Part shown: in pieces, positions 1 to 64,000 of the stretch
Layout of the letters: every line of letters starts with the position of its first letter
Position numbering within the stretch: the first letter of the stretch is position 1
Assembly (NCBI GenBank): GCA_965204355.1
Contig: OZ241983.1
Span: 500,483 to 564,482 of the forward strand
From: Candidatus Poribacteria bacterium
GTDB taxonomy: Bacteria > Poribacteria > WGA-4E > PCPOR2b
Length of the DNA: 64,000 nt
Direction: 5' to 3'
Notes under the pieces: generated by a model
Seen by the model: the letters and a program-made list of their open reading frames with translations, nothing else
The model's database searches: none
What the model was told of the DNA's origin: nothing
Translations under genes and position numbers: made by a program

Positions 1-296
1 GTGACAATGTCATCGGTATGGACTCGCAGCCGAATCTCTTTAAGGTTAAGGAGAACTTGCGTGACATCCTCTTTCATTCCGTCCAGCGTCGAGAACTCAT
101 GCTTCACCCCATCAATAGCAACGGCAATCACGGCGGCCCCTTGGATTGAAGAAAGCAAGACGCGTCTTAGCGAGTTACCAATAGTCGTTCCAAATCCTCG
201 CTCAAGTGGTTCGGCAATAAATTTCCCATAACCAGGTTGCAAGGTCTCGAGGTCGGTAACGAGGTGGTTTGGCTTGGTGATTTCCCTCCCTGTCAT
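1..296 (-). CDS. rpoA: DNA-directed RNA polymerase alpha subunit, N-terminal part (runs off window start)
   Basis: Reverse-strand translation from the ATG at 296 gives [56 protein letters not shown]..., the classic RpoA N-terminal domain. It lies just downstream of rpsD, as in alpha operons. No stop codon before position 1. Confidence 0.75.
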
Positions 297-324
297 CTAT
301 CTTATCCTCCTACAAGTGGCTGTG

Positions 325-951
325 TTATTTGGAGTAAAGTTCAACGATTAACTGTGTTTGGAGGTCTATGGCAAGTTGCTCGACGTTTGGAAACGTCCTA
401 ACAACGCCCTCTTGTTTCTCTTTATCCAACTCAAGCCAATCTGGTGTACCCCGGTGTTCAGAACGTTCTAACGCTTCTTGAATAGCCGCCACGTTACGAC
501 TTTTCTCTCGTGTTTGAATAACATCGCCAAGTTGTATCAGGTAAGAGGGAATATTAACTCTTTTTCCGTTCACAAGGAAATGATTATGTGTAACGAGTTG
601 TCGAGCCTGCAAGCGTGAATTAGCAAAACCGAGCCGGTAAACCACGTTGTCCAACCGACGCTCCAACAGTGTTAGCAAATTCTCCCTTACAACGCCCTTC
701 TGATGTGCAGCTTTTGTATAGTAGTTTTTAAAAGGTTTTTCTAAAATACTGTAGATGCGCTTCGATTTCTGCTTGATGCGTAATTGGCGTCCGTAATCTT
801 TGACTTTAGGCAGTTTCTGGCCGTGTTGACCGGGCGGATAACTACGACGCTCAAATGAACACTTCGGAGAATCGCAGCGTTGTCCCTTCAGGAAAAGTTT
901 TTCACCTTCTCTTCGACATAATTTACATACAGAACCTAGATATTTGCTCAT
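325..951 (-). CDS. rpsD: 30S ribosomal protein S4 (C4 zinc-finger form)
   Basis: 208-aa ORF with N-terminal [23 protein letters not shown] zinc ribbon and the conserved S4 body; position in alpha operon. Confidence 0.9.
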
Positions 952-1009
952 TCTTTTCTGGTTAAACTAGGACCATTTCCCCCTTTCTTAAAATCCCAAT
1001 TTTCAAACA

Positions 1010-1402
1010 TTAGACGCGACGCCGTTTGGGCGGTCGACAACCGTTATGAGGAATTGGGGTTACGTCTTTCATCGCAGTAATTTCTAGCCCAGCTGCTGAG
1101 AGGGATCGAATTGCGGACTCTCTGCCGGACCCTGGTCCTTTGACCCTTACCTCAACGCGTTTCATACCATGCTCCATCGCTTTCCTAGCACAAGTTTCCG
1201 CTGTTTGTTGGGCAGCAAATGGGGTAGATTTCCGAGAACCTCGAAAGCTGCTCCCTGCACTTGCCCAAGCGATCGCATTTCCGTTGAGATCGGTGATCGT
1301 TATGATCGTATTATTAAAGGTTGCTTGGATATGAGCGATTCCTTCAGAAACGTTCTTTCTTTCTCGCCTCCTTGGACGATTAGCGGCACCTGATTCTTGC
1401 AA
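1010..1402 (-). CDS. rpsK: 30S ribosomal protein S11
   Basis: 130-aa ORF with [29 protein letters not shown]... S11 signature; operon context. Confidence 0.9.
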
Positions 1403-1440
1403 AACGGGTCTCCTTTCTGAAGCTCAATGCACAGGTGGTA

Positions 1441-1836
1441 TTAACCGCCCTTACGCGCTGCTTCTTTTGCTTTTCTTCCGACTGAAATGGTCTTTGCTTT
1501 CCCTTTGCGCGTCCGTGCGTTAGTGCTCGTCCGCTGTCCTCGTGCCGGCAACTGTCGACGATGACGCAGCCCGCGATAGCTATTGATATCCATCAACCGT
1601 TTGATATTTAACTCGACTTCACGTCGTAGGTCCCCTTCAACCTTGTAATCTTGGTTAATGGTTTCTCTTAACCGGCTGATTTCAGATTCATCAAGATCTT
1701 GGGACTTTTTGGCGGGGTCAATATTTAGATCTTCGACCATTCTTGAAGCGGTATGGCGCCCAATACCAAAAATGTAGGTCAGGGCAACATCGATTCTTTT
1801 CGTTCGGGGTAAATCAACACCAGCAATTCTTGCCAT
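1441..1836 (-). CDS. rpsM: 30S ribosomal protein S13
   Basis: [26 protein letters not shown]... canonical S13 N-terminus; Lys/Arg-rich tail. Confidence 0.9.
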
Positions 1837-1869
1837 GTTTTTTTCCTCCTTGCGGGCTAGGTAAAGCGC

Positions 1870-1986
1870 TTAACCTTGTCTTTGCTTATGCTTTGGATCC
1901 GCAGTGCAGATAACGCGGATAACACCTTTTCTCTTAATAACCTTGCACTGATTACACATTTTCTTTACTGAGGCACGGACTTTCAT
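1870..1986 (-). CDS. rpmJ: 50S ribosomal protein L36
   Basis: Not in the ORF track (38 aa). Manual reverse translation gives [38 protein letters not shown], the canonical zinc-binding L36, between secY and rpsM. Confidence 0.85.
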
Positions 1987-2013
1987 CATCTCTCCTTTAC
2001 TGAAAAGTGAGCC

Positions 2014-3360
2014 CTATCTTGTGCGGCGTCCCCTCACACGTCTATCCTTCAGGAACCCGTCGTAATGTCTCATTGTCAAATAGGATTCAATTTGTGACAC
2101 TGTATCTAACACAACGCCGACAACGATTAGGATTGAGGCACCACTGATTAATGCGCCAGTGCCTAGCCATCCTTGCAGGAGTAAAGGGAAGACCGCAATA
2201 GCGGCGAGGAATACCGCACCGGGTAAAGTAATTCTGGTTAAGGTATCGTTAATATAGTCTGCGGTCCTCTTTCCCGGTCGAATTCCCGGAATAAATCCGC
2301 CATACTTCCTCAAGTCCTCCGCCATTTGGACAGGATTAATCTGAACGGCTGTGTAGAAATATGTGAAACCGATAATCAGAAGGGCGTAGACCACCCAATA
2401 TAAGGGGCTGGTTGCACTGAAAACTGCGATAAGTCCCCCAATCCATGCCCATGTAGGAAATTGGCTTTGCATAAGTCCCAGGACTGTTGAAGGGAATTGC
2501 ATCAGGGTAACGGCGAAAATAATCGGAATCATGCCAGCTGCGTTAACACGGAGCGGAATATGCGTTGCTTGTCCTCCCATCACTTTACGTCCTACAACTC
2601 GCCGTGCATACTGGACAGGAATTTTGCGGACACAGAAGGTGATGAACACGGTTCCCATAATCGCCACAACTCCCAGAGCAAGGAAGATAACCAGTTTCGG
2701 AAGGTCAATTTGACGATTAAGGAGTTGGTTGAATATAGTTTGGATTCCACCCGGCATACCCGATAGGATACCGATTGTAATAATTAGGGAGATACCTTGA
2801 CCAATACCTCGTTCGGTGATCTGTTCGCCGAGCCACATAACGAAAGATGTGCCAGCCATCAGGGTAATCATAGTTAGCAAGGTCCACCAGATGCCTGGAT
2901 TCGTTACGATCTGAATGTTCTCACTGCTGATAACGGCACCGGGCCTTTGCAACAGCAGGCTAATCATGACGCCTTGGATGGCACTAAGAATAACGGTGGC
3001 ATAGCGTGTATATTGGGTAATTTTCTTTCGTCCGTCCGGTTCTTTGGAAAGTTTCTCAAGGAAAGGGATAACGACGGTCAGGAGCTGCATAACAATTGAC
3101 GCACTGATATACGGTTGAATACCGAGTGCGAAGATTGTCATCTGCTTAAATGCACCGCCAGAAAAGAGATCAACGAAGTCAAGGACACTGCCACCTGCTC
3201 GACCTCTGAAGCTATCGAAAAACTTTTCTAATTCGATATCATCAATGCCAGGGAGTGTGATATGGGCACCCAATCGGTAAACGATTAGCATTAGCGCTGT
3301 AAAGATAATCCGCTGCCGAAGTTCTGGAATTTTGAAAGCGTTTTGGAATGCCTTAATCAC
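2014..3360 (-). CDS. secY: preprotein translocase subunit SecY
   Basis: 448-aa polytopic membrane protein with SecY hallmarks (IFALGIQPYISASI..., many TM segments); location between rplO and rpmJ. Confidence 0.92.
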   Translation of the reverse strand: MIKAFQNAFKIPELRQRIIFTALMLIVYRLGAHITLPGIDDIELEKFFDSFRGRAGGSVLDFVDLFSGGAFKQMTIFALGIQPYISASIVMQLLTVVIPFLEKLSKEPDGRKKITQYTRYATVILSAIQGVMISLLLQRPGAVISSENIQIVTNPGIWWTLLTMITLMAGTSFVMWLGEQITERGIGQGISLIITIGILSGMPGGIQTIFNQLLNRQIDLPKLVIFLALGVVAIMGTVFITFCVRKIPVQYARRVVGRKVMGGQATHIPLRVNAAGMIPIIFAVTLMQFPSTVLGLMQSQFPTWAWIGGLIAVFSATSPLYWVVYALLIIGFTYFYTAVQINPVQMAEDLRKYGGFIPGIRPGKRTADYINDTLTRITLPGAVFLAAIAVFPLLLQGWLGTGALISGASILIVVGVVLDTVSQIESYLTMRHYDGFLKDRRVRGRRTR

Positions 3361-3807
3361 TTAAATCACCTCGATACTACCACCAGTTGATTCTATCTTT
3401 TGAACAGCAGACTTTGAGAATCGGTGTCCCTGCACCGTTAATTGCTTTTCCAGATGACCTTCTCCAAGAATCTTGATTTTTCCATCTCTCTTTTTTGTAA
3501 TGCCAGCTTCCCGCAAAATCTCTGGGGTAATCGTTGTCCCATTGTCAAAATGATTTAGTGTCTGGATATTTACAACTTCATATTCAATTCGTTGATGTGC
3601 AATTCTTCTGGGACCACGCTTAGGCAAACGTCTGACTAATGGCATCTGTCCACCTTCAAACCAAGCGGGAATAGAGGCACCAGCACGGGATTTTTGCCCT
3701 TTGTGACCGCGGCCACAGGTTTTGCCCCAACCTGAACTTTCGCCACGTCCGACGCGCTTCCGGTCACGCGTCGAGTTTTCTGCAGGTTTGAGTTCGTTTA
3801 ATTTCAT
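3361..3807 (-). CDS. rplO: 50S ribosomal protein L15
   Basis: MKLNELKP...RVGRGESSGWGKTCGRGHKGQKSR... L15 glycine-rich motif; abuts secY. Confidence 0.9.
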   Translation of the reverse strand: MKLNELKPAENSTRDRKRVGRGESSGWGKTCGRGHKGQKSRAGASIPAWFEGGQMPLVRRLPKRGPRRIAHQRIEYEVVNIQTLNHFDNGTTITPEILREAGITKKRDGKIKILGEGHLEKQLTVQGHRFSKSAVQKIESTGGSIEVI

Positions 3808-3926
3808 TGATAACTACTCCATTTTGTGGATTGGTGATTACGATTAGAAGTCCCTGTCTTTATTTCAGGGGTAAATTTTCCGAGTGAATTAGGCGCCCAC
3901 GCAATCGAGGTACTGGGACCAAAAAG

Positions 3927-4436
3927 TTAGTCGAGCAATTCCTCAACTGTTTTCCCACGAAGGCGAGCTACGTCGTTGATGTCCTTTAGACCTTTTAAGG
4001 CTTCCATGGTGGCTTCTGCTGTGTTTTTTACGTTTCGGGAACCGAGTCGTTTCGTCAAGACATCTTGTACACCGGCAAACTCCAGAATGACTCTCGTTCC
4101 AGGTCCGGCGATAATCCCGGTACCGGGACTTGCTGGCTTGAGCAGAACCTTCGCACCGCCATATTTCCCGATGATTTCATGAGGGATGGTGTTTCCTGAT
4201 AAAGGCACACGAATTAGGTTTTTCTTCGCATCAGCGATACTTTTGCCTATGGCAGATGGAATTTCATTTGCGCTCCCAAAGCCAAGTCCGACTACGCCTG
4301 ATTGGTCTCCAACGACAGAAAGTGCGTTGAAACTGGGTGTTCGTCCACCTTTGCGAACACGCATCACACGGTTGATATCTATTGGGCGCTCCTCAAATTC
4401 AAATTCATTGGAATTTATTCTTTCCCTCAAAAGCAA
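3927..4436 (-). CDS. rpsE: 30S ribosomal protein S5
   Basis: 169-aa ORF with S5 dsRBD and C-terminal domain motifs ([22 protein letters not shown]..., [18 protein letters not shown]). Confidence 0.9.
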
Positions 4437-4475
4437 TTCTCCTTCATGATCAAGTGTCAGTTCATCTTACGAATT

Positions 4476-4844
4476 TCAGAATCGGAGTCCCTCTTCTCTG
4501 GCGGCATCTGCAAGTGCTTTAATCCTACCGTGATAGAGGTTTCCACCGCGGTCGAAGATCACCGATTCAATTTGATGTTCTTTTGCTTGGCGAGCGATTA
4601 ATGTGCCCACCTGTTGCGCTGCGTTGATGTTGCCTTGTGTTGACAGATTATCCTTCAACTCTGGTGATAGGGTTGAGGCTGCAATAAGCGTGTTACCGGC
4701 TTCGTCATCAATAATTTGGGCGTAAATATGTTTCAGACTTTTGAACACCGAAAGCCTCGGTCTTTCCCTTGTGCCGATTATTTTTTTTCGTATCCGCTTC
4801 TGCCGTTTCTGCCTTGCGATGTATTTTGCCTTAGACGGATCCAA
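4476..4844 (-). CDS. rplR: 50S ribosomal protein L18
   Basis: 122-aa ORF with [34 protein letters not shown]..., typical of L18. Confidence 0.9.
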
Positions 4845-4958
4845 TGATTATTCCTCCAACATTAATAAAAAAGGATTGACAAATCCGGCGACGATGGTTT
4901 TGGCTTGCCGACTTGTAAATCCTTTAGTCTGCAAAAATATAGCAATTAAGCTGCTACC

Positions 4959-5525
4959 CTACACTCCAGTTTTACCTTCCTTCATGCGGACGCGTTCGCC
5001 TTCGTAACGGAGTCCTTTGGAAGGTTCGTAGACTTCGGGTTTCTTGATTTGACGGATTGAAGCGGCAACCTGACCAACGAGTGCCTTGTCAATACCGCTC
5101 ACCGTTATTGGTGTGTGAGGTTGTCCTCCCACAGTCTCGGAATCACCGACGCTTAGGGTTATACCTTCGGGAGGCTCATAGGTTACTGGATGAGAATACC
5201 CAACATTTAAGATCAAACGTTTCTGACGGTCTACTTCCGCACGATATCCAACGCCGACGAGGATGAGTTTCTTTTCAAAACCTTCAGTGACACCTGTTAC
5301 CATGTTGGCGATGAGACTACGAGCCAATCCGTGTAACGATCGGTGTATTTTCTGATTTGTCAATCTTTCAATCGTGATGGCTTCGTCGCCTAAATTGACT
5401 GCTATGCCTGCGGGAATTGTCCAGTTAAGCGTACCTTTTGGACCTTCAACGGTGATGTCATTTTGGTCCAAAGCTACCTTAACTTTTGAATCCGTCGGAA
5501 TCGGCATTTGTCCTATTCGTGACAT
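4959..5525 (-). CDS. rplF: 50S ribosomal protein L6
   Basis: L6 two-domain sequence starting MSRIGQMPIPTDSKVKVAL. The internal Met was chosen as start (ATG at 5525); the longer ORF extends to 5546. Confidence 0.85.
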   Translation of the reverse strand: MSRIGQMPIPTDSKVKVALDQNDITVEGPKGTLNWTIPAGIAVNLGDEAITIERLTNQKIHRSLHGLARSLIANMVTGVTEGFEKKLILVGVGYRAEVDRQKRLILNVGYSHPVTYEPPEGITLSVGDSETVGGQPHTPITVSGIDKALVGQVAASIRQIKKPEVYEPSKGLRYEGERVRMKEGKTGV

Positions 5526-5555
5526 TATATTCGTCTCCGAATTCAAACTGAAAAA

Positions 5556-5954
5556 TTACCAGATATAACAGAGCACCTCGCCACCAATGCCAGATTTTCT
5601 ACACTCGGTGGCGGTTTTAATCCCTTGCGAGGTCGATAGTATAGCAATCCCTAAATTTCCATACACATTAGGAAGCTGGTCTGCCTTCGCGTATACGCGC
5701 CGTCCTGGTTTGCTAATTCTCTTGAGTCCCGTTATAACCTTTTCTTTGCCTTCGCCATACTTCAAATAGATGCGCAAAATACCTTGCTTGCCGTCATCAA
5801 TCCAACGATAGTTTCGGATATACCCCTCCTCATGTAGGGTGCGGGTAATCTCCATTTTTAGTTTTGATGCGGGTATTTCGACGCGCTCATGCGCAACGAT
5901 ATTCGCGTTGCGAATTCGGGTCAGCATATCCGCAACCGGATCTGTCATTGACAT
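5556..5954 (-). CDS. rpsH: 30S ribosomal protein S8
   Basis: S8 sequence starts at the internal [20 protein letters not shown]... (ATG at 5954). The upstream 68 codons of the 200-aa ORF overlap rpsZ and are not S8-like. Confidence 0.88.
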
Positions 5955-5991
5955 AAGTTTTCTCCTTGTACTCGTGCCGACAAATAATGCA

Positions 5992-6177
5992 CTACCAGCT
6001 TGCCTTTGTGACGCCCGGAATTTTACCCGATCTTGCGAAGAGGCGAAAACAGATTCGGCAAAGATCAAACTTCCGCAGATAACTGCGGGCTCTGCCGCAG
6101 TTGCGACAGCGATTATATTTTCGAACCTGAAACTTTGGGGTTCTTTTTTGCTTGGCAATGAGAGCTTTTGTTGCCAA
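5992..6177 (-). CDS. rpsZ: 30S ribosomal protein S14 type Z (zinc-binding, 61 aa)
   Basis: C-terminal [53 protein letters not shown] matches short-form S14 with CxxC...CxxC. Probable non-ATG start near 6177. Confidence 0.8.
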
Positions 6178-6226
6178 ATGAAGGCTCCTTTCCTTCGCTA
6201 CTATCAAGGGGGGTGGTATGCACGTA

Positions 6227-6769
6227 TTAAGAGTCTCTAAACGGCATTCCCATCAGGCGCAGTAACTCGCGTCCTTCTTCATCGGTTGGAGCGGTTGTTC
6301 CAATAGTGATATTTAATCCACGAACTTCGCTTATGGTGTCGTATTCGATTTCTGGAAAAATAACCTGTTCCTGGAGGCCCAAGGAATAGTTGCCGCGTCC
6401 GTCAAAGGAATCGGGAGAGAGACCCCGAAAGTCACGGATCTGCGGAAGGACGACGTTGACGAGTTTATTAAAAAATTCGTACATCCTGTCCTGCCGCAAG
6501 GTTGCCTTACAGCCGATAGCCATACCTGTGCGGACCTTGAAGGCTGACACAGATTTCTTTGCGCGGGTAATGACTGCCCGCTGACCACTTATTTGTGTCA
6601 GTTCTTCGGCGGCATTATCCAGAAGTTTCGAATCGTCTATAGCGGCGCCAACTCCCATATTTAGAGTTATCTTGTTAAGTTTTGGCACCTGCATAACATT
6701 TGAATAGTTGAAACGTTGTTGCAATGCAGGGAAGATTTCTTCTTGATAGAAAGATTTAAATTCACTCAT
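6227..6769 (-). CDS. rplE: 50S ribosomal protein L5
   Basis: 180-aa ORF with the canonical L5 sequence (MSEF...[14 protein letters not shown]..., [11 protein letters not shown]). Confidence 0.9.
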
Positions 6770-6821
6770 TCATTCGTACCTTATAGATTGCGGAGTTCCC
6801 TTGAGACAGGTTTGATATCAA

Positions 6822-7172
6822 TTATTCGCGTTCAGCATCCGCGCCACATTTCCTGCATACACGGACACGGTAGTTCTTGGTTCGCCCTCCAATTTCCTTT
6901 TCAACGATGCGCAGCTTTGTCCGCGTCGGGATATTACATTTTGGGCAAATCAGCTTTAAGTTCGCGATATTAATTGTCCCTTCTCTTTCGACAACGCCAC
7001 CTTGTGGTGATTGAGGGCTCGGACGGGTATGCCTTTTAATCATGTGTATCCCTTCAACGGTGGCACGCCGTTTATGCGGAAGCATTTCCAGAACAACGCC
7101 TGTTTTACCCTTATCCTTCCCGGTCAATACTAACACGTGGTCGTTTTTCCTTATGTGAAATCTGGTGTGCAA
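6822..7172 (-). CDS. rplX: 50S ribosomal protein L24 (KOW domain) with unusual Cys4 C-terminal extension
   Basis: N-terminus KNDHVLVLTGKDKGKTGVVL... is the L24 KOW motif. The C-terminus carries CPKC...CRKC instead of the usual tail. Confidence 0.85.
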   Translation of the reverse strand: MHTRFHIRKNDHVLVLTGKDKGKTGVVLEMLPHKRRATVEGIHMIKRHTRPSPQSPQGGVVEREGTINIANLKLICPKCNIPTRTKLRIVEKEIGGRTKNYRVRVCRKCGADAERE

Positions 7173-7194
7173 CAGTACTACCTCCTAGGCGAAT

Positions 7195-7563
7195 TTAAAT
7201 GACCTCTGGTGCTAAAGAGACAATTCGTGCAAATGCTTTTTCTCTGAGTTCACGAGCAACGGGACCGAAAATGCGCGTTCCACGGGGCTGGTCTTGGGCA
7301 TCAATTAAAACGGCAGCATTCTTATCAAATTTAATATAAGAACCATCGAGTCTGCGATGTTCCTTAGTTGCGCGCACGACAACAGCTCGCACAACATCTC
7401 CTTTTCTAACTTGGCTATTTGGATTAGCTTCTTTTACGCTTGCCACAATTACATCGCCAACTCGTGCGTAGCGTCTTCTACTACCGCCGAGCACGCGGAT
7501 ACACATAAGCTGCTTTGCTCCTGTATTATCCGCACAATTCAACAGAGTGTACGCTTGAACCAT
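7195..7563 (-). CDS. rplN: 50S ribosomal protein L14
   Basis: 122-aa [20 protein letters not shown]..., canonical L14. Confidence 0.92.
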
Positions 7564-7601
7564 TGGTTGTTACCTTCCTGAGTTTAACCGTGTCTTCCGC
7601 T

Positions 7602-7922
7602 TCACGCATTAACAGATTCTGTTTTGGAAACGATCTGACGAACTTTCCAACGTTTCCGACGGCTGAGTGGACGAACTTCGACAACTTGGACGAGATCGCC
7701 GACACTACACATATTCTGCTCGTCGTGAGCCAGAACCTTGGTGGAGCGTCTCACAATTTTCTTATAAAGGGGATGCTGATAAGTCCGAACAATTTCAACA
7801 GCCACGGTTTTATCCATCCGATCACTTGTAACGGTACCTGTTCTGAGCTTACGATTTCCTCGTTGATGCTTATCCACGCTTTTCCTCTCGTAACTATAGT
7901 TATGGTGAATCTTCAGTGCCAA
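7602..7922 (-). CDS. rpsQ: 30S ribosomal protein S17
   Basis: S17 core (RKLRTGTVTSDRMDKTVAVEIVRTYQHPLYKKIVRRSTKVLAHDE...). The N-terminal ~20 aa are an extension or the start is mis-called; overlaps rpmC by ~23 nt. Confidence 0.8.
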   Translation of the reverse strand: MALKIHHNYSYERKSVDKHQRGNRKLRTGTVTSDRMDKTVAVEIVRTYQHPLYKKIVRRSTKVLAHDEQNMCSVGDLVQVVEVRPLSRRKRWKVRQIVSKTESVNA

Positions 7923-8106
7923 GTTCCCGTAGGCGAAGGATTGTATGGATCCGCGCGATATCCTTCTTAACTTTTTTTAGTTGAGATGTATCCTCAAGTT
8001 GTCCTAATATTCTTCGGAACTTGATGTTGAACGCAGTATCCTTAAAATTCTGGAGGTCGTTTTCTAATTCCTCGGATGATTTGCTGCGCAGCTCATTAGC
8101 GGTCAT
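7900..8106 (-). CDS. rpmC: 50S ribosomal protein L29
   Basis: 68-aa ORF with [49 protein letters not shown], typical of L29. Confidence 0.88.
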
Positions 8107-8113
8107 CGTTTAA

Positions 8114-8521
8114 TTATTCTCCCGTTCGACTGACAAACTTTGTCTCAATCGGCAGTTTGTGGGCTGCTCTTGTCATGGCTTCCTTTGCTACTTCTTCTGA
8201 AACACCACTCAATTCATACAGGATGCGCCCCGGTTTGACGACAGCCACCCAAAACTCCGGAGCCCCTTTCCCGCTTCCCATTCTGGTTTCAGCGGGTTTC
8301 TTTGTTACGGGTTTATGCGGAAAGATTTTGATCCAAACCTTGCCGCCACGGCGCACATGACGTGTGATTGCCTGTCGCGCAGATTCAATTTGGCGGCTCG
8401 TGATCCAACCCGGTTCCATTGCTTTCAAACCATACTCGCCGAAATCTATTCGTGAGCCTCGGTGAGGTGTGCCACGGCGCTTACCGCGTTGCACTTTACG
8501 GTGTAGAATCCGTTTGGGCAT
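8114..8521 (-). CDS. rplP: 50S ribosomal protein L16
   Basis: [49 protein letters not shown]..., canonical L16. Start at the second Met (8521) preferred; the ORF could extend to 8527. Confidence 0.9.
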
Positions 8522-8566
8522 CAACATTTTATGTACTCCTTCTGATTCACACTCGCGAACAAGCGT

Positions 8567-9424
8567 TTACGATTCTCTATTCTGCCGATTGGTTCTACGT
8601 GGTCCCCGTCGCCGCCCCTGATCCCCTCTGCGTCTGGATCTGCCTTCGGATCGCCCTGCCAAATCTGCTTCGTCCTGCCTGTCGGCTGAAAGACGTGCTG
8701 GCCGTCTTTGAGAGGAGTCGGTTGGCACCTGCGTAGCACGACCGGAAGGGGAATCGGCTCCGGGAAGTTCCGGCTTACCAATAATCTCCCCTTTAAAGAT
8801 CCACGTTTTAATACCAATCTTACCGTATGTTGTATCGGCTTCAGCGAAGCCGTAATCAATATTTGCTCTGAGCGTATGCAGCGGTACTCTGCCTTCAATA
8901 TTTGCTTCTGAGCGTGCCATTTCTGCGCCGCCAAGCCGACCACCGATACTAATTTTAACGCCTTGAGCACCGGCTTTCATTGAAGCGATAATACTTTTCT
9001 TCATTGCCTGCCTAAAGTTAGATCGACGTACAATTTGCAGTGCCACTGCTTCGGCAACAAGTTGAGCATCTAATTCAGGGCGCTTAATTTCAGTGACATT
9101 AATCCGGACAGTTTTTTCAGCGTTTGAACCTGAATCTTCCTGCAGGATTTTCTCTAAATCCGCTTGTAACTTTTCCGCTTCAACACCACGCCGTCCAATG
9201 ACGATACCGGGACGTGCTGTGTGTATATGAATATTACACCTATCACCGACTCTTTCGATTTCGATACGAGAAATGCCGGCACGTGACAATCTTTCCTTAA
9301 TGAACGACTGAATTTTCAAATCCTCATGAAGCCATTGGGCATACTCTTTCTCGTTGTACCATCTCGAATCCCAATGCTCAATGATGCCTAGGCGTAATCC
9401 ACGCGGGTGCGTTTTCTGTCCCAC
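8567..9424 (-). CDS. rpsC: 30S ribosomal protein S3 with long Arg/Gly-rich C-terminal extension
   Basis: KH and S3-C domains ([23 protein letters not shown]...), then a ~60-aa low-complexity [46 protein letters not shown] tail. Confidence 0.9.
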
Positions 9425-9495
9425 TAAAACCTCCTCATCAAAATTCAGTTAGGCAAAGGTTGCGGAGCGGCGGAGGTAAAGGAATATACATCATT

Positions 9496-9861
9496 CTATT
9501 CATCTTCGCCTTCTTCTTCCTCGTCTAGTACGACCGTGATATGGCATCTACGATGTAGGATTCTGTTTGCCATACCGCGTGCCCGTGGGCGAAACCATCT
9601 TCGGGTAATGCCATCGTTGACGACAATCTGTTTGATAACTAGATTGGTTTCATCAATAGTGACACCCTGTTGTTGTGCGTTATATCGTGCATTCGCAGTA
9701 GCTGATTGAATTAGTTTGCGAATTACGGGGGAGGCCGCTTTATGTGTAAATGTCAGTTGGTTTATTGCCTCTTCGACATACTGATCTTTAACTAAATCAG
9801 CGACCAGACGCGCTTTACGCGGGGCGATCGGCACGTTTCGGATGCTTGCTCGAGCTTCCAT
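9496..9861 (-). CDS. rplV: 50S ribosomal protein L22 (acidic C-terminal tail)
   Basis: MEARASIRNVPIAPRKARLVADLV... L22; ends in EEEEGEDE. Confidence 0.9.
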   Translation of the reverse strand: MEARASIRNVPIAPRKARLVADLVKDQYVEEAINQLTFTHKAASPVIRKLIQSATANARYNAQQQGVTIDETNLVIKQIVVNDGITRRWFRPRARGMANRILHRRCHITVVLDEEEEGEDE

Positions 9862-9972
9862 GTCAAGAATCTCCTAAATTAGCTTGAGCATTTGTACTAA
9901 CTTCCGCTCATCATCTCGATTTCTCAACGGGGGAGTACAAGAATCGAGTTTGTTTTAGCAGTCGAGTATATT

Positions 9973-10239
9973 TTATCTCCCACCACTCGCATGCGCTCTG
10001 AATGTTCGAGTGGGAGAAAATTCACCTAATTTGTGTCCCACCATGTTTTCTGTAATATAAACGGGAAAGAATTTCTTGCCGTTATGAATGGCGAGCGTAT
10101 GACCAATCAGTTCCGGAGTCACCATAGATCTGCGTGACCATGTGCGAATCACACGTTTTGTTCCAGACCGATTCATCTCATCAATTTTTTTGAGAAGTTT
10201 CGGATCTATGTAGGGCCCTTTTTTCACAGAACGGGGCAT
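9973..10239 (-). CDS. rpsS: 30S ribosomal protein S19
   Basis: [19 protein letters not shown]...[29 protein letters not shown], canonical S19. Confidence 0.92.
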
Positions 10240-10297
10240 GATATACCTCCTGAAGATCGGAAAAAACTACGCAAAGCGTTTTGTCAATCGAGGCAAA

Positions 10298-11122
10298 TTA
10301 CTTCCGACGACTGACAATATAGCGCCCCGATCGTTTTTTAGGATCTCTTGTCTTATATCCTTTAGTTGGAACTCCCCACGGTGTTACGGGGTGTCTTCCA
10401 CCAGCACTTTTTCCTTCGCCACCACCATGCGGGTGATCGTGTGGATTCATCGCTACACCGCGCACTTTAGGACGATGCCCCTTCCATCGATTTCGTCCTG
10501 CTTTACCGATGGTTAGGTTTGCATGGTCAAGGTTACCGACCTGCCCAATCGTTGCCATACATTGCACCGGAAGTAGACGGACTTCGCCGGAGGGCATTTG
10601 AATCCGCGCATACTTTCCTTCACGATCTACTAGCTGTGCCACGGCGCCTGCGCTCCGTACCAGTTGGCCCCCTTTCCCCGGCTGCATTTCTATATTATGT
10701 ATCGATGTGCCGAGTGGGATCCTTTCAAGTGGCATAGCATTGCCAACTTTGATGGGCGCATCTGGGCCAGCATTTAATTCATCATCGACTTGTAATCCGA
10801 GAGGTGCGATGATATAACGTTTTTCTCCATCGGCGTAATGGAGTAGGGCAATACGGGCAGATCTACTGGGGTCATACTCGATTGAGGTGACTTTGGCAGG
10901 GATGCCAAACTTATCGCGCTTAAATTCGATATTTCGATACCGTCGTTTATGGCCGCCACCGCGCCTGCGGACAGTCATACGTCCGAGCGTGTTGCGTCCG
11001 CCCTTTTTGTTCAACCCCTTTGTTAACGATTTTTCGGATTGTCGCCGGGTCACTTCTTCAAAAGCATCCCCTGTTATAAATCGGCGACTGGGTGTGACGG
11101 GTGAATATGTTTTAACTGCCAC
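10298..11122 (-). CDS. rplB: 50S ribosomal protein L2
   Basis: 274-aa [18 protein letters not shown]... with the conserved GHK and GGGEGK regions. Confidence 0.93.
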
Positions 11123-11160
11123 GCTAAATCCCTCCTAAGTAAGCCTTCAAACACGCGCCG

Positions 11161-11460
11161 CTAGATAGTTTCAAAAGCCTCAATGATTGTTCCTTCAGTA
11201 ACAGTGATGATTACCTTTTTCCAGTTAGGTCGCCGCCCCTGTCGATACCGCCAGAACTGCCCTTTGGTTTTTCCTTGGACCTGCATGGTGTTAATCTTCA
11301 CAATTTTATCTTTGAGATCGAACAACTCTTCAGCTGCTTCACGGATGTCCGCTTTATTGGCTTTGATATCAACAACAAAGGCGTATTTGTTCTCTTCTCT
11401 GAGGATTGTGGTTTTCTCTGTTATTAGCGGCTGCTTGATAATCCGATATGGGTCTTTCAT
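11161..11460 (-). CDS. rplW: 50S ribosomal protein L23
   Basis: 99-aa ORF MKDPYRIIKQPLITEKTT...; stop abuts the rplD start. Confidence 0.88.
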   Translation of the reverse strand: MKDPYRIIKQPLITEKTTILREENKYAFVVDIKANKADIREAAEELFDLKDKIVKINTMQVQGKTKGQFWRYRQGRRPNWKKVIITVTEGTIIEAFETI

Positions 11461-12117
11461 CTATGCTTCCTCAACTGATGAATCGTCTGTTGGCTGACCA
11501 AACTTTTCTTCTAGCTTCTCTGCTGCGCTTTCGGTGAAAACAATCTTATCATGCCAAAGAACGTCGTAGACATTAAGGGTATTCCAAATACAGCTGTTCA
11601 CATTTGGGATATTCCGTACAGATAGATAGATGTTTGATTCGGGTTGTCCGAGAACAAAGAGGACTTTATCCGAAAGCCCTAAATTCCCTAAAACTTGAAC
11701 CATATCCTTCGTTCTTGGGGTATCTAATGTAAAGTCTTCAATCAGAACGCAATCATCACTTTGGAATTTATCTGCCAGAGCCGAGTGTAATCCGAGTTGA
11801 CGGACCTTCTTCGGGGTGTGTTGACGATAGCTACGAGGCTTGGGACCAAATGCAACGCCACCATGTACCCGTATTGGAGATTTGGCGTCCCCGACTCGGG
11901 CTCGTCCCGTTCCTTTCTGGCGATATAGCTTTTTACCACTTCCCTGGACTTCTGACCGTGTTTTCGTAGAAGCCGTCCCTTGGCGTTGATTTGCGAGGTG
12001 TGCAACGACGCATTGATGAACAACTGCTTTATTAACAGCTACATTTACAAATGCGTCGGATAGCTCTTTTTGTCTTAGGGTATCTCCAGAACGATCATAT
12101 ACATCTAAAGCTGCCAT
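11461..12117 (-). CDS. rplD: 50S ribosomal protein L4
   Basis: 218-aa ORF with [33 protein letters not shown], the L4 signature. Confidence 0.9.
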
Positions 12118-12145
12118 ACGCGATAATCCTCATAAAGGGATCTAT

Positions 12146-12784
12146 TTACTGTTTGCCCTTCACTGCTTTCTTGATAATAAGTAATCCGTTGGGTGGACCG
12201 GGGACTGCACCTTTAACAAGTAATAGGTTCCTGTTGGAATCTGCTTGGACAACTTCTAGGTTCTGGGTTGTCACCCGTTTCCCGCCGTGGCGTCCAGGCA
12301 TTTTTTTGCCTTTGAAAACACGTGAGGGCCATGCACTGTGGCCAATGGAGCCGGGTCGCCGATGGTTCTTCTCGCTACCGTGGGTTTGCTTCATACCAGA
12401 AAAGCCCCACCGTTTAATCACCCCTGTGAAGCCGCGTCCTTTAGACGTCCCCGTTACATCAATGATGTCTCCGGGAGAGAAGATATCCACGTCAACGTTT
12501 GAGCCGACCTCCAACCCCTCTGTACTATCAACACGCATTTCCCGCAAAAACCGATGGGGGGTGACATTTGCCTTTTGGAAGTGTCCACTCTCGGGCCGAT
12601 TGACCTTATTTTCCCGTCGATCACCGAAGCCTAATTGGATGGCGTTATAACCCTCATGGTCTTGAGTTTTAATCTGTACTATCGGGCAGGGACCTGCTTC
12701 GACTACCGTGACTGGAATTGCAGTCCCGAATTCGTCAAAGATTTGTGTCATGCCGATCTTCTTTCCTAATATTCCATTACTCAT
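12146..12784 (-). CDS. rplC: 50S ribosomal protein L3
   Basis: MSNGILGKKIGMTQIFDEFG...; internal Met at 12784 chosen over the ORF start at 12799. Confidence 0.9.
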   Translation of the reverse strand: MSNGILGKKIGMTQIFDEFGTAIPVTVVEAGPCPIVQIKTQDHEGYNAIQLGFGDRRENKVNRPESGHFQKANVTPHRFLREMRVDSTEGLEVGSNVDVDIFSPGDIIDVTGTSKGRGFTGVIKRWGFSGMKQTHGSEKNHRRPGSIGHSAWPSRVFKGKKMPGRHGGKRVTTQNLEVVQADSNRNLLLVKGAVPGPPNGLLIIKKAVKGKQ

Positions 12785-12828
12785 GTTACATCTCCACAAC
12801 GAGGGTGTTCAGGTTCAACGACGCGTGC

Positions 12829-13143
12829 CTACAGAAGCGTAATTTTGACATCAACACCAGCTGGTAGATCTAAGCGCATCAGCGCATTGACTGTCTTGGG
12901 GGTCGTCTGTAAAATATCCAATAATCGCTTGTGAGTTCGCATTGCAAACTGTTCGCGCGACTTTTTGTCTTTGAAGGTCGATCGCTGTACAGTATAAGTG
13001 TGCTGCTTGATCGGAAGCGGAATCGGACCTGAGACTAATGCACCTGTCCGTTTAGCGGTCTCTGCGATCTGGCCTGCGGAATGATCTAACAAACGATAAT
13101 CAAATGATTTTAGCCGAATCCTTATTTTCTGGTTGTCCATCAA
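12829..13143 (-). CDS. rpsJ: 30S ribosomal protein S10
   Basis: [44 protein letters not shown]..., canonical S10/NusE. Confidence 0.92.
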
Positions 13144-13267
13144 TACTCCAACTATACAACTTATTGCGCTTAAAAGGGTTGACTCTGTTGTTTCGTAAGA
13201 CGGGCTGTAAGAGGGAACTGAGAGGTGTGAAAGCCGATCCCTCGACTTTCACACTTGGTAACAAGTA

Positions 13268-14467
13268 TTACTCAATAACCTCTGAAACAACGCCGGCTCC
13301 GACGGTGTGTCCACCTTCACGAATTGCAAACCGCAGCTCCTCTTCCAGAGCAATGGGCTTGGTGAGTTCAACGGTAATTTGGATATTATCTCCGGGCATC
13401 ACCATTTCCACGCCCTCGGGAAGGTTCATCACACCTGTTACGTCCGTTGTGCGGAAGTAGAATTGTGGACGATAGCCGCTGAAAAATGGTGTCCATCGAC
13501 CGCCTTCGTCTTTGTTCAGAATATAGATTTCAGCCGCAAATTGCGTATGTGGGGTAATACTGCCCGGTGCGGCGAGCACTTGTCCGCGCTCAACGTCCTC
13601 ACGTTCGATACCTCGGAGCAGGACGCCGACGTTATCGCCTGCACGACCTTCGTCAAGCAGCTTACGGAACATCTCGACACCGGTGGCAACTGTGTCGGTG
13701 GTTGGCGCGAGTCCAACAATTTCGATTGTGTCACCAACATTAACGATACCACGCTCGACACGACCTGTTACAACCGTGCCACGTCCCGTGATTGAGAAGA
13801 TATCTTCCACGGGCATTAGGAAGGGTCGATCCACATCTCGAACCGGCTCCGGAATCCAACTGTCACAGGCTTCCATGAGATCTAAAATTGGCTTACACTC
13901 GTCGGCACCCGGATTCCCACCACTTTCCATAGCTTCAAGGGCAGACCCACTAATAATTGGAATGTCATCGCCGGGGAACTCATATTCGGTGAGTAGTTCT
14001 CGAACTTCGAGTTCTACCAATTCTAAGAGTTCTTCATCGTCCACCATGTCTGCTTTATTCAGGAAGACAACGAGACTTGGCACGTTCACCTGTCGTGCAA
14101 GCAGGACGTGCTCGCGCGTTTGGGGCATAGGACCATCAGCAGCGGAAACAACAAGAATTGCACCGTCCATCTGCGCCGCACCGGTGATCATGTTTTTAAT
14201 GTAGTCAGCATGCCCAGGACAGTCCACGTGAGCATAGTGCCGGTTTTCGGTCTCATACTCAACGTGCGCGGTGTTGATGGTAATCCCGCGTTCCTTTTCC
14301 TCGGGAGCTGCGTCAATTTCTTCGTAAGTTTTTACGTACTCGCTCCCAGAGAGATTTGACAATACCATGGTAATTGCAGCTGTTAATGTGGTTTTACCAT
14401 GATCAACGTGTCCAATCGTGCCGACATTGACGTGTGGTTTAGTCCTTTCAAATTTTTCTTTTGCCAT
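13268..14467 (-). CDS. tuf: translation elongation factor Tu
   Basis: 399-aa [36 protein letters not shown]... with G1-G4 motifs; str operon position. Confidence 0.95.
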
Positions 14468-14561
14468 GTGTAAATCTCCTCAATTCTACTTATAGCTTAA
14501 ATATAACACGCATTACTCACCGTTAAACTGTGGCAGGGCGCCATGTCAACAGCGGTAACGG

Positions 14562-16658
14562 TTAAACAGAAAATCCTTGCGACGATATAATTTCCTCAGC
14601 AATGCTCTGGGGAACGCTACTATAATGTGCAAACTCCATCGAATACGTTGCCCGTCCTTGCGTCAGAGAACGAAGCGTTTTAACATAGCCGAACATTTCT
14701 GCAAGGGGTACATGGGCTTTAATAACCTGCGTTCCGGACTTGGGATGCATATCGGTATGAAGAATTTGTGCGCGACGCGCATTTAAGTCCCCCATTACCT
14801 TTCCCAAATAGTCATCGGGAGCAGTCACTTCAATCTCCATGATTGGTTCGAGCAGCATCGGATCTGCACGTTTCACCGCGTCTTTGAGGGCAATCCGAGC
14901 AGCGTTTGAAAATGCGATCTCTGAAGAATCAACGGGATGGTAAGAGCCATCATACAATCGCACACCGATATCAACGAGCGGATAACCCGCTAAAATTCCG
15001 GTGGTTATTGCATCCTCAAGTCCCTTACGGACGGCGGGTATATACTCTTGAGGAATGACACCTCCCTTTATATCATTGACGAATTCAAAGCCAGATCCTT
15101 GCTCTAACGGGTAAATCTCGATAACCACATGTCCAAATTGACCACGTCCACCGGATTGCCGGACGAAACGCTCGTTGGATTCTGCGGGGCACTGAATAGT
15201 TTCGCGGTACGAAACTTGGGGTTGACCAATCTCTGCTGAAACGTTAAATTCTCGAATCAGGCGATCGACAATAATCTCCAGATGCAATTCCCCCATGCCA
15301 GATAGAAGTGTTTGCCCTGTTTCTGAGTCCTGATGCATCTTAAAAGTTGGGTCTTCCTCAGCCAACTTTGATAGGGCCATGTTCATCTTCTCGATGTCCG
15401 ACTTTGTTTGGGGTTCGATAGCGATCGACATTACCGGGGATGGAAACGCCATTGATTCCAAGACAATTGGGTCACTCGGATCGCAAATGGTATCACCGGT
15501 CATCACGGATTTGAAGCCAATGATGGCTGCGATATCGCCCGCATAGATGGCTTGACGTTCTTCACGCTTATTTGCATGTAGCTGCATCAATCTGCCGATC
15601 CGTTCAAATTTTCGGTGTGTACTGTTGTATACAGTCATTCCTTTAGCCAAAACACCGGAGTAGACGCGTAGGAATGTTAGCTTACCAACATGTGGATCGG
15701 TTGTAATTTTGAATGCTAGGGCAGAAAAAGGGGCGTCATCGTCTACTAAACGTGTTTCTTCTTCTCCCTCAACCTCCGGATTTAAGCCGGTTATGGGTGG
15801 TACATCTATTGGAGAAGGTAGGTAATCGACGACTGCGTCTAGTAGCGGTTGGACCCCTTTGTTCTTCAGGGCTGTGCCGCACAAGACGGGAACGATTTGC
15901 CCGCTTAAAGTCGCACTTCTCAAGCCTGCTTTAATCTCTTCTTCGGATAATTCGATGCCATCAATATATTTGGCTAACAGGTCATCATCACATTCAGCAA
16001 TTGCTTCCAACATCTGTTCTCGATATTCCAAGACACTTCCCATCATTTCATCTGGAATATCTGTATCAAACATTATAGATCCGAAACTGGCTTCGTCCCA
16101 TGCTAAGGCTTTTAGTGAAACCAAATCAACAATTCCGCTGAAGCTTTCGGCGGAGCCGATCGGCAGCTGAATTGGCACTGCTGTGGCACCGAGTCGCTCG
16201 ACCATCATTTCGACCGTTCGGAAAAAATCAGCACCGGTTCGATCCATCTTGTTGACGAGTGCGATACGTGGCACCTGATATTTATCTGCTTGTCTCCAGA
16301 CTGTTTCTGACTGGGGTTCCACGCCGCCCACCGCACAAAAAACAGCGACAGCTCCATCAAGGATTCGCAGCGATCTTTCGACTTCAACTGTAAAGTCGAT
16401 GTGTCCGGGGGTATCAATAATGTTGATTCCGTAGCCGTCCCATTGGCACGTTGTTGCAGCAGCGGTGATGGTAATACCACGTTCCTGCTCCTGTGCCATC
16501 CAGTCCATTGTCGTAGTACCGTCGTCGACCTCTCCCATACGATGTACTTTACCTGTGTAGTACAGCATACGTTCGGTTACAGTTGTCTTGCCTGCATCGA
16601 TGTGTGCCATGATGCCGATGTTGCGTGTATGGGTCAATGGAAACCGGCGTCGCTCCAT
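14562..16658 (-). CDS. fusA: translation elongation factor G
   Basis: EF-G sequence ...[25 protein letters not shown].... Start set at [15 protein letters not shown] (ATG at 16658); the ORF extends to 16706. Confidence 0.92.
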
Positions 16659-16785
16659 GGAGCGCCGATTTTCAGCGGTCATTTGATTTCGTTTTGTAGA
16701 TCTCATTTTCCTGAAACTTTCCGTGATACATTACTAAAAATAAAGAATTATCGTCCTGATAAAGCGGGGCTTCGCTGCGTTCAGA

Positions 16786-17256
16786 TTACCAGCGGTAATG
16801 TGCAAACGCTCGGTTGGCTTCTGCCATGCGATGCTGATCGAGTTTTCTGCGGATTGAAGCGCCGTCATTCCTGGCGGCGTCTAATAGTTCTCCCGCCAAC
16901 CGCTCTGCCATCGTCTTCTCCCCACGTTCCCTTGCAGATTGAATAATCCAGCGGAGTGCCAACGTTGTACGACGTTCCGCTTTGACGTCAACTGGCACTT
17001 GGTAGGTTGCTCCTCCAACGCGCCGAGACCGAATTTCGAGAACCGGCTTAACGTTATTAATTGCTTCTTGAAAGACTGTGAGACCCTCTTGGTTGGTGCG
17101 CTTCTCAACAATATCTATACTGTCGTATAGGATTGCCCGGGCAACACTCTTCTTTCCACGAGCCATTAAGAAGTTTATAAATTTCGCAACCAGCTTACTA
17201 TTATATTTTGGATCTGGGAGTACGTCCCGTTTAACAACTTCTGCACGACGTGGCAT
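16786..17256 (-). CDS. rpsG: 30S ribosomal protein S7
   Basis: [37 protein letters not shown]..., canonical S7. Confidence 0.93.
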
Positions 17257-17267
17257 TCCTTCCTCCT

Positions 17268-17639
17268 CTAGTTGACACTCTTTGCACCATATTTCGATCT
17301 AGCTTGCCGTCGATTTTCAACACCGGCAGTATCCAGTGTGCCTCGAACGATATGGTATCTGACATTGGGCAGATCCTTGACTCTTCCGCCTCGCACAAGT
17401 ACAACCGAGTGTTCTTGGAGATTATGATCTACGCCGGGGATATAGCAGGTAGCTTCCTGACCATTCGTAAAACGGACGCGAGCGACCTTACGAAGTGCTG
17501 AATTCGGTTTTTTGGGTGTTATAGTCCTAACTTGTAGACAGATGCCCCGCCGTTGGGGACAACTTTCCAAGACTGGAGATTTACTTTTTTTGCTCGATCT
17601 TTTACGAGATTTTCTGACTAACTGATTTATTGTTGGCAT
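17268..17639 (-). CDS. rpsL: 30S ribosomal protein S12
   Basis: [62 protein letters not shown]..., canonical S12. Confidence 0.95.
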
Positions 17640-17670
17640 ATCGACCTCGACTAATAATGATGTGCAGGCA

Positions 17671-17695
17671 TAAATAAAGCCCCGCTATGGGGGCT
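17671..17695 (-). terminator. putative Rho-independent terminator downstream of the MoxR-like gene (minus-strand sense)
   Basis: On the minus strand, a GC-rich hairpin AGCCCC-CATAGC-GGGGCT is followed by TTTATTT. It lies between the MoxR stop (17931) and the rpsL promoter region. Confidence 0.45.
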
Positions 17696-17930
17696 CACAA
17701 AGTTGTCCGCTATAACGAAGTAACTGTGAAAAACACGCCAAAGTGTTTTAGAACTATAAAGTCCTCCCCTTTTCCGCCTGATTTAAGGCGGAAATCCTAA
17801 GTTAGCGTCAAAGGGCGAATTATACCAAACTTACGATTGAATGTCAAGCCTTTTTCTAAGTTTTTTTATTAAGTTTTTTATGCCGCTCTCAAATTAACCG
17901 AATATTACAGATTATGTTTCCTGTAATTGA

Positions 17931-18938
17931 TCACATCCGTATCGCCGGTTCTTGGACTGTGTCCAACAATTGAGTGATTACAGCATCGGAATCAACGCCC
18001 TCGGCTTCCGCGTGAAAATTGGTAAGTACGCGATGCCGGAGAACAGCGTGTGCCACCGATTTAACGTCTTCTATAGATGCGTTCACGCGCCCTCGCAAAA
18101 TACCGCGTGCTTTTGCACCAAGGATGAGATACTGTCCCGCCCGCGGACCTGCGCCCCATCTTACCCACTGTTCGATAAAATCTGGGGCATCTTTGCTTTT
18201 GGGACGGGTTGCGCGCGCTAATTTGACTGCATACTGCACAACGTTATCAGCGGCTGAAACCCGGCGGACAATCTGATTTAGTGTTATGATATCCTCACCG
18301 GAAAGCACGGTTGTCAGTTCGGGCTCATCAACGCTGGTCGTCGAGGAAACAATTGCGACCTCCTCTTCCTCACTCGGATAGTCAATCACAATCTTAAACA
18401 TGAAACGGTCGAGTTGCGCTTCTGGAAGTGGATATGTTCCTTCCTGTTCAATCGGGTTCTGTGTGGCAAGGACAAAGAACGGTTGCTCCAAATTATACAT
18501 AGTACCGCCCGCTGTGACATGGTATTCCTGCATCGCTTCAAGGAGTGCAGCTTGGGTCTTGGGCGGGGTTCGATTGATTTCATCGGCAAGCAGGATGTTG
18601 GCAAATATGGGACCCTGAATAAAACGGATCTCCCGATGACCGGTGGAGCGCTCTTCTTCCAAGACGTCTGTGCCGGTAATGTCCGCGGGCATCAGATCCG
18701 GCGTGAACTGGATTCGCTTGAACTGGAGATTGAGAATTTCGGCAAGCGTTTTAATCGTCAAAGTTTTGGCGAGCCCGGGCACACCTTCAAGTAGACAGTG
18801 ACCTCCCGCAAAGAATGCCATCAACATCTGATCAATTACTTCCTCTTGACCAATGATAACTTTTTTGAGTTGCTCCAAGATGAGGTCTCTGGCATCCATC
18901 AATTTTTCTATTGCTTGCACTTCTTCTGTCGCTGGCAT
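17931..18938 (-). CDS. MoxR-family AAA+ ATPase
   Basis: 335-aa ORF with Walker A GVPGLAKT, Walker B LLADEINR and the general MoxR pattern ([32 protein letters not shown]...). Confidence 0.85.
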
Positions 18939-19025
18939 AATGTCTATGACTCCTTTTTAATCTCTAATGATGGCTATTTCTTCTGATAATCCTCAGCCGA
19001 CCAAACTATAGTAAATCCTAAAAAA

Positions 19026-19112
19026 TAAATAGACGCTTTCGTTCCCCGTGTATGGTAGGCGCTGTTTCCAACTGCGCCTATACGGTGCGGTTAGAAACCG
19101 CACCTACCGGGC
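19026..19112. repeat. REP-like palindromic intergenic element, family A (copy 1, full length)
   Basis: ...TAGACGCTTTCG..CCCGTGTATGGTAGGCGCTGTTTCCAACTGCGCCTATACGGTGCGGTTAGAAACCGCACCTACCGGG holds two hairpins (TAGGCGC/GCGCCTA and GGTGCGGTT/AACCGCACC). Near-identical copies occur at 20412, 40731 (inverted) and 55908. Confidence 0.8.
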
Positions 19113-19168
19113 CTGGGGGCAATGCGGTTCGATTTGGAGTGTCTCATTAATTCTAAAATCTACTATAA

Positions 19169-20326
19169 TCAGCACGAGTTGGTCCAACTTGCTACGAAAT
19201 CATCGATGTCGAAGACGGGCATCTCGTTAAAGGTATAGGGGGTTGGTTCCTTGTTTTGAAAACCGGGCACGAGTTGAGGCGAATCGGTCTGGAGTATATT
19301 ATCCAACGGGAGAAATCGTTGCCAGAGCAGTTTTCGCTCCGACTCCGTGAAACGGTTGGACATCGGCTCGCGTGGATGAAGGCGTATGTTCTTCGCCCGT
19401 TTAGACAACAGTACGAGGCATGTCATTCGACCTTCCGCCCCCGGGTGTAGTTCAGCCAAGCCCTGACGAAACCCTCCTTCATCTAACCCAATAATCGCAC
19501 GGAAAATATGTTCGATCAGTGCGAGTTCGCTTCGTTCCAGTTCGAGAAAGTGTTTAAACTTAGCTGCCAGATGCGTCGGTAGCCTGTCAATCAACTCCGG
19601 CTGCCAGACGAAGGAGTGTGCGTGTGGGTATATGCTGCTCCTAAAGGCGCGATAGGTGTACTGTAATGTTCGACGCAGTTTCGTGCTGTAGTTGCTGCCC
19701 CAATGGAGGATTGTATTCAGGTATACAACCCCGTCACCTGCCTTCAACTCGATTGGGATGCCGCTATCCAACGGCTCATGTTCGCTTTTGGACAGTTGGC
19801 GATTTTCCGCCTCGGTATTGAACCTTCTGTGGCTACCGGGAACTGCCCACAGTACGTCGTCGTCATACAGTGGGATGTTCCATTGCGTGTATGCCGGAGG
19901 GTTCGCCAGAGAATCTGTGAACAATCCCTCCAACGGTCCCTCGCGCCACGACCGGATATCGCGATGCCAATCCCAGGGACCGTGATCTACCCGCGGGTTG
20001 CAGAACATGCCGAATTGCAGGGGCGCTACTTCCTCCGCCTGCATTAATTGCTTGCTGATTCCGTATGTATTCTCGTGGAACACGAATTCTACTGACTCTG
20101 CGGCTTCTGAGTCGACCACCCGATCAAACAGGACCCGTGGCTGCGGACCTGACTCCCACTCTCCGCCCGGTGGCTCATCCGGCTTACGATTATCCGCCCA
20201 CCATCCCTTATGCCGTTCAAGCATCCCCTCACAATGCGTCCGCAACGACTCAAGTTGTCCCGGTGGAACACAGTCGTGTACGATGATGTAACCTTTATCC
20301 TGAATTTCTTTTGTGTCTATGGGCAT
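19169..20326 (-). CDS. phytanoyl-CoA dioxygenase (PhyH) family Fe(II)/2-oxoglutarate-dependent oxygenase, paralog 1
   Basis: 385-aa ORF with W-H-x-D (WHRDIRSW) and [IV]xGSH (VPGSHRRF) motifs, shared with the two downstream paralogs. Confidence 0.65.
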   Translation of the reverse strand: MPIDTKEIQDKGYIIVHDCVPPGQLESLRTHCEGMLERHKGWWADNRKPDEPPGGEWESGPQPRVLFDRVVDSEAAESVEFVFHENTYGISKQLMQAEEVAPLQFGMFCNPRVDHGPWDWHRDIRSWREGPLEGLFTDSLANPPAYTQWNIPLYDDDVLWAVPGSHRRFNTEAENRQLSKSEHEPLDSGIPIELKAGDGVVYLNTILHWGSNYSTKLRRTLQYTYRAFRSSIYPHAHSFVWQPELIDRLPTHLAAKFKHFLELERSELALIEHIFRAIIGLDEGGFRQGLAELHPGAEGRMTCLVLLSKRAKNIRLHPREPMSNRFTESERKLLWQRFLPLDNILQTDSPQLVPGFQNKEPTPYTFNEMPVFDIDDFVASWTNSC

Positions 20327-20411
20327 TGTGACGGTATTCGTCTCCGATGTATCGGGGCATCTGTGTTTAGGACTGTCTATAGTAGATTTTAGAAGTAATT
20401 AGACACTCCAA

Positions 20412-20502
20412 CCCGGTGCGGTTAGGAAAACGAAACGACCGTTTGGTAGGCGCTGTTTCTAACTGCGCCTATTCGGTGCGGTTAGAAACCGCACCTACCG
20501 GG
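20412..20502. repeat. REP-like palindromic intergenic element, family A (copy 2)
   Basis: CCCGGTGCGGTTAGGAAAACGAAACGACCGTTTGGTAGGCGCTGTTTCTAACTGCGCCTATTCGGTGCGGTTAGAAACCGCACCTACCGGG, between PhyH paralogs 1 and 2. Confidence 0.8.
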
Positions 20503-20550
20503 AGGTGAAAGTGTCTATCTGTTTTTAGAATCCACCATAAATGGCTTTTA

Positions 20551-21492
20551 TCACTTTTTGTGGATCTCTGCTGTCTGCTTGGCAACCGTTTCAAGTTGGT
20601 CTTCATCCCACTGTTCTTGCTGCTGCAGTGCGTACAACGATGTATAACCGCCCGACCAATCGGGTGGCACAAGGCATGGCCGATCGTCGTGGTGCGCCCA
20701 ACGCGCCGGTTTGCCCTTTACAATGGTGCCCTCATATCGACTGGGTAACGGGTTGGCGGTGTAGGTGAAGGCATCGGCTGACGAGTAGATATTCAGCAGC
20801 AGGGGTCGCCCTTGGTCAGAGAGGTTCGGTTTGGAACCGTGGATCACGCGGCAGTTATGAATCGTGATGGATCCGGCGGGACCCTTCAGATATTCAACAT
20901 TCTCCGTGTCAACGCTCTTGGCATCCTCGTCGCTGAGGCAACCGACCCACTGATTGCCCTCATTGTATTGATTGAAAAGTTCGCCTTTATGGCTTCCGGA
21001 GATGGCACCGAGGGGGCCTTGATCATCGCCCACATCGTGCAGATAAACGCCGATTGTGAGTGGACTATAGTTGGTATGGGGCCAGTAGGTGATGTCTTGG
21101 TGCCACTTGACCTCTTCGCCGCCTTCTGCCCATTTGAAGTTCAGTTTAGAGTGATGGAATTTCACGTCTGGTCCCACCAGATCTGCTGCTACGTCTACAA
21201 TAATCGACTGCGACGCAAACTCCCAGTAGGTTGGGTGATGTTCGACTGGACTGGTCAGACGACGCAGGCGTGGATTGTCCGCTGTGTGGCCCGGCTCCAG
21301 ATCGAATACCATGTCTGATTTATTTAGAGACCGGCTGCGCTGCACCATTTCGTCTGTAACGTCGATCAGGCGTTCGACCCAATCCTGCGGCACGATACTT
21401 TTAACGAGTAGGTATCCGTTCTCAAAGTAAAATTGACGCTGCGCTTGGGTAAGCGCCTTTGGTTCGTAAGACAATATCTTCTCAGGTGTCAT
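20551..21492 (-). CDS. phytanoyl-CoA dioxygenase (PhyH) family oxygenase, paralog 2
   Basis: 313-aa ORF with WHQDITYWP and ISGSHKGE motifs, a classic PhyH fold signature. Confidence 0.75.
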   Translation of the reverse strand: MTPEKILSYEPKALTQAQRQFYFENGYLLVKSIVPQDWVERLIDVTDEMVQRSRSLNKSDMVFDLEPGHTADNPRLRRLTSPVEHHPTYWEFASQSIIVDVAADLVGPDVKFHHSKLNFKWAEGGEEVKWHQDITYWPHTNYSPLTIGVYLHDVGDDQGPLGAISGSHKGELFNQYNEGNQWVGCLSDEDAKSVDTENVEYLKGPAGSITIHNCRVIHGSKPNLSDQGRPLLLNIYSSADAFTYTANPLPSRYEGTIVKGKPARWAHHDDRPCLVPPDWSGGYTSLYALQQQEQWDEDQLETVAKQTAEIHKK

Positions 21493-21541
21493 CGGATAAC
21501 CTCCTTCTATGCGAGATCAACAATAAGGTCTACCTTTTCTT

Positions 21542-22384
21542 CTAATCGGACTTTCGCTGATACAGAACCCGCCCGTACGGTTCAGCGTTGCCGTCGTATT
21601 TTGGATTGAGACGGCGAACCATCTCCTGCGCTTCTGGGGACCAATCTTCGGGGATGGGATGTGTTTTACTTGCCAGTTGTGCTTTGATACGTTCCGGCAA
21701 ATTGCCAAAATCGGGCTGGAACCAGAGTGTGATGACTGTGCGGCGTTCGTCGGAACTGTTGGCGTAGGAAGCGTGCAGCAGGCGCGAATCACCGATCAAC
21801 AAGTCGCCTGCTTTGACCGGGACATCAACTTCATCAGGGCGTGTCGAAAATTCGGGAAGGTCTAAGTTCTTTGCCGCTGAAATCTCACCGGCGTGTGGTT
21901 CCATGATTAAGTCGTGGAGTGGGTTATGTTTGTAATGCGATCCCGGAATCACACGTAGGCAACCGTTATGTGGCGTGGTATCGGTCAGGTAGTACATAAA
22001 AAAGACCTGCTGCGGTCGTGGGTCGTAGGTAGTTGGATCTTCCCAACCAAACCAGTCATAGTGCCAAAACAGCGGTGGACTGTGCGGCGGCTTGCTGAGG
22101 ATATACCCACTGGTAAAGGTTGAATCTTTGAATCCCATTAATTTCAATGCGTCAAGCGACAGCTGCCACGCGATCAGTTCCGCGAAAACCGGATCTTCGT
22201 AGGTTCTGAACGCGCTTCCTTGGGAGCGGAAATAGCTTTTATGCTCCTCTGTCATGTTTTCGCAGAGCCTGTCTGTCACGCTCCGAAGTTGGCCGAGTAG
22301 CGCATCGTTCAGGATATTCTCAAAAATACAGTATCCTTCATTGATGAGTTGGTTATGTTTCGCTTTCGACATACTGCTCCTCAA
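21542..22384 (-). CDS. phytanoyl-CoA dioxygenase (PhyH) family oxygenase, paralog 3
   Basis: 280-aa ORF with WHYDWFGW and IPGSHYKH motifs. Confidence 0.7.
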   Translation of the reverse strand: MRSSMSKAKHNQLINEGYCIFENILNDALLGQLRSVTDRLCENMTEEHKSYFRSQGSAFRTYEDPVFAELIAWQLSLDALKLMGFKDSTFTSGYILSKPPHSPPLFWHYDWFGWEDPTTYDPRPQQVFFMYYLTDTTPHNGCLRVIPGSHYKHNPLHDLIMEPHAGEISAAKNLDLPEFSTRPDEVDVPVKAGDLLIGDSRLLHASYANSSDERRTVITLWFQPDFGNLPERIKAQLASKTHPIPEDWSPEAQEMVRRLNPKYDGNAEPYGRVLYQRKSD

Positions 22385-22415
22385 ATTGCGGATTTGAAAA
22401 CGCCCGCGCCCAATG

Positions 22416-23831
22416 TCAAGAATTGACCTTAAAGGCGTATAGATGAGCGTTTTGTAGATCGAACTTCAGACGTATTGTTTTCCCAATTAAAGGTGCTAGG
22501 TCGGCATGATTTGCCCATCTGGGCTGTAGTTGCAGTTCGTCCATGCCTTTGATATCTTGGCATACCGCTTTGGCGAAACCGGGAATCTGCCTGCCCACTG
22601 CGTCCAGGATCTCTACGGAAATCTGTCCTTGAGAAGTATCGGTGTTGAGCTCAAGCTGACTACCTTCCAGTTTGAATGGTTTGGTCGTGACCATGCCCGG
22701 AGTTGAGTCAGCTTCCAAAGACATGAATCTGTCCAGTCGCAAGGTCGCTAGCCCAATCGACATCCGGTTTTCTAAGTCTTTATGGCCTTTATCCATCGCT
22801 CCGTAGTACAGCCAATGGCGGTTCTTCCACGTCACAATCTGCGAGAAGGGAAATGCTCCCGCCGCATCGAAGCTGCCTTTCGGACCAGGAGGAATGAACG
22901 GTTCGCCCGCATAGACCCAACTTAAGTCCCAATGAGAAGCATCACGACTCGTACCGATATAACAATCGATTAAGCCCCCGGTCCGTAGCACGCTCATCAG
23001 GGCGAAGTGAACGCCTTGGTACATCCAGTCTGTCAGTGCGTAAATTTGCCGCCGTTTGTATTCTGAATCTCCCTCGCGGTCGAACTCCCAGCTTTGAATC
23101 AGTGTCCACCCTGTTGGATCCGCTTTCACGTCAGGATTGGTCATGGTGCGGCTGCCGCGACTTATCTTTCGGTCATCTCCCTCAGCAGGTCCGGCGTAAA
23201 TATCGCGGGTGAAGATCCTGTACACTTTCGCATCCCTGTCCCAATTCATCTGATTATGCGTGTCCGATGCGGTGACGTAATTTCGCCCTTCGATTTGGGG
23301 GTGAGGGATCGCGGTTCGGGACAATACAGTCTTTCCGTTGTTGTAGGCTGTCCACTGGATGCCGTCTGGAGAATGGGCGAGATGAACCGCCTTCTGACTT
23401 TTTTCCCAGCGACCGGCGGGGCCGTATGCCCCCTTGTACCTGTGATTCGGGTCTTTCTCATTCTGATCGATAAAACAACTGAAACCGTGTCCTCGAAAAA
23501 CAAAGTTACCCCTACCGTCCTTCCCCACGTTCGGTCGTTTCCACTGGATGCCATCTTCGGACTCGGCATATCCGATGTCGTAGTTGGGTCTGTTTGTCGC
23601 TAGATACCACATCTTGAATTTGCCATCGTCTCGCAGCACAGTTGAATAGACGCCAAAGTAGAGGGGATATTCCCGCTCATTGGGCACCATGAGCGGTTGG
23701 GCTTCCTTCGTAACTGTTCCCAGCCGACGGGCGACATTTGACCTCTCAGCAACGATGTAATCATCTACGAAAAGCTGTTTCCGCTTACCTATTCTCAGAG
23801 GTTCTTCGACCTTGGTGTTTTCAGCTGTCAT
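22416..23831 (-). CDS. putative glycoside hydrolase-like beta-propeller protein with C-terminal beta-sandwich (GH32/GH43/GH130-superfamily-like)
   Basis: 471-aa ORF. Repeated Trp/Asp-rich blades (DGIQWKRP, DGIQWTAY, HWDLSW) and a C-terminal beta-sandwich-like segment. Family assignment is tentative. Confidence 0.35.
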   Translation of the reverse strand: MTAENTKVEEPLRIGKRKQLFVDDYIVAERSNVARRLGTVTKEAQPLMVPNEREYPLYFGVYSTVLRDDGKFKMWYLATNRPNYDIGYAESEDGIQWKRPNVGKDGRGNFVFRGHGFSCFIDQNEKDPNHRYKGAYGPAGRWEKSQKAVHLAHSPDGIQWTAYNNGKTVLSRTAIPHPQIEGRNYVTASDTHNQMNWDRDAKVYRIFTRDIYAGPAEGDDRKISRGSRTMTNPDVKADPTGWTLIQSWEFDREGDSEYKRRQIYALTDWMYQGVHFALMSVLRTGGLIDCYIGTSRDASHWDLSWVYAGEPFIPPGPKGSFDAAGAFPFSQIVTWKNRHWLYYGAMDKGHKDLENRMSIGLATLRLDRFMSLEADSTPGMVTTKPFKLEGSQLELNTDTSQGQISVEILDAVGRQIPGFAKAVCQDIKGMDELQLQPRWANHADLAPLIGKTIRLKFDLQNAHLYAFKVNS

Positions 23832-24289
23832 AATCTGTACCTCTATGGTCGTGGGTTAACATCGGACGCTGCTGGTCAATCTAACGGCTCGCTAGACGAG
23901 TTCAATTCTGAGTTGTTTTCCCATTGCACGTGCTAACCGGTCTAACGATGCCAAAGTAATGAACGTGTTATCCGGATTGAGTGGGCGATCGAGCTGCACC
24001 TAATCGGGTCAAAGACTTGATTATTGTAGTCGAACAGGAAAGGCAAAGTCAAGAGTAGAAATTTGCAAGGGGTTAGGAATTAGTGGGTGTCGTTACAATT
24101 TATCAAACCAGGGTTCGATTCGCCGTTGGGAATTCATGATTAACTTCATTTTATGCTCTGAGTTATTGCTATTAAGCCCTCGTAGTTGCCAAAATTTAAT
24201 AGAGAAATCGCTGTGTCGAACTTCCTCGTCTTTCCATATCTAGTGCGCTCCCAGCGCGAGATTTGAACTTCTTAGCTGATTCTCTCTCA

Positions 24290-25258
24290 TTAAGAAATTG
24301 GGCGTCCTTCTCCCGTATCCGTTTCGCTCTTAAAGTCTGTGTACTTACAAAGATGCTGCAGGAATTTCTCTAATTCGTGTAAGTCTATGTCATACTCACA
24401 ATGGTCTTTTGGAGAAATAACAATTGTCAATTTTTCAGCAAATTTCTTTTCCGAACATGCTGCAATAAACGATTGAATAATCTCTCTAATCATTTTCTCT
24501 CTTTGCACGTTTACCCTAGCACGGCCCGTGCCTAAAACAGGTACTATAAGATTTCCGAGTTCACCTTGTTCCCCAATATGATTCCAGAGTTTACCTAGGC
24601 ACTCTACTATTTCTTCAAATGAGCCATCGGGTACGCCATGTTCATTCGTATCGGCAATTGCAATCCAATAAGCCATTTGGCCTTTGGGTTTTAACCCAAC
24701 GACAGTGCCAATCTCGTAACGCTTTTGTTTTCCTTTTCTGTTATCTTCAACCAAAGTAAAACTCTGATTTTCTAACTTTTGTTCTAATTCATAATCAAGA
24801 TGTTCTACCGCGTTATAGTACCTCTGCGTAAATTGTCCCTGTAAACTGTCTGCAGAAATCAAGCCTCCTGATATATCAGTATCGAATGTCGTATTTGTGC
24901 TTATAACAAATACCCCATCCTCAATATTAAAAATATCGTCAACTCGAATTTCTATTAACACATCGGTTTCACCTAGCTTCTCGCTTACCGGAAGCATCTT
25001 TGGTTTCTCGCTTACTAAAGGCATCTTTGCGCGTTTTCGAAGTAAGCGGGCAATACCTACAAATGCTCCAACTACAATAATCACGACAAGCATTAGGAGG
25101 TTACCACTGGACCGTTCGTCAAACGCAGTAACGAAATGAGATAGTAGTTCAATTGCTACCCAAATCGCGCTATAAAAATAGCACGCTGTGCGTATCACTA
25201 GCCTGTACTGTCGGTAATTTTTCAAGTGATTTCTAGTAAGAAAACGAGGTAATTTCAT
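24290..25258 (-). CDS. thsA: Thoeris ThsA-like effector, type II architecture (two N-terminal TM helices + C-terminal Macro-like domain)
   Basis: 322-aa ORF. Two hydrophobic helices (LVIRTACYFYSAIWVAIELLSHFV and LLMLVVIIVVGAFVGIARLL) are followed by a Macro-like domain (VFVISTNTTFDTDISGGLISADSLQG... and LIVPVLGTGRARVN, resembling macro VNAAN..GGG and PxIxTG loops). It overlaps the upstream ThsB gene by 4 bp. Confidence 0.6.
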   Translation of the reverse strand: MKLPRFLTRNHLKNYRQYRLVIRTACYFYSAIWVAIELLSHFVTAFDERSSGNLLMLVVIIVVGAFVGIARLLRKRAKMPLVSEKPKMLPVSEKLGETDVLIEIRVDDIFNIEDGVFVISTNTTFDTDISGGLISADSLQGQFTQRYYNAVEHLDYELEQKLENQSFTLVEDNRKGKQKRYEIGTVVGLKPKGQMAYWIAIADTNEHGVPDGSFEEIVECLGKLWNHIGEQGELGNLIVPVLGTGRARVNVQREKMIREIIQSFIAACSEKKFAEKLTIVISPKDHCEYDIDLHELEKFLQHLCKYTDFKSETDTGEGRPIS

Positions 25259-25758
25259 AATCCCAATTCAGTGTAAAGGGTTTGCTTGTAATAATACGGA
25301 CCAGATTTTCCTTGTTGCTTATAGTGATCGTGACTCGCTGACCAATTATCTAATGCATGCTGTACAATAGCAGCATTAAAACTGACATAGACGACCAGTT
25401 CATCACGTATTATGGGTGGACACCTGACAGAATCTTGTTGTCTGAGTCCATTCAAATTAACACCAATTATCGGGATATCTAAAGATAACGCTTGTTCCAT
25501 CTCCCACCGTACAAACCGATAAAGATATCGTGTATTTTCCCCAATTAAGACTACCATAATTTTGCTGTTTTTCAATCTTACCCGGAGCCGCTGCCTAATT
25601 GACTCTGTTAAACTTGTGTCCCGCCCAGTATTTAAATCGTGAGCATCAAAGAAGTTGAAGGAAAAGCCATCATTTTGCTTCCAAGCCTTCATCAACCAGT
25701 AATAGCGTATATCGGTGTCACCATCAAAACACACGTATGTTTTGTTTCTGTAAGGCAT
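25255..25758 (-). CDS. thsB: Thoeris ThsB, TIR-like domain protein (DUF1863/MTH538 TIR-like)
   Basis: 167-aa ORF. KTYVCFDGDTDIRYYWLMKAW...FDAHDLNTGRD...IMVVLIGENTRYLYRFVRWEMEQALSLDIPIIGVNLN aligns motif-for-motif with Bacillus cereus ThsB (FFSFHYQD...FDASLWED...VTCVLIGSQTFNRRWVRYEI...IIGIHIN). Confidence 0.8.
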   Translation of the reverse strand: MPYRNKTYVCFDGDTDIRYYWLMKAWKQNDGFSFNFFDAHDLNTGRDTSLTESIRQRLRVRLKNSKIMVVLIGENTRYLYRFVRWEMEQALSLDIPIIGVNLNGLRQQDSVRCPPIIRDELVVYVSFNAAIVQHALDNWSASHDHYKQQGKSGPYYYKQTLYTELGL

Positions 25759-25845
25759 AATATCGCCTAATTTCCTTTCTAAATTGGATGTCAGAAATCA
25801 TTTCCGCAGTATCGCATAGTAGCGGTATTGTTTCCTGATTGCACT

Positions 25846-26202
25846 TCATTTCAACTGCTTGGCAATTGGAACTATGTCTTCGTCTGGTATTTGAGAAAGT
25901 TTCATAAGATTGTAAAGATAATCACCTATTCTATGGAGGGTCATATCACTAGGTCTTACACTCCTCATTCTAGACAGAACATTTCGTTCAAAAGTAATAG
26001 TATCTGATTTAAAGTGAATATATTCCTTGCTATAAAGATCGCTGCATTCATAAAGTACTTGATAGAGATTTTCTTCAATCCTTGCATACTCACGGTAATT
26101 ATTATCGCGCAACTCGTAGGCATCTTTTAGTATACAAAGTTTTAGTATGCATAGTTGTTGGTAAGTTAGTTGCTCTGCAGCCTTTATGAGTTGGTGTGCC
26201 AT
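25846..26202 (-). CDS. hypothetical protein (defense-island resident, no recognisable domain)
   Basis: 118-aa ORF, AT-rich codon usage like the neighbouring Thoeris genes; I recognise no motif. Confidence 0.4.
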   Translation of the reverse strand: MAHQLIKAAEQLTYQQLCILKLCILKDAYELRDNNYREYARIEENLYQVLYECSDLYSKEYIHFKSDTITFERNVLSRMRSVRPSDMTLHRIGDYLYNLMKLSQIPDEDIVPIAKQLK

Positions 26203-26221
26203 GTGTGGGCTGATTGCCGGA

Positions 26222-26655
26222 TCAAAGGCAATGCTTGAAAGTAAATTCGATTTTGTTTTCTTTTGGCTCTCTTTGAGCTTTCAATAATATGCTTTCTGCA
26301 ACTTCTTCCGCATCTGATCTACCCGCTGGTTTTTCATCGAAAAAACCATCCTCACGGAGACTTTCGCCGGTTTCTTTCCGTTGGTGAATGTCCGCAGCTG
26401 CAATTGCAAGTACAGCACCCACCCGAACTTTTTCTCGTGTTCCGAGTTGCCGTTCCGCAATTTCCTGCCCAACTTTGCTTAACGCAATTTCGATCCCCTT
26501 ACCACCAATTGCGCCAATTACTGCTCCGCCTGGTCCCGCAATAAGCCCTTCGATCGCTGCACCAGTAGCGGCACCGGCACCACTACCAAGAAGTTCTGCT
26601 CCGTGGTGGAAAGTTGCTGGAGGCCATCGTTCGTTTCTATCTTTCTTTCAGATGT
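26222..26655 (-). pseudogene. possible frameshifted small glycine-zipper membrane protein gene
   Basis: An in-frame Gly/Ala/Ile-rich segment (LLGSGAGAATGAAIEGLIAGPGGAVIGAIGGKGIEIA...) lies upstream of the called GTG-start ORF and has no ATG/GTG/TTG start. An ATG-started 47-codon ORF in another frame precedes it, suggesting a frameshift. Confidence 0.25.
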
Positions 26656-26692
26656 CATAGACACTATCGGGTCTTCTTTGCCGTTCGTCGGA

Positions 26693-27304
26693 TTATTGCC
26701 CTAGAGAGGAACCTAAGCCTGAATCTCGGTCAAACTTTGATACAAGAAAATCTACATCGTCCGGAGTTAGATCTGGAAATTCCTTGATTATATCGTCTTT
26801 AGTTATATCTCGGAGTGAGGGCTGATGCTCGCGCAGTCTGCGAACGCAGTGTTTGTCCTCGTCAAGGCGGGGTTTGATTATTGCCAACGCATGTTGATAA
26901 CTGGAAAGGCATGGAGTCCAATGAGACTGGGCAAACTCTTTCTTCATGTAGTGGGCCGCAAAGTAGCAAGCAACTCCTTCTTCGAAATTATTGGCGTTTC
27001 GCCCTCCGCTCGGTGAGAGTAAATGAACTGCTTCATGCGCCATTTGATAGCACGCCCGCGACATACTTGTACCAGCTGAAAAATCAAGTTGGATCACGAT
27101 ATGACAGCGATTTCCAGGATACCATATTTGGGGGCCATCGGACGCAAACTCTATACCGAGGATGGTGTACGAGTTGTCACGCGGTCCGAATAATTCCTCA
27201 GCCATGTGAAGCATATCACCAAGTCGAGAAGCCAACGTCCATGTGTAGCCCCTCCCATTGGCTAGACGTTCTGCAATTATTAAATTCTCCCTAATACCCT
27301 GCAT
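26693..27304 (-). CDS. HExxH-motif putative zinc metallopeptidase (ImmA/IrrE-like?)
   Basis: 203-aa ORF with CYQMAHEAVHLLS (HEAVH = HExxH). It lies 3 bp downstream of the Abi-alpha-like gene. Confidence 0.4.
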   Translation of the reverse strand: MQGIRENLIIAERLANGRGYTWTLASRLGDMLHMAEELFGPRDNSYTILGIEFASDGPQIWYPGNRCHIVIQLDFSAGTSMSRACYQMAHEAVHLLSPSGGRNANNFEEGVACYFAAHYMKKEFAQSHWTPCLSSYQHALAIIKPRLDEDKHCVRRLREHQPSLRDITKDDIIKEFPDLTPDDVDFLVSKFDRDSGLGSSLGQ

Positions 27305-27307
27305 ACA

Positions 27308-28117
27308 CTACGTTCCTTCGGTTTTGAGGTTTTCGGCCGCTAGCGCGTTGGAAACTGATTTGGGAATTCCTTCAATCTCAGGGGAAAAATCGTCTGTGAG
27401 CAAGAAGTTAAGATCTTTATCGCCGTGTCCAAATGCCCATAGTAACAGTTCGGCCCCTAATGCACTAGGTGTACATATAAACCCACCGCTAGGAACACCA
27501 CTGAACAGGTCCTTGAGAGACTCTTGAGGACCAAATCTCCAATCGTTGTCTATGAGACCATCTCCATTGAGGCCATGAAAAATATGATTTAACATTTGGC
27601 GATTATCCCATTCTGGTTGTGTGAACTCCATAGCTTCCGCATAATTTTGAAGTGGCATGAATAACTGCATTTTTCTCCTATTTTCATGCAAGTTAAAGCT
27701 ATTTCCACTGTTCGAGAACAATTCTGATATGGTGGAGTAAATGAGATAGTGTGATCGCAATTGGTATGCTGACATGTTGTCGATCATCTTCGCTAATCGC
27801 GCTCCTCTATCATCTCGACCTACCTCAGTCCTTGATGATGCTAAGACTCCACCAAAATACTCTACAGCAACAGTATCCTCAGCATATGAACCCTCATTAA
27901 GTACTGTTTTGAAAACTTTGGGAGGAATTCGTCCGGGTCTATTCAATTTATCACCAAGTTTTTCTCCTGCGTTTAAAAGAATCTTATCTGCGTTCTCCTT
28001 CCGCTTTCTTTTCCATGCTAAAAGATCTTCTCCGTAGTCTTCCGCGATTGGTCCTAGTAGTTTTATTACAATATCACCAATAGTCCCTGATAGCCCTGTG
28101 CTAGAAGTTTCTGACAT
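27308..28117 (-). CDS. Abi-alpha (DUF4393)-like abortive infection candidate
   Basis: 269-aa ORF. The N-terminus IVIKLLGPIAEDYGEDLLAWKRKRKENADKILLNAGEKL resembles, from memory, the conserved N-terminal motif of Abi-alpha family proteins. Co-oriented and almost abutting the HExxH gene. Confidence 0.35.
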   Translation of the reverse strand: MSETSSTGLSGTIGDIVIKLLGPIAEDYGEDLLAWKRKRKENADKILLNAGEKLGDKLNRPGRIPPKVFKTVLNEGSYAEDTVAVEYFGGVLASSRTEVGRDDRGARLAKMIDNMSAYQLRSHYLIYSTISELFSNSGNSFNLHENRRKMQLFMPLQNYAEAMEFTQPEWDNRQMLNHIFHGLNGDGLIDNDWRFGPQESLKDLFSGVPSGGFICTPSALGAELLLWAFGHGDKDLNFLLTDDFSPEIEGIPKSVSNALAAENLKTEGT

Positions 28118-28196
28118 TTTAATATCTCCTACAAAAGTTAATAACTAAGATGAGTAAATCCGCCATTCCCGATAAGAGATTTGGGTTGTTCGGGTT

Positions 28197-29108
28197 CTAC
28201 TTCATTTCCTCATTGGCTTTTGCCAGAAAGAGAATGTTTGATGCAGTCAAGTGAAGGGCGTATGCAGCCATGTATTCCGGAACGGGGATCACTTTGGAGC
28301 CCTGCCCATGTCCCGACTGGCGATTGCGAGCAGTGGGAAGCCCAGATTCCAGTGTACTTCTGAGACTCGTAAAGTGTGACTGCATGTAATCTGGAATTAA
28401 TTTTCTATCAAATATAACCCCAATCAGACGACTGGCGGTATCTGTTTCCTTATATTTCCACCGCCTCGTTGCACAAATCGCTTTCATACAACTCTCAAAT
28501 GCCTTGAGACATTCGTTCATACATGCTTCGTAACTTTTCGCTCGATAGTGCTTGTGCGCTTTCAGAAATTCGTCATTTGCCCCTTCGTACATCGGATCTG
28601 AAAGCATCTTCAGTGCAGGCTTCATTGCTTCAGAATGGATGAACTCAGAATCAACTCGGACTATTTGACCTGATTCATACTGATACCCAACGCCACGTTC
28701 TCGGAACCAATAATTTAATTGTGCAATTGCCTCGTCGGGTGAAATGCGGCTGTAGCGTTGATCCATATATCGGAATGAAAGTTCAATGACATCAATTGCC
28801 TTTTCTGCTTCCTCTGTTTGAAGGAAAAAGTTGTGGACTGAGTCAAAATCAGAATCATGGGGGCCGCCAAGGCCTAGCGTGCCATAATGGTAGCTCAGAG
28901 TTTTGTGGATAAACTCGTATGCCACGGCAGTGTCGCTAGGATAGTAGAGTCCTCCCATGCTACTATGTTCAGTCTCCCCAAAAGCCTCCTGCCAGATGTG
29001 GATAACCTGAACTCGTAATTCTTGGGGAATCGTTTCGTATTGATATACGTCTGGAACTTCGCCTCGGAGACGCTTTTGACGCTTTGAGAAAAGATCAAAA
29101 ACTGACAT
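28197..29108 (-). CDS. HEPN-domain protein (Rx4-6H motif), AbiJ/Abi-like abortive infection candidate
   Basis: 303-aa ORF. The C-terminal region has the HEPN signature RNRQSGH (R-x5-H) in a predicted helical context, TARNRQSGHGQGSKV. Confidence 0.45.
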   Translation of the reverse strand: MSVFDLFSKRQKRLRGEVPDVYQYETIPQELRVQVIHIWQEAFGETEHSSMGGLYYPSDTAVAYEFIHKTLSYHYGTLGLGGPHDSDFDSVHNFFLQTEEAEKAIDVIELSFRYMDQRYSRISPDEAIAQLNYWFRERGVGYQYESGQIVRVDSEFIHSEAMKPALKMLSDPMYEGANDEFLKAHKHYRAKSYEACMNECLKAFESCMKAICATRRWKYKETDTASRLIGVIFDRKLIPDYMQSHFTSLRSTLESGLPTARNRQSGHGQGSKVIPVPEYMAAYALHLTASNILFLAKANEEMK

Positions 29109-29126
29109 ACTATTCTACTCCTTTTA

Positions 29127-29162
29127 ATAAAAAAGGCAGCTCCCGATTGTTAGGGGCTGCCT
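29127..29162 (-). terminator. putative Rho-independent terminator after the MTase-HNH gene
   Basis: On the minus strand, the stem GGCAGCCCC...GGGAGCTGCC is followed by a run of seven T. It sits ~20 nt upstream of the HEPN gene's SD (AAGGAG) and start. Confidence 0.5.
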
Positions 29163-29420
29163 CCTGAGTGTTGAAAAAATATTTGCCTTTTTTGCACTAT
29201 TTATGCTAAAATCCTAAAAATAGAGGGGTAGAGACCATAAAATCCTATGCCTCTCGGCAAATTGGAGCGCCCACTCCAGTTTGTTTAACTATCACAGGAA
29301 CCCGGCTTAAACGCCGGGTTTTCTGTTTCCATTCTAAAGAAAATGGTAACATTAATTTTCGTCAAACGCAAGTGCGATTGAAGGTAATGATTCCTATGTA
29401 ATGATCCTGAATACTCAAAC

Positions 29421-30845
29421 TTAATTCCTTTTTAACCTCACCCGCAGCTCAGCAACTGTGCCTGTTCCCTTCAGTGAATTGCAAGCCCCACACAACAGCC
29501 ATAAATTCTCAAAATGATCTGTCCCACCCTTACTTCGCGGAATCTTGTGGTCAATCGTCAAATTGCGAAATGGGAAGTGAATCTCGCACCCGCCACATAT
29601 CCCCTCTTGCAGCCCATACAGTGTGTGCTTATGCGTTCGGGCAGGCGGTATATCGCTCATGTCAGTGCGCTGTGGATAGTCGTCGCGGTGGACAATCTCT
29701 GGGAATAAGCCTTGATCTGCTTTGATACGTTCTACCACCAACTCGGCTGCCTTTGATGAAATATCAATCCCTACCCATCTCCGCTGCAACCGGTCTGCTG
29801 AAACCAATGTCGTGGCACAGCCACAGAAGGGATCAAACACAACATCACCGGGGCTGCTACTAGCTTTGATGATGTGCTCTAGGAGAGCAAGAGGTTTCTG
29901 TGTGGGATAGCCGGTACGTTCTTTTCTACCTGGACCTTTGACTTCAGCGATTATATCTTGCAATGCACGCCCCTGACTCGCATCTAGATATCTCTTGAGT
30001 CTTGGCATTGTTCCGTTATTGGGCCAATAAATGAGATCCGCTTCATTGAGGATATCTAGGCGGTCATGCACACTTGTTATTTGCCTGTAATTTGGGATGA
30101 AGTGTTTTTCGATATATTCGGCATAAGCGCCGGTGCGCGGCGGTCTCCAGTGATTCCCAACTGTAGTAGGATCAATGTTACGCCACGGTTGTCCGGACTC
30201 CCCTTGTCTTGGTCCTGATGCTGTGAGATCGCTAGCACTATATCGACCACGAGCATCTTTATTACGGTAGTATTTTTTGACGTACTCCGGATCATGCGCT
30301 TCATACTGTGTGTGCCATGTCGCCCCTTCACCCCTGACATAATAAAGGAGGGTGTCGTGGATGCGCCCAAATCGATTCGGATCGTTGTGAGTTGAGGTCC
30401 GCTTCCAAACAATTTCATTCCGAAAATTATCAGCGCCAAAGATACTATCCATCACCAACTTCAGGTAATGAGAGGCGGTCGGGTCGCAGTGTAGATAAAT
30501 GCTCCCCGTGTCTTTCAGGATACGCCCCATCTCCAGTAGACGGGTAGACATCATAATGAGGTAGCTTTGCATGCCTTTGCCGTGTGTTTCGCGTGCTGCT
30601 TGTATCACGGTGTGGAGGGATGGGGCTTGTTCAGCAAGTTCGCCGTGTTCAGCGATATCAATGTCGTTGAGGGTCCAAGTATCTTTGAAGGCGGCACCGG
30701 CGGCTCGGCTGCCAATGGGGGCGGCATAATTGCGGTTAGAATTAAAGGGTGGATCGAGATAAATCAGATCGACGCTATCGCTATTCATCCCCCGCATAAT
30801 GTGCAAGTTATCACCGATGAAGATGGTTTTGTCTTTCCAGTTCAT
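29421..30845 (-). CDS. DNA amino-methyltransferase (beta-class, N6-A or N4-C) fused to C-terminal HNH endonuclease domain
   Basis: 474-aa ORF. Motif IV DPPF (DLIYLDPPFNSN) precedes motif I (VFDPFCGCATT) and TGYPTQKP. The C-terminal HNH has CGGCEIH...IDHKIP...HFENLWLLCGACNSLKG. Confidence 0.7.
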   Translation of the reverse strand: MNWKDKTIFIGDNLHIMRGMNSDSVDLIYLDPPFNSNRNYAAPIGSRAAGAAFKDTWTLNDIDIAEHGELAEQAPSLHTVIQAARETHGKGMQSYLIMMSTRLLEMGRILKDTGSIYLHCDPTASHYLKLVMDSIFGADNFRNEIVWKRTSTHNDPNRFGRIHDTLLYYVRGEGATWHTQYEAHDPEYVKKYYRNKDARGRYSASDLTASGPRQGESGQPWRNIDPTTVGNHWRPPRTGAYAEYIEKHFIPNYRQITSVHDRLDILNEADLIYWPNNGTMPRLKRYLDASQGRALQDIIAEVKGPGRKERTGYPTQKPLALLEHIIKASSSPGDVVFDPFCGCATTLVSADRLQRRWVGIDISSKAAELVVERIKADQGLFPEIVHRDDYPQRTDMSDIPPARTHKHTLYGLQEGICGGCEIHFPFRNLTIDHKIPRSKGGTDHFENLWLLCGACNSLKGTGTVAELRVRLKRN

Positions 30846-31159
30846 TCGTGTTAGAAAACTACCTTGTTATGAATTCTGGGATTGCCGTTTCATTCTCTTG
30901 GGAGTGGGAAGTATCACCAGGCGGTGATGTCATATCCCCCCACGAAAAGGATAGTAATGTATACCCTATACAGAAAGCCCTGTCAACTCATAATTCTAGC
31001 TGACAGCGCTCTTATTTGAATCTCACCATCTTTATTTCGTTGACTTTTTTTTTACGGCTCATGTATGATTGAGAAATTATGGTGAACTTTAGAATTACTT
31101 GAGGGGTGTGCATAAATCACTTTCGTATGGGAGAGCAATCTGCGATTCAGACAGATGGC

Positions 31160-31235
31160 ACATGTCGCCCCGCTGGGGCTTTGGGGGATGGGGCTATCCG
31201 TATGCTATAAACATGTCGCCCCGCTGGGGCTAAAT
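31160..31235. repeat. REP-like bipartite palindromic element, family B (copy 1)
   Basis: ACATGTCGCCCCGCTGGGGCTT-(28 nt)-CTATAAACATGTCGCCCCGCTGGGGCTAAAT. Each half holds the hairpin GCCCC-GCT-GGGGC. Related copies at 46610 and 51126. Confidence 0.75.
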
Positions 31236-31504
31236 GCACCCTGTCCCTTTCTAAAATAGTCCCGTTTCACTTTCCAGTTTCTATCCCCGATAAATCGGGA
31301 TTAAGAAACCTGAGAATCCTGATTCAGACAATAATGATGCACACCCCTCAATTACTTGGACACTCTGTACCGGCGAGGTTTCCTAACCGCACCGCCTCCC
31401 GACGAGTCGGGACAGGACATGGGGAGCGAAAGTGTCTACATATTTTGATAATTCACAATAAATCAACCCAGTCACATAGTGATTCTGATAATAAGGGAGG
31501 GCTG

Positions 31505-32383
31505 ATGATTAAACTCGGTTGTAATAGCTTGGTGAAGGATAGAGACAATCCCGGTGGGTGGATCGATATTGAGACGATGATTGATTTAATTCATACGTTG
31601 CGGCTCGATATCATTGACTTTCAACTTGATAGAGGATTTCGTTCGCTAGAACCGGCGTATCTTCGCAAGGTCAAGATTCTGTGCCATAGGTATGGATTGC
31701 CGATAGGTTTCATAGGCGCTGGCAGTGGGTTTGTTAGCGCTGCTCAACTGCCGAATGGGGATGTGGTTGGTGTGGGGCTATCGCCGGACGAGTTACAACA
31801 ACGGATTGATGAGGTCAAGAGAGCGGTGGATGTTGCCGTCTTCATGGGTGCCCCGCTGATTCGTCTGTTTGGCGGAGGGGTGCCTGAAGGGACGGAGAAC
31901 CGCGAGGCGGTGTGGTCAACGATGATCTCCGGGTTCCAAGCGGTTTCCGACTACGCAGCTGAGAAAGGGATCCTTATCGGTCTTCACAATCATCCGCCGG
32001 CTGTGGAGCCGACGAGCGATGATATCTTCCGCATCCTGAACGACGTTGACCGTGAGAACTTTACTTTTATCTTAGATACGGGTCGGTGGCGCGGTGCACC
32101 GACAAGTAGGGAAAAGACTTCCGATTCAAGTGAAAATATCTACAGATACATGGAGCAGACCGCGCCTTACGCTTCATACGTGCGTGCTAAGATCTATAAG
32201 GTTGATAGCGGTCAGGAGGAGTTACTCGACTATAGACGTATTATTGCTATTCTCAAGAAAGCAAACTTCAACGGAAATATGTCGATTGTTTACGAGGACC
32301 AGGGCAATCAGTGCGATTACGCCGAAGCCATTGGGTTGGCGGTCAAACATTTACGGGGGTTGCTCGCAGAATCGGAGGAGTGA
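31505..32383 (+). CDS. sugar phosphate isomerase/epimerase (xylose isomerase-like TIM barrel) family protein
   Basis: SD AAGGGAGGG precedes the ATG at 31505. The translation (MIKLGCNSL...IGLHNHPP...IVYEDQGNQ) fits the AP-endonuclease-2/xylose-isomerase-like TIM fold. The ORF-track start at 31334 is probably too early. Confidence 0.55.
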   Translation: MIKLGCNSLVKDRDNPGGWIDIETMIDLIHTLRLDIIDFQLDRGFRSLEPAYLRKVKILCHRYGLPIGFIGAGSGFVSAAQLPNGDVVGVGLSPDELQQRIDEVKRAVDVAVFMGAPLIRLFGGGVPEGTENREAVWSTMISGFQAVSDYAAEKGILIGLHNHPPAVEPTSDDIFRILNDVDRENFTFILDTGRWRGAPTSREKTSDSSENIYRYMEQTAPYASYVRAKIYKVDSGQEELLDYRRIIAILKKANFNGNMSIVYEDQGNQCDYAEAIGLAVKHLRGLLAESEE

Positions 32384-32389
32384 GAAGGG

Positions 32390-34414
32390 ATGGCCTCAAC
32401 CCAAACGCGTGAAATTCCGTGGACGGACATAGGGGAACCGCTGGCGGATCTGCTTCGGTACGAACGCAGGATTGGTCACTACGAACACGCAGGTTACGCT
32501 TTACTGTCAACGGTTGTCCATGAGACAGCGGATTCGGCGTGGCGGCAATTCCTATTGGTGGGGGATAATTTTGCTGAAGTGGCCGGGCAGGTCATCGCTA
32601 TATCCGATAGAGAGTCCAAAAATCCCAAACAGGTTCTTGACTCAATCCGCTCACTTGTCGATGCGGCTTACGCCCAGGCGCCGGAAAGAGCAGGGCAGTT
32701 CCTGAAACCATACCTGAAGCACAGGCCGAGTTTCCCGGATCCTATCCGAGAGAGGTTGGACGCACTCTCAATGCGGGGGAAACGCCGGATCCCCCTTCGT
32801 GCAACTGCTTTCGCAGCGGAGATGGAGCGTCTTCGACCGTTTGAGCCGTACAGTGATGTAGCAGAAGCGGTGTCCGAACATTGGTACGAACAGATTCTGC
32901 AAGGGAGCATAACCGCCCGCCAAGTACGCAGGATACCGGCGCGGATACTCACCGCGAAAAAACGCTTGCTCAACCATCTGCGTGAGGTTGAGGGGGATAG
33001 CGTGATTGATGAGGAAACCCTCTTTGGCAGGTATGCAGGTGTTTTTCAGTCAACCGATATCTTGGGGCTGACGGACGTTATCGTTGAGATACCTCGTTTC
33101 AATCTGATATATCGCTTTCATGTCGAGTTCGGTGTAGCAGAGATTGGGCTTTTCTTGAGAAACTTTCCGACGGCGGAGGTACTCAACCGTTTTGAGAAGT
33201 TAGAGGGGTGGATGGGTAAATACCACAAGACAAATCACGATGGCACAATACTAACTCCACCGCTGATTAATTTTCTATCGCAGCAAGCGGATTTTGATTC
33301 CCTTCTAATTGAACTAGACCGATATCGAGCGGATACGCGGAACGGACGATTTGACGTAACCAACATTTTGCAACGGGATCTGGAATTCAGACGCTTCGTC
33401 TACGAGTACACACGGGTGCTGGAACCGCTGACCTATGAACTCCAAGGCAGATATCCGCCGCTGAAGTCGCATAAGGAGTTGTACCGATTATTCAACCAAC
33501 TTGAAGAACTACCGCCGGTTACCGTTGATGCGCCTGATTTGAGCGAACAACATCTCGCAGAAGTCGGTCGAACTGCATACGAAGCTGTGGAGTTTCTCAA
33601 GTTTTTGAGAGGGTTCCAAGCGCGTACCAGCAGGCATATTGTGGTAGTGGGGAACGACCGTTACGGACGACAGTGGGTTGTGGAACCTATCGAAGCGTAT
33701 CTCAAAGAGGGGTTTACGCTTAGGTATGACCGTGTCCGCTCCGGGACATCTACAAGGTTGAGTGTACCCTCCGCTTTCCCAAGGGAATTTGTCAAAGAGA
33801 TTAGTGAACGGATGCCTCATATTGTCATTGTTGACGCGTCCCATGCGCCGCCGGATACCGATGTGATGCAGCTTTCCCGCGGTCTCCGAGGCTATGCCCA
33901 CTGGTTTGCTGCCTTCAACGACATTCGCGCGGAAGGCGATCTTGCCAGATACCGGGATGAGAGTTCACTTCCCGCGGAGCATTTTCCCGAACTTATGAAA
34001 TGGCACGACTACGTTGCACGGAGAGGACAGTTACGGGAATGGGTTTCGCCGGGGCAGACTTACCGGGTGACGACTTGGGCACCGGAGTTGAAAGACACCG
34101 TAATATTGGGCGACATGCGAGTGAAGCGGTATCCTCCGGTCTCCCATGAGGAGATAGGGGGCGACTTACCGATGGTGATTCTGGCAAACCCTATAATATA
34201 CCGCACAGAGGGTGAGGACCTGCCAGATGCGCTGCGGGGCACCACACCACGCCACTTCGATGACCCTGAAGCCCATGCAGTGGATAGTGTTGTGTTCGGA
34301 TTTGGCTCCCACGGACTTGAAACCCGACTTGAGGGAATGAGCACAGAACAGTTTGTCCAGATCGCTCAGGGACACATCAAGAAGGAGATCGATAGGCTGT
34401 TAGAAGAATCGTAA
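32390..34414 (+). CDS. large hypothetical protein (674 aa), no recognisable domain
   Basis: Long uninterrupted ORF, 6 bp after the isomerase stop and 12 bp before the BKACE gene. Codon usage is host-like; I recognise no motif. Confidence 0.5.
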   Translation: MASTQTREIPWTDIGEPLADLLRYERRIGHYEHAGYALLSTVVHETADSAWRQFLLVGDNFAEVAGQVIAISDRESKNPKQVLDSIRSLVDAAYAQAPERAGQFLKPYLKHRPSFPDPIRERLDALSMRGKRRIPLRATAFAAEMERLRPFEPYSDVAEAVSEHWYEQILQGSITARQVRRIPARILTAKKRLLNHLREVEGDSVIDEETLFGRYAGVFQSTDILGLTDVIVEIPRFNLIYRFHVEFGVAEIGLFLRNFPTAEVLNRFEKLEGWMGKYHKTNHDGTILTPPLINFLSQQADFDSLLIELDRYRADTRNGRFDVTNILQRDLEFRRFVYEYTRVLEPLTYELQGRYPPLKSHKELYRLFNQLEELPPVTVDAPDLSEQHLAEVGRTAYEAVEFLKFLRGFQARTSRHIVVVGNDRYGRQWVVEPIEAYLKEGFTLRYDRVRSGTSTRLSVPSAFPREFVKEISERMPHIVIVDASHAPPDTDVMQLSRGLRGYAHWFAAFNDIRAEGDLARYRDESSLPAEHFPELMKWHDYVARRGQLREWVSPGQTYRVTTWAPELKDTVILGDMRVKRYPPVSHEEIGGDLPMVILANPIIYRTEGEDLPDALRGTTPRHFDDPEAHAVDSVVFGFGSHGLETRLEGMSTEQFVQIAQGHIKKEIDRLLEES

Positions 34415-34441
34415 TCTTACAATGATTTGGAGGAACCGATT

Positions 34442-35263
34442 ATGGCAAAAACTATTATCTCGGTAGCGGTGGTGGGGTCGGGACCTACCAAGGAGATGAA
34501 TCCTGCCGTACCGTATACGCCCAAAGATATTGCACAAGCGGCGATTGAGTCGAGCCGAGCCGGTGCGTCGATCGCGCACATCCATGTGCGCGACCCTGAA
34601 ACAGGGATCGTATGTTCAAGGCTTGAACTCTTCGCGGAGGTTGTAGATCGAATCCGCCAAGAGTGCGACATCCTGATTAATCTCACAACGAGCGGGGGGA
34701 ATATACCCGGAAAAAACATCATTGAGGAACGGCTTGAACCTGTTACACTAAAACCTGAAATCTGTTCCCTTGATGTCGGTTCCTTGAACTTTGGGGATCG
34801 CATGTTTCTCAACCCGCCGGAGTGGGGACGGGCTGCTGCGCAACGGATGCGCGAACAGGGGGTCAAGCCGGAAATCGAGGTCTTCGATGCGGGACACATA
34901 CGGCAGGCACTGCACCTAATTGATGAGGGGCTGTTTGAGGATCCACCGTATATCCAATTGTGCATGGGAGCGGGTTGGGGTATCGAGGCGACGCCGGATA
35001 ATATGCTGTTCATGCAGAAGTTATTGCCGCCCGATGTTCCTTGGTCCGTTATGGGTGTGGGTCGAACACAGTTGCCGATGATTACGATGGGCATTATTCT
35101 AGGAGGGCATATCCGCGTCGGGTTTGAGGACAATATCTATCTCCGCAGGGGCGTACTGCTGAAGAGTAATGCCCAGATGGTCGAAGTCGCCGTGAATTTG
35201 GTTCAGCAGCTGCAAGGTGAAGTTGCAACACCGGGCGACGCACGTGAAATTCTTGGGATATGA
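34442..35263 (+). CDS. beta-keto acid cleavage enzyme (BKACE / 3-keto-5-aminohexanoate cleavage enzyme family, DUF849)
   Basis: [32 protein letters not shown]...[10 protein letters not shown]...LINLTTSGG... matches the Kce/BKACE TIM-barrel family pattern. Confidence 0.7.
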
Positions 35264-35449
35264 GCGAAAACGTGAAACGTGAAAAAGAAAAATCAACGGA
35301 CTTTGGGTTTTCAGATGGTGCGAGGTTCTGTTGATATTCTGATGTTAGCAATTCGGCAAACCCTATAATCATCGGGCAATCTGCAAGATGTAACGCAAAC
35401 TGTTAGTTTGCGTGCTGGGATCACAATCTAAACGAAGATTAATTTATTA

Positions 35450-36343
35450 ATGAGGTTTATTCGTCTGATGTTACGAGCAAAGGGTTCACTGGATTTCTTG
35501 GAGGGGGTCACGGAAGAGACTGTTGAGTGGCGGATGCTTAATATGGACTCCGAGCTAATCACAGCCAATCTGAGTCGCACAATCGGTCCCGGCATTCATA
35601 GTACCCTTGATCCTCATTGGAATTATAACGCCAAACGCGGCGATGGAGTTGTTCCGCTTAATAACATCTTGAGATTTGAAACCTTTGGCGATCGTTGTCC
35701 TTTGGGGACGAAGTTGCGACAAGAAACGCGGTTACGGTTGGTGACAACACGGGACGAGGACGGGAGGTTGAAACGCGGCCATTTGGCGATGAACTGCGAA
35801 TTGTTCAGCAAAGATGTCGAGTCTCAACCACAAATCGGACGCGCCGAATTTTGGATGGCGCTGACCCGGCCGCTTGCTCCTCCGGGTCAACATAGACCAA
35901 CCGATGTGCCGGAGGCGATCCGGTTCTTGAAGGAGCATAAAGCGGTCAAAAGCGATCTGGTCAGTCGGGATATCGAGTCATACCGCTGCGAGGCAGCCGA
36001 TGATGGACGAGCCTTCCATGACACGATGCCGTTGGCTTTCCACATGGACCGGTCGGATATCTACCGTCACATTAATACGGCTGTGTATATGAACCAAGCG
36101 CAGGATTATCTTGCACTCCTGTACCACAAGGGCGGTGGGGATGCTGGACGGCTGCGGTTCCGCGAGATCACTATCTATTTTCGGAAACCTTTTGTGCCGG
36201 GACAGATAGCGGAGGTGGAGTTGGATTTTGTCGAGTATGCAGACCATTTCCACGGCGCTGTCCGTTTCTATCATTCTGACAGCGAAGGGAACAGAAGTGA
36301 GCGGATTTCCGTGGCGATGGAGACGCGCGGACCCCTACATTGA
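35450..36343 (+). CDS. hotdog-fold thioesterase-like protein (acyl-ACP/acyl-CoA thioesterase family?)
   Basis: 297-aa ORF, the right size for two hotdog domains; DIYRHINTAVYMNQAQDYL resembles the thioesterase HVNNxxY motif. The start is uncertain. Confidence 0.3.
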   Translation: MRFIRLMLRAKGSLDFLEGVTEETVEWRMLNMDSELITANLSRTIGPGIHSTLDPHWNYNAKRGDGVVPLNNILRFETFGDRCPLGTKLRQETRLRLVTTRDEDGRLKRGHLAMNCELFSKDVESQPQIGRAEFWMALTRPLAPPGQHRPTDVPEAIRFLKEHKAVKSDLVSRDIESYRCEAADDGRAFHDTMPLAFHMDRSDIYRHINTAVYMNQAQDYLALLYHKGGGDAGRLRFREITIYFRKPFVPGQIAEVELDFVEYADHFHGAVRFYHSDSEGNRSERISVAMETRGPLH

Positions 36344-36554
36344 AAACCCACTAGAGGCGAAGCAGACACGAATCTATTTCACCGCAGAGGCACAGAGCTG
36401 ACAAGAAGACGAGAGAACGAGGAAGCGAGGAGGCGAGTAAAAACCCGTTCCCTCACATACACGCTTCCCCAATCCTCCGTGCTTCCAATCTTCCATCCAT
36501 CTGCTCTGTGTTTTCCGCGTCTTAGTGGTTGATTTTAGATTGAGGAGAAAGACA

Positions 36555-38114
36555 ATGAAGTACGACACAATCATCGTCGGAGCGGGGGCGGCTGGGGCGA
36601 TACTTGCAGCTCGACTCACCGAAGATCCGGGCCGATCCGTCCTGCTGCTGGAGGCGGGTCCTGACTTCCCAGAGGTTGATCAGCTTCCGGATGAGATCAA
36701 GTACGGTTATGGACGAGACCGCAATATCTGGGCTCGCGCTTTTGGTCGTCCGACCAAATTCGGTTGGGACTACACCGCCCGTGCCACCGATAGTGCGCCC
36801 ACCATGTTCGTCCCACGCGGCAGGATAGTTGGCGGCTCAAGCGCGGTGAACGCACAGATCTTCCTCCGCGGTGTGCCTGAAGACTATGATAGTTGGGCTT
36901 CCTTGGGCAACGACAAGTGGAGTTACGAGGAGTTGCTTCCTTGCTTTCGCAGGAATGAGGCGGATCCCGACTATAGCGATTCTTATCACGGGAATGCGGG
37001 TCCCATCCGCGCTCGGCGGCACACATACGAGGAGTTGAACCCTGAACAAGCTGCTTTCTACGACGCTGCTCTGGCTGCTGGCTATCCAGATTGTCCCGAC
37101 CACAACGACCCGGATTCCACGGGAGTGGGTACACTCGCGCTCAATAATCCGGACGGTATCCGCTGGAGCACTGCAATCGGTTACCTCAACCCAGCACGTC
37201 ATCGCCTGAACCTTACTATTAAAGCGGATTGCTTGGTACACCGTCTCCTCTTTGAGGGCAAACGTGCTGTTGGCGCTCAGGTGGAGAGTGGTGGCGAGAT
37301 GTTTGATGTCTATGGTGAGGAGGTCGTTTTGGCTGGTGGATCTATCGGTTCGCCGCATATCCTAATGCTTTCCGGTATCGGACCCGCTGATCATCTCCGG
37401 ACTATTGGCATTCCTGTGACCCACGATCTACCGGGCGTTGGACAAAACCTGAGAGACCATCCACAGGTGTCGGTCACGTTGAGGGTAAAGGATGCGTTTC
37501 TGCCCGATGGCACAGAGCCACGGCTACAGATTGGACTCCGGTACACGGCGCAGGGTTCCGACCTACGCAATGATATGTTTCTGCTCCCGACCGCTTTTGC
37601 TACCGAGGAAGGGTATCTTGTGGAATCGGACTCAGTGCCTTTGGGATTTCACGTTGCTGCGTGCATATATTTAGCCGCTGGTGCGGGCGAAATCCGGCTC
37701 GCCTCTTCCGATCCACATCAACAACCTCTCTTGGACTATAACTATCTGACAGAGTCCTTTGACCGTGAACGGCTGCGCGAATCTGTGCGGATCATCATTG
37801 ATCTGCTCGAACACGATGCGTTCAGGCAATTGGTTGCGGAACGGCTTGCACCCACAGATGCTGATCTGGCGACGGATAGGACCTTAGACGAGTGGCTGCT
37901 GCGGCAGGTAAGTACCAGTCATCACATCTCATCGACGTGCAAGATGGGACCGGATTCTGACCCGATGGCGGTGGTTGATCAGTACGGTAAGGTCTACGGC
38001 GTCGAAGGGCTGCGGGTGGCGGACGCTTCGATTATGCCCGACTGCATCCGCGCCAATACCAACGTGACGACTATGGTTATTGGAGAGCGTATATCGGACT
38101 TTATGATAGGCTGA
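36555..38114 (+). CDS. GMC family FAD-dependent oxidoreductase (choline dehydrogenase-like)
   Basis: MKYDTIIVGAGAAGAILAARLTEDPGRSVLLLEAG (GxGxxG FAD fold) and a C-terminal GMC region (HISSTCKMGPDSDPMAVVD). Confidence 0.85.
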   Translation: MKYDTIIVGAGAAGAILAARLTEDPGRSVLLLEAGPDFPEVDQLPDEIKYGYGRDRNIWARAFGRPTKFGWDYTARATDSAPTMFVPRGRIVGGSSAVNAQIFLRGVPEDYDSWASLGNDKWSYEELLPCFRRNEADPDYSDSYHGNAGPIRARRHTYEELNPEQAAFYDAALAAGYPDCPDHNDPDSTGVGTLALNNPDGIRWSTAIGYLNPARHRLNLTIKADCLVHRLLFEGKRAVGAQVESGGEMFDVYGEEVVLAGGSIGSPHILMLSGIGPADHLRTIGIPVTHDLPGVGQNLRDHPQVSVTLRVKDAFLPDGTEPRLQIGLRYTAQGSDLRNDMFLLPTAFATEEGYLVESDSVPLGFHVAACIYLAAGAGEIRLASSDPHQQPLLDYNYLTESFDRERLRESVRIIIDLLEHDAFRQLVAERLAPTDADLATDRTLDEWLLRQVSTSHHISSTCKMGPDSDPMAVVDQYGKVYGVEGLRVADASIMPDCIRANTNVTTMVIGERISDFMIG

Positions 38115-38283
38115 CAATCGTTCACGTCATCGCAAACCAACAATCAGAGGACTGCACAGACGCTGATTCTTCGTAGGGGTTGGGTTGCTCAACCCGCTGA
38201 ACGAAGGGGCCTCGCCCCTACGATACGATAGGGTACTTACCGGCGAATTATGGACACGGATCAATACATGGCGGTACATCGTT

Positions 38284-39486
38284 CTATTTGCGTGGTCGTG
38301 AGGTTTCCGGCACGAGCCAGAGAAAGATCGCGACCGCCATATACCCCACTCCTGATAGGACCACGGCGGAAAGCCCCAATCCCGACACATCTGCAATCTC
38401 ACCGACAATCCATGGCCCCGTTGCGTGACCCACATCACCGATGAGTCGCCAGACCGCAAGGAACTCTCCCGTGCCGTCCCGTGGGGCGAGATCAGCCCCC
38501 GTCGTCATCATCGTTCCGGAACCGAGTCCATTGCCAAGCCCCATCACAATGCCTGCAATCAGTAGGGTCAAGTAGCTGCCTGTCAAAGGGACCATCGCCA
38601 TCCCCGTTGCGAAAATGAAAAAACAGGGAACAATGGCGTATCTCCTGCCAAACCGATCCATAATAAATCCTGCCACCGGAAACATCACCATATCAATAAA
38701 TGACGAGAGACTGAAGATTAACCCCACTGTCTGGCGGTCTAGCCCGATGACATCACGCCCGTAGAGAATAATGATAATGCGCCGCCCCGCTCGGAGGGTT
38801 TGGACGCAGATTTGCCCCATTCCCGCTGTGAGTAATGCACGATGGTGTGTCTTCAATATATCGATAAACTGTTTCAGGTGCAATCGGCGGGGACCTACGA
38901 CTGAAGGCCGTCTTGTTTCGTGGATGAAGAAGAGGCAGAACAGGAAATTGACCCCCATAATCGCTGCACAGGCAAAGAATGGGGCGCTCAGCCCGTAGTG
39001 TTTACCGATGAAGCCGCCGATGGCTGGACCTAAGAAAGTACCGATCCGACTGACTCCGCCGAACATCGCGAGCGACCTGCCACGTTCCTCAATTGGGACG
39101 GCATCCGTCAAATAGGTATATCTGGCAATGGTCCATAGGGCACTGCCGATTCCCGCGATAAGTTGGTAGATAAGCAGCTCAAGGACGGTGTGGGCAAGTC
39201 CGACGCCGAGCGTAGAGAATCCTACCACGGCAGCACCGATTAACATTGACGATTTGCGGCCCGTCCGTTCGATCAAGATACCGGCGGGGACATCCGCGAT
39301 CAGGACACCGACACCCTGCATACCGAGGACTAGACCCATCAGACTATAAGAGGGATTGAAAGATTTTGCGTATTCGGGGAAGATTGGGATGAGGATGCCG
39401 CCGCCGACGGAGAGTAGAAACGCAGGGAAATAGATCGGCAGGATGAGCGATCGCCGCGTAAACGGTTGCTCTTGTGAGTTCTGCAT
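38284..39486 (-). CDS. MFS transporter
   Basis: ~12 TM segments with MFS-like loop motifs; start placed at MQNSQEQ (ATG at 39486) to avoid overlap with the next gene. Confidence 0.75.
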   Translation of the reverse strand: MQNSQEQPFTRRSLILPIYFPAFLLSVGGGILIPIFPEYAKSFNPSYSLMGLVLGMQGVGVLIADVPAGILIERTGRKSSMLIGAAVVGFSTLGVGLAHTVLELLIYQLIAGIGSALWTIARYTYLTDAVPIEERGRSLAMFGGVSRIGTFLGPAIGGFIGKHYGLSAPFFACAAIMGVNFLFCLFFIHETRRPSVVGPRRLHLKQFIDILKTHHRALLTAGMGQICVQTLRAGRRIIIILYGRDVIGLDRQTVGLIFSLSSFIDMVMFPVAGFIMDRFGRRYAIVPCFFIFATGMAMVPLTGSYLTLLIAGIVMGLGNGLGSGTMMTTGADLAPRDGTGEFLAVWRLIGDVGHATGPWIVGEIADVSGLGLSAVVLSGVGYMAVAIFLWLVPETSRPRK

Positions 39487-39499
39487 GGTCGAGTTTTCG

Positions 39500-40567
39500 C
39501 TATCCGTACCTTTCTCGAAGAATTTCTGCGGCTCTCGCTTCGTTTTTGAGTTTTTGGTATGCCTCGTCGATGGGTATTTCTGCGGCGCTGCCGGGTGCAA
39601 ATCCGCAGTCTGGATTCAGGGTGATACGTTCAGGAGACAGGTGGCGCAGTGCGTTTTCAACGCGTGCGATAATCTCTTCAGGCGTGTCGATATGCTCGCC
39701 TCGACAATCCACGCAGCCGAGACCAACGGTCTTATCTTCGGGGATTTCCTGAAGTACCGCGAGGTCGCCGGCGACTGGAATCGTGAACTCCATCAGGTAC
39801 TGATCGACCTTGAGCCGTTTGAGGTAGGATAGGATCGGTTCGTATCCCCCTTCGCCGATCCAGCCGTCACGCCCCTTGTTGCGCCGACAGAGATGGATGG
39901 CAATCTGAATCCCGTCAACACCATCAATAATCTGGTTCAGGAGATCGACGCACAGGTCCATCTCGCGATCGGGATTTTCGTAACTTGACCGGACGGACTC
40001 ATCGACAAAGAGACACAGGTGGGGGTCATCAAACTGGGCGACGGTCGCCCCTGCATCCCTGATGGCGATGAGTTCAGTTCGCAAAATATCGACGAGATCA
40101 TACATGAACGATTCGCGTGTGGGGTAAGCGTCCCGCGATTTTTCGGGGTCCCACATCCGTTGTCCCAATAGATATGGGGACGGGAGACATACCTTTGTCA
40201 ATCGATCGGTGTGCTGCTGCAGAAATGCTGCTTCCGCCGCGATAACGCCCGGTTGCTTGAGGCGTATTTTATCGACCGCGGTTGTCCAGTGCATACCGTC
40301 GTGCATACTCAGCTCGAACCCGCTTGCGATGTCAGCAATTACGCCGATGTAGGAACGTCGCCGCCATTCGCCATCGGAGATGATGTCGATCCCAGCGGCT
40401 TCCTGCACCGCAATGATGTATTGCACGGCGGCGTCCATCTCTTTTTCTGTTTCGACTTCGGAGCGTTGTGGTTCGTTATCTAACGCAAGCAGATCGCGGA
40501 CAAAATCAGACCGTGGCATGCTGCCCACAACGGTAGTTGGGAATAAGGGAAGTTTTTGATTTGACAT
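39500..40567 (-). CDS. cobalamin-independent methionine synthase C-terminal domain-like (MetE-C/UROD-like) protein
   Basis: LPLFPTTVVGSMPRSDF...IISDGEWRRRSY...NPDCGFAP pattern of the MetE C-terminal family. Confidence 0.6.
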   Translation of the reverse strand: MSNQKLPLFPTTVVGSMPRSDFVRDLLALDNEPQRSEVETEKEMDAAVQYIIAVQEAAGIDIISDGEWRRRSYIGVIADIASGFELSMHDGMHWTTAVDKIRLKQPGVIAAEAAFLQQHTDRLTKVCLPSPYLLGQRMWDPEKSRDAYPTRESFMYDLVDILRTELIAIRDAGATVAQFDDPHLCLFVDESVRSSYENPDREMDLCVDLLNQIIDGVDGIQIAIHLCRRNKGRDGWIGEGGYEPILSYLKRLKVDQYLMEFTIPVAGDLAVLQEIPEDKTVGLGCVDCRGEHIDTPEEIIARVENALRHLSPERITLNPDCGFAPGSAAEIPIDEAYQKLKNEARAAEILRERYG

Positions 40568-40730
40568 AGAATTAGTATAACGCAAGTTGCGCCCTGTGCC
40601 CTGTTAGGGCTAAATGAATTTCTGAACGGGAGAAACTCAATGGGGTCATTTGTTGATTAACTGATAAACCCTATACATTGCACTCCTCATAAAGTTTGAG
40701 AAAATAATTCGGTAATTCTATATTTCTCCC

Positions 40731-40822
40731 AGGCCCGGTAGGTGCGTGGGTTGAAACGGCGCAGTTACAAACAGCGCCTACCAAACGGGAGCCCGGTAGG
40801 TGCGGTTTCTAACCGCACCGGG
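40731..40822. repeat. REP-like palindromic element, family A (copy 3, inverted orientation)
   Basis: CCCGGTAGGTGCG...GCGCAGTTACAAACAGCGCCTACC...CCCGGTAGGTGCGGTTTCTAACCGCACCGGG is the reverse complement of the copies at 19026 and 20412. Confidence 0.75.
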
Positions 40823-40927
40823 CATCGCTCGGAGATTACCCAATTAATAAATTAATCTTCATCTGGAGCGAAAACTTGAGTGCCTCAACTTTAACTGAAA
40901 ATCGATAATCTTTTAATCTGTATGCCG

Positions 40928-41461
40928 TTATGAGAGCGCATTTTCATAGCCGGCGTAGGTTGCATCGTCAAAGAGGACGAAACGGACCTCTTCGATCCCA
41001 TCATGCGCTTCCAAGAATTCCTTCACCGCATTGAGGGCGGTGCTGGCTGCTTTGTCAATCGGATAGCCGTAGATACCTGTGCTGATTGATGGGAACGCAA
41101 CTGTCTTAATACCGCTCTCAAGTGCGAGATTTAAACTCTCCCGATAGCAACTAGCGAGGAGATTGGGTTCACCGGCGTTTCCGCCCCGCCAGATCGGTCC
41201 TACAGTGTGGATGACATGCTTCGCGGGAAGATTTCCGCCCGTCGTGATCACCGCACTCCCTGTCGGGCAACCGCCCTGCTCGGCGCGGATTTCGTTGCAT
41301 TCCGCCATGATTGCTGGGCCTCCAGCGCGATGAATTGCGCCATCAACACCGCCGCCGCCCATGAGTTGTTCGTTCGCAGCGTTGACGATTGCATCAACAC
41401 CCTCTTTTGTAATATCTCCTTGTACGAGGGTAAGGGTCGCTTGGTTAATTTTGGTTTGCAT
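40928..41461 (-). CDS. Macro domain protein (O-acetyl-ADP-ribose deacetylase / YmdB-like)
   Basis: DAIVNAANEQLMGGGGVDGAIHRAGGPAIMAEC...TVAFPSISTGIYGYP, the canonical macro domain; start at MQTKINQ. Confidence 0.85.
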   Translation of the reverse strand: MQTKINQATLTLVQGDITKEGVDAIVNAANEQLMGGGGVDGAIHRAGGPAIMAECNEIRAEQGGCPTGSAVITTGGNLPAKHVIHTVGPIWRGGNAGEPNLLASCYRESLNLALESGIKTVAFPSISTGIYGYPIDKAASTALNAVKEFLEAHDGIEEVRFVLFDDATYAGYENALS

Positions 41462-41569
41462 AGGTTCCTCCGAAAGAATAATGCGTAATCCGTAATGCGT
41501 AAGAGACAAGATTATGGAGAGACCAACAATGTTTTCCCTACGTATTACTCGTTACGAGACGCTTCCATA

Positions 41570-43726
41570 TCATTCAGCTACGGGATTCATAAGTATATTT
41601 CCTTCGCTATCCAGATATCCGCGATAGTCAGGCGGAACGACGATGGTAGAATCGTATTCGTCAATAAGCAGGGGACCGGTTGTGCCTTCGTCTCCGAGAT
41701 CGTGGCGTGAGACGACGGGGGTATCGATTGTTCCCCACGATGCGCCGAAATGAGCCTCCCGACTCGGTGCGCGTACGCCGAGGCGTTCTGCTGGATTGAG
41801 GGCACCTTGTTGACCGCGTATACCCGCCTGCCCAATCAATCGTACCGCCACAACTTCGACTGGATTGTCCGGATCGGATCTATGTCCATAGAGCCGTTCG
41901 TGTTCTGTCTCAAAGGTTGTATGCAACGCCTCCACTGTTGTTTCGGTGAAGTTCTCATCTGCCACTGGTAGGCGTATCTCTGAGGCTTGCCCCTTAAAAC
42001 GGATGTCTACGCTGCAACTCAGCGTCACTTGGTCGGCGGGGTAGCCTTCGGTCTCGAATTGGGCGAGCATATTGCGCTGCATCTCCGCTTTGATTTGTTC
42101 CAAAGTCCCTGCATTGAGCGTTTCGCCGGAGAGAAGACAACTTCGGACATCGTGATGCTCTACACCGGAAAAGAGTAAGCCCAGGGTGCTGAATAGACCG
42201 GGCAGCGGCGGCACGATAACCTGACGGATCAAGAGTTCTTTTGCCAACCCTGCTGCGTGGATTGGACCGGATCCGCCAAACGCCATCAGGACGAACTCCC
42301 GTGGATCACGTCCACGCTCGGTGGAAACCGCGCGTAGTGCGCGCATGGTGCGGGCATTGGCGATTCGGTGAATCCCCTCCGCAGCTTGGACCAGATTCAT
42401 GCCGAGGGGTACAGCGATACGATCATGTATCGCTCGGTGTGCGGCTTCAATGTCGATGCTGACTTCGCCATCAGCCAATTCACCGGGGCGGATATAACCC
42501 AACACTACATTGGCATCGGTGACAGTCGGTTCTGTCCCTCCACGTTGATAGCAAGCTGGGCCCGGGACAGCGCCTGCACTGCGGGGACCGACGTGCAGAC
42601 CGCCTACACCATCCAGATACGCGATGCTACCACCGCCGGATCCAACTTCAGCGATGTCGATGCTCGGCGCGCGGATCAGTTCGCCGCCCCCGCCGACGAG
42701 TCGGTTTCCTGCCGAAATCGAAGCGCCAACTTCATATTCTGGGCTGTAAGCGACTGCGCCATCTTCAATCATAGAGGCTTTGGCGGTGGTGCCTCCCATG
42801 TCGAGTGTAATGAGGTTATCTGTTCCCAGCCGTTGTGCGGTGAATCCAGCCGCTAGAACACCGGCAGCGGGCCCCGATTCCAAAACAAAGACCGGCAGTT
42901 GTGCAGCGTCTGCCTCTGGCGTTAAGCCGCCCGCTGATTGCATCATCAGCAACGGTCCCTCAATTCCCATCTCCTGTAGACCGCTACGCATCGCGTTCAA
43001 GTACCGCTGCATGACGGGCCGGACATAAGCGTTGACGACGGTGGTGGCGGTGCGTTCGTACTCTTTGCGTTCCGGGAGGACTTCGGAAGAGAGCGAAACA
43101 GGGACATTTGGCAATTCTGTTCGCAGAAAATCACCGACAATGTTTTCGTGTTGTGGGAAGGCGTAGGCATGGAGGGTACAGACCGCTACAGATTCGACTG
43201 CCTCTTTTTCCAACTCCTCCTTGAGACGCCACAGTTCTGACTCCGATAGTGGGGTCAGCACCTCGCCGGACGCAGAGATCCGTTCCGTGAGTTCAAAGCG
43301 CAGATAGCGATCAACAAGTGCTTGCGGTTTTTCAAAGAACAGGTCATACATCTGGGGTGCACGGATGCGCCTCAGTTCGAGAACGTCTCGGAAGCCTTTG
43401 GTGGTGATCAGTGCAGTTTTTGCACCCCGTTTTTCCAGAACGGCGTTGGTTGCTACTGTGGTGCCGTGTGCGACTTCGCTGACGTTTGTTCCTAACCCCC
43501 CTGTCAAGTCCCGATCCATCGGGATTGCCTTTCCCCCCTTGTCAGGGGGGTTGGCGTTGGTTGTGTGCAGCAGATGCTCGATCGCGTTTAGCACCGCTCG
43601 CTCAAAATTGGGAGGTGTGGACGGGACTTTATGGGTCCAGAGGTTTCCGTTAGCGTCGATTAGGACGACATCGGTGAAGGTGCCGCCGACATCCGCACCG
43701 ATTCGCAATGTGTTTTGATTGGTCAT
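41570..43726 (-). CDS. hydantoinase A / N-methylhydantoinase A (HyuA, oxoprolinase-like) family protein
   Basis: 718-aa ORF with LRIGADVGGTFTDVVLID... and HGTTVATNAVLE, the hydantoinase A signature. Confidence 0.85.
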   Translation of the reverse strand: MTNQNTLRIGADVGGTFTDVVLIDANGNLWTHKVPSTPPNFERAVLNAIEHLLHTTNANPPDKGGKAIPMDRDLTGGLGTNVSEVAHGTTVATNAVLEKRGAKTALITTKGFRDVLELRRIRAPQMYDLFFEKPQALVDRYLRFELTERISASGEVLTPLSESELWRLKEELEKEAVESVAVCTLHAYAFPQHENIVGDFLRTELPNVPVSLSSEVLPERKEYERTATTVVNAYVRPVMQRYLNAMRSGLQEMGIEGPLLMMQSAGGLTPEADAAQLPVFVLESGPAAGVLAAGFTAQRLGTDNLITLDMGGTTAKASMIEDGAVAYSPEYEVGASISAGNRLVGGGGELIRAPSIDIAEVGSGGGSIAYLDGVGGLHVGPRSAGAVPGPACYQRGGTEPTVTDANVVLGYIRPGELADGEVSIDIEAAHRAIHDRIAVPLGMNLVQAAEGIHRIANARTMRALRAVSTERGRDPREFVLMAFGGSGPIHAAGLAKELLIRQVIVPPLPGLFSTLGLLFSGVEHHDVRSCLLSGETLNAGTLEQIKAEMQRNMLAQFETEGYPADQVTLSCSVDIRFKGQASEIRLPVADENFTETTVEALHTTFETEHERLYGHRSDPDNPVEVVAVRLIGQAGIRGQQGALNPAERLGVRAPSREAHFGASWGTIDTPVVSRHDLGDEGTTGPLLIDEYDSTIVVPPDYRGYLDSEGNILMNPVAE
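43507..43545. repeat. family-C repeat unit embedded in-frame inside the hydantoinase A CDS
   Basis: GTCCCGATCCATC...CCCCCCTTGTCAGGGGGG shares exact 13-mer and 18-mer matches with the intergenic tandem repeat at 53203-53292. It encodes ...NPPDKGGKAIPMDRD... in hyuA. Confidence 0.6.
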
Positions 43727-43728
43727 CG

Positions 43729-45426
43729 TTATCTTGTCCCGTTCCGAGGACTCCGATGAATCGGAGGGATTACCGGTAATGTGATGTGAGAAGGGTATTG
43801 TGTGTTATGATAGATTGTCTGATGCGCCACCTCAATTTCGGTGTCCAGTCCCGGCGTGCTGCCGGTGTTTTGGTTCCGGTCAAAGCGCGGGAAGTTGCTA
43901 CTGGAGACTTCGACGCGAATTTGGTGCCCCGCCTTGAAGAGATTGCTTGTTTCCCAGAGTACAATCTTGTAGACACAGATGGTTTCGGGTTCAATCAGTG
44001 TTGGCTCTTCATAAGAATTGCGAAATCGCGCCCGCACAATGCCTTCGCAGATATTGATCGCTTTCCCGCCCGGATGCACATCGACAAGCGTTGCAGTGAA
44101 GTCGGTATCTGGCGCGGTGGAGGCGGCATAGAGCGTTAGTTCAATCTGTCCTGTAACTTCTAAATCCTCGGTGAGCGGGGGTGTTGAATAGACTAATACA
44201 TCGTCTCGGCGTTCCACAGATCGCCGGTCTTGTGGCCCCGTGTTATCAATAAACATGCTCTGACCGCCCACGGTGGGGACGGGATTTTCGGGATCATAGG
44301 TGAAAGAATCTGTTGGTTCGTTTTGTGGCGGTTGAGCGGTCAGCTCGCCATCGCCGTGGAGGGAGTTGGCGCGTCCCCCGCTGTGCAAATAAAACTTAGT
44401 GTATTGCGTCCGTGCGGGGGGCCACTCGTGCTCGTGGCGCCAGATATTCGCTCCCATCACAAAGATTCGGATAGGTGGCTCGTCGTCGATCCCGGTGTCG
44501 ATTCCTTTTAGTCGTTGATCGTACCAACGGATGTGCGCGTCCGGAATATCCACCATTGCGTTTGAACCGAAGTCGATGTCACCGAACGGCTCGGCGCTGC
44601 CGATTGCGGTATGCGTCCACGGACCCACGAGGAGTTTTGTTTTCGATCGAGTTTCCGGGGTTCGGGCTTGTGTCGTCCACCCGGTGAAACACTTGAAGCC
44701 TTCGTGCACGAGATTATCGTACCATCCGGTGATAAAATATGCGGGTGTGTCTACGTCGGAGTATCTATACTTCATGCTGTAGGATTTCCAGAAATCATCA
44801 AAGGCGTTGTGTCGGATCACCTCTCGATAGAACGGACGATCACCGATGCTATCAAGGGCAGAAATTAGCGGCAACCGCCGGTAGACCTCCTCCCAATCAA
44901 TTAGATCTCTCGGCGCGTTCTGGTTTGTGCGGTCGCCGAGCCAGATGAAGTTCATGGCGTTCTGGAGTTGTAGCACACCGTTATACCGCATGTGGCCGTA
45001 GTTGTCCTCTTGGTTGGCGATCGGGACGAGCCCCTTGACGTAGGGGCTGCGGAGCGCTGCTGGTAGAATCTGGGTAAATCCGGGATAGGAAATGCCGAAA
45101 GTTCCGATATTTCCGTCACACCACGGTTGAGTGCCCAACCACTGTTGTGTGTCGTAGCCGTCGTTGGTCTCGTCGATGTAGGGTCGCCACACCCCCTCTG
45201 AATCGTAGCGTCCACGGGAGTCCTGCATCACCACTGCGTAGCCGCTTTGTGCGAAGCGCACCGCCCAATCCACATACCGCGGGTGTTGGGTGCTGTAGGG
45301 AGATCGGATGAGCAGGGCAGGGAACTTATCGCCTACAGCCGGACGGTACAAGGCACCGTAGAGCCGGACGCCATCGCGCATGGGAATTTTGAGATCTAAC
45401 TGGATGCGGAGATTGTGGTTTGACAT
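43729..45426 (-). CDS. CocE/NonD family hydrolase (X-Pro dipeptidyl-peptidase S15-like)
   Basis: 565-aa ORF: ...IPMRDGVRLYGALYRPA...LLIRSPYSTQ... plus a C-terminal beta-sandwich domain. Confidence 0.8.
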   Translation of the reverse strand: MSNHNLRIQLDLKIPMRDGVRLYGALYRPAVGDKFPALLIRSPYSTQHPRYVDWAVRFAQSGYAVVMQDSRGRYDSEGVWRPYIDETNDGYDTQQWLGTQPWCDGNIGTFGISYPGFTQILPAALRSPYVKGLVPIANQEDNYGHMRYNGVLQLQNAMNFIWLGDRTNQNAPRDLIDWEEVYRRLPLISALDSIGDRPFYREVIRHNAFDDFWKSYSMKYRYSDVDTPAYFITGWYDNLVHEGFKCFTGWTTQARTPETRSKTKLLVGPWTHTAIGSAEPFGDIDFGSNAMVDIPDAHIRWYDQRLKGIDTGIDDEPPIRIFVMGANIWRHEHEWPPARTQYTKFYLHSGGRANSLHGDGELTAQPPQNEPTDSFTYDPENPVPTVGGQSMFIDNTGPQDRRSVERRDDVLVYSTPPLTEDLEVTGQIELTLYAASTAPDTDFTATLVDVHPGGKAINICEGIVRARFRNSYEEPTLIEPETICVYKIVLWETSNLFKAGHQIRVEVSSSNFPRFDRNQNTGSTPGLDTEIEVAHQTIYHNTQYPSHITLPVIPPIHRSPRNGTR

Positions 45427-45582
45427 GGAATATTCTTTTCACCTCCTTAAAGGATTTTTATTTTAACGCAAAGTCGCAAGGACGCTAAGAAATATCAATA
45501 TAGGACTTACGCAGCTGGAAATTGGGCAGGCACAAGACCTGCCCCTACAATGGATTGGTTCCCCTTGCTACTGAAAATTCTT

Positions 45583-46398
45583 CTATCCTGAAAATCCTGA
45601 TTCGGTTTTGGCTAGTTGTTCAATAAATGCTGCATGAGCGGTAGCCTGTAGTCCTGCCCCCAATTCTGATGAGACCTTCACTCGATCTCCTTCTATCAGT
45701 GCTGCCACCGCCAAACGTAAGCCGGGAAAGACTTGACTCTCAATGACTCCCTCCGCATTGGGAACCAACGCCGCATATTCTTCATTGACAAGCCGAAACC
45801 AATCGAGTCGTCCATCCTGTGTCTGCCACACAATATATTCCTGCACACCACACCGGCGGTACACCTCAAGTTTTTCCTGTAAATCGTAGTCCGCGCTAGT
45901 CCCAGCGATTTCGACGATTAATTCTGGTGCACCCTCTACATACCCTTCGTCAATGATGCGTGACCGTCCTCCCTGTGGAGGTTCTATCCGTAACAGTGCA
46001 TCGGGTTGGTGTTCATTGTTGGAATCGAGGTAAACTGTGGTGTTATCTGCCAAGTCAACACCGGGGGTTGCTATCCAATACGCCCCTAACCATGCCATAA
46101 TCTGAGCGTGGGGTCTGCCATGAAAATCTATTCGTACAGGTGATGGCGTGTACACAACTCCTTCAATCAATTCTGCTTTTTTCAGATGGGGCATCCCCTC
46201 ATAGCGCCGTTCAAATTCGTCCCGCGTCAGCCGTTCACCGTGCTTCAGTGGTGGAACATTCTCGCTGTGCATTGTCGGTTGTGCACGAACTTCCTTCTCT
46301 GTCGTTCTTCCGACACTCATGATGAGTATTCCTCCTCTCATTACTCCAGTACTGTTAGTTTGCGGACTCGGATCACAATCTAACAGATCGTGGTACAA
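45583..46398 (-). CDS. Uma2 family (DUF820) putative PD-(D/E)xK endonuclease
   Basis: LTRDEFERRYEGMPHLKKAELIEGVVY...IVEIAGTSADYDLQEKLEVYRRCGVQEYIVWQ follows the Uma2 pattern. True start uncertain (several in-frame Met). Confidence 0.65.
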   Translation of the reverse strand: MYHDLLDCDPSPQTNSTGVMRGGILIMSVGRTTEKEVRAQPTMHSENVPPLKHGERLTRDEFERRYEGMPHLKKAELIEGVVYTPSPVRIDFHGRPHAQIMAWLGAYWIATPGVDLADNTTVYLDSNNEHQPDALLRIEPPQGGRSRIIDEGYVEGAPELIVEIAGTSADYDLQEKLEVYRRCGVQEYIVWQTQDGRLDWFRLVNEEYAALVPNAEGVIESQVFPGLRLAVAALIEGDRVKVSSELGAGLQATAHAAFIEQLAKTESGFSG

Positions 46399-46609
46399 GA
46401 GAATACTTTTACGAGATAATTTTTTGAAGTCGATTTTGGAAAATCGACCTACAGCAGGGCTAATCGGGGCCCATTAACTTTGGTGCTAGTTAGTGAGAAA
46501 GTCGTTTCCACATTGTTCCAGTCGCTTTGGATCCCGATTTATCGGGGAGTTCATTGGTCGGTTGGTTCATTCATTCTTCTTACGTTCCATCCTTCGGATA
46601 CACATGTCG

Positions 46610-46660
46610 CCCCGCTGGGGCTTTAGGATATTTGTTTATCCGTGTACTATAAACATGTCG
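46610..46660. repeat. REP-like element, family B (copy 2, second half truncated or disrupted)
   Basis: ACACATGTCGCCCCGCTGGGGCTTTAGG...CTATAAACATGTCG; the matching ...GGGGCTAAATGAACC tail lies ~70 nt away at ~46727. Confidence 0.6.
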
Positions 46661-46844
46661 AAAATACCCACAGCGTTGCATAAAGTGCTAGGCTCAATGA
46701 GCCAGGAATAGACGGACAACATACCGGGTATTCGGGGCTAAATGAACCGATGAACCAATGATTTTCACAGGTCACGCATCACGTTATTAACAGCTGCAAA
46801 CTAGCACCATTGGTTTATATCATACGGCTAAAGCAGGGCAAACC

Positions 46845-49800
46845 TTACTTGAGTATCAGCATCCGTCGCGTCGCTGTGAATTCTCCTGCTGTCAGCGTAT
46901 AGAAATAGAGGCCACTGGCAACAGGTTCTCCAAGTTGGTTACGTCCGTCCCAATAGGCTGCACGGCTGCGACTCTGATACATACCCGCTGCTTGATGCCC
47001 CACCGCCAACCGCCGAATTGATTGCCCATTCCCATCATAAATCGTCAGCGTGACTTCTGCCGGCTCCGCCAACTGATACGGAATCCATGTCTCCGGGTTA
47101 AATGGGTTTGGATAGTTACGGAGCAATGCAGTCTCATCGGGAATCAGTGAAGCCAACAGTTTTTCGAGATTTTCGATGCCCTGTCTGAACGCGAGCGAGC
47201 CGTCGTCTTCCAACCGTGCCTGTGCGATCCACGCTTCTATCATTGCCGCATCTATGTCATCTGTCCCAACCAGCGGTGCTGCGGGAGCGGCGGCGTTGCC
47301 GATTGCCTGCGCGACGACAGCCAGATCAAGGATGTTGACAACACCATCACCGTTGACATCCGCAGGATCGTCAGCAGAAACCCTTTGATTCAGTTTCTGT
47401 GCGACAAGCACCAGATCCACAATGGTGACAACCCCATCTCGATTTACGTCTCCCGTAGTAAGCTCGCCCTCAACAGTGATGCGGATTCCGTGGGCAATTG
47501 CATCAATCGTATCACCGCCAAGCGAGACGAACTGGAGGTTACGCAGTGTTACCTCCGACTCTCCACTCGATTTCGCTTTGAAGCGCGCCTTCACCAGGGT
47601 GCCGGTGCCGGTGACGCCTTGAGTGGATAGCCGCGCAGCGGTGAGCCCAGTGATTTGACCTTTACTATTATCAATGCTCCCACTTTGAAAGAAGGTTGCT
47701 GCGCCTGTCTTTAGGAAACCACCTTCGCTCACGTCTACGGCTTCAAGTATGTTGGGATCAAACACAATATCAAACTGATAGCCCATCAAGTTCGAGACAT
47801 TTCGGGCGTGAATATCGAGGGTAAACGTCTCGCCACGATGAATGGTTGCTGGAGAAATGGTGTATTCAACACCGGTATTTGCCACGGTATATTCCGTACC
47901 CGGTTCAAACCCAAAAAAGCCGTTACCATCGTCATCATGGATACTAACCGCGACTAATAAGACATTTCTTCCCTGCTTCAGTGCGACTGAGACAAAATCT
48001 TGGTAATCGTTACCATGCCAATAAGGTCTGCGCCTGTAAATCGCAGTCCCGTTGAGCCAAACCTTTACCCCGCGTTTGCCGCCGACGTACATCGTTGTAT
48101 TCTGTTCCCGCGGAGAATACAGCGATATAGAACCGTAGACCGCTCCATCTCCGTGGATCGCTCCGTCAAGATGGGAACGTTTCAACATATCTTCAATGAT
48201 AGCTCCGAGGTTATTCCAGCCCGTAGGTGGGAGGTTATGGTAGGTCCATACATCATCACCGACAGGTTTTCCTGCTGTTGCCCCACGGGTAGCAATCCCG
48301 ATCTCTGTTACCGTGCCCCCACTCACTTCTGATAGCAAATCTATGTTTCTGCTATCCAGTCTTGCCTCCGGTAACACAACCCATAGCCACGGGCCCTCTA
48401 TTTTCGGTCCTCCTTTTGGGAACGCCGGATTACCGAACCATGTAAGTTTTATATTCTCTCGTAACCCGTCCAAAGGCGAAAGGTCAGAAATCTTGTTGTC
48501 GTAGATTCCCAGCCATTCCAAGTTGGCTAACCCTGCAATCGACGATATATCCGATATATTGTTCTCACCAAGATCCAGACGAGTTAACTTGGCTAACCTC
48601 GAAAGGACTGATATATCTGATATTCCGTTGCCGCGAAGATACAGTTCTTTCAAACCCGTTAAACTCGCCAAAGGCATAAGGTTTGATAGATCTGCGCCAC
48701 AAATATCTATCCTTTCCATTTTTGTTAATCCTGCAAGGGGTGACAGATCGGATATGGGGTTGCCCCATGTATTAATGCCTTTCAGGTTGATTAACCCTGC
48801 AAGGGGCGATATGTCAGAGATTTTGCCTTTGCCATCGGAAAAAGCTATCCACTCCAGATTAATTAGTCCTGCAACCGGCGACAAGTCGGTTACCAAAGTG
48901 TCATCCAATACCAATTCAGTGAGATTTGTTAAACTTCTCACTGGAGATAAATCGGATACCAAAGTGTGATTCAACACCAGATATTTGAGGTTTTTTAAGC
49001 CCTGCAGGGGTGATAGATCAGATATGGGATTATAGTGAAGGGAGAGTCTACGCAGGTTGATTAATCCCGCTATCGGCGAAAGGTCAGATACCTGATTGCC
49101 CTGCCCTCCCCAATGACCAAGAATTAACTCGTCCAAATTTGTTGCAAACTGAAGCCCTGTCAAATCTTGGATGCCCTTGTTCCGTGCATCGAGTTCTCTC
49201 AACCTTTTCATCTCCTCCACAGTAATTGGAGCATTGGGGTTTTTACCAAGTTCCTCTGCAATTGCAGCACGGAGGTTGGGGTCAGGAATACGAACAACGG
49301 TTCCCGGCGGCTGGTCAGGCTGCGAGGGACTGTCTACCTGTTCGTCAGGGAAATCCAATGCGTAAATGATCGCAGGAAAACTTGATGTCCATGCGTCCCG
49401 TTTCATGCTGCCATTGGGACTGTCCAATACCAATAATCCTGCGTTCTGTAGCCCTACATTCTCACGGATCTTCTCTTGGAAGGCTGCTGTCTCTAACCCA
49501 ACGACCGCGGCAGCGTATTCAGCGTCCACCTCACCCTGAAACGCCTCATGGAAACGAGCAATCGGTTCAATATCATCAACCGCGCCGTCTGTCGCTTCAA
49601 GAGCACCCCTATACCGCTCCATATCTTCAGCGATGAGCGCGTCCAGCCTCGACTGCTCGACGTAAAGGCGTAACACCTGCGCTTTGTCATAAGTTGGGTT
49701 GGCATTGCTCTCTATCACGGGACGCACCTGATCCACAACGGCTTTTATGCCTTCGGTATGGCAACCGAAACAGGAGAGTCCGTTCCGCACCGTCGGATCA

Positions 49801-51008
49801 CTCGCTGCGGGATTAGAAACAATCCCTATCGGTGCTGCGTCCAACCGCGAACCCGCCGCCGTCGTGATGTAGTAACCTTGTAGCCCGTTGGGCAGGTTGA
49901 AGATAACCTCGCCGCCATCATGGGTGAAAGCGAGGGGGTGGTTGAAGATGTTCTGTGTGCCGACACTGCCAGCGAAGTCGTAACTTTTCCAATATGCGTC
50001 ATAGCGAGAGGTATGTCGTTCTATCACCCGGTTGTTTGGAGACACCCCTGAATTGTTAGTCCCTGCCCGCCAGACACGCACACCCGGTGCATTGGTGATA
50101 TTGCGCGCCACATCAACCTCAAGTCGAGTTTCTAATTCCCTATCTGTCAGTGGCAAATCGAGTAGATCGTGGTACAATGGGGGTAAAGATGCTGTCGCAA
50201 GAAACCAGTCAACATGCACCGATGGCATATCACACTTCATCTCCGTCTGTAACCGCGTCAGTTGTACCTTCAGGGCGGTCTGTGTTGGGGCATCATACGC
50301 GATATGGTAGGGATATGTGCCTTCAATCTGCGTCCAAGCGTCATTGACATCCCACTCGTAGTGTCTGAGGTCGATGTAGAAAATTGTCCCCTGAGTGTCT
50401 ATCGGCTCCGGGTTGGTAACGGCACTCCCCCATGAGAGGCTGTTGACTAACTTGTTAAGTCCCTTACGGTATTCTTGGAGGATGCTCGGTGGCTCGCCTG
50501 CGTTGTAGAGGTGGGTGAGTGTGAAGTAACGGGCAAAGGCGCGGTTAAATGGTGAGAGAGTCATCAGGTGGGTTTCGATGCTATTGAGCATTTCACTGGG
50601 GGAGATGAGGCGACGGTCTGTAGGAGCGGGTGCCGTCCAATCGGGTGCACTGGCTAAAATCCAGTTTTTCACTGTTTCAATCTGCGGATCGGGTAGAGGG
50701 GGGCCTCCCAGCGGCATCAGTTGTCCCCCTTCTCCAAGAAGCCGCTTATACAGTCTAGAAGCTTCTGGGGTTCCCGGAACAACGGGACCGTTTTCTGTAA
50801 TGAGTGCTTTGTGTTCCATTAAGAGTGTTTCTTTATAGGCACCGTTAGGACCGTGACAGTTGAAGCAGCTCTGTTGAAAGATGGCGTAGGTATCTAGGGC
50901 AATCTGTTGTTGGGCGGATATGTTTTGGGAGCATGCGATGAGGATTAATAGACTGATGAGTGCGATGCGATACTGCTGCTTACAAACCACTGAATAACGC
51001 TTACACAT
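46845..51008 (-). CDS. giant secreted multidomain protein (1.39k aa) with cytochrome c (2x CxxCH), leucine-rich repeat, cohesin-like and dockerin-like domains and a T9SS C-terminal sorting domain
   Basis: Signal peptide MCKRYSVVCKQQYRIALISLLILIACSQNISAQ (start ATG 51008). CFNCHG and CFGCHTE heme motifs. ~11 LRRs (L..L.L..N.ISDLSPL). Cohesin-like beta-sandwich. Two dockerin-like DVNRDGVV/DVNGDGVV calcium loops. C-terminal NYPNPFNPETWIPYQL...IYDGNGQ...WDGRNQLGEPVASGLYFYTL matches the Por_Secre_tail pattern. Confidence 0.7.
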   Translation of the reverse strand: MCKRYSVVCKQQYRIALISLLILIACSQNISAQQQIALDTYAIFQQSCFNCHGPNGAYKETLLMEHKALITENGPVVPGTPEASRLYKRLLGEGGQLMPLGGPPLPDPQIETVKNWILASAPDWTAPAPTDRRLISPSEMLNSIETHLMTLSPFNRAFARYFTLTHLYNAGEPPSILQEYRKGLNKLVNSLSWGSAVTNPEPIDTQGTIFYIDLRHYEWDVNDAWTQIEGTYPYHIAYDAPTQTALKVQLTRLQTEMKCDMPSVHVDWFLATASLPPLYHDLLDLPLTDRELETRLEVDVARNITNAPGVRVWRAGTNNSGVSPNNRVIERHTSRYDAYWKSYDFAGSVGTQNIFNHPLAFTHDGGEVIFNLPNGLQGYYITTAAGSRLDAAPIGIVSNPAASDPTVRNGLSCFGCHTEGIKAVVDQVRPVIESNANPTYDKAQVLRLYVEQSRLDALIAEDMERYRGALEATDGAVDDIEPIARFHEAFQGEVDAEYAAAVVGLETAAFQEKIRENVGLQNAGLLVLDSPNGSMKRDAWTSSFPAIIYALDFPDEQVDSPSQPDQPPGTVVRIPDPNLRAAIAEELGKNPNAPITVEEMKRLRELDARNKGIQDLTGLQFATNLDELILGHWGGQGNQVSDLSPIAGLINLRRLSLHYNPISDLSPLQGLKNLKYLVLNHTLVSDLSPVRSLTNLTELVLDDTLVTDLSPVAGLINLEWIAFSDGKGKISDISPLAGLINLKGINTWGNPISDLSPLAGLTKMERIDICGADLSNLMPLASLTGLKELYLRGNGISDISVLSRLAKLTRLDLGENNISDISSIAGLANLEWLGIYDNKISDLSPLDGLRENIKLTWFGNPAFPKGGPKIEGPWLWVVLPEARLDSRNIDLLSEVSGGTVTEIGIATRGATAGKPVGDDVWTYHNLPPTGWNNLGAIIEDMLKRSHLDGAIHGDGAVYGSISLYSPREQNTTMYVGGKRGVKVWLNGTAIYRRRPYWHGNDYQDFVSVALKQGRNVLLVAVSIHDDDGNGFFGFEPGTEYTVANTGVEYTISPATIHRGETFTLDIHARNVSNLMGYQFDIVFDPNILEAVDVSEGGFLKTGAATFFQSGSIDNSKGQITGLTAARLSTQGVTGTGTLVKARFKAKSSGESEVTLRNLQFVSLGGDTIDAIAHGIRITVEGELTTGDVNRDGVVTIVDLVLVAQKLNQRVSADDPADVNGDGVVNILDLAVVAQAIGNAAAPAAPLVGTDDIDAAMIEAWIAQARLEDDGSLAFRQGIENLEKLLASLIPDETALLRNYPNPFNPETWIPYQLAEPAEVTLTIYDGNGQSIRRLAVGHQAAGMYQSRSRAAYWDGRNQLGEPVASGLYFYTLTAGEFTATRRMLILK

Positions 51009-51125
51009 AGAGAGTGGCTCCTGAAATGCGAGTTTGTAAAGGTTACGGCACACGGCGTCGCGACAAATTGGGACGATAATCTGTGCCCTCTGTCTCATCC
51101 GTTGAATCCGCGATTTAGACAAAGG

Positions 51126-51210
51126 GAACATGTCGCCCCTCTGGGGCTTGGAAGGAAGGGCCTATCGCCCGGCTATAAACATATCGCCCCTCTGGGGCTA
51201 AATACCCCCA
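51126..51210. repeat. REP-like bipartite element, family B (copy 3)
   Basis: AACATGTCGCCCCTCTGGGGCTTGG-(N)-GGCTATAAACATATCGCCCCTCTGGGGCTAAATACC, between the giant gene's start and the AKR gene. Confidence 0.75.
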
Positions 51211-51282
51211 AATTATAGCATAGTTCCCCCATAGAACGGATAAAAAAGTGCTGAACAGATGCAGTAACTATTGATGTAAATA

Positions 51283-52173
51283 TCACGTAATCTTGTCCAA
51301 CTCCTGACGCAAAGCCGATGGCAGTGGTCCCATTTCCGACGCTTGGGCGACATCGTCAAGTTCAGCGATGTTGGCTGCACCGCTGGAAACCGTCGTTACC
51401 CTCGAATCAGCGAGGATGTATTGGAAGGCATTTTGTGCGTGTGTTCCCGGCACCTCCTGAAGTCGTTCAAGGACACGCTGGACGCGTCTCTGTTCAGCTT
51501 CATCCTCTATCGCTGCTACCGCTTCTGACCGCCGGGGTTCGTCGGCGAACAGCAGTCCCGCGAGCGGTGTGGCGATAACAACCCCCATATCGTGAGCGGC
51601 GGCGGATGGAATGACCGCTTTCGCTGCCCTTTGGGAGCAGGGGTGGTAGTCGTGGTATACCAGCATTGTGTCGAATTCCCCGGTGTCCGCGAGTTTTGCT
51701 AAGAGTGGGATGGCTCTGCCGGTGATCCCAATTCTTTCGCAGAGTCCACGTTTCTGTGCTTCCTTCAAGCCCTCAAGCGTTCCACCCGGCTCTGTGATTC
51801 GTTCCCACCCCGCCATGTTGACCTCATGGATCTGTGCCGTTGCCAATTTTGGGATGCACAGCCGCTGCAGGCTCCGTTCTATGCTCCAGAGGACGCTGTC
51901 CCGACGGTAGTCGAAGTTTGGGGGATCGTAACCGACTTTGGTAGCGATATAAAAGTGTTCTGCTACGCCTTCAAGGGCACCGCCCAGCAGTTCCTCGCTC
52001 TTGCCGTAGAGTGGAGCGGTGTCGATGTAGTTGATCCCTAATTTGAGTGCATGTCTCAAGACTTCGTTTGTGCTTTCTTGGGCACATTCGGGATCTGTTC
52101 CCATCAGGTACGCCCCGCCGAGGCTGACTTCGCTGATCTGCCAACCTGTTCTTCCCATTTCTCGGTATTTCAT
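51283..52173 (-). CDS. aldo/keto reductase
   Basis: MKYREMGRTGWQISEVSLGGAYLMG... matches the AKR family N-terminus and overall pattern. Confidence 0.8.
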   Translation of the reverse strand: MKYREMGRTGWQISEVSLGGAYLMGTDPECAQESTNEVLRHALKLGINYIDTAPLYGKSEELLGGALEGVAEHFYIATKVGYDPPNFDYRRDSVLWSIERSLQRLCIPKLATAQIHEVNMAGWERITEPGGTLEGLKEAQKRGLCERIGITGRAIPLLAKLADTGEFDTMLVYHDYHPCSQRAAKAVIPSAAAHDMGVVIATPLAGLLFADEPRRSEAVAAIEDEAEQRRVQRVLERLQEVPGTHAQNAFQYILADSRVTTVSSGAANIAELDDVAQASEMGPLPSALRQELDKIT

Positions 52174-52190
52174 TTTTTACCTCGCATTTG

Positions 52191-53084
52191 TTATTCCGAT
52201 GGGGGCCAAGGGAGCCCCTTTTCCGTCGCGTCAATCATTTTCTGCAACTTATCGGCGACGTATTGGGTGTGGATGTCGATGAGCGTTTCGCCTTTCTCGA
52301 CGGTGGCAAGCAGGGCGTTTTCTTGGCGGGCACGGTCACGTGGGTTCTCCGGGTTCGGTCCGCCTTGGGGCCAACCCTCTTTAGAAAACGGTTCGAGATA
52401 CGACTCGACTTCGGGCGATAGATTATGGGCGTAATCCAAGTTAGCGGCGTCATATTCCTCCATTGTGAAAGCGCGCACCCGTTGTGGATATGCCGCTAAC
52501 ATCACGGAGGTCTCGTCTTCAGAGGCGTGGTTCAGCGCGGTCTGCCGTGCTATTGTGTCTAGCTTGCCATCCCTTAAGTCTCGGTAGCCTTGGAGGATAG
52601 TTACCTTGTCATCGTCCGTGAGCCCCATCCAGTAAGACTCCTCATCTATCGTGATATCGAGGTCACGTCGCCACGCCGGAAGCACCTCCCGAAGCAACCC
52701 GTGGTTGCCGCCGTGACCGTTGACGACCAGAATCGTACGGATGCCGTGGGTTTTCAGGCTCTGCGCGACATCGAAGATATACGCCTGCATCGTTTCCTTG
52801 CGCAACGTCAGTGTGCCTTTCCGCGCCATGTGGTACGGGGAGTAGCCCACCGGACAGGGCGGAGCGACGGTGACTTGGGGGTAGAGCTGCAAGGCAGCCC
52901 GCTGGGAAATGAACGTAGAGAGGACAATATCTAGGTCCAGGCTCAGGTGTTCGTTGTGCTGCTCAACCGCGCCGATGGGGAGGATCGCAGCTTTCAATTC
53001 GCCGCGCTGTAACGCTTCCCGAATCTCTTTCCGGGTGCACTCACCTAACATGACCTTGTAGGGGGTGACGTATCGGTTTGCCAT
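52191..53084 (-). CDS. creatininase family amidohydrolase
   Basis: AAILPIGAVEQHNEHLSLDLDIVL...ILVVNGHGGNHGL, the creatinine amidohydrolase family signature. Confidence 0.75.
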   Translation of the reverse strand: MANRYVTPYKVMLGECTRKEIREALQRGELKAAILPIGAVEQHNEHLSLDLDIVLSTFISQRAALQLYPQVTVAPPCPVGYSPYHMARKGTLTLRKETMQAYIFDVAQSLKTHGIRTILVVNGHGGNHGLLREVLPAWRRDLDITIDEESYWMGLTDDDKVTILQGYRDLRDGKLDTIARQTALNHASEDETSVMLAAYPQRVRAFTMEEYDAANLDYAHNLSPEVESYLEPFSKEGWPQGGPNPENPRDRARQENALLATVEKGETLIDIHTQYVADKLQKMIDATEKGLPWPPSE

Positions 53085-53202
53085 AGTTTGGGCTCCTTTA
53101 CCCTTTAGGACTTACGCAAATTGAATAGAAAATTGGCATATTTTGCTGAAAAGTCGTTATTGGGTTGCATTTAACCCCCTAAATTCCCCAACCCCCCTAG
53201 CC

Positions 53203-53292
53203 CCCCTTGTCAGGGGGGAAAGATGAATCGAGACTTATCAGGGGGAAAGATGGATCGGGACTTATCAGGGGGGAAACCCTTGTCAGGGGGAC
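53203..53292. repeat. tandem ~27-bp direct repeat (family C; about 3.5 units) with CCCCCC/GGGGGG palindromic cores
   Basis: CCCCCCTTGTCAGGGGGGAAAGATGAATCGAGA / CTTATCAGGGGGAAAGATGGATCGGGA / CTTATCAGGGGGGAAACCC / TTGTCAGGGGGA, between the enolase-superfamily and creatininase genes. Confidence 0.8.
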
Positions 53293-53314
53293 TTTAAGAG
53301 GAAATGCGTAAGCC

Positions 53315-54568
53315 CTATCCTTCTAATCGTCGGACGGTGCTACCATCCTGCACGGCATCATAGATTTCCTCGAACCCAGCGCTTCCATCATCGGGAACAG
53401 CGTCCAGATTCGATCCCGCCTCGCAGGTCGGCATGGCATCGTTAGGATAGACTGCGTGGAGGTCCTGCTTGCTGCAACCGTAGTAAGTCGTCTCTCCGCT
53501 TGCGCGGGTATAGCGATAGACGTGACGGGGTGGATCCACAAAGGAGTAGTCTACCTTGTACTTCTGCACCGCTTCTTCGTCAACCTCTACGCCGATGCCC
53601 GGTTTTTCTGGGACACGGTAGAACCCGCCGCGCAGCTCAATCGGTTCTGTGATGAGCTGGCTTTCCCAGATATTCATGCAGGTAATCGCGGGCCACTTTG
53701 CTTGGGCACAAACAGCACCGAGATGAGCTGCCCATGTTGTGGTGATGCCGGTGCCGACGAGTTGCAGCCAGAAGGGTTTGTTCGCTTCCTCGCAAACGGT
53801 TGCTTGCTTTAACAGACGATATGCACCCACACCGATGACGAAGCCGTCCGCCACGTCTTCGTGCAGCGTGGTTAGGATGGGTGGAGAACCGTAGTGCATT
53901 GCCACGGGCCGGTTGATGCGTTGGCGAATTTGTTTGTTCCCCGCGACATCGCCCTGTGGGATCGGGGATTCGATCATGGCGACCTGTTCGTACTGTTCGA
54001 GGGTCTTGAGAAACTCGACGGCGTTGGCTGCGTTTGCTAGGGTTGCATTGAAGTCCAGATCCAGTTTGAACTGCGAGGGCACATCTTCGATGATGGCTTG
54101 GATGGCTGCGTGTAGGTCGTACCATGTCCGTGCTTTGAGTTTAGAGGACATATAGCCCTGTGCAGCCGCATCAGCGCATTGCTGCGCCCAATCTTTCGGC
54201 GGCATGTCCATCGCCCACCAAGAGAGTGGACACCACTCTCGGACTTTCGTTCCCAGAAGGCGATAGGCGGGGGTGTTTAAGGATTTGCCGACTGCGTCGA
54301 AGAGCGCGATTTGGACGCCGGCGCCCAGACCGTCCTCCCACAGCAGATCTCCAGCCTCGCGTCCCACGATCTGTTCTTGGATATCATCGGACACTTGCGC
54401 CCAAGTGTAGTTGGGGATGGTTTCGCCCCAGCCGACCACACCGTTATCAAGGGTGATTTTGCAGATTTGGACGATGTGCCAGTGGGGCAGCCAATACTGC
54501 ATGTGTTCATTTGTGTGTGGCGTGAAGGGAACGTCTAAGTAGGTAAGTTCAACATCGGTGATTTTCAT
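53315..54568 (-). CDS. enolase superfamily protein (mandelate racemase / muconate lactonizing enzyme-like)
   Basis: 417 aa, MKITDVELTYLDVPF... N-terminal capping domain and barrel domain pattern of MR/MLE family. Confidence 0.7.
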   Translation of the reverse strand: MKITDVELTYLDVPFTPHTNEHMQYWLPHWHIVQICKITLDNGVVGWGETIPNYTWAQVSDDIQEQIVGREAGDLLWEDGLGAGVQIALFDAVGKSLNTPAYRLLGTKVREWCPLSWWAMDMPPKDWAQQCADAAAQGYMSSKLKARTWYDLHAAIQAIIEDVPSQFKLDLDFNATLANAANAVEFLKTLEQYEQVAMIESPIPQGDVAGNKQIRQRINRPVAMHYGSPPILTTLHEDVADGFVIGVGAYRLLKQATVCEEANKPFWLQLVGTGITTTWAAHLGAVCAQAKWPAITCMNIWESQLITEPIELRGGFYRVPEKPGIGVEVDEEAVQKYKVDYSFVDPPRHVYRYTRASGETTYYGCSKQDLHAVYPNDAMPTCEAGSNLDAVPDDGSAGFEEIYDAVQDGSTVRRLEG

Positions 54569-54724
54569 GGCAGTTTCCTTTCATTGGGATTTTAGGCACT
54601 TGTACAGTCCACCAATCACACGAATCCATACGAATAAAAAAAGTTATTAGCGCAGATTCATGCAGATTGGTAGAATGAAACGTGAAACGTGAAGCGTGAT
54701 GTTTCACGTTTCACGCATTCTGTC

Positions 54725-55621
54725 TCAACGGTTGAAGAAGAAATTTTCCGCTGTCTTGAACAGGATCTGTTCCTTGTCTGAATCGCTTAGAAAATCGGCG
54801 TGGTCGTTGATAAGCGCGATTGCTGCGGGAAAATCGGTATGTGGGTTATCCATCACCACTGGACCGCCGCTGTCGCTTTCCCACATACAGCGTTCTGGTC
54901 CAAAGGCGTCCACCACTCGCCGGATCAGTGGCAGGAGATCCAGATACGGAGCCTTTCCATCCCCCAACGCTTGGAAGGGACCCAGCTTGACCATCACGCG
55001 CTTGTGCTTTGCCATAGCGCAGAGCGTTTTGAGGTCGTCTTCGGGGAAGATGCCGTCTCGTATCCGCACCCCACAGATGTGATCCAGAATCACAGGGGTT
55101 TCGGGGAAACGGGTGCACATTCGATCCAGATCTGGCAGATCGTCAAGCCCCATGAGGAAACTCAAGGCGAGGTTATGCGCTGCCCCCGCTGCAAACATCC
55201 CCTCGTACCCCGGATAGTCGAGCCATTGGGTGACATCACCAATCGGCATACGCGCGCTTTTGCCACCGCGTATACGAAAGGCGTAGATGCCCCGACGGGA
55301 CAGTGCGATCATCGTTTTATCTGGACTGGCGAGCGACACGTCCGTCACTGCTGGGACAATGCCTGTGCCCACAAAGGTGTCTGGGGCGTTGGCGATCAGA
55401 TCTATGATGTAACTGTGATCGAGACCGTACCACGTCATTTGGACGAGGTTTATCCGGACTTTACCGACCGCGCGGCTGTACTCGAAATGCTGTTCTGGGG
55501 TAAAGGAAGGCAGCCACAGGTCGCTTGGGCTGAAACCGGGTGCCAGTGGATAATTATCAAAGTCGTCTGTCCAAACGTGGATATGTGCGTCGATGACTCT
55601 ATCTTGTACGTTTATTCCCAT
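54725..55621 (-). CDS. amidohydrolase-2 family metal-dependent hydrolase (PF04909-like)
   Basis: IDAHIHVWTDDFDNYPLAP... with the HxH metal site at the N-terminus; ~300-aa TIM barrel. Confidence 0.7.
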   Translation of the reverse strand: MGINVQDRVIDAHIHVWTDDFDNYPLAPGFSPSDLWLPSFTPEQHFEYSRAVGKVRINLVQMTWYGLDHSYIIDLIANAPDTFVGTGIVPAVTDVSLASPDKTMIALSRRGIYAFRIRGGKSARMPIGDVTQWLDYPGYEGMFAAGAAHNLALSFLMGLDDLPDLDRMCTRFPETPVILDHICGVRIRDGIFPEDDLKTLCAMAKHKRVMVKLGPFQALGDGKAPYLDLLPLIRRVVDAFGPERCMWESDSGGPVVMDNPHTDFPAAIALINDHADFLSDSDKEQILFKTAENFFFNR

Positions 55622-55907
55622 TTGTTTTTTTGCCCTTTGCTTTGTGTTGGTGTGTTTCTTGAGATATTATCACAGATTCTACTAGGAAACCATGAAAAAC
55701 TTCACTGGGGGAAAGCGGCTATTGTGGTATTTTTGCGACGGCGGTGTGGCACAGTTTCGACAGTCTCTTTGTGAGGATGACACTCCCTTCGAGATTACGA
55801 CTTATGTTAAAAGCAGGTGCACAGTTGTCCGAAGAAGGCGTTTTTCGAAAAACTCCAATACATTTCCCATGATTCGGGATAGTTGTGGTATCTATGGTAA
55901 ACCCTAA

Positions 55908-55970
55908 AAACAGATAGACGCTTTCGCTCCCCGTGTATGGTAGGCGCTGTTTCCAACTGCGCCTATACGG
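55908..55970. repeat. REP-like element, family A (copy 4, first hairpin only)
   Basis: AAACAGATAGACGCTTTCGCTCCCCGTGTATGGTAGGCGCTGTTTCCAACTGCGCCTATACGG is near-identical to 19026-19086. Confidence 0.75.
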
Positions 55971-56064
55971 TTTGTATCAGATCCTATCTAACTCCGTTGA
56001 AATATTGACAGAACCTGATGAACCTTTTCAGTCCACCCAACACTAAAAGGGGTAGGAGGACATT

Positions 56065-56604
56065 GTGGCAAGGGATATTGGAGAATATCACTCCCAGATT
56101 ACGCGGTTCGTTGATGAGCTCTGTCGTGTCTACTATAGACACAGCCAGCCTGAAGACCGTAGGGATATCAGCAGCGAGGTTGCCCTGATCACTCATCAGA
56201 ACCGTGAGCAGATTGCGGACGAATCGGAAGAGGTGTTTCTAGCGTGGCTCCATCAGATTGCGAGAAATGTAGTTCGAAACTGGTCACGTCGTGAAGGGAC
56301 CGCTGCTAGGCGCGCACTTGGCAGTCTGGACGACGAAAATTTTGGGGCTGAAAGGATACCATCAGATTCACCTGCACCAGAAACAGATCTCCTCGTTCAA
56401 GAGAGAATGGCGGTTGTTCGGGACGCAATCTCGGAGCTTCCCTTGATTCATCAACAGGTGGTCTGGTTATTTTACGTTGAGGAACTCTCGGTAAAAAAAA
56501 TCGCAACAAAGCTCGGAATTAGACAAGGAACGGTTAAAAGCCGTCTATACCATGCAAGAGAGCAGCTCGCGACGCGTTTAGCATCCTATTTTGCCGAGAA
56601 TTAA
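56065..56604 (+). CDS. RNA polymerase sigma-70 factor, ECF subfamily
   Basis: Region 2 (FLAWLHQIARNVVRNWSRR) and region 4 HTH (LSVKKIATKLGIRQGTVKSRLYHAREQL); GTG start as called. Confidence 0.75.
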   Translation: MARDIGEYHSQITRFVDELCRVYYRHSQPEDRRDISSEVALITHQNREQIADESEEVFLAWLHQIARNVVRNWSRREGTAARRALGSLDDENFGAERIPSDSPAPETDLLVQERMAVVRDAISELPLIHQQVVWLFYVEELSVKKIATKLGIRQGTVKSRLYHAREQLATRLASYFAEN

Positions 56605-56624
56605 TAATAAGAGGAAAGGAAACT

Positions 56625-56975
56625 ATGAAGCATCAAGCACTACTTCTTGTCATCTCTTGTATGACACTCTCGATCGTTCTTGGTGGGTGCCATGTAGAAG
56701 TAAATGTAACAGAAGAAGAGGAAGATGGTTTTTTGACAGTCAAGAACCGTTCAAATGTAACAATCACGGGTATTTTTATCGCTGCTCCCGAAGACGATTC
56801 TTGGGGGGCAGATCAACTCAAATCCGATGTTCTACTACCTGGTGGTATAGTAATTTTTACTATTGAACCTGGCACCTATGACATCAGGGTTGTATCTGAA
56901 CATCATCGAGATTTCATATATGAAGCTGACATCTCGAGTGGGTGGACGACAACCGTGGCAGTCAGATTCAGATAA
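56625..56975 (+). CDS. small lipoprotein (hypothetical)
   Basis: Signal peptide with lipobox LGGC (MKHQALLLVISCMTLSIVLGGC); 116 aa; SD GGAAAGGAAA upstream. Confidence 0.5.
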   Translation: MKHQALLLVISCMTLSIVLGGCHVEVNVTEEEEDGFLTVKNRSNVTITGIFIAAPEDDSWGADQLKSDVLLPGGIVIFTIEPGTYDIRVVSEHHRDFIYEADISSGWTTTVAVRFR

Positions 56976-57035
56976 GGAAGCTGCAAGAACGACCTTCCTG
57001 CAAAGAAACCACGTTGAGAAAGGAATAAAACAGTA

Positions 57036-59534
57036 GTGAAATACCCCTTATTGATATGGAATGCGAGTTTGTATCTGTTCTTCATTCCTTTATTGTTAAT
57101 TCTGTTACTCCCACTTGCAGCGCTATCTCAAACTGGGACAATTGAAGGCACCGTTTATGATGGAAATACTAACACACCGATAGTCGGGGCAGATGTCCGT
57201 ATCCTCGGAACCGATGAACGCCAAACAACCGACACAGAAGGGAAATTCTGGTTCATAGAAATGGTTCCAGGCACCTACACTGTGTCAATAACTCACGAAA
57301 TGTACGACACCCCTACAGAAACCGATATAGAGGTAATGGCAGGTCATACCACCCAAGTAAAATTGTATCTCGGCGAGGTGCTTATGCTCGAAGAGGTTAC
57401 TGTTGAGGGGGAACGTCTCCCACCAACAGTTAGTCGAAAAGACATCCGTGGAAGCGAACTGATACGTATCCCCGGCGTCGGTAACGATGCGCTCAAAGGG
57501 TTGACCACGCTTCCGGGAATCGGTGTTCCCAATGATTACTTCGGCATTCTCTATATCCGTGGAAGTGAGCCGGGATCTAACCTCTACTATTTCGACCGGA
57601 CACCGCTCGGATATCCGTTTCACTGGGGCGGTCTGCTCTCGACCGTCAGTTCGGAAATCATTGATAAAATTGATATCTATGCCGGTGGATACGGTGGGGA
57701 ATTTGGGTTGGATTCGCAGGCGGTGTTGGACATCCAATCACGCGATAGCATAGAGGAGCAGATAAGCGGTAAATTTAACCTGAATATCCTCTACTCCGAA
57801 GGGATGCTTGAGCGCAGACTTGGGGATGAGGGATACGTCTCTATCGCTGGACGACGGAGCTACATCGATCTCATTGTTGGACAGTTCATTGGTGAACAGC
57901 AGTTTCCCTACTTTTCGGATTATCAACTCAAATTTGCTTATCCCCTCGGTGAAAAGCATCGCCTGACGCTCAACAGCTTTGCTGCAACCGACCATTTCCA
58001 CGTTGAAGAGACGACATCTGTAGAAGTTACGGAAGTGGAGAGTGGCCAAATGGAAGAAGAAACGCAGACATTTGAAGGGGGGCGCGCCTCTGCCTTTTTC
58101 AAAAATGGGTTTAACGCACAAGGCCTCCATCTCCGTTCAAATTTCACTGAAAATCTTACCTCCCACCTCTCGCTTACCCGCTCCTTCAATTTTCTCACTA
58201 TCAACTTTGAAGCGCCCATCACGGAGTCGTATGAATTCGGTTCAGACGGTGAACTTGTGTCTGAAGTAGACTACGGTCACTACGATATAAATATCAGGGT
58301 TCCAGTCTATACGTTGAGGGAAGACGTGTCCTACCGATTGAATCTACGCCCTGGCGATACTAGGAATCAAAGTGCGCCTGCCGCATTGGAAACAGGACTC
58401 CTTCTTTCCTTCAGTCCTGCCAACAGTTTCGAGGACAGCAGGCTCCCGCAATTTGAAGAGCGCGCGGACCACGAAGAAACGGTTACCCTAGTTGTTGATG
58501 AAAATGGGGGGATGGTCGAAGAAACTATCGTGGGTGGAGAGGGATTGGAGTTAGTCGATATTGAAGAAAACCGCTACGAATTCGGGCACGATTTCCGGCG
58601 CGCTGAGGGCTACTTACAGGGGCGATATGACCCGCTGCCTTTTCTATCTGGTGCGCTAGGGATTCGGTTGGATTATCTGGATGTGACAGGGCAGACCTCC
58701 ATTCAGCCGAGGGGGAGCTTAAGTTTTGCGTTGCCGAGCGGTTCCAATCTCCGGTTTGCGTATGGACATTATGAACAGAGTCCACAACCGCATCAGATAC
58801 TGTCGGAGAACGGGAATTCTGCGTTGGAATCCAGCCTTGCACGGCACTATATCATGGAACTTGAAGGCGAACTCTCAGCTCGAACAGAATTCAAGTTTGC
58901 TACCTATTACAAGGATATGCAGAAGTTGGTCACAGCGGATGAGATAGCGAATTATCTTAATCAGGGCACTGCGTATGTTAGCGGCGCAGAGGCGTTCCTG
59001 CGACACCGTGTGCCGGATAAATTCTTTGGCTGGATCTCGTATGCTTACACACACGCTGAGCGGCGCGAGAATCCGGGGGATTCCTACCGACCTTATTTTT
59101 TTGATAACACCAATATTGTTAGCGTTGTTGCCAATTATAACTTCACGCCCAAGTTTGAGATTGGCGCGAAGTGGCAGTATTTGAACGGAACCTCTGAGGT
59201 GCCAATTAGTTCTGTCGTGCTGGTTCAGGACCCACTGACACGTGGATTGAACCCGCTTTTGGCGGATATTGATGAAGCCGTCACTGCCGAGCTGACCCCG
59301 TATCACAAGTTGGATCTCCGGCTGAGTTACAAATTCGACTTTATGGGCTTACGGATAGGTGCGTTTCTCGATATTCTGAACGTCTACAACCGGAAAAACA
59401 GCGTGAAATTTGTCTTTACTCCGGATGAGCTGCTTGAGGTCCAAGGTGAACAGGTGGAACTCGAAGAGCCTGAAATCTTTGAGGCGCAGCAATTCCCGCG
59501 CATTCCCTATTTTGGTCTAACGGTTGAATTTTAA
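57036..59534 (+). CDS. TonB-dependent receptor-like outer-membrane protein with N-terminal carboxypeptidase-regulatory-like domain
   Basis: Signal peptide; CarbopepD_reg-like segment (GTIEGTVYDGNTNTPIVGADVRILG...GKFWFIEMVPGTYTVSI); plug-like segment; long beta-barrel region ending in a terminal aromatic (...GLTVEF). Confidence 0.6.
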   Translation: MKYPLLIWNASLYLFFIPLLLILLLPLAALSQTGTIEGTVYDGNTNTPIVGADVRILGTDERQTTDTEGKFWFIEMVPGTYTVSITHEMYDTPTETDIEVMAGHTTQVKLYLGEVLMLEEVTVEGERLPPTVSRKDIRGSELIRIPGVGNDALKGLTTLPGIGVPNDYFGILYIRGSEPGSNLYYFDRTPLGYPFHWGGLLSTVSSEIIDKIDIYAGGYGGEFGLDSQAVLDIQSRDSIEEQISGKFNLNILYSEGMLERRLGDEGYVSIAGRRSYIDLIVGQFIGEQQFPYFSDYQLKFAYPLGEKHRLTLNSFAATDHFHVEETTSVEVTEVESGQMEEETQTFEGGRASAFFKNGFNAQGLHLRSNFTENLTSHLSLTRSFNFLTINFEAPITESYEFGSDGELVSEVDYGHYDINIRVPVYTLREDVSYRLNLRPGDTRNQSAPAALETGLLLSFSPANSFEDSRLPQFEERADHEETVTLVVDENGGMVEETIVGGEGLELVDIEENRYEFGHDFRRAEGYLQGRYDPLPFLSGALGIRLDYLDVTGQTSIQPRGSLSFALPSGSNLRFAYGHYEQSPQPHQILSENGNSALESSLARHYIMELEGELSARTEFKFATYYKDMQKLVTADEIANYLNQGTAYVSGAEAFLRHRVPDKFFGWISYAYTHAERRENPGDSYRPYFFDNTNIVSVVANYNFTPKFEIGAKWQYLNGTSEVPISSVVLVQDPLTRGLNPLLADIDEAVTAELTPYHKLDLRLSYKFDFMGLRIGAFLDILNVYNRKNSVKFVFTPDELLEVQGEQVELEEPEIFEAQQFPRIPYFGLTVEF

Positions 59535-59587
59535 CGGTTCGCAAAATAGGTTTGAAGCATTAAATATTGAAGGGAGGTTGAAGAACG

Positions 59588-60259
59588 ATGAAATGTAATC
59601 AAGTAGAGGAAAAGTTAATCCATTCGATTGATGAGGAATTGTCTCCACAGATTCGAGAGCATCTTCTCGGCTGTGAAGAATGCGAGCAGAAATATAGAAT
59701 CTTACAGGAGACACAGAAATCTCTAAGGGATTTTGGCCGTGCCGTTCGAGATGGTTCCATTTCGATGGAGGCACCGCCATTTCCGCCGGTTCGACGCCGT
59801 TCCTTCTGGATCGAAATACGCGATAGCCTGAAAACACCGGTGCCGGTGTGGGTGCCCTCTGCTATCGGTGTGGTGGGGTTGTTGTTACTCGTTATGGCGA
59901 TTTTTTCGCCGCTCACCCCGCCGATGGAATGGGGCCCACAAAAAGGGAATGAAAATGCAGGTCGCATCGCTCCACCCCTCTCGGCGGAGGGGATGTTGGA
60001 GTTTCTCATTATGCCTACACCAATGGACGCAGCACAACTCGCCGCCTCAATCGAAACAGTTGAAACGTTCCTGAAGATGCATCCGGATGATCTCGCGATG
60101 CACGCCAAACTGGTTGAACTGTATCAATCTCGACTTAAGTTGGGGGAACTGTCCGCCGGCGAGCGTGACGCCATGACAGAGAAATTATCACTTGAACGAC
60201 AACGTTTTTCAGCGCTGCTGGAAAATTTTACGAAAGGGGTAGAGAATGATTCAGAATAG
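59588..60259 (+). CDS. zf-HC2 anti-sigma factor (single TM)
   Basis: MKCNQVEEKLIHSIDEELSPQIREHLLGCEECEQKY carries the H-x3-C-x2-C anti-sigma zinc motif, followed by the TM helix VWVPSAIGVVGLLLLVMAIF. Confidence 0.65.
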   Translation: MKCNQVEEKLIHSIDEELSPQIREHLLGCEECEQKYRILQETQKSLRDFGRAVRDGSISMEAPPFPPVRRRSFWIEIRDSLKTPVPVWVPSAIGVVGLLLLVMAIFSPLTPPMEWGPQKGNENAGRIAPPLSAEGMLEFLIMPTPMDAAQLAASIETVETFLKMHPDDLAMHAKLVELYQSRLKLGELSAGERDAMTEKLSLERQRFSALLENFTKGVENDSE

Positions 60260-60293
60260 CTTGGGACAAACGAGTGGATGGAAGGAGGGAAAG

Positions 60294-63200
60294 ATGGAAG
60301 GATGGAACCAATCTTCCATCTTTGCTTCCGCTTGCATCTTGATTCGATGGGCGCTTTCGGTCTGTAGTTTATTTGTAATTTTTTCACAACCCATCTACGC
60401 TGAACAATATGCCATCCTCGTGGGCGTTTGGGACTATGAAAATCCAAACTTACAGCTTGATGCTCCGCCAAACGACTTGAAGCTGATGGAAGCGGTGCTC
60501 TCGGCACAGGGCGTCACACAGGAACAGATGCACATCCTCCCCAATCCGAACAAGGCACAGATTCAGCGTAAATTCCGGGAACTCAGCCGACGCCTGACCC
60601 CTTCCGATAGCCTGCTTTTTTATTTTAGTGGGCATGGGACGCAGATAATTGACAAACTCGGAACTTTTCCCGGGGATGAAGCGAAAGGGCGATACCCGGA
60701 CAGGAACGATGAAGCGCTGTTGCCTGTGGACGCGGATCTGGCATCACCCAAGACGTACCTATTGGATGACGAACTCAATACCTTACTCCAAGAACTACCG
60801 ACGCAGCAGGTCTCCTGCATTATTGACACATGCTACTCCGGCGACATACTTCGAGAGATTCGTCTGGGACGGCCCAAAGGCTCGCCGGTGGCGGACACCC
60901 CAACGGGGATCGTTCAACCTACCCAGATTGTAAGCCATACGGAGGACATCTTAGATGAATCCGCCGATTTTGCGCTGCTGTTAGCGGCTGCTGCCTACAA
61001 TCAGGTTGTTCACGAACTACGCATCCCGATTGGCAAGACCTATCTCCCTGTCAGCGCGATGACCTATTCCCTCTATCGACGGGTGTTTTCCCGGTTGCAA
61101 AATCCTGCAAATGGGGCGATTGGGGGGCAAGGGTCCGGTGGACTGACGTATCGACAACTTGTTCAGCACGTTCAGAACGATCATAGGCAGTGGAATTTGG
61201 CGTGGCAGCCTGTCCTTGAGGGTCCGGAGGATCGCTTCGATGAAACGTTTCTCCCTAATGGTTTAATGGTACATCAGGAGAAAATGTTAACCCTCACGAC
61301 GATAAAGGGACAGTCGATAGCGGTGAGCCAGCGGGCGTTGGCGCTTGCCGGCGGTGGCAGTTTCCAACTGGGTGCCGCAAGTGGTGTTAACACCCGACAT
61401 TGGGCGATTGTTATCGGCGTGGATACCTACCCATCCCCCTTCCAGTCGCTCAAGTATGCCGCCGATGATGCCAAAGCGGTCGCGCAGGTGCTCCAAGACG
61501 CAGGAGCCAACGTGACGTTGATGACACCCGATAGCCTAATTCAACCAACGAAAGCGAATGTAATTAAACAACTCCAACGACATGCTCAACTTGAAGCGGT
61601 GGATCTGCTGACCGTTTATCTTTCCGGGCATGGAGAGGATGTCAATGGAACAGGTTACTTCCTGCCGATGGATGTCACCGATCCACTCATGGACAGTGGG
61701 CTGAGTCTCGAAGATCTCTTTGCGATTCTCAACAGCGCAAACGCCAAACATCGCTTTGTCATTGTTGATGCGTGCCGTGTGGCACCAAAGGAGCAGTTTG
61801 TTGTAGCGTTGTCGCGTTATAGTGAGGAGAGTAACATCATCTTCACCGCGTGTGATAGCAACCAGTGGGCACCTGAAGTGCCGCGCCTGAAACATGGGTT
61901 GTTTACCTACTTCTTGCTCAAAGGGTTGCGCGGCGACTACCAAGACCGGGGCGCAGCGGGTCCCGATGGGACTGTCACGGTATTGGGGTTATTGGATTAT
62001 GTGACACGCGGCATCGAAGATTGGCACTCCCACCTGTCCGAAGAGCAACACTACCCGCAGCAGATTACGCCCCGCGTTTTTTATAACGGGAAATATATTT
62101 CACTGTTAAACAACCACGGAATTGATCCGCCGGTGATCAATAACGAAGGGCTGCCGCCCCGAATTGCCAACGTTTCTCCAATTCAACCCACCCGTGATTT
62201 AGAGTCATTCCCTCCCTCGGAGAAGAGTGGTGGTATTGCGTCGCCAAACGCAAAAGGCGATGATTTACATCTACCTATGACAATTTCACTGATTCCGTGG
62301 ATAAGCACTGCCGGATTTCAAGATCCTAACCGCAATATCACAACGAACCTTTCCCTCAACATCATCGCGGGCTATCATACGAAACTTGATGGGCTTGAAT
62401 TGGGTGGAGTTTTGAACATAAAGGGAGTTGAAGTACAGGGTATACAAGTTGCCGGAGTCGGCAATATCGTCGGTAGGGATGTAGATGGTTTTCAGATCTC
62501 GGGCGGACTCAACGCTGCGGGTAGAGACGTGGAGGGTTTCCAAGCCTCGGGAGGGCTTAACGTCAGCGGCAGGGATCTCGACGGCTTTCAAGGGGCTGGT
62601 GGGGGTAATTTTGTGGGTCGCGACCTCCAGGGATTGCAGATTAGCTCCGGGCTAAATCTCGTTGGGAGAAATGTGTTAAGTCAAGGTCTACAAATCGCAG
62701 CAGGACTCAACATTGCAGGGACTTTAGAGGGAACACAAATCAGCGCAGCCGCTAATATCGCGCTTGGTCGGGACCAAGAAGCAAACATCCCGTACGCCGG
62801 CACACAGATTGGGGTGGTCAATATTGCGCGCGGCATGATTGGCACACAGATTGGACTTCTCAACATCGCTGGGCATGTGGGTACGACACAGGTGGGGCTT
62901 CTCAACGTCTCCGGACGGATGTCCGGCCTCCCGATAGGATTAATCAGTTTTGTTAAGAATAACCCGCTGCATCTGCAACTGTGGGGTAGCGATACGGAGG
63001 TCGCAAACCTTGGGATTCGACTCGGTAGCCGGCACGTTTACAGTCTGTTGATGGTCGGCAGTTATCCGCACGGCGATTTGGGCAGATGGTCGTCTGGGTT
63101 TGGTGTCGGTGGGCATATTCCACTTAGCAAGCGACTTTTTCTGAACGTTGACTTTATTACGCGTGGGGTGGCTTATACCGACGAGTCGGGGGAGAACACG

Positions 63201-63485
63201 GCTATCCGACAACCCACGAGCAGTTTGGTACGAGTGACTTATACCGACAAGTTGGGGGAGAACACTTGGGAGTATGGCGAACAGGCCGTCTTGAACAAAC
63301 TGCGCCTTGCGTTCGGCTGGGAGCAGCACAAGTGGTTCAGTGTCTTTGGTGGTGTTTCACTCAACGTCCTCGTCTCGGATAGACGGGACACTTCGGATTT
63401 TGGATACGGATTTGAGCACGTATATCGAAGCGATGATACGACCGTTCGGATTTGGCCCGGGTTCTTTGCGGGGGTTCAGTTTTGA
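60294..63485 (+). CDS. double caspase-domain (peptidase C14) protein with beta-solenoid-like repeat region and C-terminal outer-membrane-barrel-like tail
   Basis: Signal peptide. Caspase domain 1 (YAILVGVWDY...FYFSGHGTQ...CIIDTCYSG). Caspase domain 2 (WAIVIGVDTY...VYLSGHGED...FVIVDACRV). ~25 degenerate 10-11-aa repeats (GxQ[IV]xGGLN[IV]xGR...). The protein ends ...FFAGVQF. Start set at MEGWNQ (60294); the ORF could start at 60246. Confidence 0.6.
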   Translation: MEGWNQSSIFASACILIRWALSVCSLFVIFSQPIYAEQYAILVGVWDYENPNLQLDAPPNDLKLMEAVLSAQGVTQEQMHILPNPNKAQIQRKFRELSRRLTPSDSLLFYFSGHGTQIIDKLGTFPGDEAKGRYPDRNDEALLPVDADLASPKTYLLDDELNTLLQELPTQQVSCIIDTCYSGDILREIRLGRPKGSPVADTPTGIVQPTQIVSHTEDILDESADFALLLAAAAYNQVVHELRIPIGKTYLPVSAMTYSLYRRVFSRLQNPANGAIGGQGSGGLTYRQLVQHVQNDHRQWNLAWQPVLEGPEDRFDETFLPNGLMVHQEKMLTLTTIKGQSIAVSQRALALAGGGSFQLGAASGVNTRHWAIVIGVDTYPSPFQSLKYAADDAKAVAQVLQDAGANVTLMTPDSLIQPTKANVIKQLQRHAQLEAVDLLTVYLSGHGEDVNGTGYFLPMDVTDPLMDSGLSLEDLFAILNSANAKHRFVIVDACRVAPKEQFVVALSRYSEESNIIFTACDSNQWAPEVPRLKHGLFTYFLLKGLRGDYQDRGAAGPDGTVTVLGLLDYVTRGIEDWHSHLSEEQHYPQQITPRVFYNGKYISLLNNHGIDPPVINNEGLPPRIANVSPIQPTRDLESFPPSEKSGGIASPNAKGDDLHLPMTISLIPWISTAGFQDPNRNITTNLSLNIIAGYHTKLDGLELGGVLNIKGVEVQGIQVAGVGNIVGRDVDGFQISGGLNAAGRDVEGFQASGGLNVSGRDLDGFQGAGGGNFVGRDLQGLQISSGLNLVGRNVLSQGLQIAAGLNIAGTLEGTQISAAANIALGRDQEANIPYAGTQIGVVNIARGMIGTQIGLLNIAGHVGTTQVGLLNVSGRMSGLPIGLISFVKNNPLHLQLWGSDTEVANLGIRLGSRHVYSLLMVGSYPHGDLGRWSSGFGVGGHIPLSKRLFLNVDFITRGVAYTDESGENTAIRQPTSSLVRVTYTDKLGENTWEYGEQAVLNKLRLAFGWEQHKWFSVFGGVSLNVLVSDRRDTSDFGYGFEHVYRSDDTTVRIWPGFFAGVQF

Positions 63486-63535
63486 GTTCAGGCTGTTGCA
63501 GATTCGCCATCGGCTGGGATGGTGCTTCCTGCACT

Positions 63536-64000
63536 TTATTCGTTAGCCCAATCCAACAGTGCTTTATCGGGTGATGGGATATCGTTGATGGAGGTGTAGT
63601 AATAGCGTTCCCAGTTGAGTTGGGGTAACCCTGTGAAGATCATCAGGTTGAGTGGGTATTCATCGGTATCGGCGGCACGTCGAAAATCGTCCCGAAACAG
63701 GAAAGTAGGCTTGCCGAGCGCTATCGCTATCCCTAGCTCAATCATGACCCCCTCATCCGGCGGGACTCCGTTCACGACGGCAAAAATTGCGTCCGCATCG
63801 AATACATCCTGTTTGTCCTTTTGTCCGAGTCTGTACGCCCAACCGGGTGAAAATCTGTCCTGGTTATTTCGTTCAAACGGCTCCCATACTTCTAAGCCAA
63901 CCGCTTCCAATGCCTTAACGAGAGCGGGTAACACGGTTTTTCGCTGCTGCTCTGAGAAGCCGTAGGGATTTGCGAGATATATTGTCTTTTTTTTCGTTAC
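63536..64000 (-). CDS. nucleoside 2-deoxyribosyltransferase-like protein (5' end beyond window)
   Basis: ...KTIYLANPYGFSEQQRKTVLPALVKAL...DADAIFAVVNGVPPDEGVMIELGIAIALGKPTFLF matches the PF05014 pattern (N-terminal KxIYLAGP, central E-x-G). The reading frame stays open to the window end. Confidence 0.45.
   Translation of the reverse strand, partial: VTKKKTIYLANPYGFSEQQRKTVLPALVKALEAVGLEVWEPFERNNQDRFSPGWAYRLGQKDKQDVFDADAIFAVVNGVPPDEGVMIELGIAIALGKPTFLFRDDFRRAADTDEYPLNLMIFTGLPQLNWERYYYTSINDIPSPDKALLDWANE

Follow-up and report, generated by a model that had tools for sequence, protein, structure and literature searches.

The closest described relatives of the modules analysed here belong to several systems. 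In the adaptor and anchoring scaffoldins of cellulosomes, such as ScaA and ScaB of Acetivibrio cellulolyticus with their type II cohesins, a cohesin and a two-loop calcium dockerin are carried on one polypeptide, and non-cellulosomal cohesins and dockerins are represented by proteins of Archaeoglobus fulgidus (2xdh) and Clostridium perfringens (2jh2). The T9SS type A cargo of Bacteroidota, for instance the gingipain RgpB and the cellulases of Cytophaga hutchinsonii, carries a Sec signal at the N-terminus and a sorting domain at the C-terminus (CTD), while class 1 internalins of Listeria (InlA, InlH/InlC2) have an N-cap followed by 22-residue LRRs. Cytochrome c domains like the one discussed below are found in planctomycete PSCyt1 proteins and the iron oxidase FoxE (PDB 5mab). 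The variable proteins of diversity-generating retroelements (DGRs), with their CLec/FGE-sulfatase fold, join a constant N-terminal part to a diversified binder. Modules of the LRR, cohesin and dockerin kinds usually lie outside the cell, as in internalins and cellulosomes.

Poribacteria are among the most abundant uncultured symbionts of sponges, and the gene described here comes from a Candidatus Poribacteria genome, where it lies on the minus strand of the window, the 64,000-nucleotide (64-kb) stretch of DNA that was analysed. It is one paralog of a large, uncharacterised poribacterial family of modular envelope or surface proteins. We consider it reasonably probable that the product is a modular adhesin or receptor of the cell surface, assembled through cohesin and dockerin, and probably part of a self-assembling layer for host contact. 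The features of the locus, in the direction of transcription, are as follows.

51105..51209 (+), upstream intergenic REP-like repeat, which creates a spurious 41-codon ORF extension
51018..51022 (-), Shine-Dalgarno-like AGGAG read from the sequence, 9 nt 5' of the ATG at 51008; putative function
46845..51008 (-), whole gene by ORF call, 1387 codons plus stop, for the haem-LRR-cohesin-dockerin-CTD protein
50913..51008 (-), Sec signal peptide found by inspection, aa 1-32, predicted cleavage between ISA and QQQ
50649..50903 (-), class-I cytochrome c domain (PSCyt1/FoxE-like), aa 36-120, with CFNCH at aa 48-52 (nt 50853-50867)
49344..50648 (-), un-modelled 435-aa haem domain, aa 121-555, with CFGCH at aa 413-417 (nt 49758-49772)
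49284..49343 (-), Pro-rich linker, aa 556-575, of low paralog conservation (0.60)
48393..49283 (-), N-cap and about 13 internalin-type 22-residue LRRs, aa 576-872 (LRR_4, LRR_8)
47874..48377 (-), "mid" beta-sandwich, aa 878-1045, probably a galactose-binding-domain-like jelly roll
47514..47873 (-), cohesin module, aa 1046-1165 (PF00963)
47289..47471 (-), dockerin module, aa 1180-1240 (PF00404), with two DxNxDGxxxxxD calcium loops
47115..47288 (-), conserved helical linker, aa 1241-1298, two helices predicted
46848..47114 (-), sorting-type beta-sandwich (T9SS type A CTD-like), aa 1299-1387, with NYPNPFNPETW and ending LILK
46601..46660 (+), downstream intergenic REP-like repeat, outside the gene's function

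The minus-strand ORF spans 46845..51131, and both database identity and the paralogs identify 51008 as the right start: translation from there yields 1387 aa identical to database entry P0001, and the equivalent Met is the start in all paralogs. The longer ORF to 51131 was rejected as spurious, its extension entering the intergenic repeat. By inspection, the signal peptide is predicted to be of the signal-peptidase-I type, with a basic N-region, a hydrophobic core and the xSAQQQ sequence kept across paralogs; Cys26 is not conserved, and the protein is therefore not a lipoprotein. A sequence-only reading had proposed an exported protein of 1.39k aa with cytochrome c haems, LRRs, cohesin, dockerin and a C-terminal sorting domain, and the length, the signal peptide and the conserved sorting-type CTD agree with it, every module that it named being recovered by profile matches or CxxCH motifs. 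Its suggestion that the protein mixes parts typical of three phyla (Bacteroidota, planctomycetes and clostridia) did not survive; what is seen instead is a set of domains ordinary for one phylum, Poribacteria, and combined in different ways in hundreds of proteins.

The family is greatly expanded, with at least 14 loci in the closed genome OZ242335.1 and at least 10 in OZ242036.1, all from Candidatus Poribacteria, and tandem copies occur. The 120 full-length homologs have 65-79% identity. Among paralogs, the chassis is constant and the head variable: paralog identity is highest in the CTD (0.85) and high in the haem domain (0.83), but falls to 0.64 in both the mid domain and the LRR array, the most variable part, which ranges from 268 to 362 aa. 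Unlike the DGR variable proteins, the gene has no DGR nearby, its diversity being due to the expansion of paralogs and to LRR number. With dozens of paralogs per genome, in which a variable LRR head is joined to a conserved chassis, the family is a candidate host interface.

Cohesin and dockerin are both secure by profile, as had been claimed from the sequence, and they prove to be part of a multi-protein system that includes scaffoldin-like partners. The cohesin scores 51.1 bits against a PF00963 cut-off of 24.1 (residues 1052-1155) and matches the ScaB cohesin among PDB sequences (3e-7); the corresponding part of the structure model has a pLDDT of 80-93 and retrieves type II and non-cellulosomal cohesins in Foldseek at 1e-8, which confirms the fold. 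The dockerin scores 41.2 bits against 22.9 for Dockerin_1, PF00404 (residues 1186-1236), and matches PDB dockerins at 4e-6; its duplicated calcium-binding loop motifs can be read directly as DVNRDGVVTIVD and DVNGDGVVNILD, with the loop Asp, Asn and Gly invariant in 61 sequences. The helical linker behind it is present in 76 of 76 dockerin-bearing ORFs and absent from ORFs without a dockerin.

Complementary modules were found at the level of the phylum Poribacteria, not specifically in the source genome. Scaffoldin-like clusters comprise 54 with three cohesins, 10 with two and six with four. At one locus (L064) a gene for a three-cohesin-dockerin-CTD protein adjoins family members, and at another (L065) an LRR-dockerin-CTD gene lies immediately upstream of a dockerin-less haem-LRR-cohesin-CTD gene. 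The cassette of cohesin, dockerin, linker and CTD also stands behind LRR, NHL/LDL-B propeller and NPCBM/metallopeptidase heads, and cohesin, dockerin and C-terminal tag thus belong to a wider poribacterial toolkit. As with the scaffoldins, multi-cohesin partners exist in the phylum, and binding to them is predicted. However, the poribacterial host is a Gram-negative, uncultured sponge symbiont, the protein has a T9SS-type CTD in place of CBM3, SLH or sortase anchor, and its heads are LRR, propeller or haem modules where cellulosomes have glycoside hydrolases. Both the scaffoldins and the split partner genes suggest a cohesin-dockerin assembly in a Gram-negative bacterium that is not cellulolytic.

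Within the LRR array, whose coding sequence has 66-nt periodic DNA repeats, LRR_4 matches with 110 bits against a cut-off of 27 (3e-32) and LRR_8 is matched too. The NCBIfam models for InlA and InlH give 162 bits (cut-off 1600) and 150 bits (cut-off 1050), partial matches to the LRR part only. Membership of the class 1 internalins was rejected, there being no full-length match above the family cut-off; unlike them, the protein has neither an inter-repeat Ig domain nor an LPXTG/GW anchor, and the likeness is one of LRR regions. For the mid domain, GH2_N, BetaGal_ABD2 and RhaB_D2 give best E values of 0.002-0.08, all short of their cut-offs, related jelly-roll families are matched weakly but consistently by the mid domains of several members, and GH2 beta-galactosidases are among the Foldseek matches of a low-confidence structure model. 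These sub-threshold matches suggest the jelly-roll assignment given above.

The N-terminal haem module had been read as a two-haem cytochrome. It does contain two CxxCH motifs, present in 120 of 120 paralogs and in 118 of 150 distant cluster representatives; the lack of conservation in homologs by which the sequence-only reading would have been refuted is thus not seen. It is not one compact cytochrome: the motifs are 365 residues apart, the first in a cytochrome c domain of about 85 aa and the second in the separate 435-aa domain. Pfam matches to PSCyt1 and Cytochrome_CBB3 reach only about 21 bits, under their cut-offs, whereas a family profile against solved c-type cytochromes finds FoxE at 2e-6 and the Kuenenia c-552 at 4e-5; the domain has the CxxCH, distal Met and cytochrome c fold of class I, its axial Met-Pro (aa 98-99) being invariant. 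In contrast to the PSCyt1 proteins and FoxE, it is followed by a domain that is neither PSCyt2/PSD1 nor a second FoxE-type domain. The haem module lacks a Pfam model and a solved relative, except for weak fold matches to cytochrome P460 and cytochrome c'-beta, which have a beta-sheet fold and a C-terminal CxxCH.

This module is not specific to the protein: it stands first in more than 3,500 protein clusters and is followed by widely differing C-terminal parts, with FGE-sulfatase, TPR, Peripla_BP_6, TonB_C, WD40, beta-helix and kinase-TM architectures among them. In one distant homolog (P0178) it precedes an FGE-sulfatase (CLec) domain targeted by a DGR, with a TR/VR pair showing adenine-specific changes, a bAvd and a reverse transcriptase at the locus, an arrangement that fits the design of a constant module with a variable binder. 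Because it precedes so many different ligand-binding and enzymatic domains across bacteria, the haem module is most likely a unit that is redox-active or senses small ligands and is coupled to the ligand of the variable part, whatever that may be; a redox role, like the redox complex that the sequence-only reading had put forward as one option, is suggested only by the haem motifs. The module is unstudied, occurs on a DGR-diversified protein as well as here, and its characterisation would annotate thousands of proteins.

These modules could also be put together as a machinery of nutrient acquisition, a true cellulosome analogue degrading the sponge matrix or dissolved polymers, in which the protein would be a substrate-targeting subunit (LRR plus CBM-like jelly roll) and the haem module would perform oxidative chemistry, for example of peroxidase or oxidase type. 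The NPCBM/metallopeptidase heads before the shared cassette would suit this, as would the resemblance of the mid domain to the sugar-binding jelly rolls of glycosidases and a weak match to NF040606. A di-haem peroxidase-type arrangement is known from CCP and MauG, and a His/Met cytochrome c beside a second haem recalls it, by analogy only. However, the peroxidase match has an E value of 0.08 over just 46 residues, a CCP-like fold was not found, and the dockerin-bearing proteins sampled included neither a glycoside hydrolase nor a lyase, LRR, propeller and WD40 heads being dominant. We regard this explanation as unlikely.

The sorting domain of about 89 aa passes TIGR04183, the T9SS type A model against which the sequence-only reading had asked to be judged (27.4 bits against 23, residues 1299-1385), and FlgD_ig (37.1 against 27, residues 1311-1374), while PF18962 (Por_Secre_tail) stays below threshold in this copy (15.9 bits against 27, residues 1299-1384) but is recorded for several paralogs, with 29.3 bits at L034. 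With a pLDDT of 60, the structure model of the C-terminal part is a low-confidence one. The NYPNPFNPETW motif is invariant. Cargo proteins unrelated to one another, among them WD40, cohesin-only and LRR-only ones, end in this domain, which so appears to behave as a sorting tag. With this tail and the Sec signal seen by inspection, the protein has the outward characters of T9SS type A cargo. Unlike the Bacteroidota, however, Poribacteria lie outside the FCB group, and no T9SS machinery (SprA/Sov, PorV, PorU, GldK/L/M/N) was found within the 64-kb window. Kamke et al. 2014 (PMC3909097) saw TIGR04183 tails on eukaryote-like proteins of Poribacteria but found neither T9SS machinery nor Por structural genes in the single-cell genomes (SAGs) of the phylum, which were incomplete. 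T9SS-type tails in a phylum where no T9SS has been found are an older puzzle, now checkable in closed genomes.

A rival explanation is a periplasmic location, with the CTD as an Ig-like structural domain or an anchor on the inner face of the outer membrane and the haem module as a sensor of redox state or a small ligand. Surface exposure is not guaranteed, because the haem module also occurs in periplasmic-looking architectures (TonB_C, periplasmic solute-binding, kinase-TM), and the lack of Por structural genes in the SAGs would also be explained. Yet the tail passes TIGR04183, is always at the very C-terminus and is common to unrelated cargo; LRR, cohesin and dockerin are extracellular modules as a rule; and massive diversification of the binding head among paralogs fits an exposed surface better. 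This explanation ranks next and is improbable. That surface haems pass electrons to external acceptors or the host is far less credible still: the two conserved c-type motifs on a probably exported protein and the FoxE-like domain would favour it, but conduits of the MtrCAB and OmcS type are closely packed multi-haem chains, whereas a pair of haems that belong to separate domains and are 365 residues apart does not make an electron conduit, and a module fused to sensors and binders rather than respiratory partners is unlikely to be an electron wire.

The reading we prefer is an adhesin or receptor assembled at the cell surface. The protein would be exported by Sec and, to judge from its motifs, would receive two c-type haems in the periplasm, one in the His/Met cytochrome c domain and one in the large conserved domain; the C-terminal beta-sandwich tag would then direct it across or onto the outer membrane in the manner of T9SS type A cargo. 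Once on the surface, a molecule may use its calcium-type dockerin to engage a cohesin on a second paralog or on a scaffoldin that has two to four of them, and such pairing could build a cellulosome-like network displaying the variable head, LRR array and jelly-roll domain together, to ligands of the host or matrix. A bolder proposal, which we advance as speculation and think rather doubtful, is that the N-terminal 525-aa unit represents a c-type haem module of a new class, sensor or enzyme, in which an electron-transfer cytochrome c is connected to an open, P460-like haem in a novel fold. It would serve variable heads (LRR, DGR-diversified lectin, TPR, WD40) and be mounted in Poribacteria on a cellulosome-like Gram-negative 'adhesome' of cohesin-dockerin scaffoldins, tethered by a T9SS-like tag acting through a translocon that has so far gone unrecognised beyond the FCB group.

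The repeats that flank the gene, which had been noted as family-B repeats, are real at 46601-46660 and 51105-51209, but are generic intergenic elements unrelated to the gene. Their core, ATGTCGCCCCKCTGGGGCT, has five matches against none expected; a further copy of the repeat lies at 31137-31241, and the core recurs in 10 of 79 poribacterial loci.

ORF calling gives a minus-strand ORF at 46845..51131 that contains the 1387-aa gene, and the start at 51008 taken in the sequence-only reading is right: the product is identical to a database protein (P0001), 120 of 120 close homologs start at the equivalent methionine, and an AGGAG can be read in the sequence 9 nt upstream. A longer start at 51131 was rejected; its 41-codon in-frame extension enters an intergenic repeat and is absent from all homologs. 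The N-terminus is a signal of the signal-peptidase-I type, with the predicted site between ISA and QQQ, and a lipoprotein signal was discarded because the cysteine at position 26 is not conserved.

Features of the gene in the window
46845-51008 (-): gene for the 1387-aa protein
47115-47288 (-): aa 1241-1298, helical linker, a conserved two-helix segment (IEAWIAQARLEDDGSLAFxQGIENLExLLASL)

From the N-terminus, the signal peptide is followed by a cytochrome c domain, a 435-aa domain with a second CxxCH, a proline-rich linker and the leucine-rich repeats (LRRs), and the C-terminal half continues with a beta-sandwich (mid), a cohesin, a dockerin, the helical linker and the C-terminal domain (CTD, or tail). 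Most of the modules named from the sequence were confirmed by curated models, the exceptions being the PSCyt1 / Cytochrome_CBB3 and PF18962 assignments, which fell below cut-off.

Scores of the protein against curated domain models
LRR_4: 110 bits, cut-off 27
Cohesin: 51.1 bits, cut-off 24.1
Dockerin_1: 41.2 bits, cut-off 22.9
FlgD_ig: 37.1 bits, cut-off 27
TIGR04183: 27.4 bits, cut-off 23
PF18962: 15.9 bits, cut-off 27, fails
PSCyt1 / Cytochrome_CBB3: about 21 bits, below cut-off

The protein has its two CxxCH motifs at aa 48 and aa 413. The first domain is a class-I cytochrome c, with CFNCH and an invariant Met-Pro; among solved cytochromes, the family profile matches FoxE (2e-6) and Kuenenia c-552 (4e-5). 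The LRR part comprises an N-cap and about 13 repeats of 22 residues each; mid, of roughly 170 aa, gives sub-threshold but mutually consistent matches to GH2_N, BetaGal_ABD2 and RhaB_D2, all sugar-binding jelly rolls of glycosidases. Both DxNxDG loops of the dockerin are intact, and the helical linker, found in every one of the 76 dockerin-bearing ORFs and never without a dockerin, may extend the dockerin in the manner of an X-module. The CTD is an 89-aa beta-sandwich with an invariant NYPNPFNPETW motif; because the AF2 model of the C-terminal part is poor (pLDDT 60), mid and the CTD are left without a fold-based class.

This architecture is repeated on a large scale. Searching a genome collection with the N-terminal 560 aa recovered at least 79 loci, in 74 of which the match extends past the cytochrome c part; of these 74, most are on closed chromosomes of 5-7 Mb, and 73 have titles naming Candidatus or uncultured Poribacteria, the remaining one (L064) bearing just the title 'uncultured bacterium'. 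Single chromosomes carry many copies (at least 14 loci on OZ242335.1 and at least 10 on OZ242036.1), and outside Poribacteria, among the matches listed for this query, the 75-aa cytochrome c part alone was matched. In a protein search with more than 4,000 matches, the best 120 have the identical architecture at 65-79% identity, several sharing the same 6-Mb contigs, and local family HMMs found 68 full-architecture copies, tandem pairs included, in 1.1 Mb of poribacterial DNA. Between paralogs the tail (0.85 identity) and the haem domain (0.83) are most conserved, and mid (0.64) and the LRR array (0.64, with lengths of 268-362 aa) most variable; in design, a variable binding head is carried on a constant chassis.

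Candidate partner proteins were found in Poribacteria at large, as scaffoldin-like proteins with two to four cohesins and as split cohesin/dockerin gene pairs. With a three-cohesin protein as query, 194 proteins were matched, and among the 120 of these that were listed, 54 have three cohesins, ten have two and six have four, all of them also with a dockerin, linker, CTD and signal peptide. In divergent lineages the modules are divided between neighbouring genes; at locus L065 an LRR-mid-dockerin-linker-CTD gene lies directly upstream of a haem-fn3-LRR-mid-cohesin-CTD gene, and at L064 the gene order is three-cohesin-dockerin-CTD, a full family member, then LRR-dockerin-CTD. The cohesin-dockerin-linker-CTD cassette also stands behind LRR-only, NHL/LDL-B propeller and NPCBM/metallopeptidase heads, and the tail without the rest of the cassette ends WD40 and cohesin-only proteins. 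This pattern would be expected of a real assembly system with a common sorting tag, and not of a chance domain chimera. Non-cellulosomal cohesins and dockerins are already known (PDB 2xdh, 2jh2), and a degradative, cellulosome-like complex, to be set beside the glycosidase-like matches of mid, seems to us unlikely. At L065 a caspase-PEGA-FGE-sulfatase protein (10177-12270) adjoins a family member.

By sequence definition the tail is a T9SS type A sorting domain (TIGR04183, 27.4 against 23), as had been proposed. TIGR04183 domains were noted on many poribacterial eukaryote-like proteins by Kamke et al. (2014, PMC3909097), who state of the Por structural genes that they 'were not found' in incomplete poribacterial single-cell genomes and left the pathway open. 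In reviews T9SS is assigned to Bacteroidota or to the FCB group, our literature search found no paper reporting its machinery in Poribacteria, and the 64-kb window contains no T9SS genes. That the protein stays in the periplasm is, in our estimation, a slightly poorer prospect again than a degradative complex, and we infer surface display to be the most likely outcome.

The haem module, that is, the cytochrome c domain and the 435-aa domain, is the least understood part of the protein. A search with the 443 residues that follow the cytochrome c domain matched 3,540 clusters (50% identity), and for 1,417 of these the E-value was below 1e-30. Conservation of the CxxCH motifs was borne out, both being kept in 118 of the 150 best cluster representatives, with a spacing of about 345-385 residues in the sample listed; most of the remaining representatives have a single CxxCH. 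Some 80 columns of the alignment are invariant, among them ERH, DWF, PPLY, GGE and LPNGxQxY, and they look like a defined pocket. Pfam and NCBIfam have no model for the haem domain, and no PDB sequence matches it; an AlphaFold model of the module from 45 sequences is confident (pLDDT 86.5, pTM 0.81) and gave no significant Foldseek match in the PDB. A likeness to P460 is a lead only, and the domain may itself be new. The two predicted haems are far apart, and an electron conduit is for this reason very improbable.

Downstream partners of the haem module include FGE-sulfatase, TPR, Peripla_BP_6, TonB_C with FGE-sulfatase, Big_5, cyclophilin, BNR, LysM, WD40, beta-helix, PEGA and prenyltransferase-like domains, and some proteins have a Ser/Thr kinase or FHA domain at the N-terminus. 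A distant two-haem-module homolog, P0178 (locus L082; GCA_025356965.1, JANXQD010000623.1), is fused to FGE-sulfatase. A 110-nt VR (3863-3972) at the 3' end of its gene differs from a TR (4093-4202) solely at template adenines, with bAvd and an RVT_1 reverse transcriptase downstream of the pair; the region as a whole (L082 1637-5821) looks like a diversity-generating retroelement targeting the C-terminal FGE-sulfatase domain. Given the varied partners and the case of P0178, the haem module is a reusable unit ahead of ligand-binding domains.

We propose that the protein would be exported by Sec, acquire its haems and be delivered to the outer membrane by its tail, where cohesin-dockerin pairs, dependent on calcium, would join paralogs and scaffoldins into a surface network displaying polymorphic LRR and jelly-roll heads, with the conserved haem module serving in a redox or small-ligand role. 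Taken whole, this reading has in our view slightly better than even chances of being correct. Published work already describes LRR expansion in Poribacteria, and TIGR04183 tails as well (Kamke et al. 2014, PMC3909097); in the searchable literature we found no description of the architecture and scale of the haem-LRR-cohesin-dockerin family, of poribacterial cohesin/dockerin systems, including scaffoldins and split partner genes, or of the un-modelled two-haem module, and no functional work on PSCyt1.

The 'family-B' repeats flanking the gene were rejected as a component of the system; they are of a generic, dispersed kind. Their hairpin core, ATGTCGCCCCKCTGGGGCT, frequently comes as a pair with a spacing of about 51 nt; it has five copies in the window against none expected and occurs in 10 of 79 poribacterial loci. 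A link to neighbouring genes was likewise rejected, the neighbours being a CocE/NonD hydrolase, an aldo-keto reductase, a creatininase-family protein, an enolase-superfamily protein and a 271-aa ORF (45583-46398) with no NCBIfam match.

Other features of the window
31137-31241, 46601-46660, 51105-51209: REP-like intergenic repeats with the hairpin core
19014-19112, 20405-20502, 40753-40820, 55899-55971: second repeat family (D2, I4-I9)
22416-23831 (-): 471-aa ORF, no Pfam or NCBIfam match
32390-34414 (+): 674-aa ORF, no Pfam or NCBIfam match
29421-30845 (-): DNA methylase (N6_N4_Mtase) fused to an HNH endonuclease domain
57036-59534 (+): 832-aa protein with an N-terminal CarboxypepD_reg domain
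60246-63485 (+): 1079-aa protein with a caspase (Peptidase_C14) domain of the EACC1-associated type

The N-terminal domain of the 832-aa protein is similar to a portion of the anammox Kustd1514 S-layer glycoprotein, and the protein's C-terminal part is faintly TonB-dependent-receptor-like; it may be an outer-membrane protein. Next to the methylase gene is a stretch of low GC (0.39 at 24001-26000), and this may be the sign of an island, either mobile or of the restriction-modification type.

Follow-up and report, generated by a model that had tools for sequence, protein, structure and literature searches.

The window analyzed here is a 64,000-nt stretch of the genome of a Candidatus Poribacteria bacterium (GCA_965204355.1, contig OZ241983.1, 500,483 to 564,482 of the forward strand), a member of a group of sponge symbionts. 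It carries five open reading frames on the same strand, encoding a stress-type sigma factor, a lipoprotein, a receptor, an anti-sigma factor and a caspase protein (Table 1), and an earlier note that had listed these five genes was accurate, coordinates included. The cluster is bounded on both sides by genes of the opposite strand, and its genes are spaced by 20, 60, 53 and 34 nt, the last gap becoming a 14-nt overlap with the longer start of the caspase gene. Scans for consensus promoters and terminators returned matches at chance level only; the five genes are probably a single transcription unit, as had been suggested. Synteny of the cluster is kept in 12 Poribacteria genomes, and all sequences compared in this work come from MAGs or metagenomes.

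Table 1. Genes, domains and sequence elements in and beside the cluster (positions in the window)
Feature	Position	Strand	Details
Amidohydrolase	54725-55621	-	left boundary; opposite strand to cluster
Predicted ECF-type promoter-like motif TGAACC-N16-CACTAA	56019..56046	+	~20 nt 5′ of sigma start codon
ECF (group IV) sigma factor, 179 aa	56065..56604	+	GTG start behind AGGAGG SD
Predicted lipoprotein, 116 aa	56625..56975	+	accessory gene; lipobox LGGC, Cys22
Divergent TonB-dependent receptor, 832 aa	57036..59534	+	signal peptide, CarboxypepD_reg N-terminal domain, plug, barrel
TonB-box-like LEEVTVEG in receptor	57387-57416	+	
Zinc-type (CHCC) single-pass anti-sigma factor, 223 aa	59588..60259	+	motif and one TM helix
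Anti-sigma TM helix	59843-59911	+	residues 86-108
Double-caspase/LA_2272 outer-membrane protein	60246..63485	+	1079 aa from ATG 60246, 1063 aa from ATG 60294
Stable hairpin over SD and ATG 60294	60284..60329	+	inverted repeat I3
Caspase domain 1, metacaspase-like	60402..61280	+	His130 (60633-60635), Cys196 (60831-60833)
Caspase domain 2, paracaspase/orthocaspase-like	61395..62015	+	His462 (61629-61631), Cys510 (61773-61775)
Beta-solenoid, LA_2272 repeat	62262..62954	+	~13 units of 16 residues (GxQxxGxxNxxGxxxx)
Outer-membrane beta-barrel, 8-stranded, OmpA/OprF-like	62964..63482	+	ends WPGFFAGVQF
Variable, partly duplicated loop	63195-63272	+	between barrel strands 5 and 6
Nucleoside deoxyribosyltransferase	63536-63934	-	right boundary; opposite strand to cluster

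Sigma factor, anti-sigma factor and the two genes between them

The sigma factor exceeds the cut-off of each of the profiles Sigma70_r2 (25.1 bits), r4_2 (50) and TIGR02937 (70.9). The motif upstream of its gene occurs once in the 64-kb window, versus 0.07 occurrences expected, and is unchanged across 12 Poribacteria loci in which the sequence farther upstream is not alignable; the more distant L013 and L025 carry the variant TGAACC...CACTTA. We infer that the motif acts as a promoter. The zinc motif of the anti-sigma factor (C3/H25-x3-C29-x2-C32) lies in a cytoplasmic ZAS domain that scores 15.2 bits against zf-HC2; the L014 orthologue, at 55% identity, reaches 32.3 bits. The periplasmic part is helical and ~115 aa long. 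Profile searches found no FecR domain in this protein. Its juxtamembrane linker holds one Lys that is invariant in four ZAS-type orthologues (alignment A2).

The 832-aa product, previously called TonB-dependent-receptor-like, is a true though divergent TonB-dependent receptor. It matches CarboxypepD_reg at 60.6 bits and Plug at 20.5 bits, under the 23.9-bit cut-off, but the profile of its family (42 members; 21,184 representatives in the family as a whole) matches TonB-dependent receptors of solved structure at 1e-17 to 1e-20, including 9gbc (8e-20), a SusC homologue (1e-19) and FepA (6e-18). Plug is found in 40 of the 42 members and TonB_dep_Rec_b-barrel in 24, and profile searches detected no STN domain in the receptor. 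The lipoprotein has weak PEGA as its sole profile match, and its gene is absent from 4 of the 12 syntenic genomes (L003, L005, L008 and L011) as well as from L013, L014 and L025.

The caspase protein and the placement of its head

All 162-167 close homologues of the caspase protein contain Peptidase_C14. In the 1079-aa form, Peptidase_C14 matches of 63.4 and 65.4 bits, the latter to domain 2, bear out the earlier description of two complete caspase domains with His/Cys dyads: His130/Cys196 align with yeast metacaspase motifs and His462/Cys510 with the GHG and DxCR motifs of MALT1. Nearly all relatives retain these motifs (104-105 of 105 orthologues, 79 of 80 distant homologues), and the SGH and DxC of domain 2 are invariant in 32 of 32 sequences, distant single-caspase proteins included (alignment A4). 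Domain 2, which is nearest to Myxococcota-type heads, is the head domain common to the whole family, and domain 1 is a head domain gained in the Poribacteria lineage. An Asp two residues N-terminal of each catalytic Cys matches MALT1 D462 and suggests Arg/Lys cleavage specificity. The N-terminal part of the predicted structure is of moderate confidence (pLDDT 65.8).

The likelier start in this window is ATG 60294, which has GGAAGGAGGG just upstream and is the start used by the 99%-identical P0001. With this start there is no overlap with the anti-sigma gene, of the kind noted earlier (~14 nt) for the longer start; many orthologues do use the overlapping MIQNSL start. The hairpin over ATG 60294 (RNA fold -33.2 kcal/mol, z = -4.55) sits within a ~29-codon insertion in the signal-peptide n-region that many orthologues lack.

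The Gly/Gln/Asn repeats do correspond to a beta-solenoid, as first thought, but with a period of 16 residues and ~13 units in place of ~25 units of ~11 residues. Homologues are named as LA_2272 family (e.g., P0155 at 36% identity), of which we know of no member with known function. LA_2272 surface repeat-containing proteins (NCBIfam NF047436) share with the caspase protein the 16-residue GxQxxGxxN repeat and a barrel at the C-terminus, but most members are without a head domain, and no sigma neighbour was present in two loci checked. Leptospira LA_2272 is only predicted as an OMP (PMC5348505). The family name at NCBI includes "surface repeat-containing", which runs against a periplasmic reading.

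The C-terminal Phe had been taken as the mark of an outer-membrane barrel or an autotransporter; the barrel was correct, following the solenoid, and the autotransporter was rejected in favour of an 8-stranded OmpA-like barrel. N-terminal extensions of such barrels are periplasmic. Because the barrel lacks a secretion pore and relatives (see below) place a periplasmic STN domain at the same N-terminal position beside FecR genes, the caspase head most likely faces the periplasm and not the cell surface, to which the protease had originally been assigned.

A conserved triad and its neighbours

Judged by gene order, the conserved unit is a set of three genes, encoding an ECF sigma factor, a single-pass anti-sigma factor and a caspase-LA_2272 solenoid-barrel fusion. 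The trio was found again in hundreds of other bacteria, far beyond the syntenic Poribacteria cluster, and by this comparison its conservation reaches far past synteny by descent. Among 54 metagenomic loci of the single-caspase (Myxococcota) type with at least 1.4 kb upstream, both sigma and a homologous single-TM middle gene lie directly upstream in 44, and at least one of the two in 52. The commonest junction is a 4-nt overlap (32 of 60 cases), and no conserved fourth gene was found in 57 downstream regions. Myxococcota-type sigma genes have a different, family-specific upstream motif, 13 of whose 24 occurrences in 647 kb fall in sigma 5′ regions; the middle genes gave weak, sub-threshold DUF4384 matches in two of three scanned. 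Sigma/anti-sigma pairs of the two groups are only ~20% identical, and their triads may work differently in part.

In deeper Poribacteria relatives, sigma directly adjoins anti-sigma. An adjoining pair of this kind, with the caspase-LA_2272 gene next in order, stands in L013, L014, L015/16, L020 and L021. The receptor and lipoprotein genes are not in the same module of L013 and L014 and are absent from nearly all of 80 distant loci (two matches). The separation of anti-sigma from sigma, which the earlier note had called unusual wiring, is on this evidence no designed separation; the two genes are a lineage-specific insertion into the triad. The same solenoid-barrel module also occurs in Bacteroidota with an STN + CarbopepD_reg head, directly after sigma and FecR/FecR_C genes in 4 of 4 loci examined. 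In FecA-type systems, STN lies in the periplasm and makes the contact to FecR. A FecIRA-like scheme, in which ligand sensing by the receptor is relayed to the anti-sigma factor and a surface-exposed protease is an extra module, could draw on the presence of a genuine TonB-dependent receptor in the operon and on homologous receptors two genes downstream of STN-LA_2272 triads at two Bacteroidota loci and after 2 of 80 caspase triads. It is nevertheless very improbable, since the receptor has no STN, the anti-sigma factor has no FecR, an 8-stranded barrel is unable to export the head, and the triad stands without a receptor at almost every distant locus as well as in L013 and L014.

Still less can be said for reading the cluster as a module of phage defence or programmed cell death with a caspase-like effector at its centre, a context that had also been raised. 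Both caspase domains match the generic PADLOC caspase profile, the match to "EACC1-associated caspase" reaches 117 bits (below the 140-bit cut-off), and DdvA/DdvS controls a defence island (PMC11506125). But PADLOC finds nothing beyond the caspase profile, metabolic genes flank the cluster, no defence gene is a conserved neighbour of the triad, and export and membrane anchoring keep the caspase protein apart from targets in the cytoplasm; we consider this reading highly improbable.

A model for sigma activation

Caspase heads accompany non-FecR anti-sigma factors, here of the ZAS type. In every locus examined the kind of head matched the kind of anti-sigma factor, a perfect co-variation that speaks for direct partnership. 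The proposed functional link of the protease to the sigma/anti-sigma pair is thus supported, by conservation of the triad and by the way head type tracks anti-sigma type. Our preferred interpretation, to which we give an even chance, is that the three core components form a signalling module spanning the envelope, in which the caspase head cuts the anti-sigma factor and frees sigma. An unlikely, though by no means far-fetched, alternative is that sigma and anti-sigma sense alone and the tethered caspase is the chief product under their control; it would work in the periplasm as a protease that remodels the envelope or serves quality control, and would have no role in sigma activation. Co-transcription and translational coupling are equally expected of an output gene, gene adjacency fits the main sigma output equally well, the lack of a conserved fourth gene would allow the caspase protein to be the only output, and FecA is sensor and output at once. 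Against this, the STN-headed relatives hold the same place behind FecR, where the role of STN is signalling and not that of an effector, and the co-variation favours direct partnership. Alternatively, the caspase domains may, as STN analogues, only bind the anti-sigma periplasmic domain and hold or release it uncut. The heads do swap with STN, a pure interaction domain, caspase-fold pseudo-proteases are common, and DdvA dyad mutants had no phenotype in tested conditions (PMC11506125), but conservation of the His/Cys dyads in both domains and in distant homologues argues for retained catalysis and makes such docking improbable.

In the preferred, proteolytic reading, the 8-stranded barrel would anchor the caspase protein in the outer membrane, and a rigid beta-solenoid spacer (~6-7 nm) and a flexible linker would carry both caspase domains into the periplasm, toward the single-pass anti-sigma factor of the inner membrane, which is probably the substrate of the head as its site-1 protease. 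Upon an envelope signal, the head would cleave the periplasmic part of the anti-sigma factor, and intramembrane proteolysis would then free sigma, which would switch its own operon on again from the conserved TGAACC-N16-CACTAA promoter. The inserted receptor and lipoprotein genes would thereby come under the same control.

RseA/DegS/RseP operates by the same logic, with a single-pass anti-sigma factor cut first in the periplasm (site 1) and then by a site-2 protease, but DegS is an inner-membrane serine protease triggered by OMP C-termini, whereas here the site-1 enzyme would be of the cysteine type and suspended from the outer membrane. FecI/FecR/FecA and the Bacteroidota ECF/anti-sigma/SusC-like transducers share with the triad a co-encoded ECF sigma factor, a single-pass anti-sigma factor and an outer-membrane partner with an N-terminal head that is periplasmic (probably so here), and in relatives with the LA_2272 module the head is likewise STN, encoded behind FecR genes. 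The partner there is a 22-stranded plugged transporter with an STN head; here it is an 8-stranded barrel and solenoid with a double-caspase head, beside a ZAS-type anti-sigma factor without FecR and a co-encoded TonB-dependent receptor without STN. In DdvA/DdvS of Myxococcus xanthus, site-1 cleavage and then RseP is the proposed mechanism (PMC11506125), and a CHCC zinc-type single-pass anti-sigma factor with an ECF sigma factor and a caspase-fold His/Cys domain in the periplasm (as would be the case here) are common to both systems. DdvA, however, fuses a TPR-CHAT domain, dimeric and incomplete, to the anti-sigma factor, whereas the C14-type caspases here sit on a separate outer-membrane-anchored protein and the anti-sigma periplasmic domain is small. 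In the type III-E CRISPR craspase, Cas7-11/Csx29 cuts Csx30, which binds an ECF sigma factor (PMC10028731); that system likewise couples a caspase-family protease genetically to an ECF sigma factor through cutting of a sigma-sequestering protein, as we propose here, but is cytoplasmic, RNA-guided, TPR-CHAT-based and without membrane components. The trio thus suggests an undescribed proteolytic way of turning a sigma factor on, which, if so, would add a new form to the known ways of signalling to sigma factors across the envelope, with DdvA/DdvS and craspase as its nearest precedents.

Caspase heads and solenoid-barrel module of the large protein

The last gene of the cluster encodes a large protein in which a signal peptide is followed by two Peptidase_C14 domains (PF00656, 63.4 and 65.4 bits against a cut-off of 21.4) with the features of the caspase-hemoglobinase fold. 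His130 and Cys196 of domain 1 align with the SGHG and DxCxSG motifs of the metacaspases Yca1 and AtMC9. His462 and Cys510 of domain 2 align with the GHG and DMCR motifs of MALT1; this match is weak (E 0.03), and the dyad motifs of domain 2 are invariant across the family alignment A4. The motifs of both dyads are kept in 104-105 of 105 full-length orthologues. The two complete caspase domains with His/Cys dyads claimed in the earlier note are thus borne out by the C14 HMM and by alignment of the dyads to solved members, and we assign both domains by sequence to Peptidase C14, with predicted proteolytic activity. An Asp stands two residues before the catalytic Cys in each domain, as does D462 in MALT1, and all four ZAS-type orthologues in a five-sequence alignment (A2) share a Lys in the juxtamembrane linker of the anti-sigma factor. 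Together these residues would fit Arg/Lys-specific cleavage, which we treat as a lead only. A recent tandem duplication of one caspase domain is rejected, as similarity between the two domains amounts to no more than 17 bits and domain 2 alone resembles the single-caspase heads found elsewhere. A natural two-gene version with the caspases split is likewise rejected: in the two deeper Poribacteria relatives, the gene is interrupted by an IS element (L013) or by a frameshift that lies in a 9x contig of long reads (L014).

The start of the large gene is ambiguous between two ATG codons (table). Only some orthologues have the insertion in the signal-peptide region; it folds into a highly stable hairpin (-33 kcal/mol, z -4.6) that covers the SD sequence and ATG 60294. 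Related sequence lies elsewhere in the window and also 5′ of the sigma gene in three compared loci (L001, L009 and L010), and the insertion may be a small palindromic mobile element.

The C-terminal 416 residues form a beta-solenoid and a barrel. AlphaFold, given 72 diverse homologues, yields a confident model (pLDDT 89.8) with eight long C-terminal strands and no helix, and Foldseek returned only outer-membrane barrels for it, the barrel matches being to the 8-stranded OprF, OmpA, NspA and OmpX. The solenoid has a period of 16 residues (lag-16 identity 26%; consensus GxQxAGxxNxxxxxxx) and about 13 units, of which the 11-residue repeat described earlier is a sub-harmonic; across 105 orthologues the length of the solenoid ranges between 211 and 325 residues, in 16-residue increments. 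Pfam searches of the isolated solenoid and barrel found nothing, including no autotransporter domain. The earlier suggestion of a barrel or an autotransporter therefore holds for the barrel, which is of the 8-stranded OmpA/OprF type. A type Va autotransporter is rejected, since there is no 12-stranded translocator barrel or linker helix and matches to autotransporters are confined to the solenoid. Disorder in the barrel is confined to the loop that joins strands 5 and 6, which is variable and partly duplicated; this fits an extracellular loop, provided that the barrel termini are periplasmic. The tandem duplication lies inside this predicted extracellular loop, where the barrel varies most from one orthologue to another. 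Membership of the LA_2272 family, which NCBIfam names as surface repeat-containing proteins, follows from the NF047436 repeat (26 bits against a cut-off of 25) and from a homologous protein named as LA_2272 family, P0155 (E 2e-56 over 98% of the module). We found no published function for any member of this family; the literature mentions LA_2272 itself only when listing predicted Leptospira OMPs.

Coordinates of features in the window and in compared loci
Sequence	Positions	Strand	Feature
Window	36470-36500		CTTCCAATCTTCCA-type sequence akin to the hairpin insertion
Window	46845-51131	-	1428-aa protein with leucine-rich repeats, cohesin, dockerin and FlgD-Ig
Window	55500-58000		G+C 0.445-0.48 (sigma gene, lipoprotein gene, receptor 5′ region) against 0.51-0.57 in flanks
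Window	56065-63485	+	Five-gene cluster
Window	60246	+	ATG of large gene; matches orthologue N-terminus, 14-nt overlap with anti-sigma stop
Window	60294	+	ATG of large gene; better SD sequence
Window	60262-60345		Insertion of ~29 codons in signal-peptide n-region
Window	63168-63199 and 63234-63265		91%-identical tandem duplication (VAYTDESGENT / VTYTDKLGENT)
L013 (deeper Poribacteria relative)	6682-7921		IS element (HTH_23 and DDE_3 transposase) exactly in linker between the two caspase domains
L015 (Myxococcota-type)	7192-8001		Middle gene; weak DUF4384 match in periplasmic part, 20-26 bits against a cut-off of 27 (range with L020)
L020 (Myxococcota-type)	5249-6001		Middle gene; weak DUF4384 match, as for L015
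L018 (Bacteroidota)	8179-11734		Sigma, FecR, STN-LA_2272, headless LA_2272 (384 aa), receptor
L024 (Bacteroidota)	7277-10895		Sigma, FecR, STN-LA_2272, headless LA_2272 (403 aa), receptor
L025 (75%-identical double-caspase locus)	10667-13552		961-aa ECF sigma fused to WD40 beta-propeller repeats, just downstream of double-caspase gene

Sigma and anti-sigma factors and the history of the cluster

The 179-aa sigma factor is a standard ECF (group IV) protein with sigma-2 and sigma-4 regions only (Sigma70_r2 25.1 bits against 24, r4_2 50 against 25.7, TIGR02937 70.9 against 42.9). A motif 5′ of its gene, TGAACC-N16-CACTAA, does not vary among 12 genomes whose surrounding DNA cannot be aligned; it is unique within the window, recurs in L013 and L025, and would fit an autoregulated ECF promoter. 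The 223-aa protein carries C3 and H25-LLG-C29-EE-C32, that is, an H-x3-C-x2-C zinc motif with an upstream Cys ligand, followed by one TM helix, flanked N-terminally by positive charges, and then by a ~115-aa helical periplasmic domain. We assign it by this motif to the ZAS (zf-HC2) anti-sigma factors, with zinc and sigma binding predicted. It scores 15.2 bits against the zf-HC2 cut-off of 22.2 (PF13490), and its 55%-identical orthologue in L014 scores 32.3. Neither Pfam, for the isolated periplasmic domain, nor a single-sequence PDB search gave a meaningful match. FecR and FecR_C found no match in the anti-sigma factor, even with its periplasmic part searched at E up to 10, and STN (PF07660) matched neither the 832-aa protein, nor its 42-member family, nor the caspase protein. 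The defining features of FecIRA, an STN domain on the receptor and FecR in the anti-sigma factor, are thus absent, and the superficially FecIRA-like wiring suggested in the earlier note is not supported.

The remaining two genes lie between those for sigma and anti-sigma. The 116-aa protein has a lipobox (LGGC) and no other recognisable feature, and its gene is missing in 4 of 12 syntenic genomes. For the 832-aa protein, only an N-terminal CarboxypepD_reg domain scores well (Plug 20.5 against a cut-off of 23.9, with the siderophore-receptor model also sub-threshold), and a single-sequence PDB search matched the N-terminal domain only. An exhaustive search gave a family of 21,184 representatives; a 42-member profile of this family matches solved TonB-dependent receptors at 1e-17 to 1e-20 across plug and barrel (9gbc, SusC, FepA, PfeA, YncD, Cir and FhuA among structures matched at 1e-7 to 1e-20), and Plug is matched in 40/42 members. 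On these grounds, the protein is a genuine, divergent TonB-dependent receptor. Residues 118-125, LEEVTVEG, resemble SusC-type TonB boxes, as judged by eye.

All five ORFs lie on one strand, with intergenic gaps of 20, 60, 53 and 34 nt and plausible ribosome-binding sites on each, and are bounded on both sides by opposite-strand metabolic genes; a scan for consensus promoters and terminators was at chance level and uninformative on operon structure. The whole cluster and both flanking genes keep the same order in 12 species-level Poribacteria genomes (large-protein orthologues 76-84% identical), a synteny that, being confined to one clade, says little by itself about function. In L013 and L014, with sigma factors 63-65% and anti-sigma factors 54-55% identical to those of the window, the sigma gene directly adjoins the anti-sigma gene, which is followed by the double-caspase gene, and L025 has the receptor gene and lacks the lipoprotein gene. 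Because neither gene lies between sigma and anti-sigma in L013 and L014, and only the receptor is present in L025, we read both as insertions into an older sigma/anti-sigma/caspase unit. The low G+C content of the 5′ part of the cluster is compatible with a history of inserted genes. Elsewhere in the window, the 1428-aa protein is an eukaryote-like or cellulosome-like surface protein, a type often noted in sponge symbionts.

The triad beyond Poribacteria

A search with the C-terminal 416 residues shows the LA_2272 module in three settings: as a protein by itself (~370-430 aa), behind a single caspase domain (~700-730 aa), or behind STN and CarbopepD_reg_2 (~600-680 aa; STN above the Pfam cut-off in the homologues P0210, P0178 and P0236). 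Cluster members of the single-caspase form are named Myxococcales or Deltaproteobacteria, and in L015/16, L020 and L021 the single-caspase gene is preceded by two genes, one for a sigma factor and one for a single-TM protein of 251-270 aa, with junctions that overlap by 4 nt. A metagenome scan with the six-sequence alignment A6 returned at least 388 relatives, from which 80 loci were kept (L026-L105). Upstream sequence reaches at least 1.4 kb in 54 of these. In 44 of the 54, a sigma gene and a homologous middle gene directly precede the caspase gene on the same strand; five lack the middle gene, three lack the sigma gene and two lack both. The core of the architecture that the earlier note proposed to seek in other genomes is present, as a triad of sigma, anti-sigma-like and caspase-LA_2272 genes, in Myxococcota-type and metagenomic loci. 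A 4-nt overlap is the commonest junction (32/60), the His and Cys motifs are kept in 79/80 single-caspase proteins, and no conserved fourth gene accompanies the distant triads among the 80 loci. Sub-threshold DUF4384 matches occur in two of the three Myxococcota-type middle genes scanned; Pfam lists co-occurrence of DUF4384 with caspase domains. These loci have their own motif of constant spacing, TGACA(C/G)-N16-GTGTT, 5′ of 13/50 sigma genes (L026-L105); with 13 of its 24 occurrences in 647 kb falling inside sigma 5′ regions, it is likely a group-specific ECF promoter.

STN-headed LA_2272 proteins follow sigma and FecR/FecR_C genes in 4/4 loci, and two headless members have no sigma neighbour. 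Head type thus co-varies with anti-sigma type, STN with FecR and caspase with non-FecR proteins (ZAS in the window). The distant triads have no regular receptor partner: receptors of the 832-aa family lie near only 2/80 metagenomic triads, in both after the triad. In the Bacteroidota loci L018 and L024, a CarboxypepD_reg TonB-dependent receptor (~787 aa, 24-26% identical to the 832-aa protein) stands two genes after the STN-LA_2272 gene. The receptor lies outside the core module, and its recurrent but loose association suggests a regulated target or an occasional source of signal.

Proposed signalling across the envelope

Few bacterial signalling devices are as abundant as ECF sigma factors, and to our knowledge the activating step is not known for most ECF groups. 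Because STN contacts FecR in the periplasm, and because an 8-stranded barrel has periplasmic termini and no pore, the caspase head is most probably periplasmic and a partner of the anti-sigma factor. The earlier wiring and its surface-exposed protease are largely replaced by this arrangement, in which a caspase of predicted periplasmic topology, tethered to the outer membrane, is paired with the anti-sigma factor. Since both dyads are conserved, cleavage would be the most economical mode of action: the caspase head would make the site-1 cut in the anti-sigma factor, and intramembrane proteolysis would come next. In this proposed logic, the module would operate in the manner of cell-surface signalling and of regulated intramembrane proteolysis. 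We speculate, giving the idea somewhat less than even weight ourselves, that LA_2272 proteins are unrecognised, periplasm-spanning partners of anti-sigma factors, tethered to the outer membrane and fitted with swappable heads, with the caspase as the site-1 protease that releases sigma and the solenoid as a length-tunable spacer.

For a caspase-fold protease that acts on an anti-sigma factor, the nearest precedents are DdvA/DdvS, in which a ZAS anti-sigma factor has a fused periplasmic TPR-CHAT domain and is proposed to cleave itself (PMC11506125), and the Csx29-Csx30-sigma axis of craspase (PMC10028731). In DdvA the caspase fold is fused to the anti-sigma factor, whereas in the window a separate C14-type protein is hung from the outer membrane; with both caspases on the product of the gene that follows the 223-aa anti-sigma factor, a DdvA-type identity is rejected. 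The suggested link to defence or cell death found no support in PADLOC, which matched only a generic caspase profile in the window, without system-specific components, and called no defence system. Nor did we find a description of the triad in the searchable literature, including the main text of the ECF re-classification paper. The cluster is apparently a conserved and undescribed new variant of ECF trans-envelope signalling, and by homology its caspase-headed class is widespread, in Myxococcota, Poribacteria and others.

If this proposal is right, a compact three-gene module would name a candidate activating protease, with the four catalytic residues and one juxtamembrane linker as mutational targets. 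The link between caspase-fold proteases and anti-sigma factors would extend from DdvA and craspase to a widespread envelope system, and the LA_2272 family would gain its first functional context. The STN-headed members suggest that STN signalling heads may work from an outer-membrane anchor that is not a transporter. In Candidatus Poribacteria, an uncultured phylum of sponge symbionts, the module would putatively control a TonB-dependent receptor.
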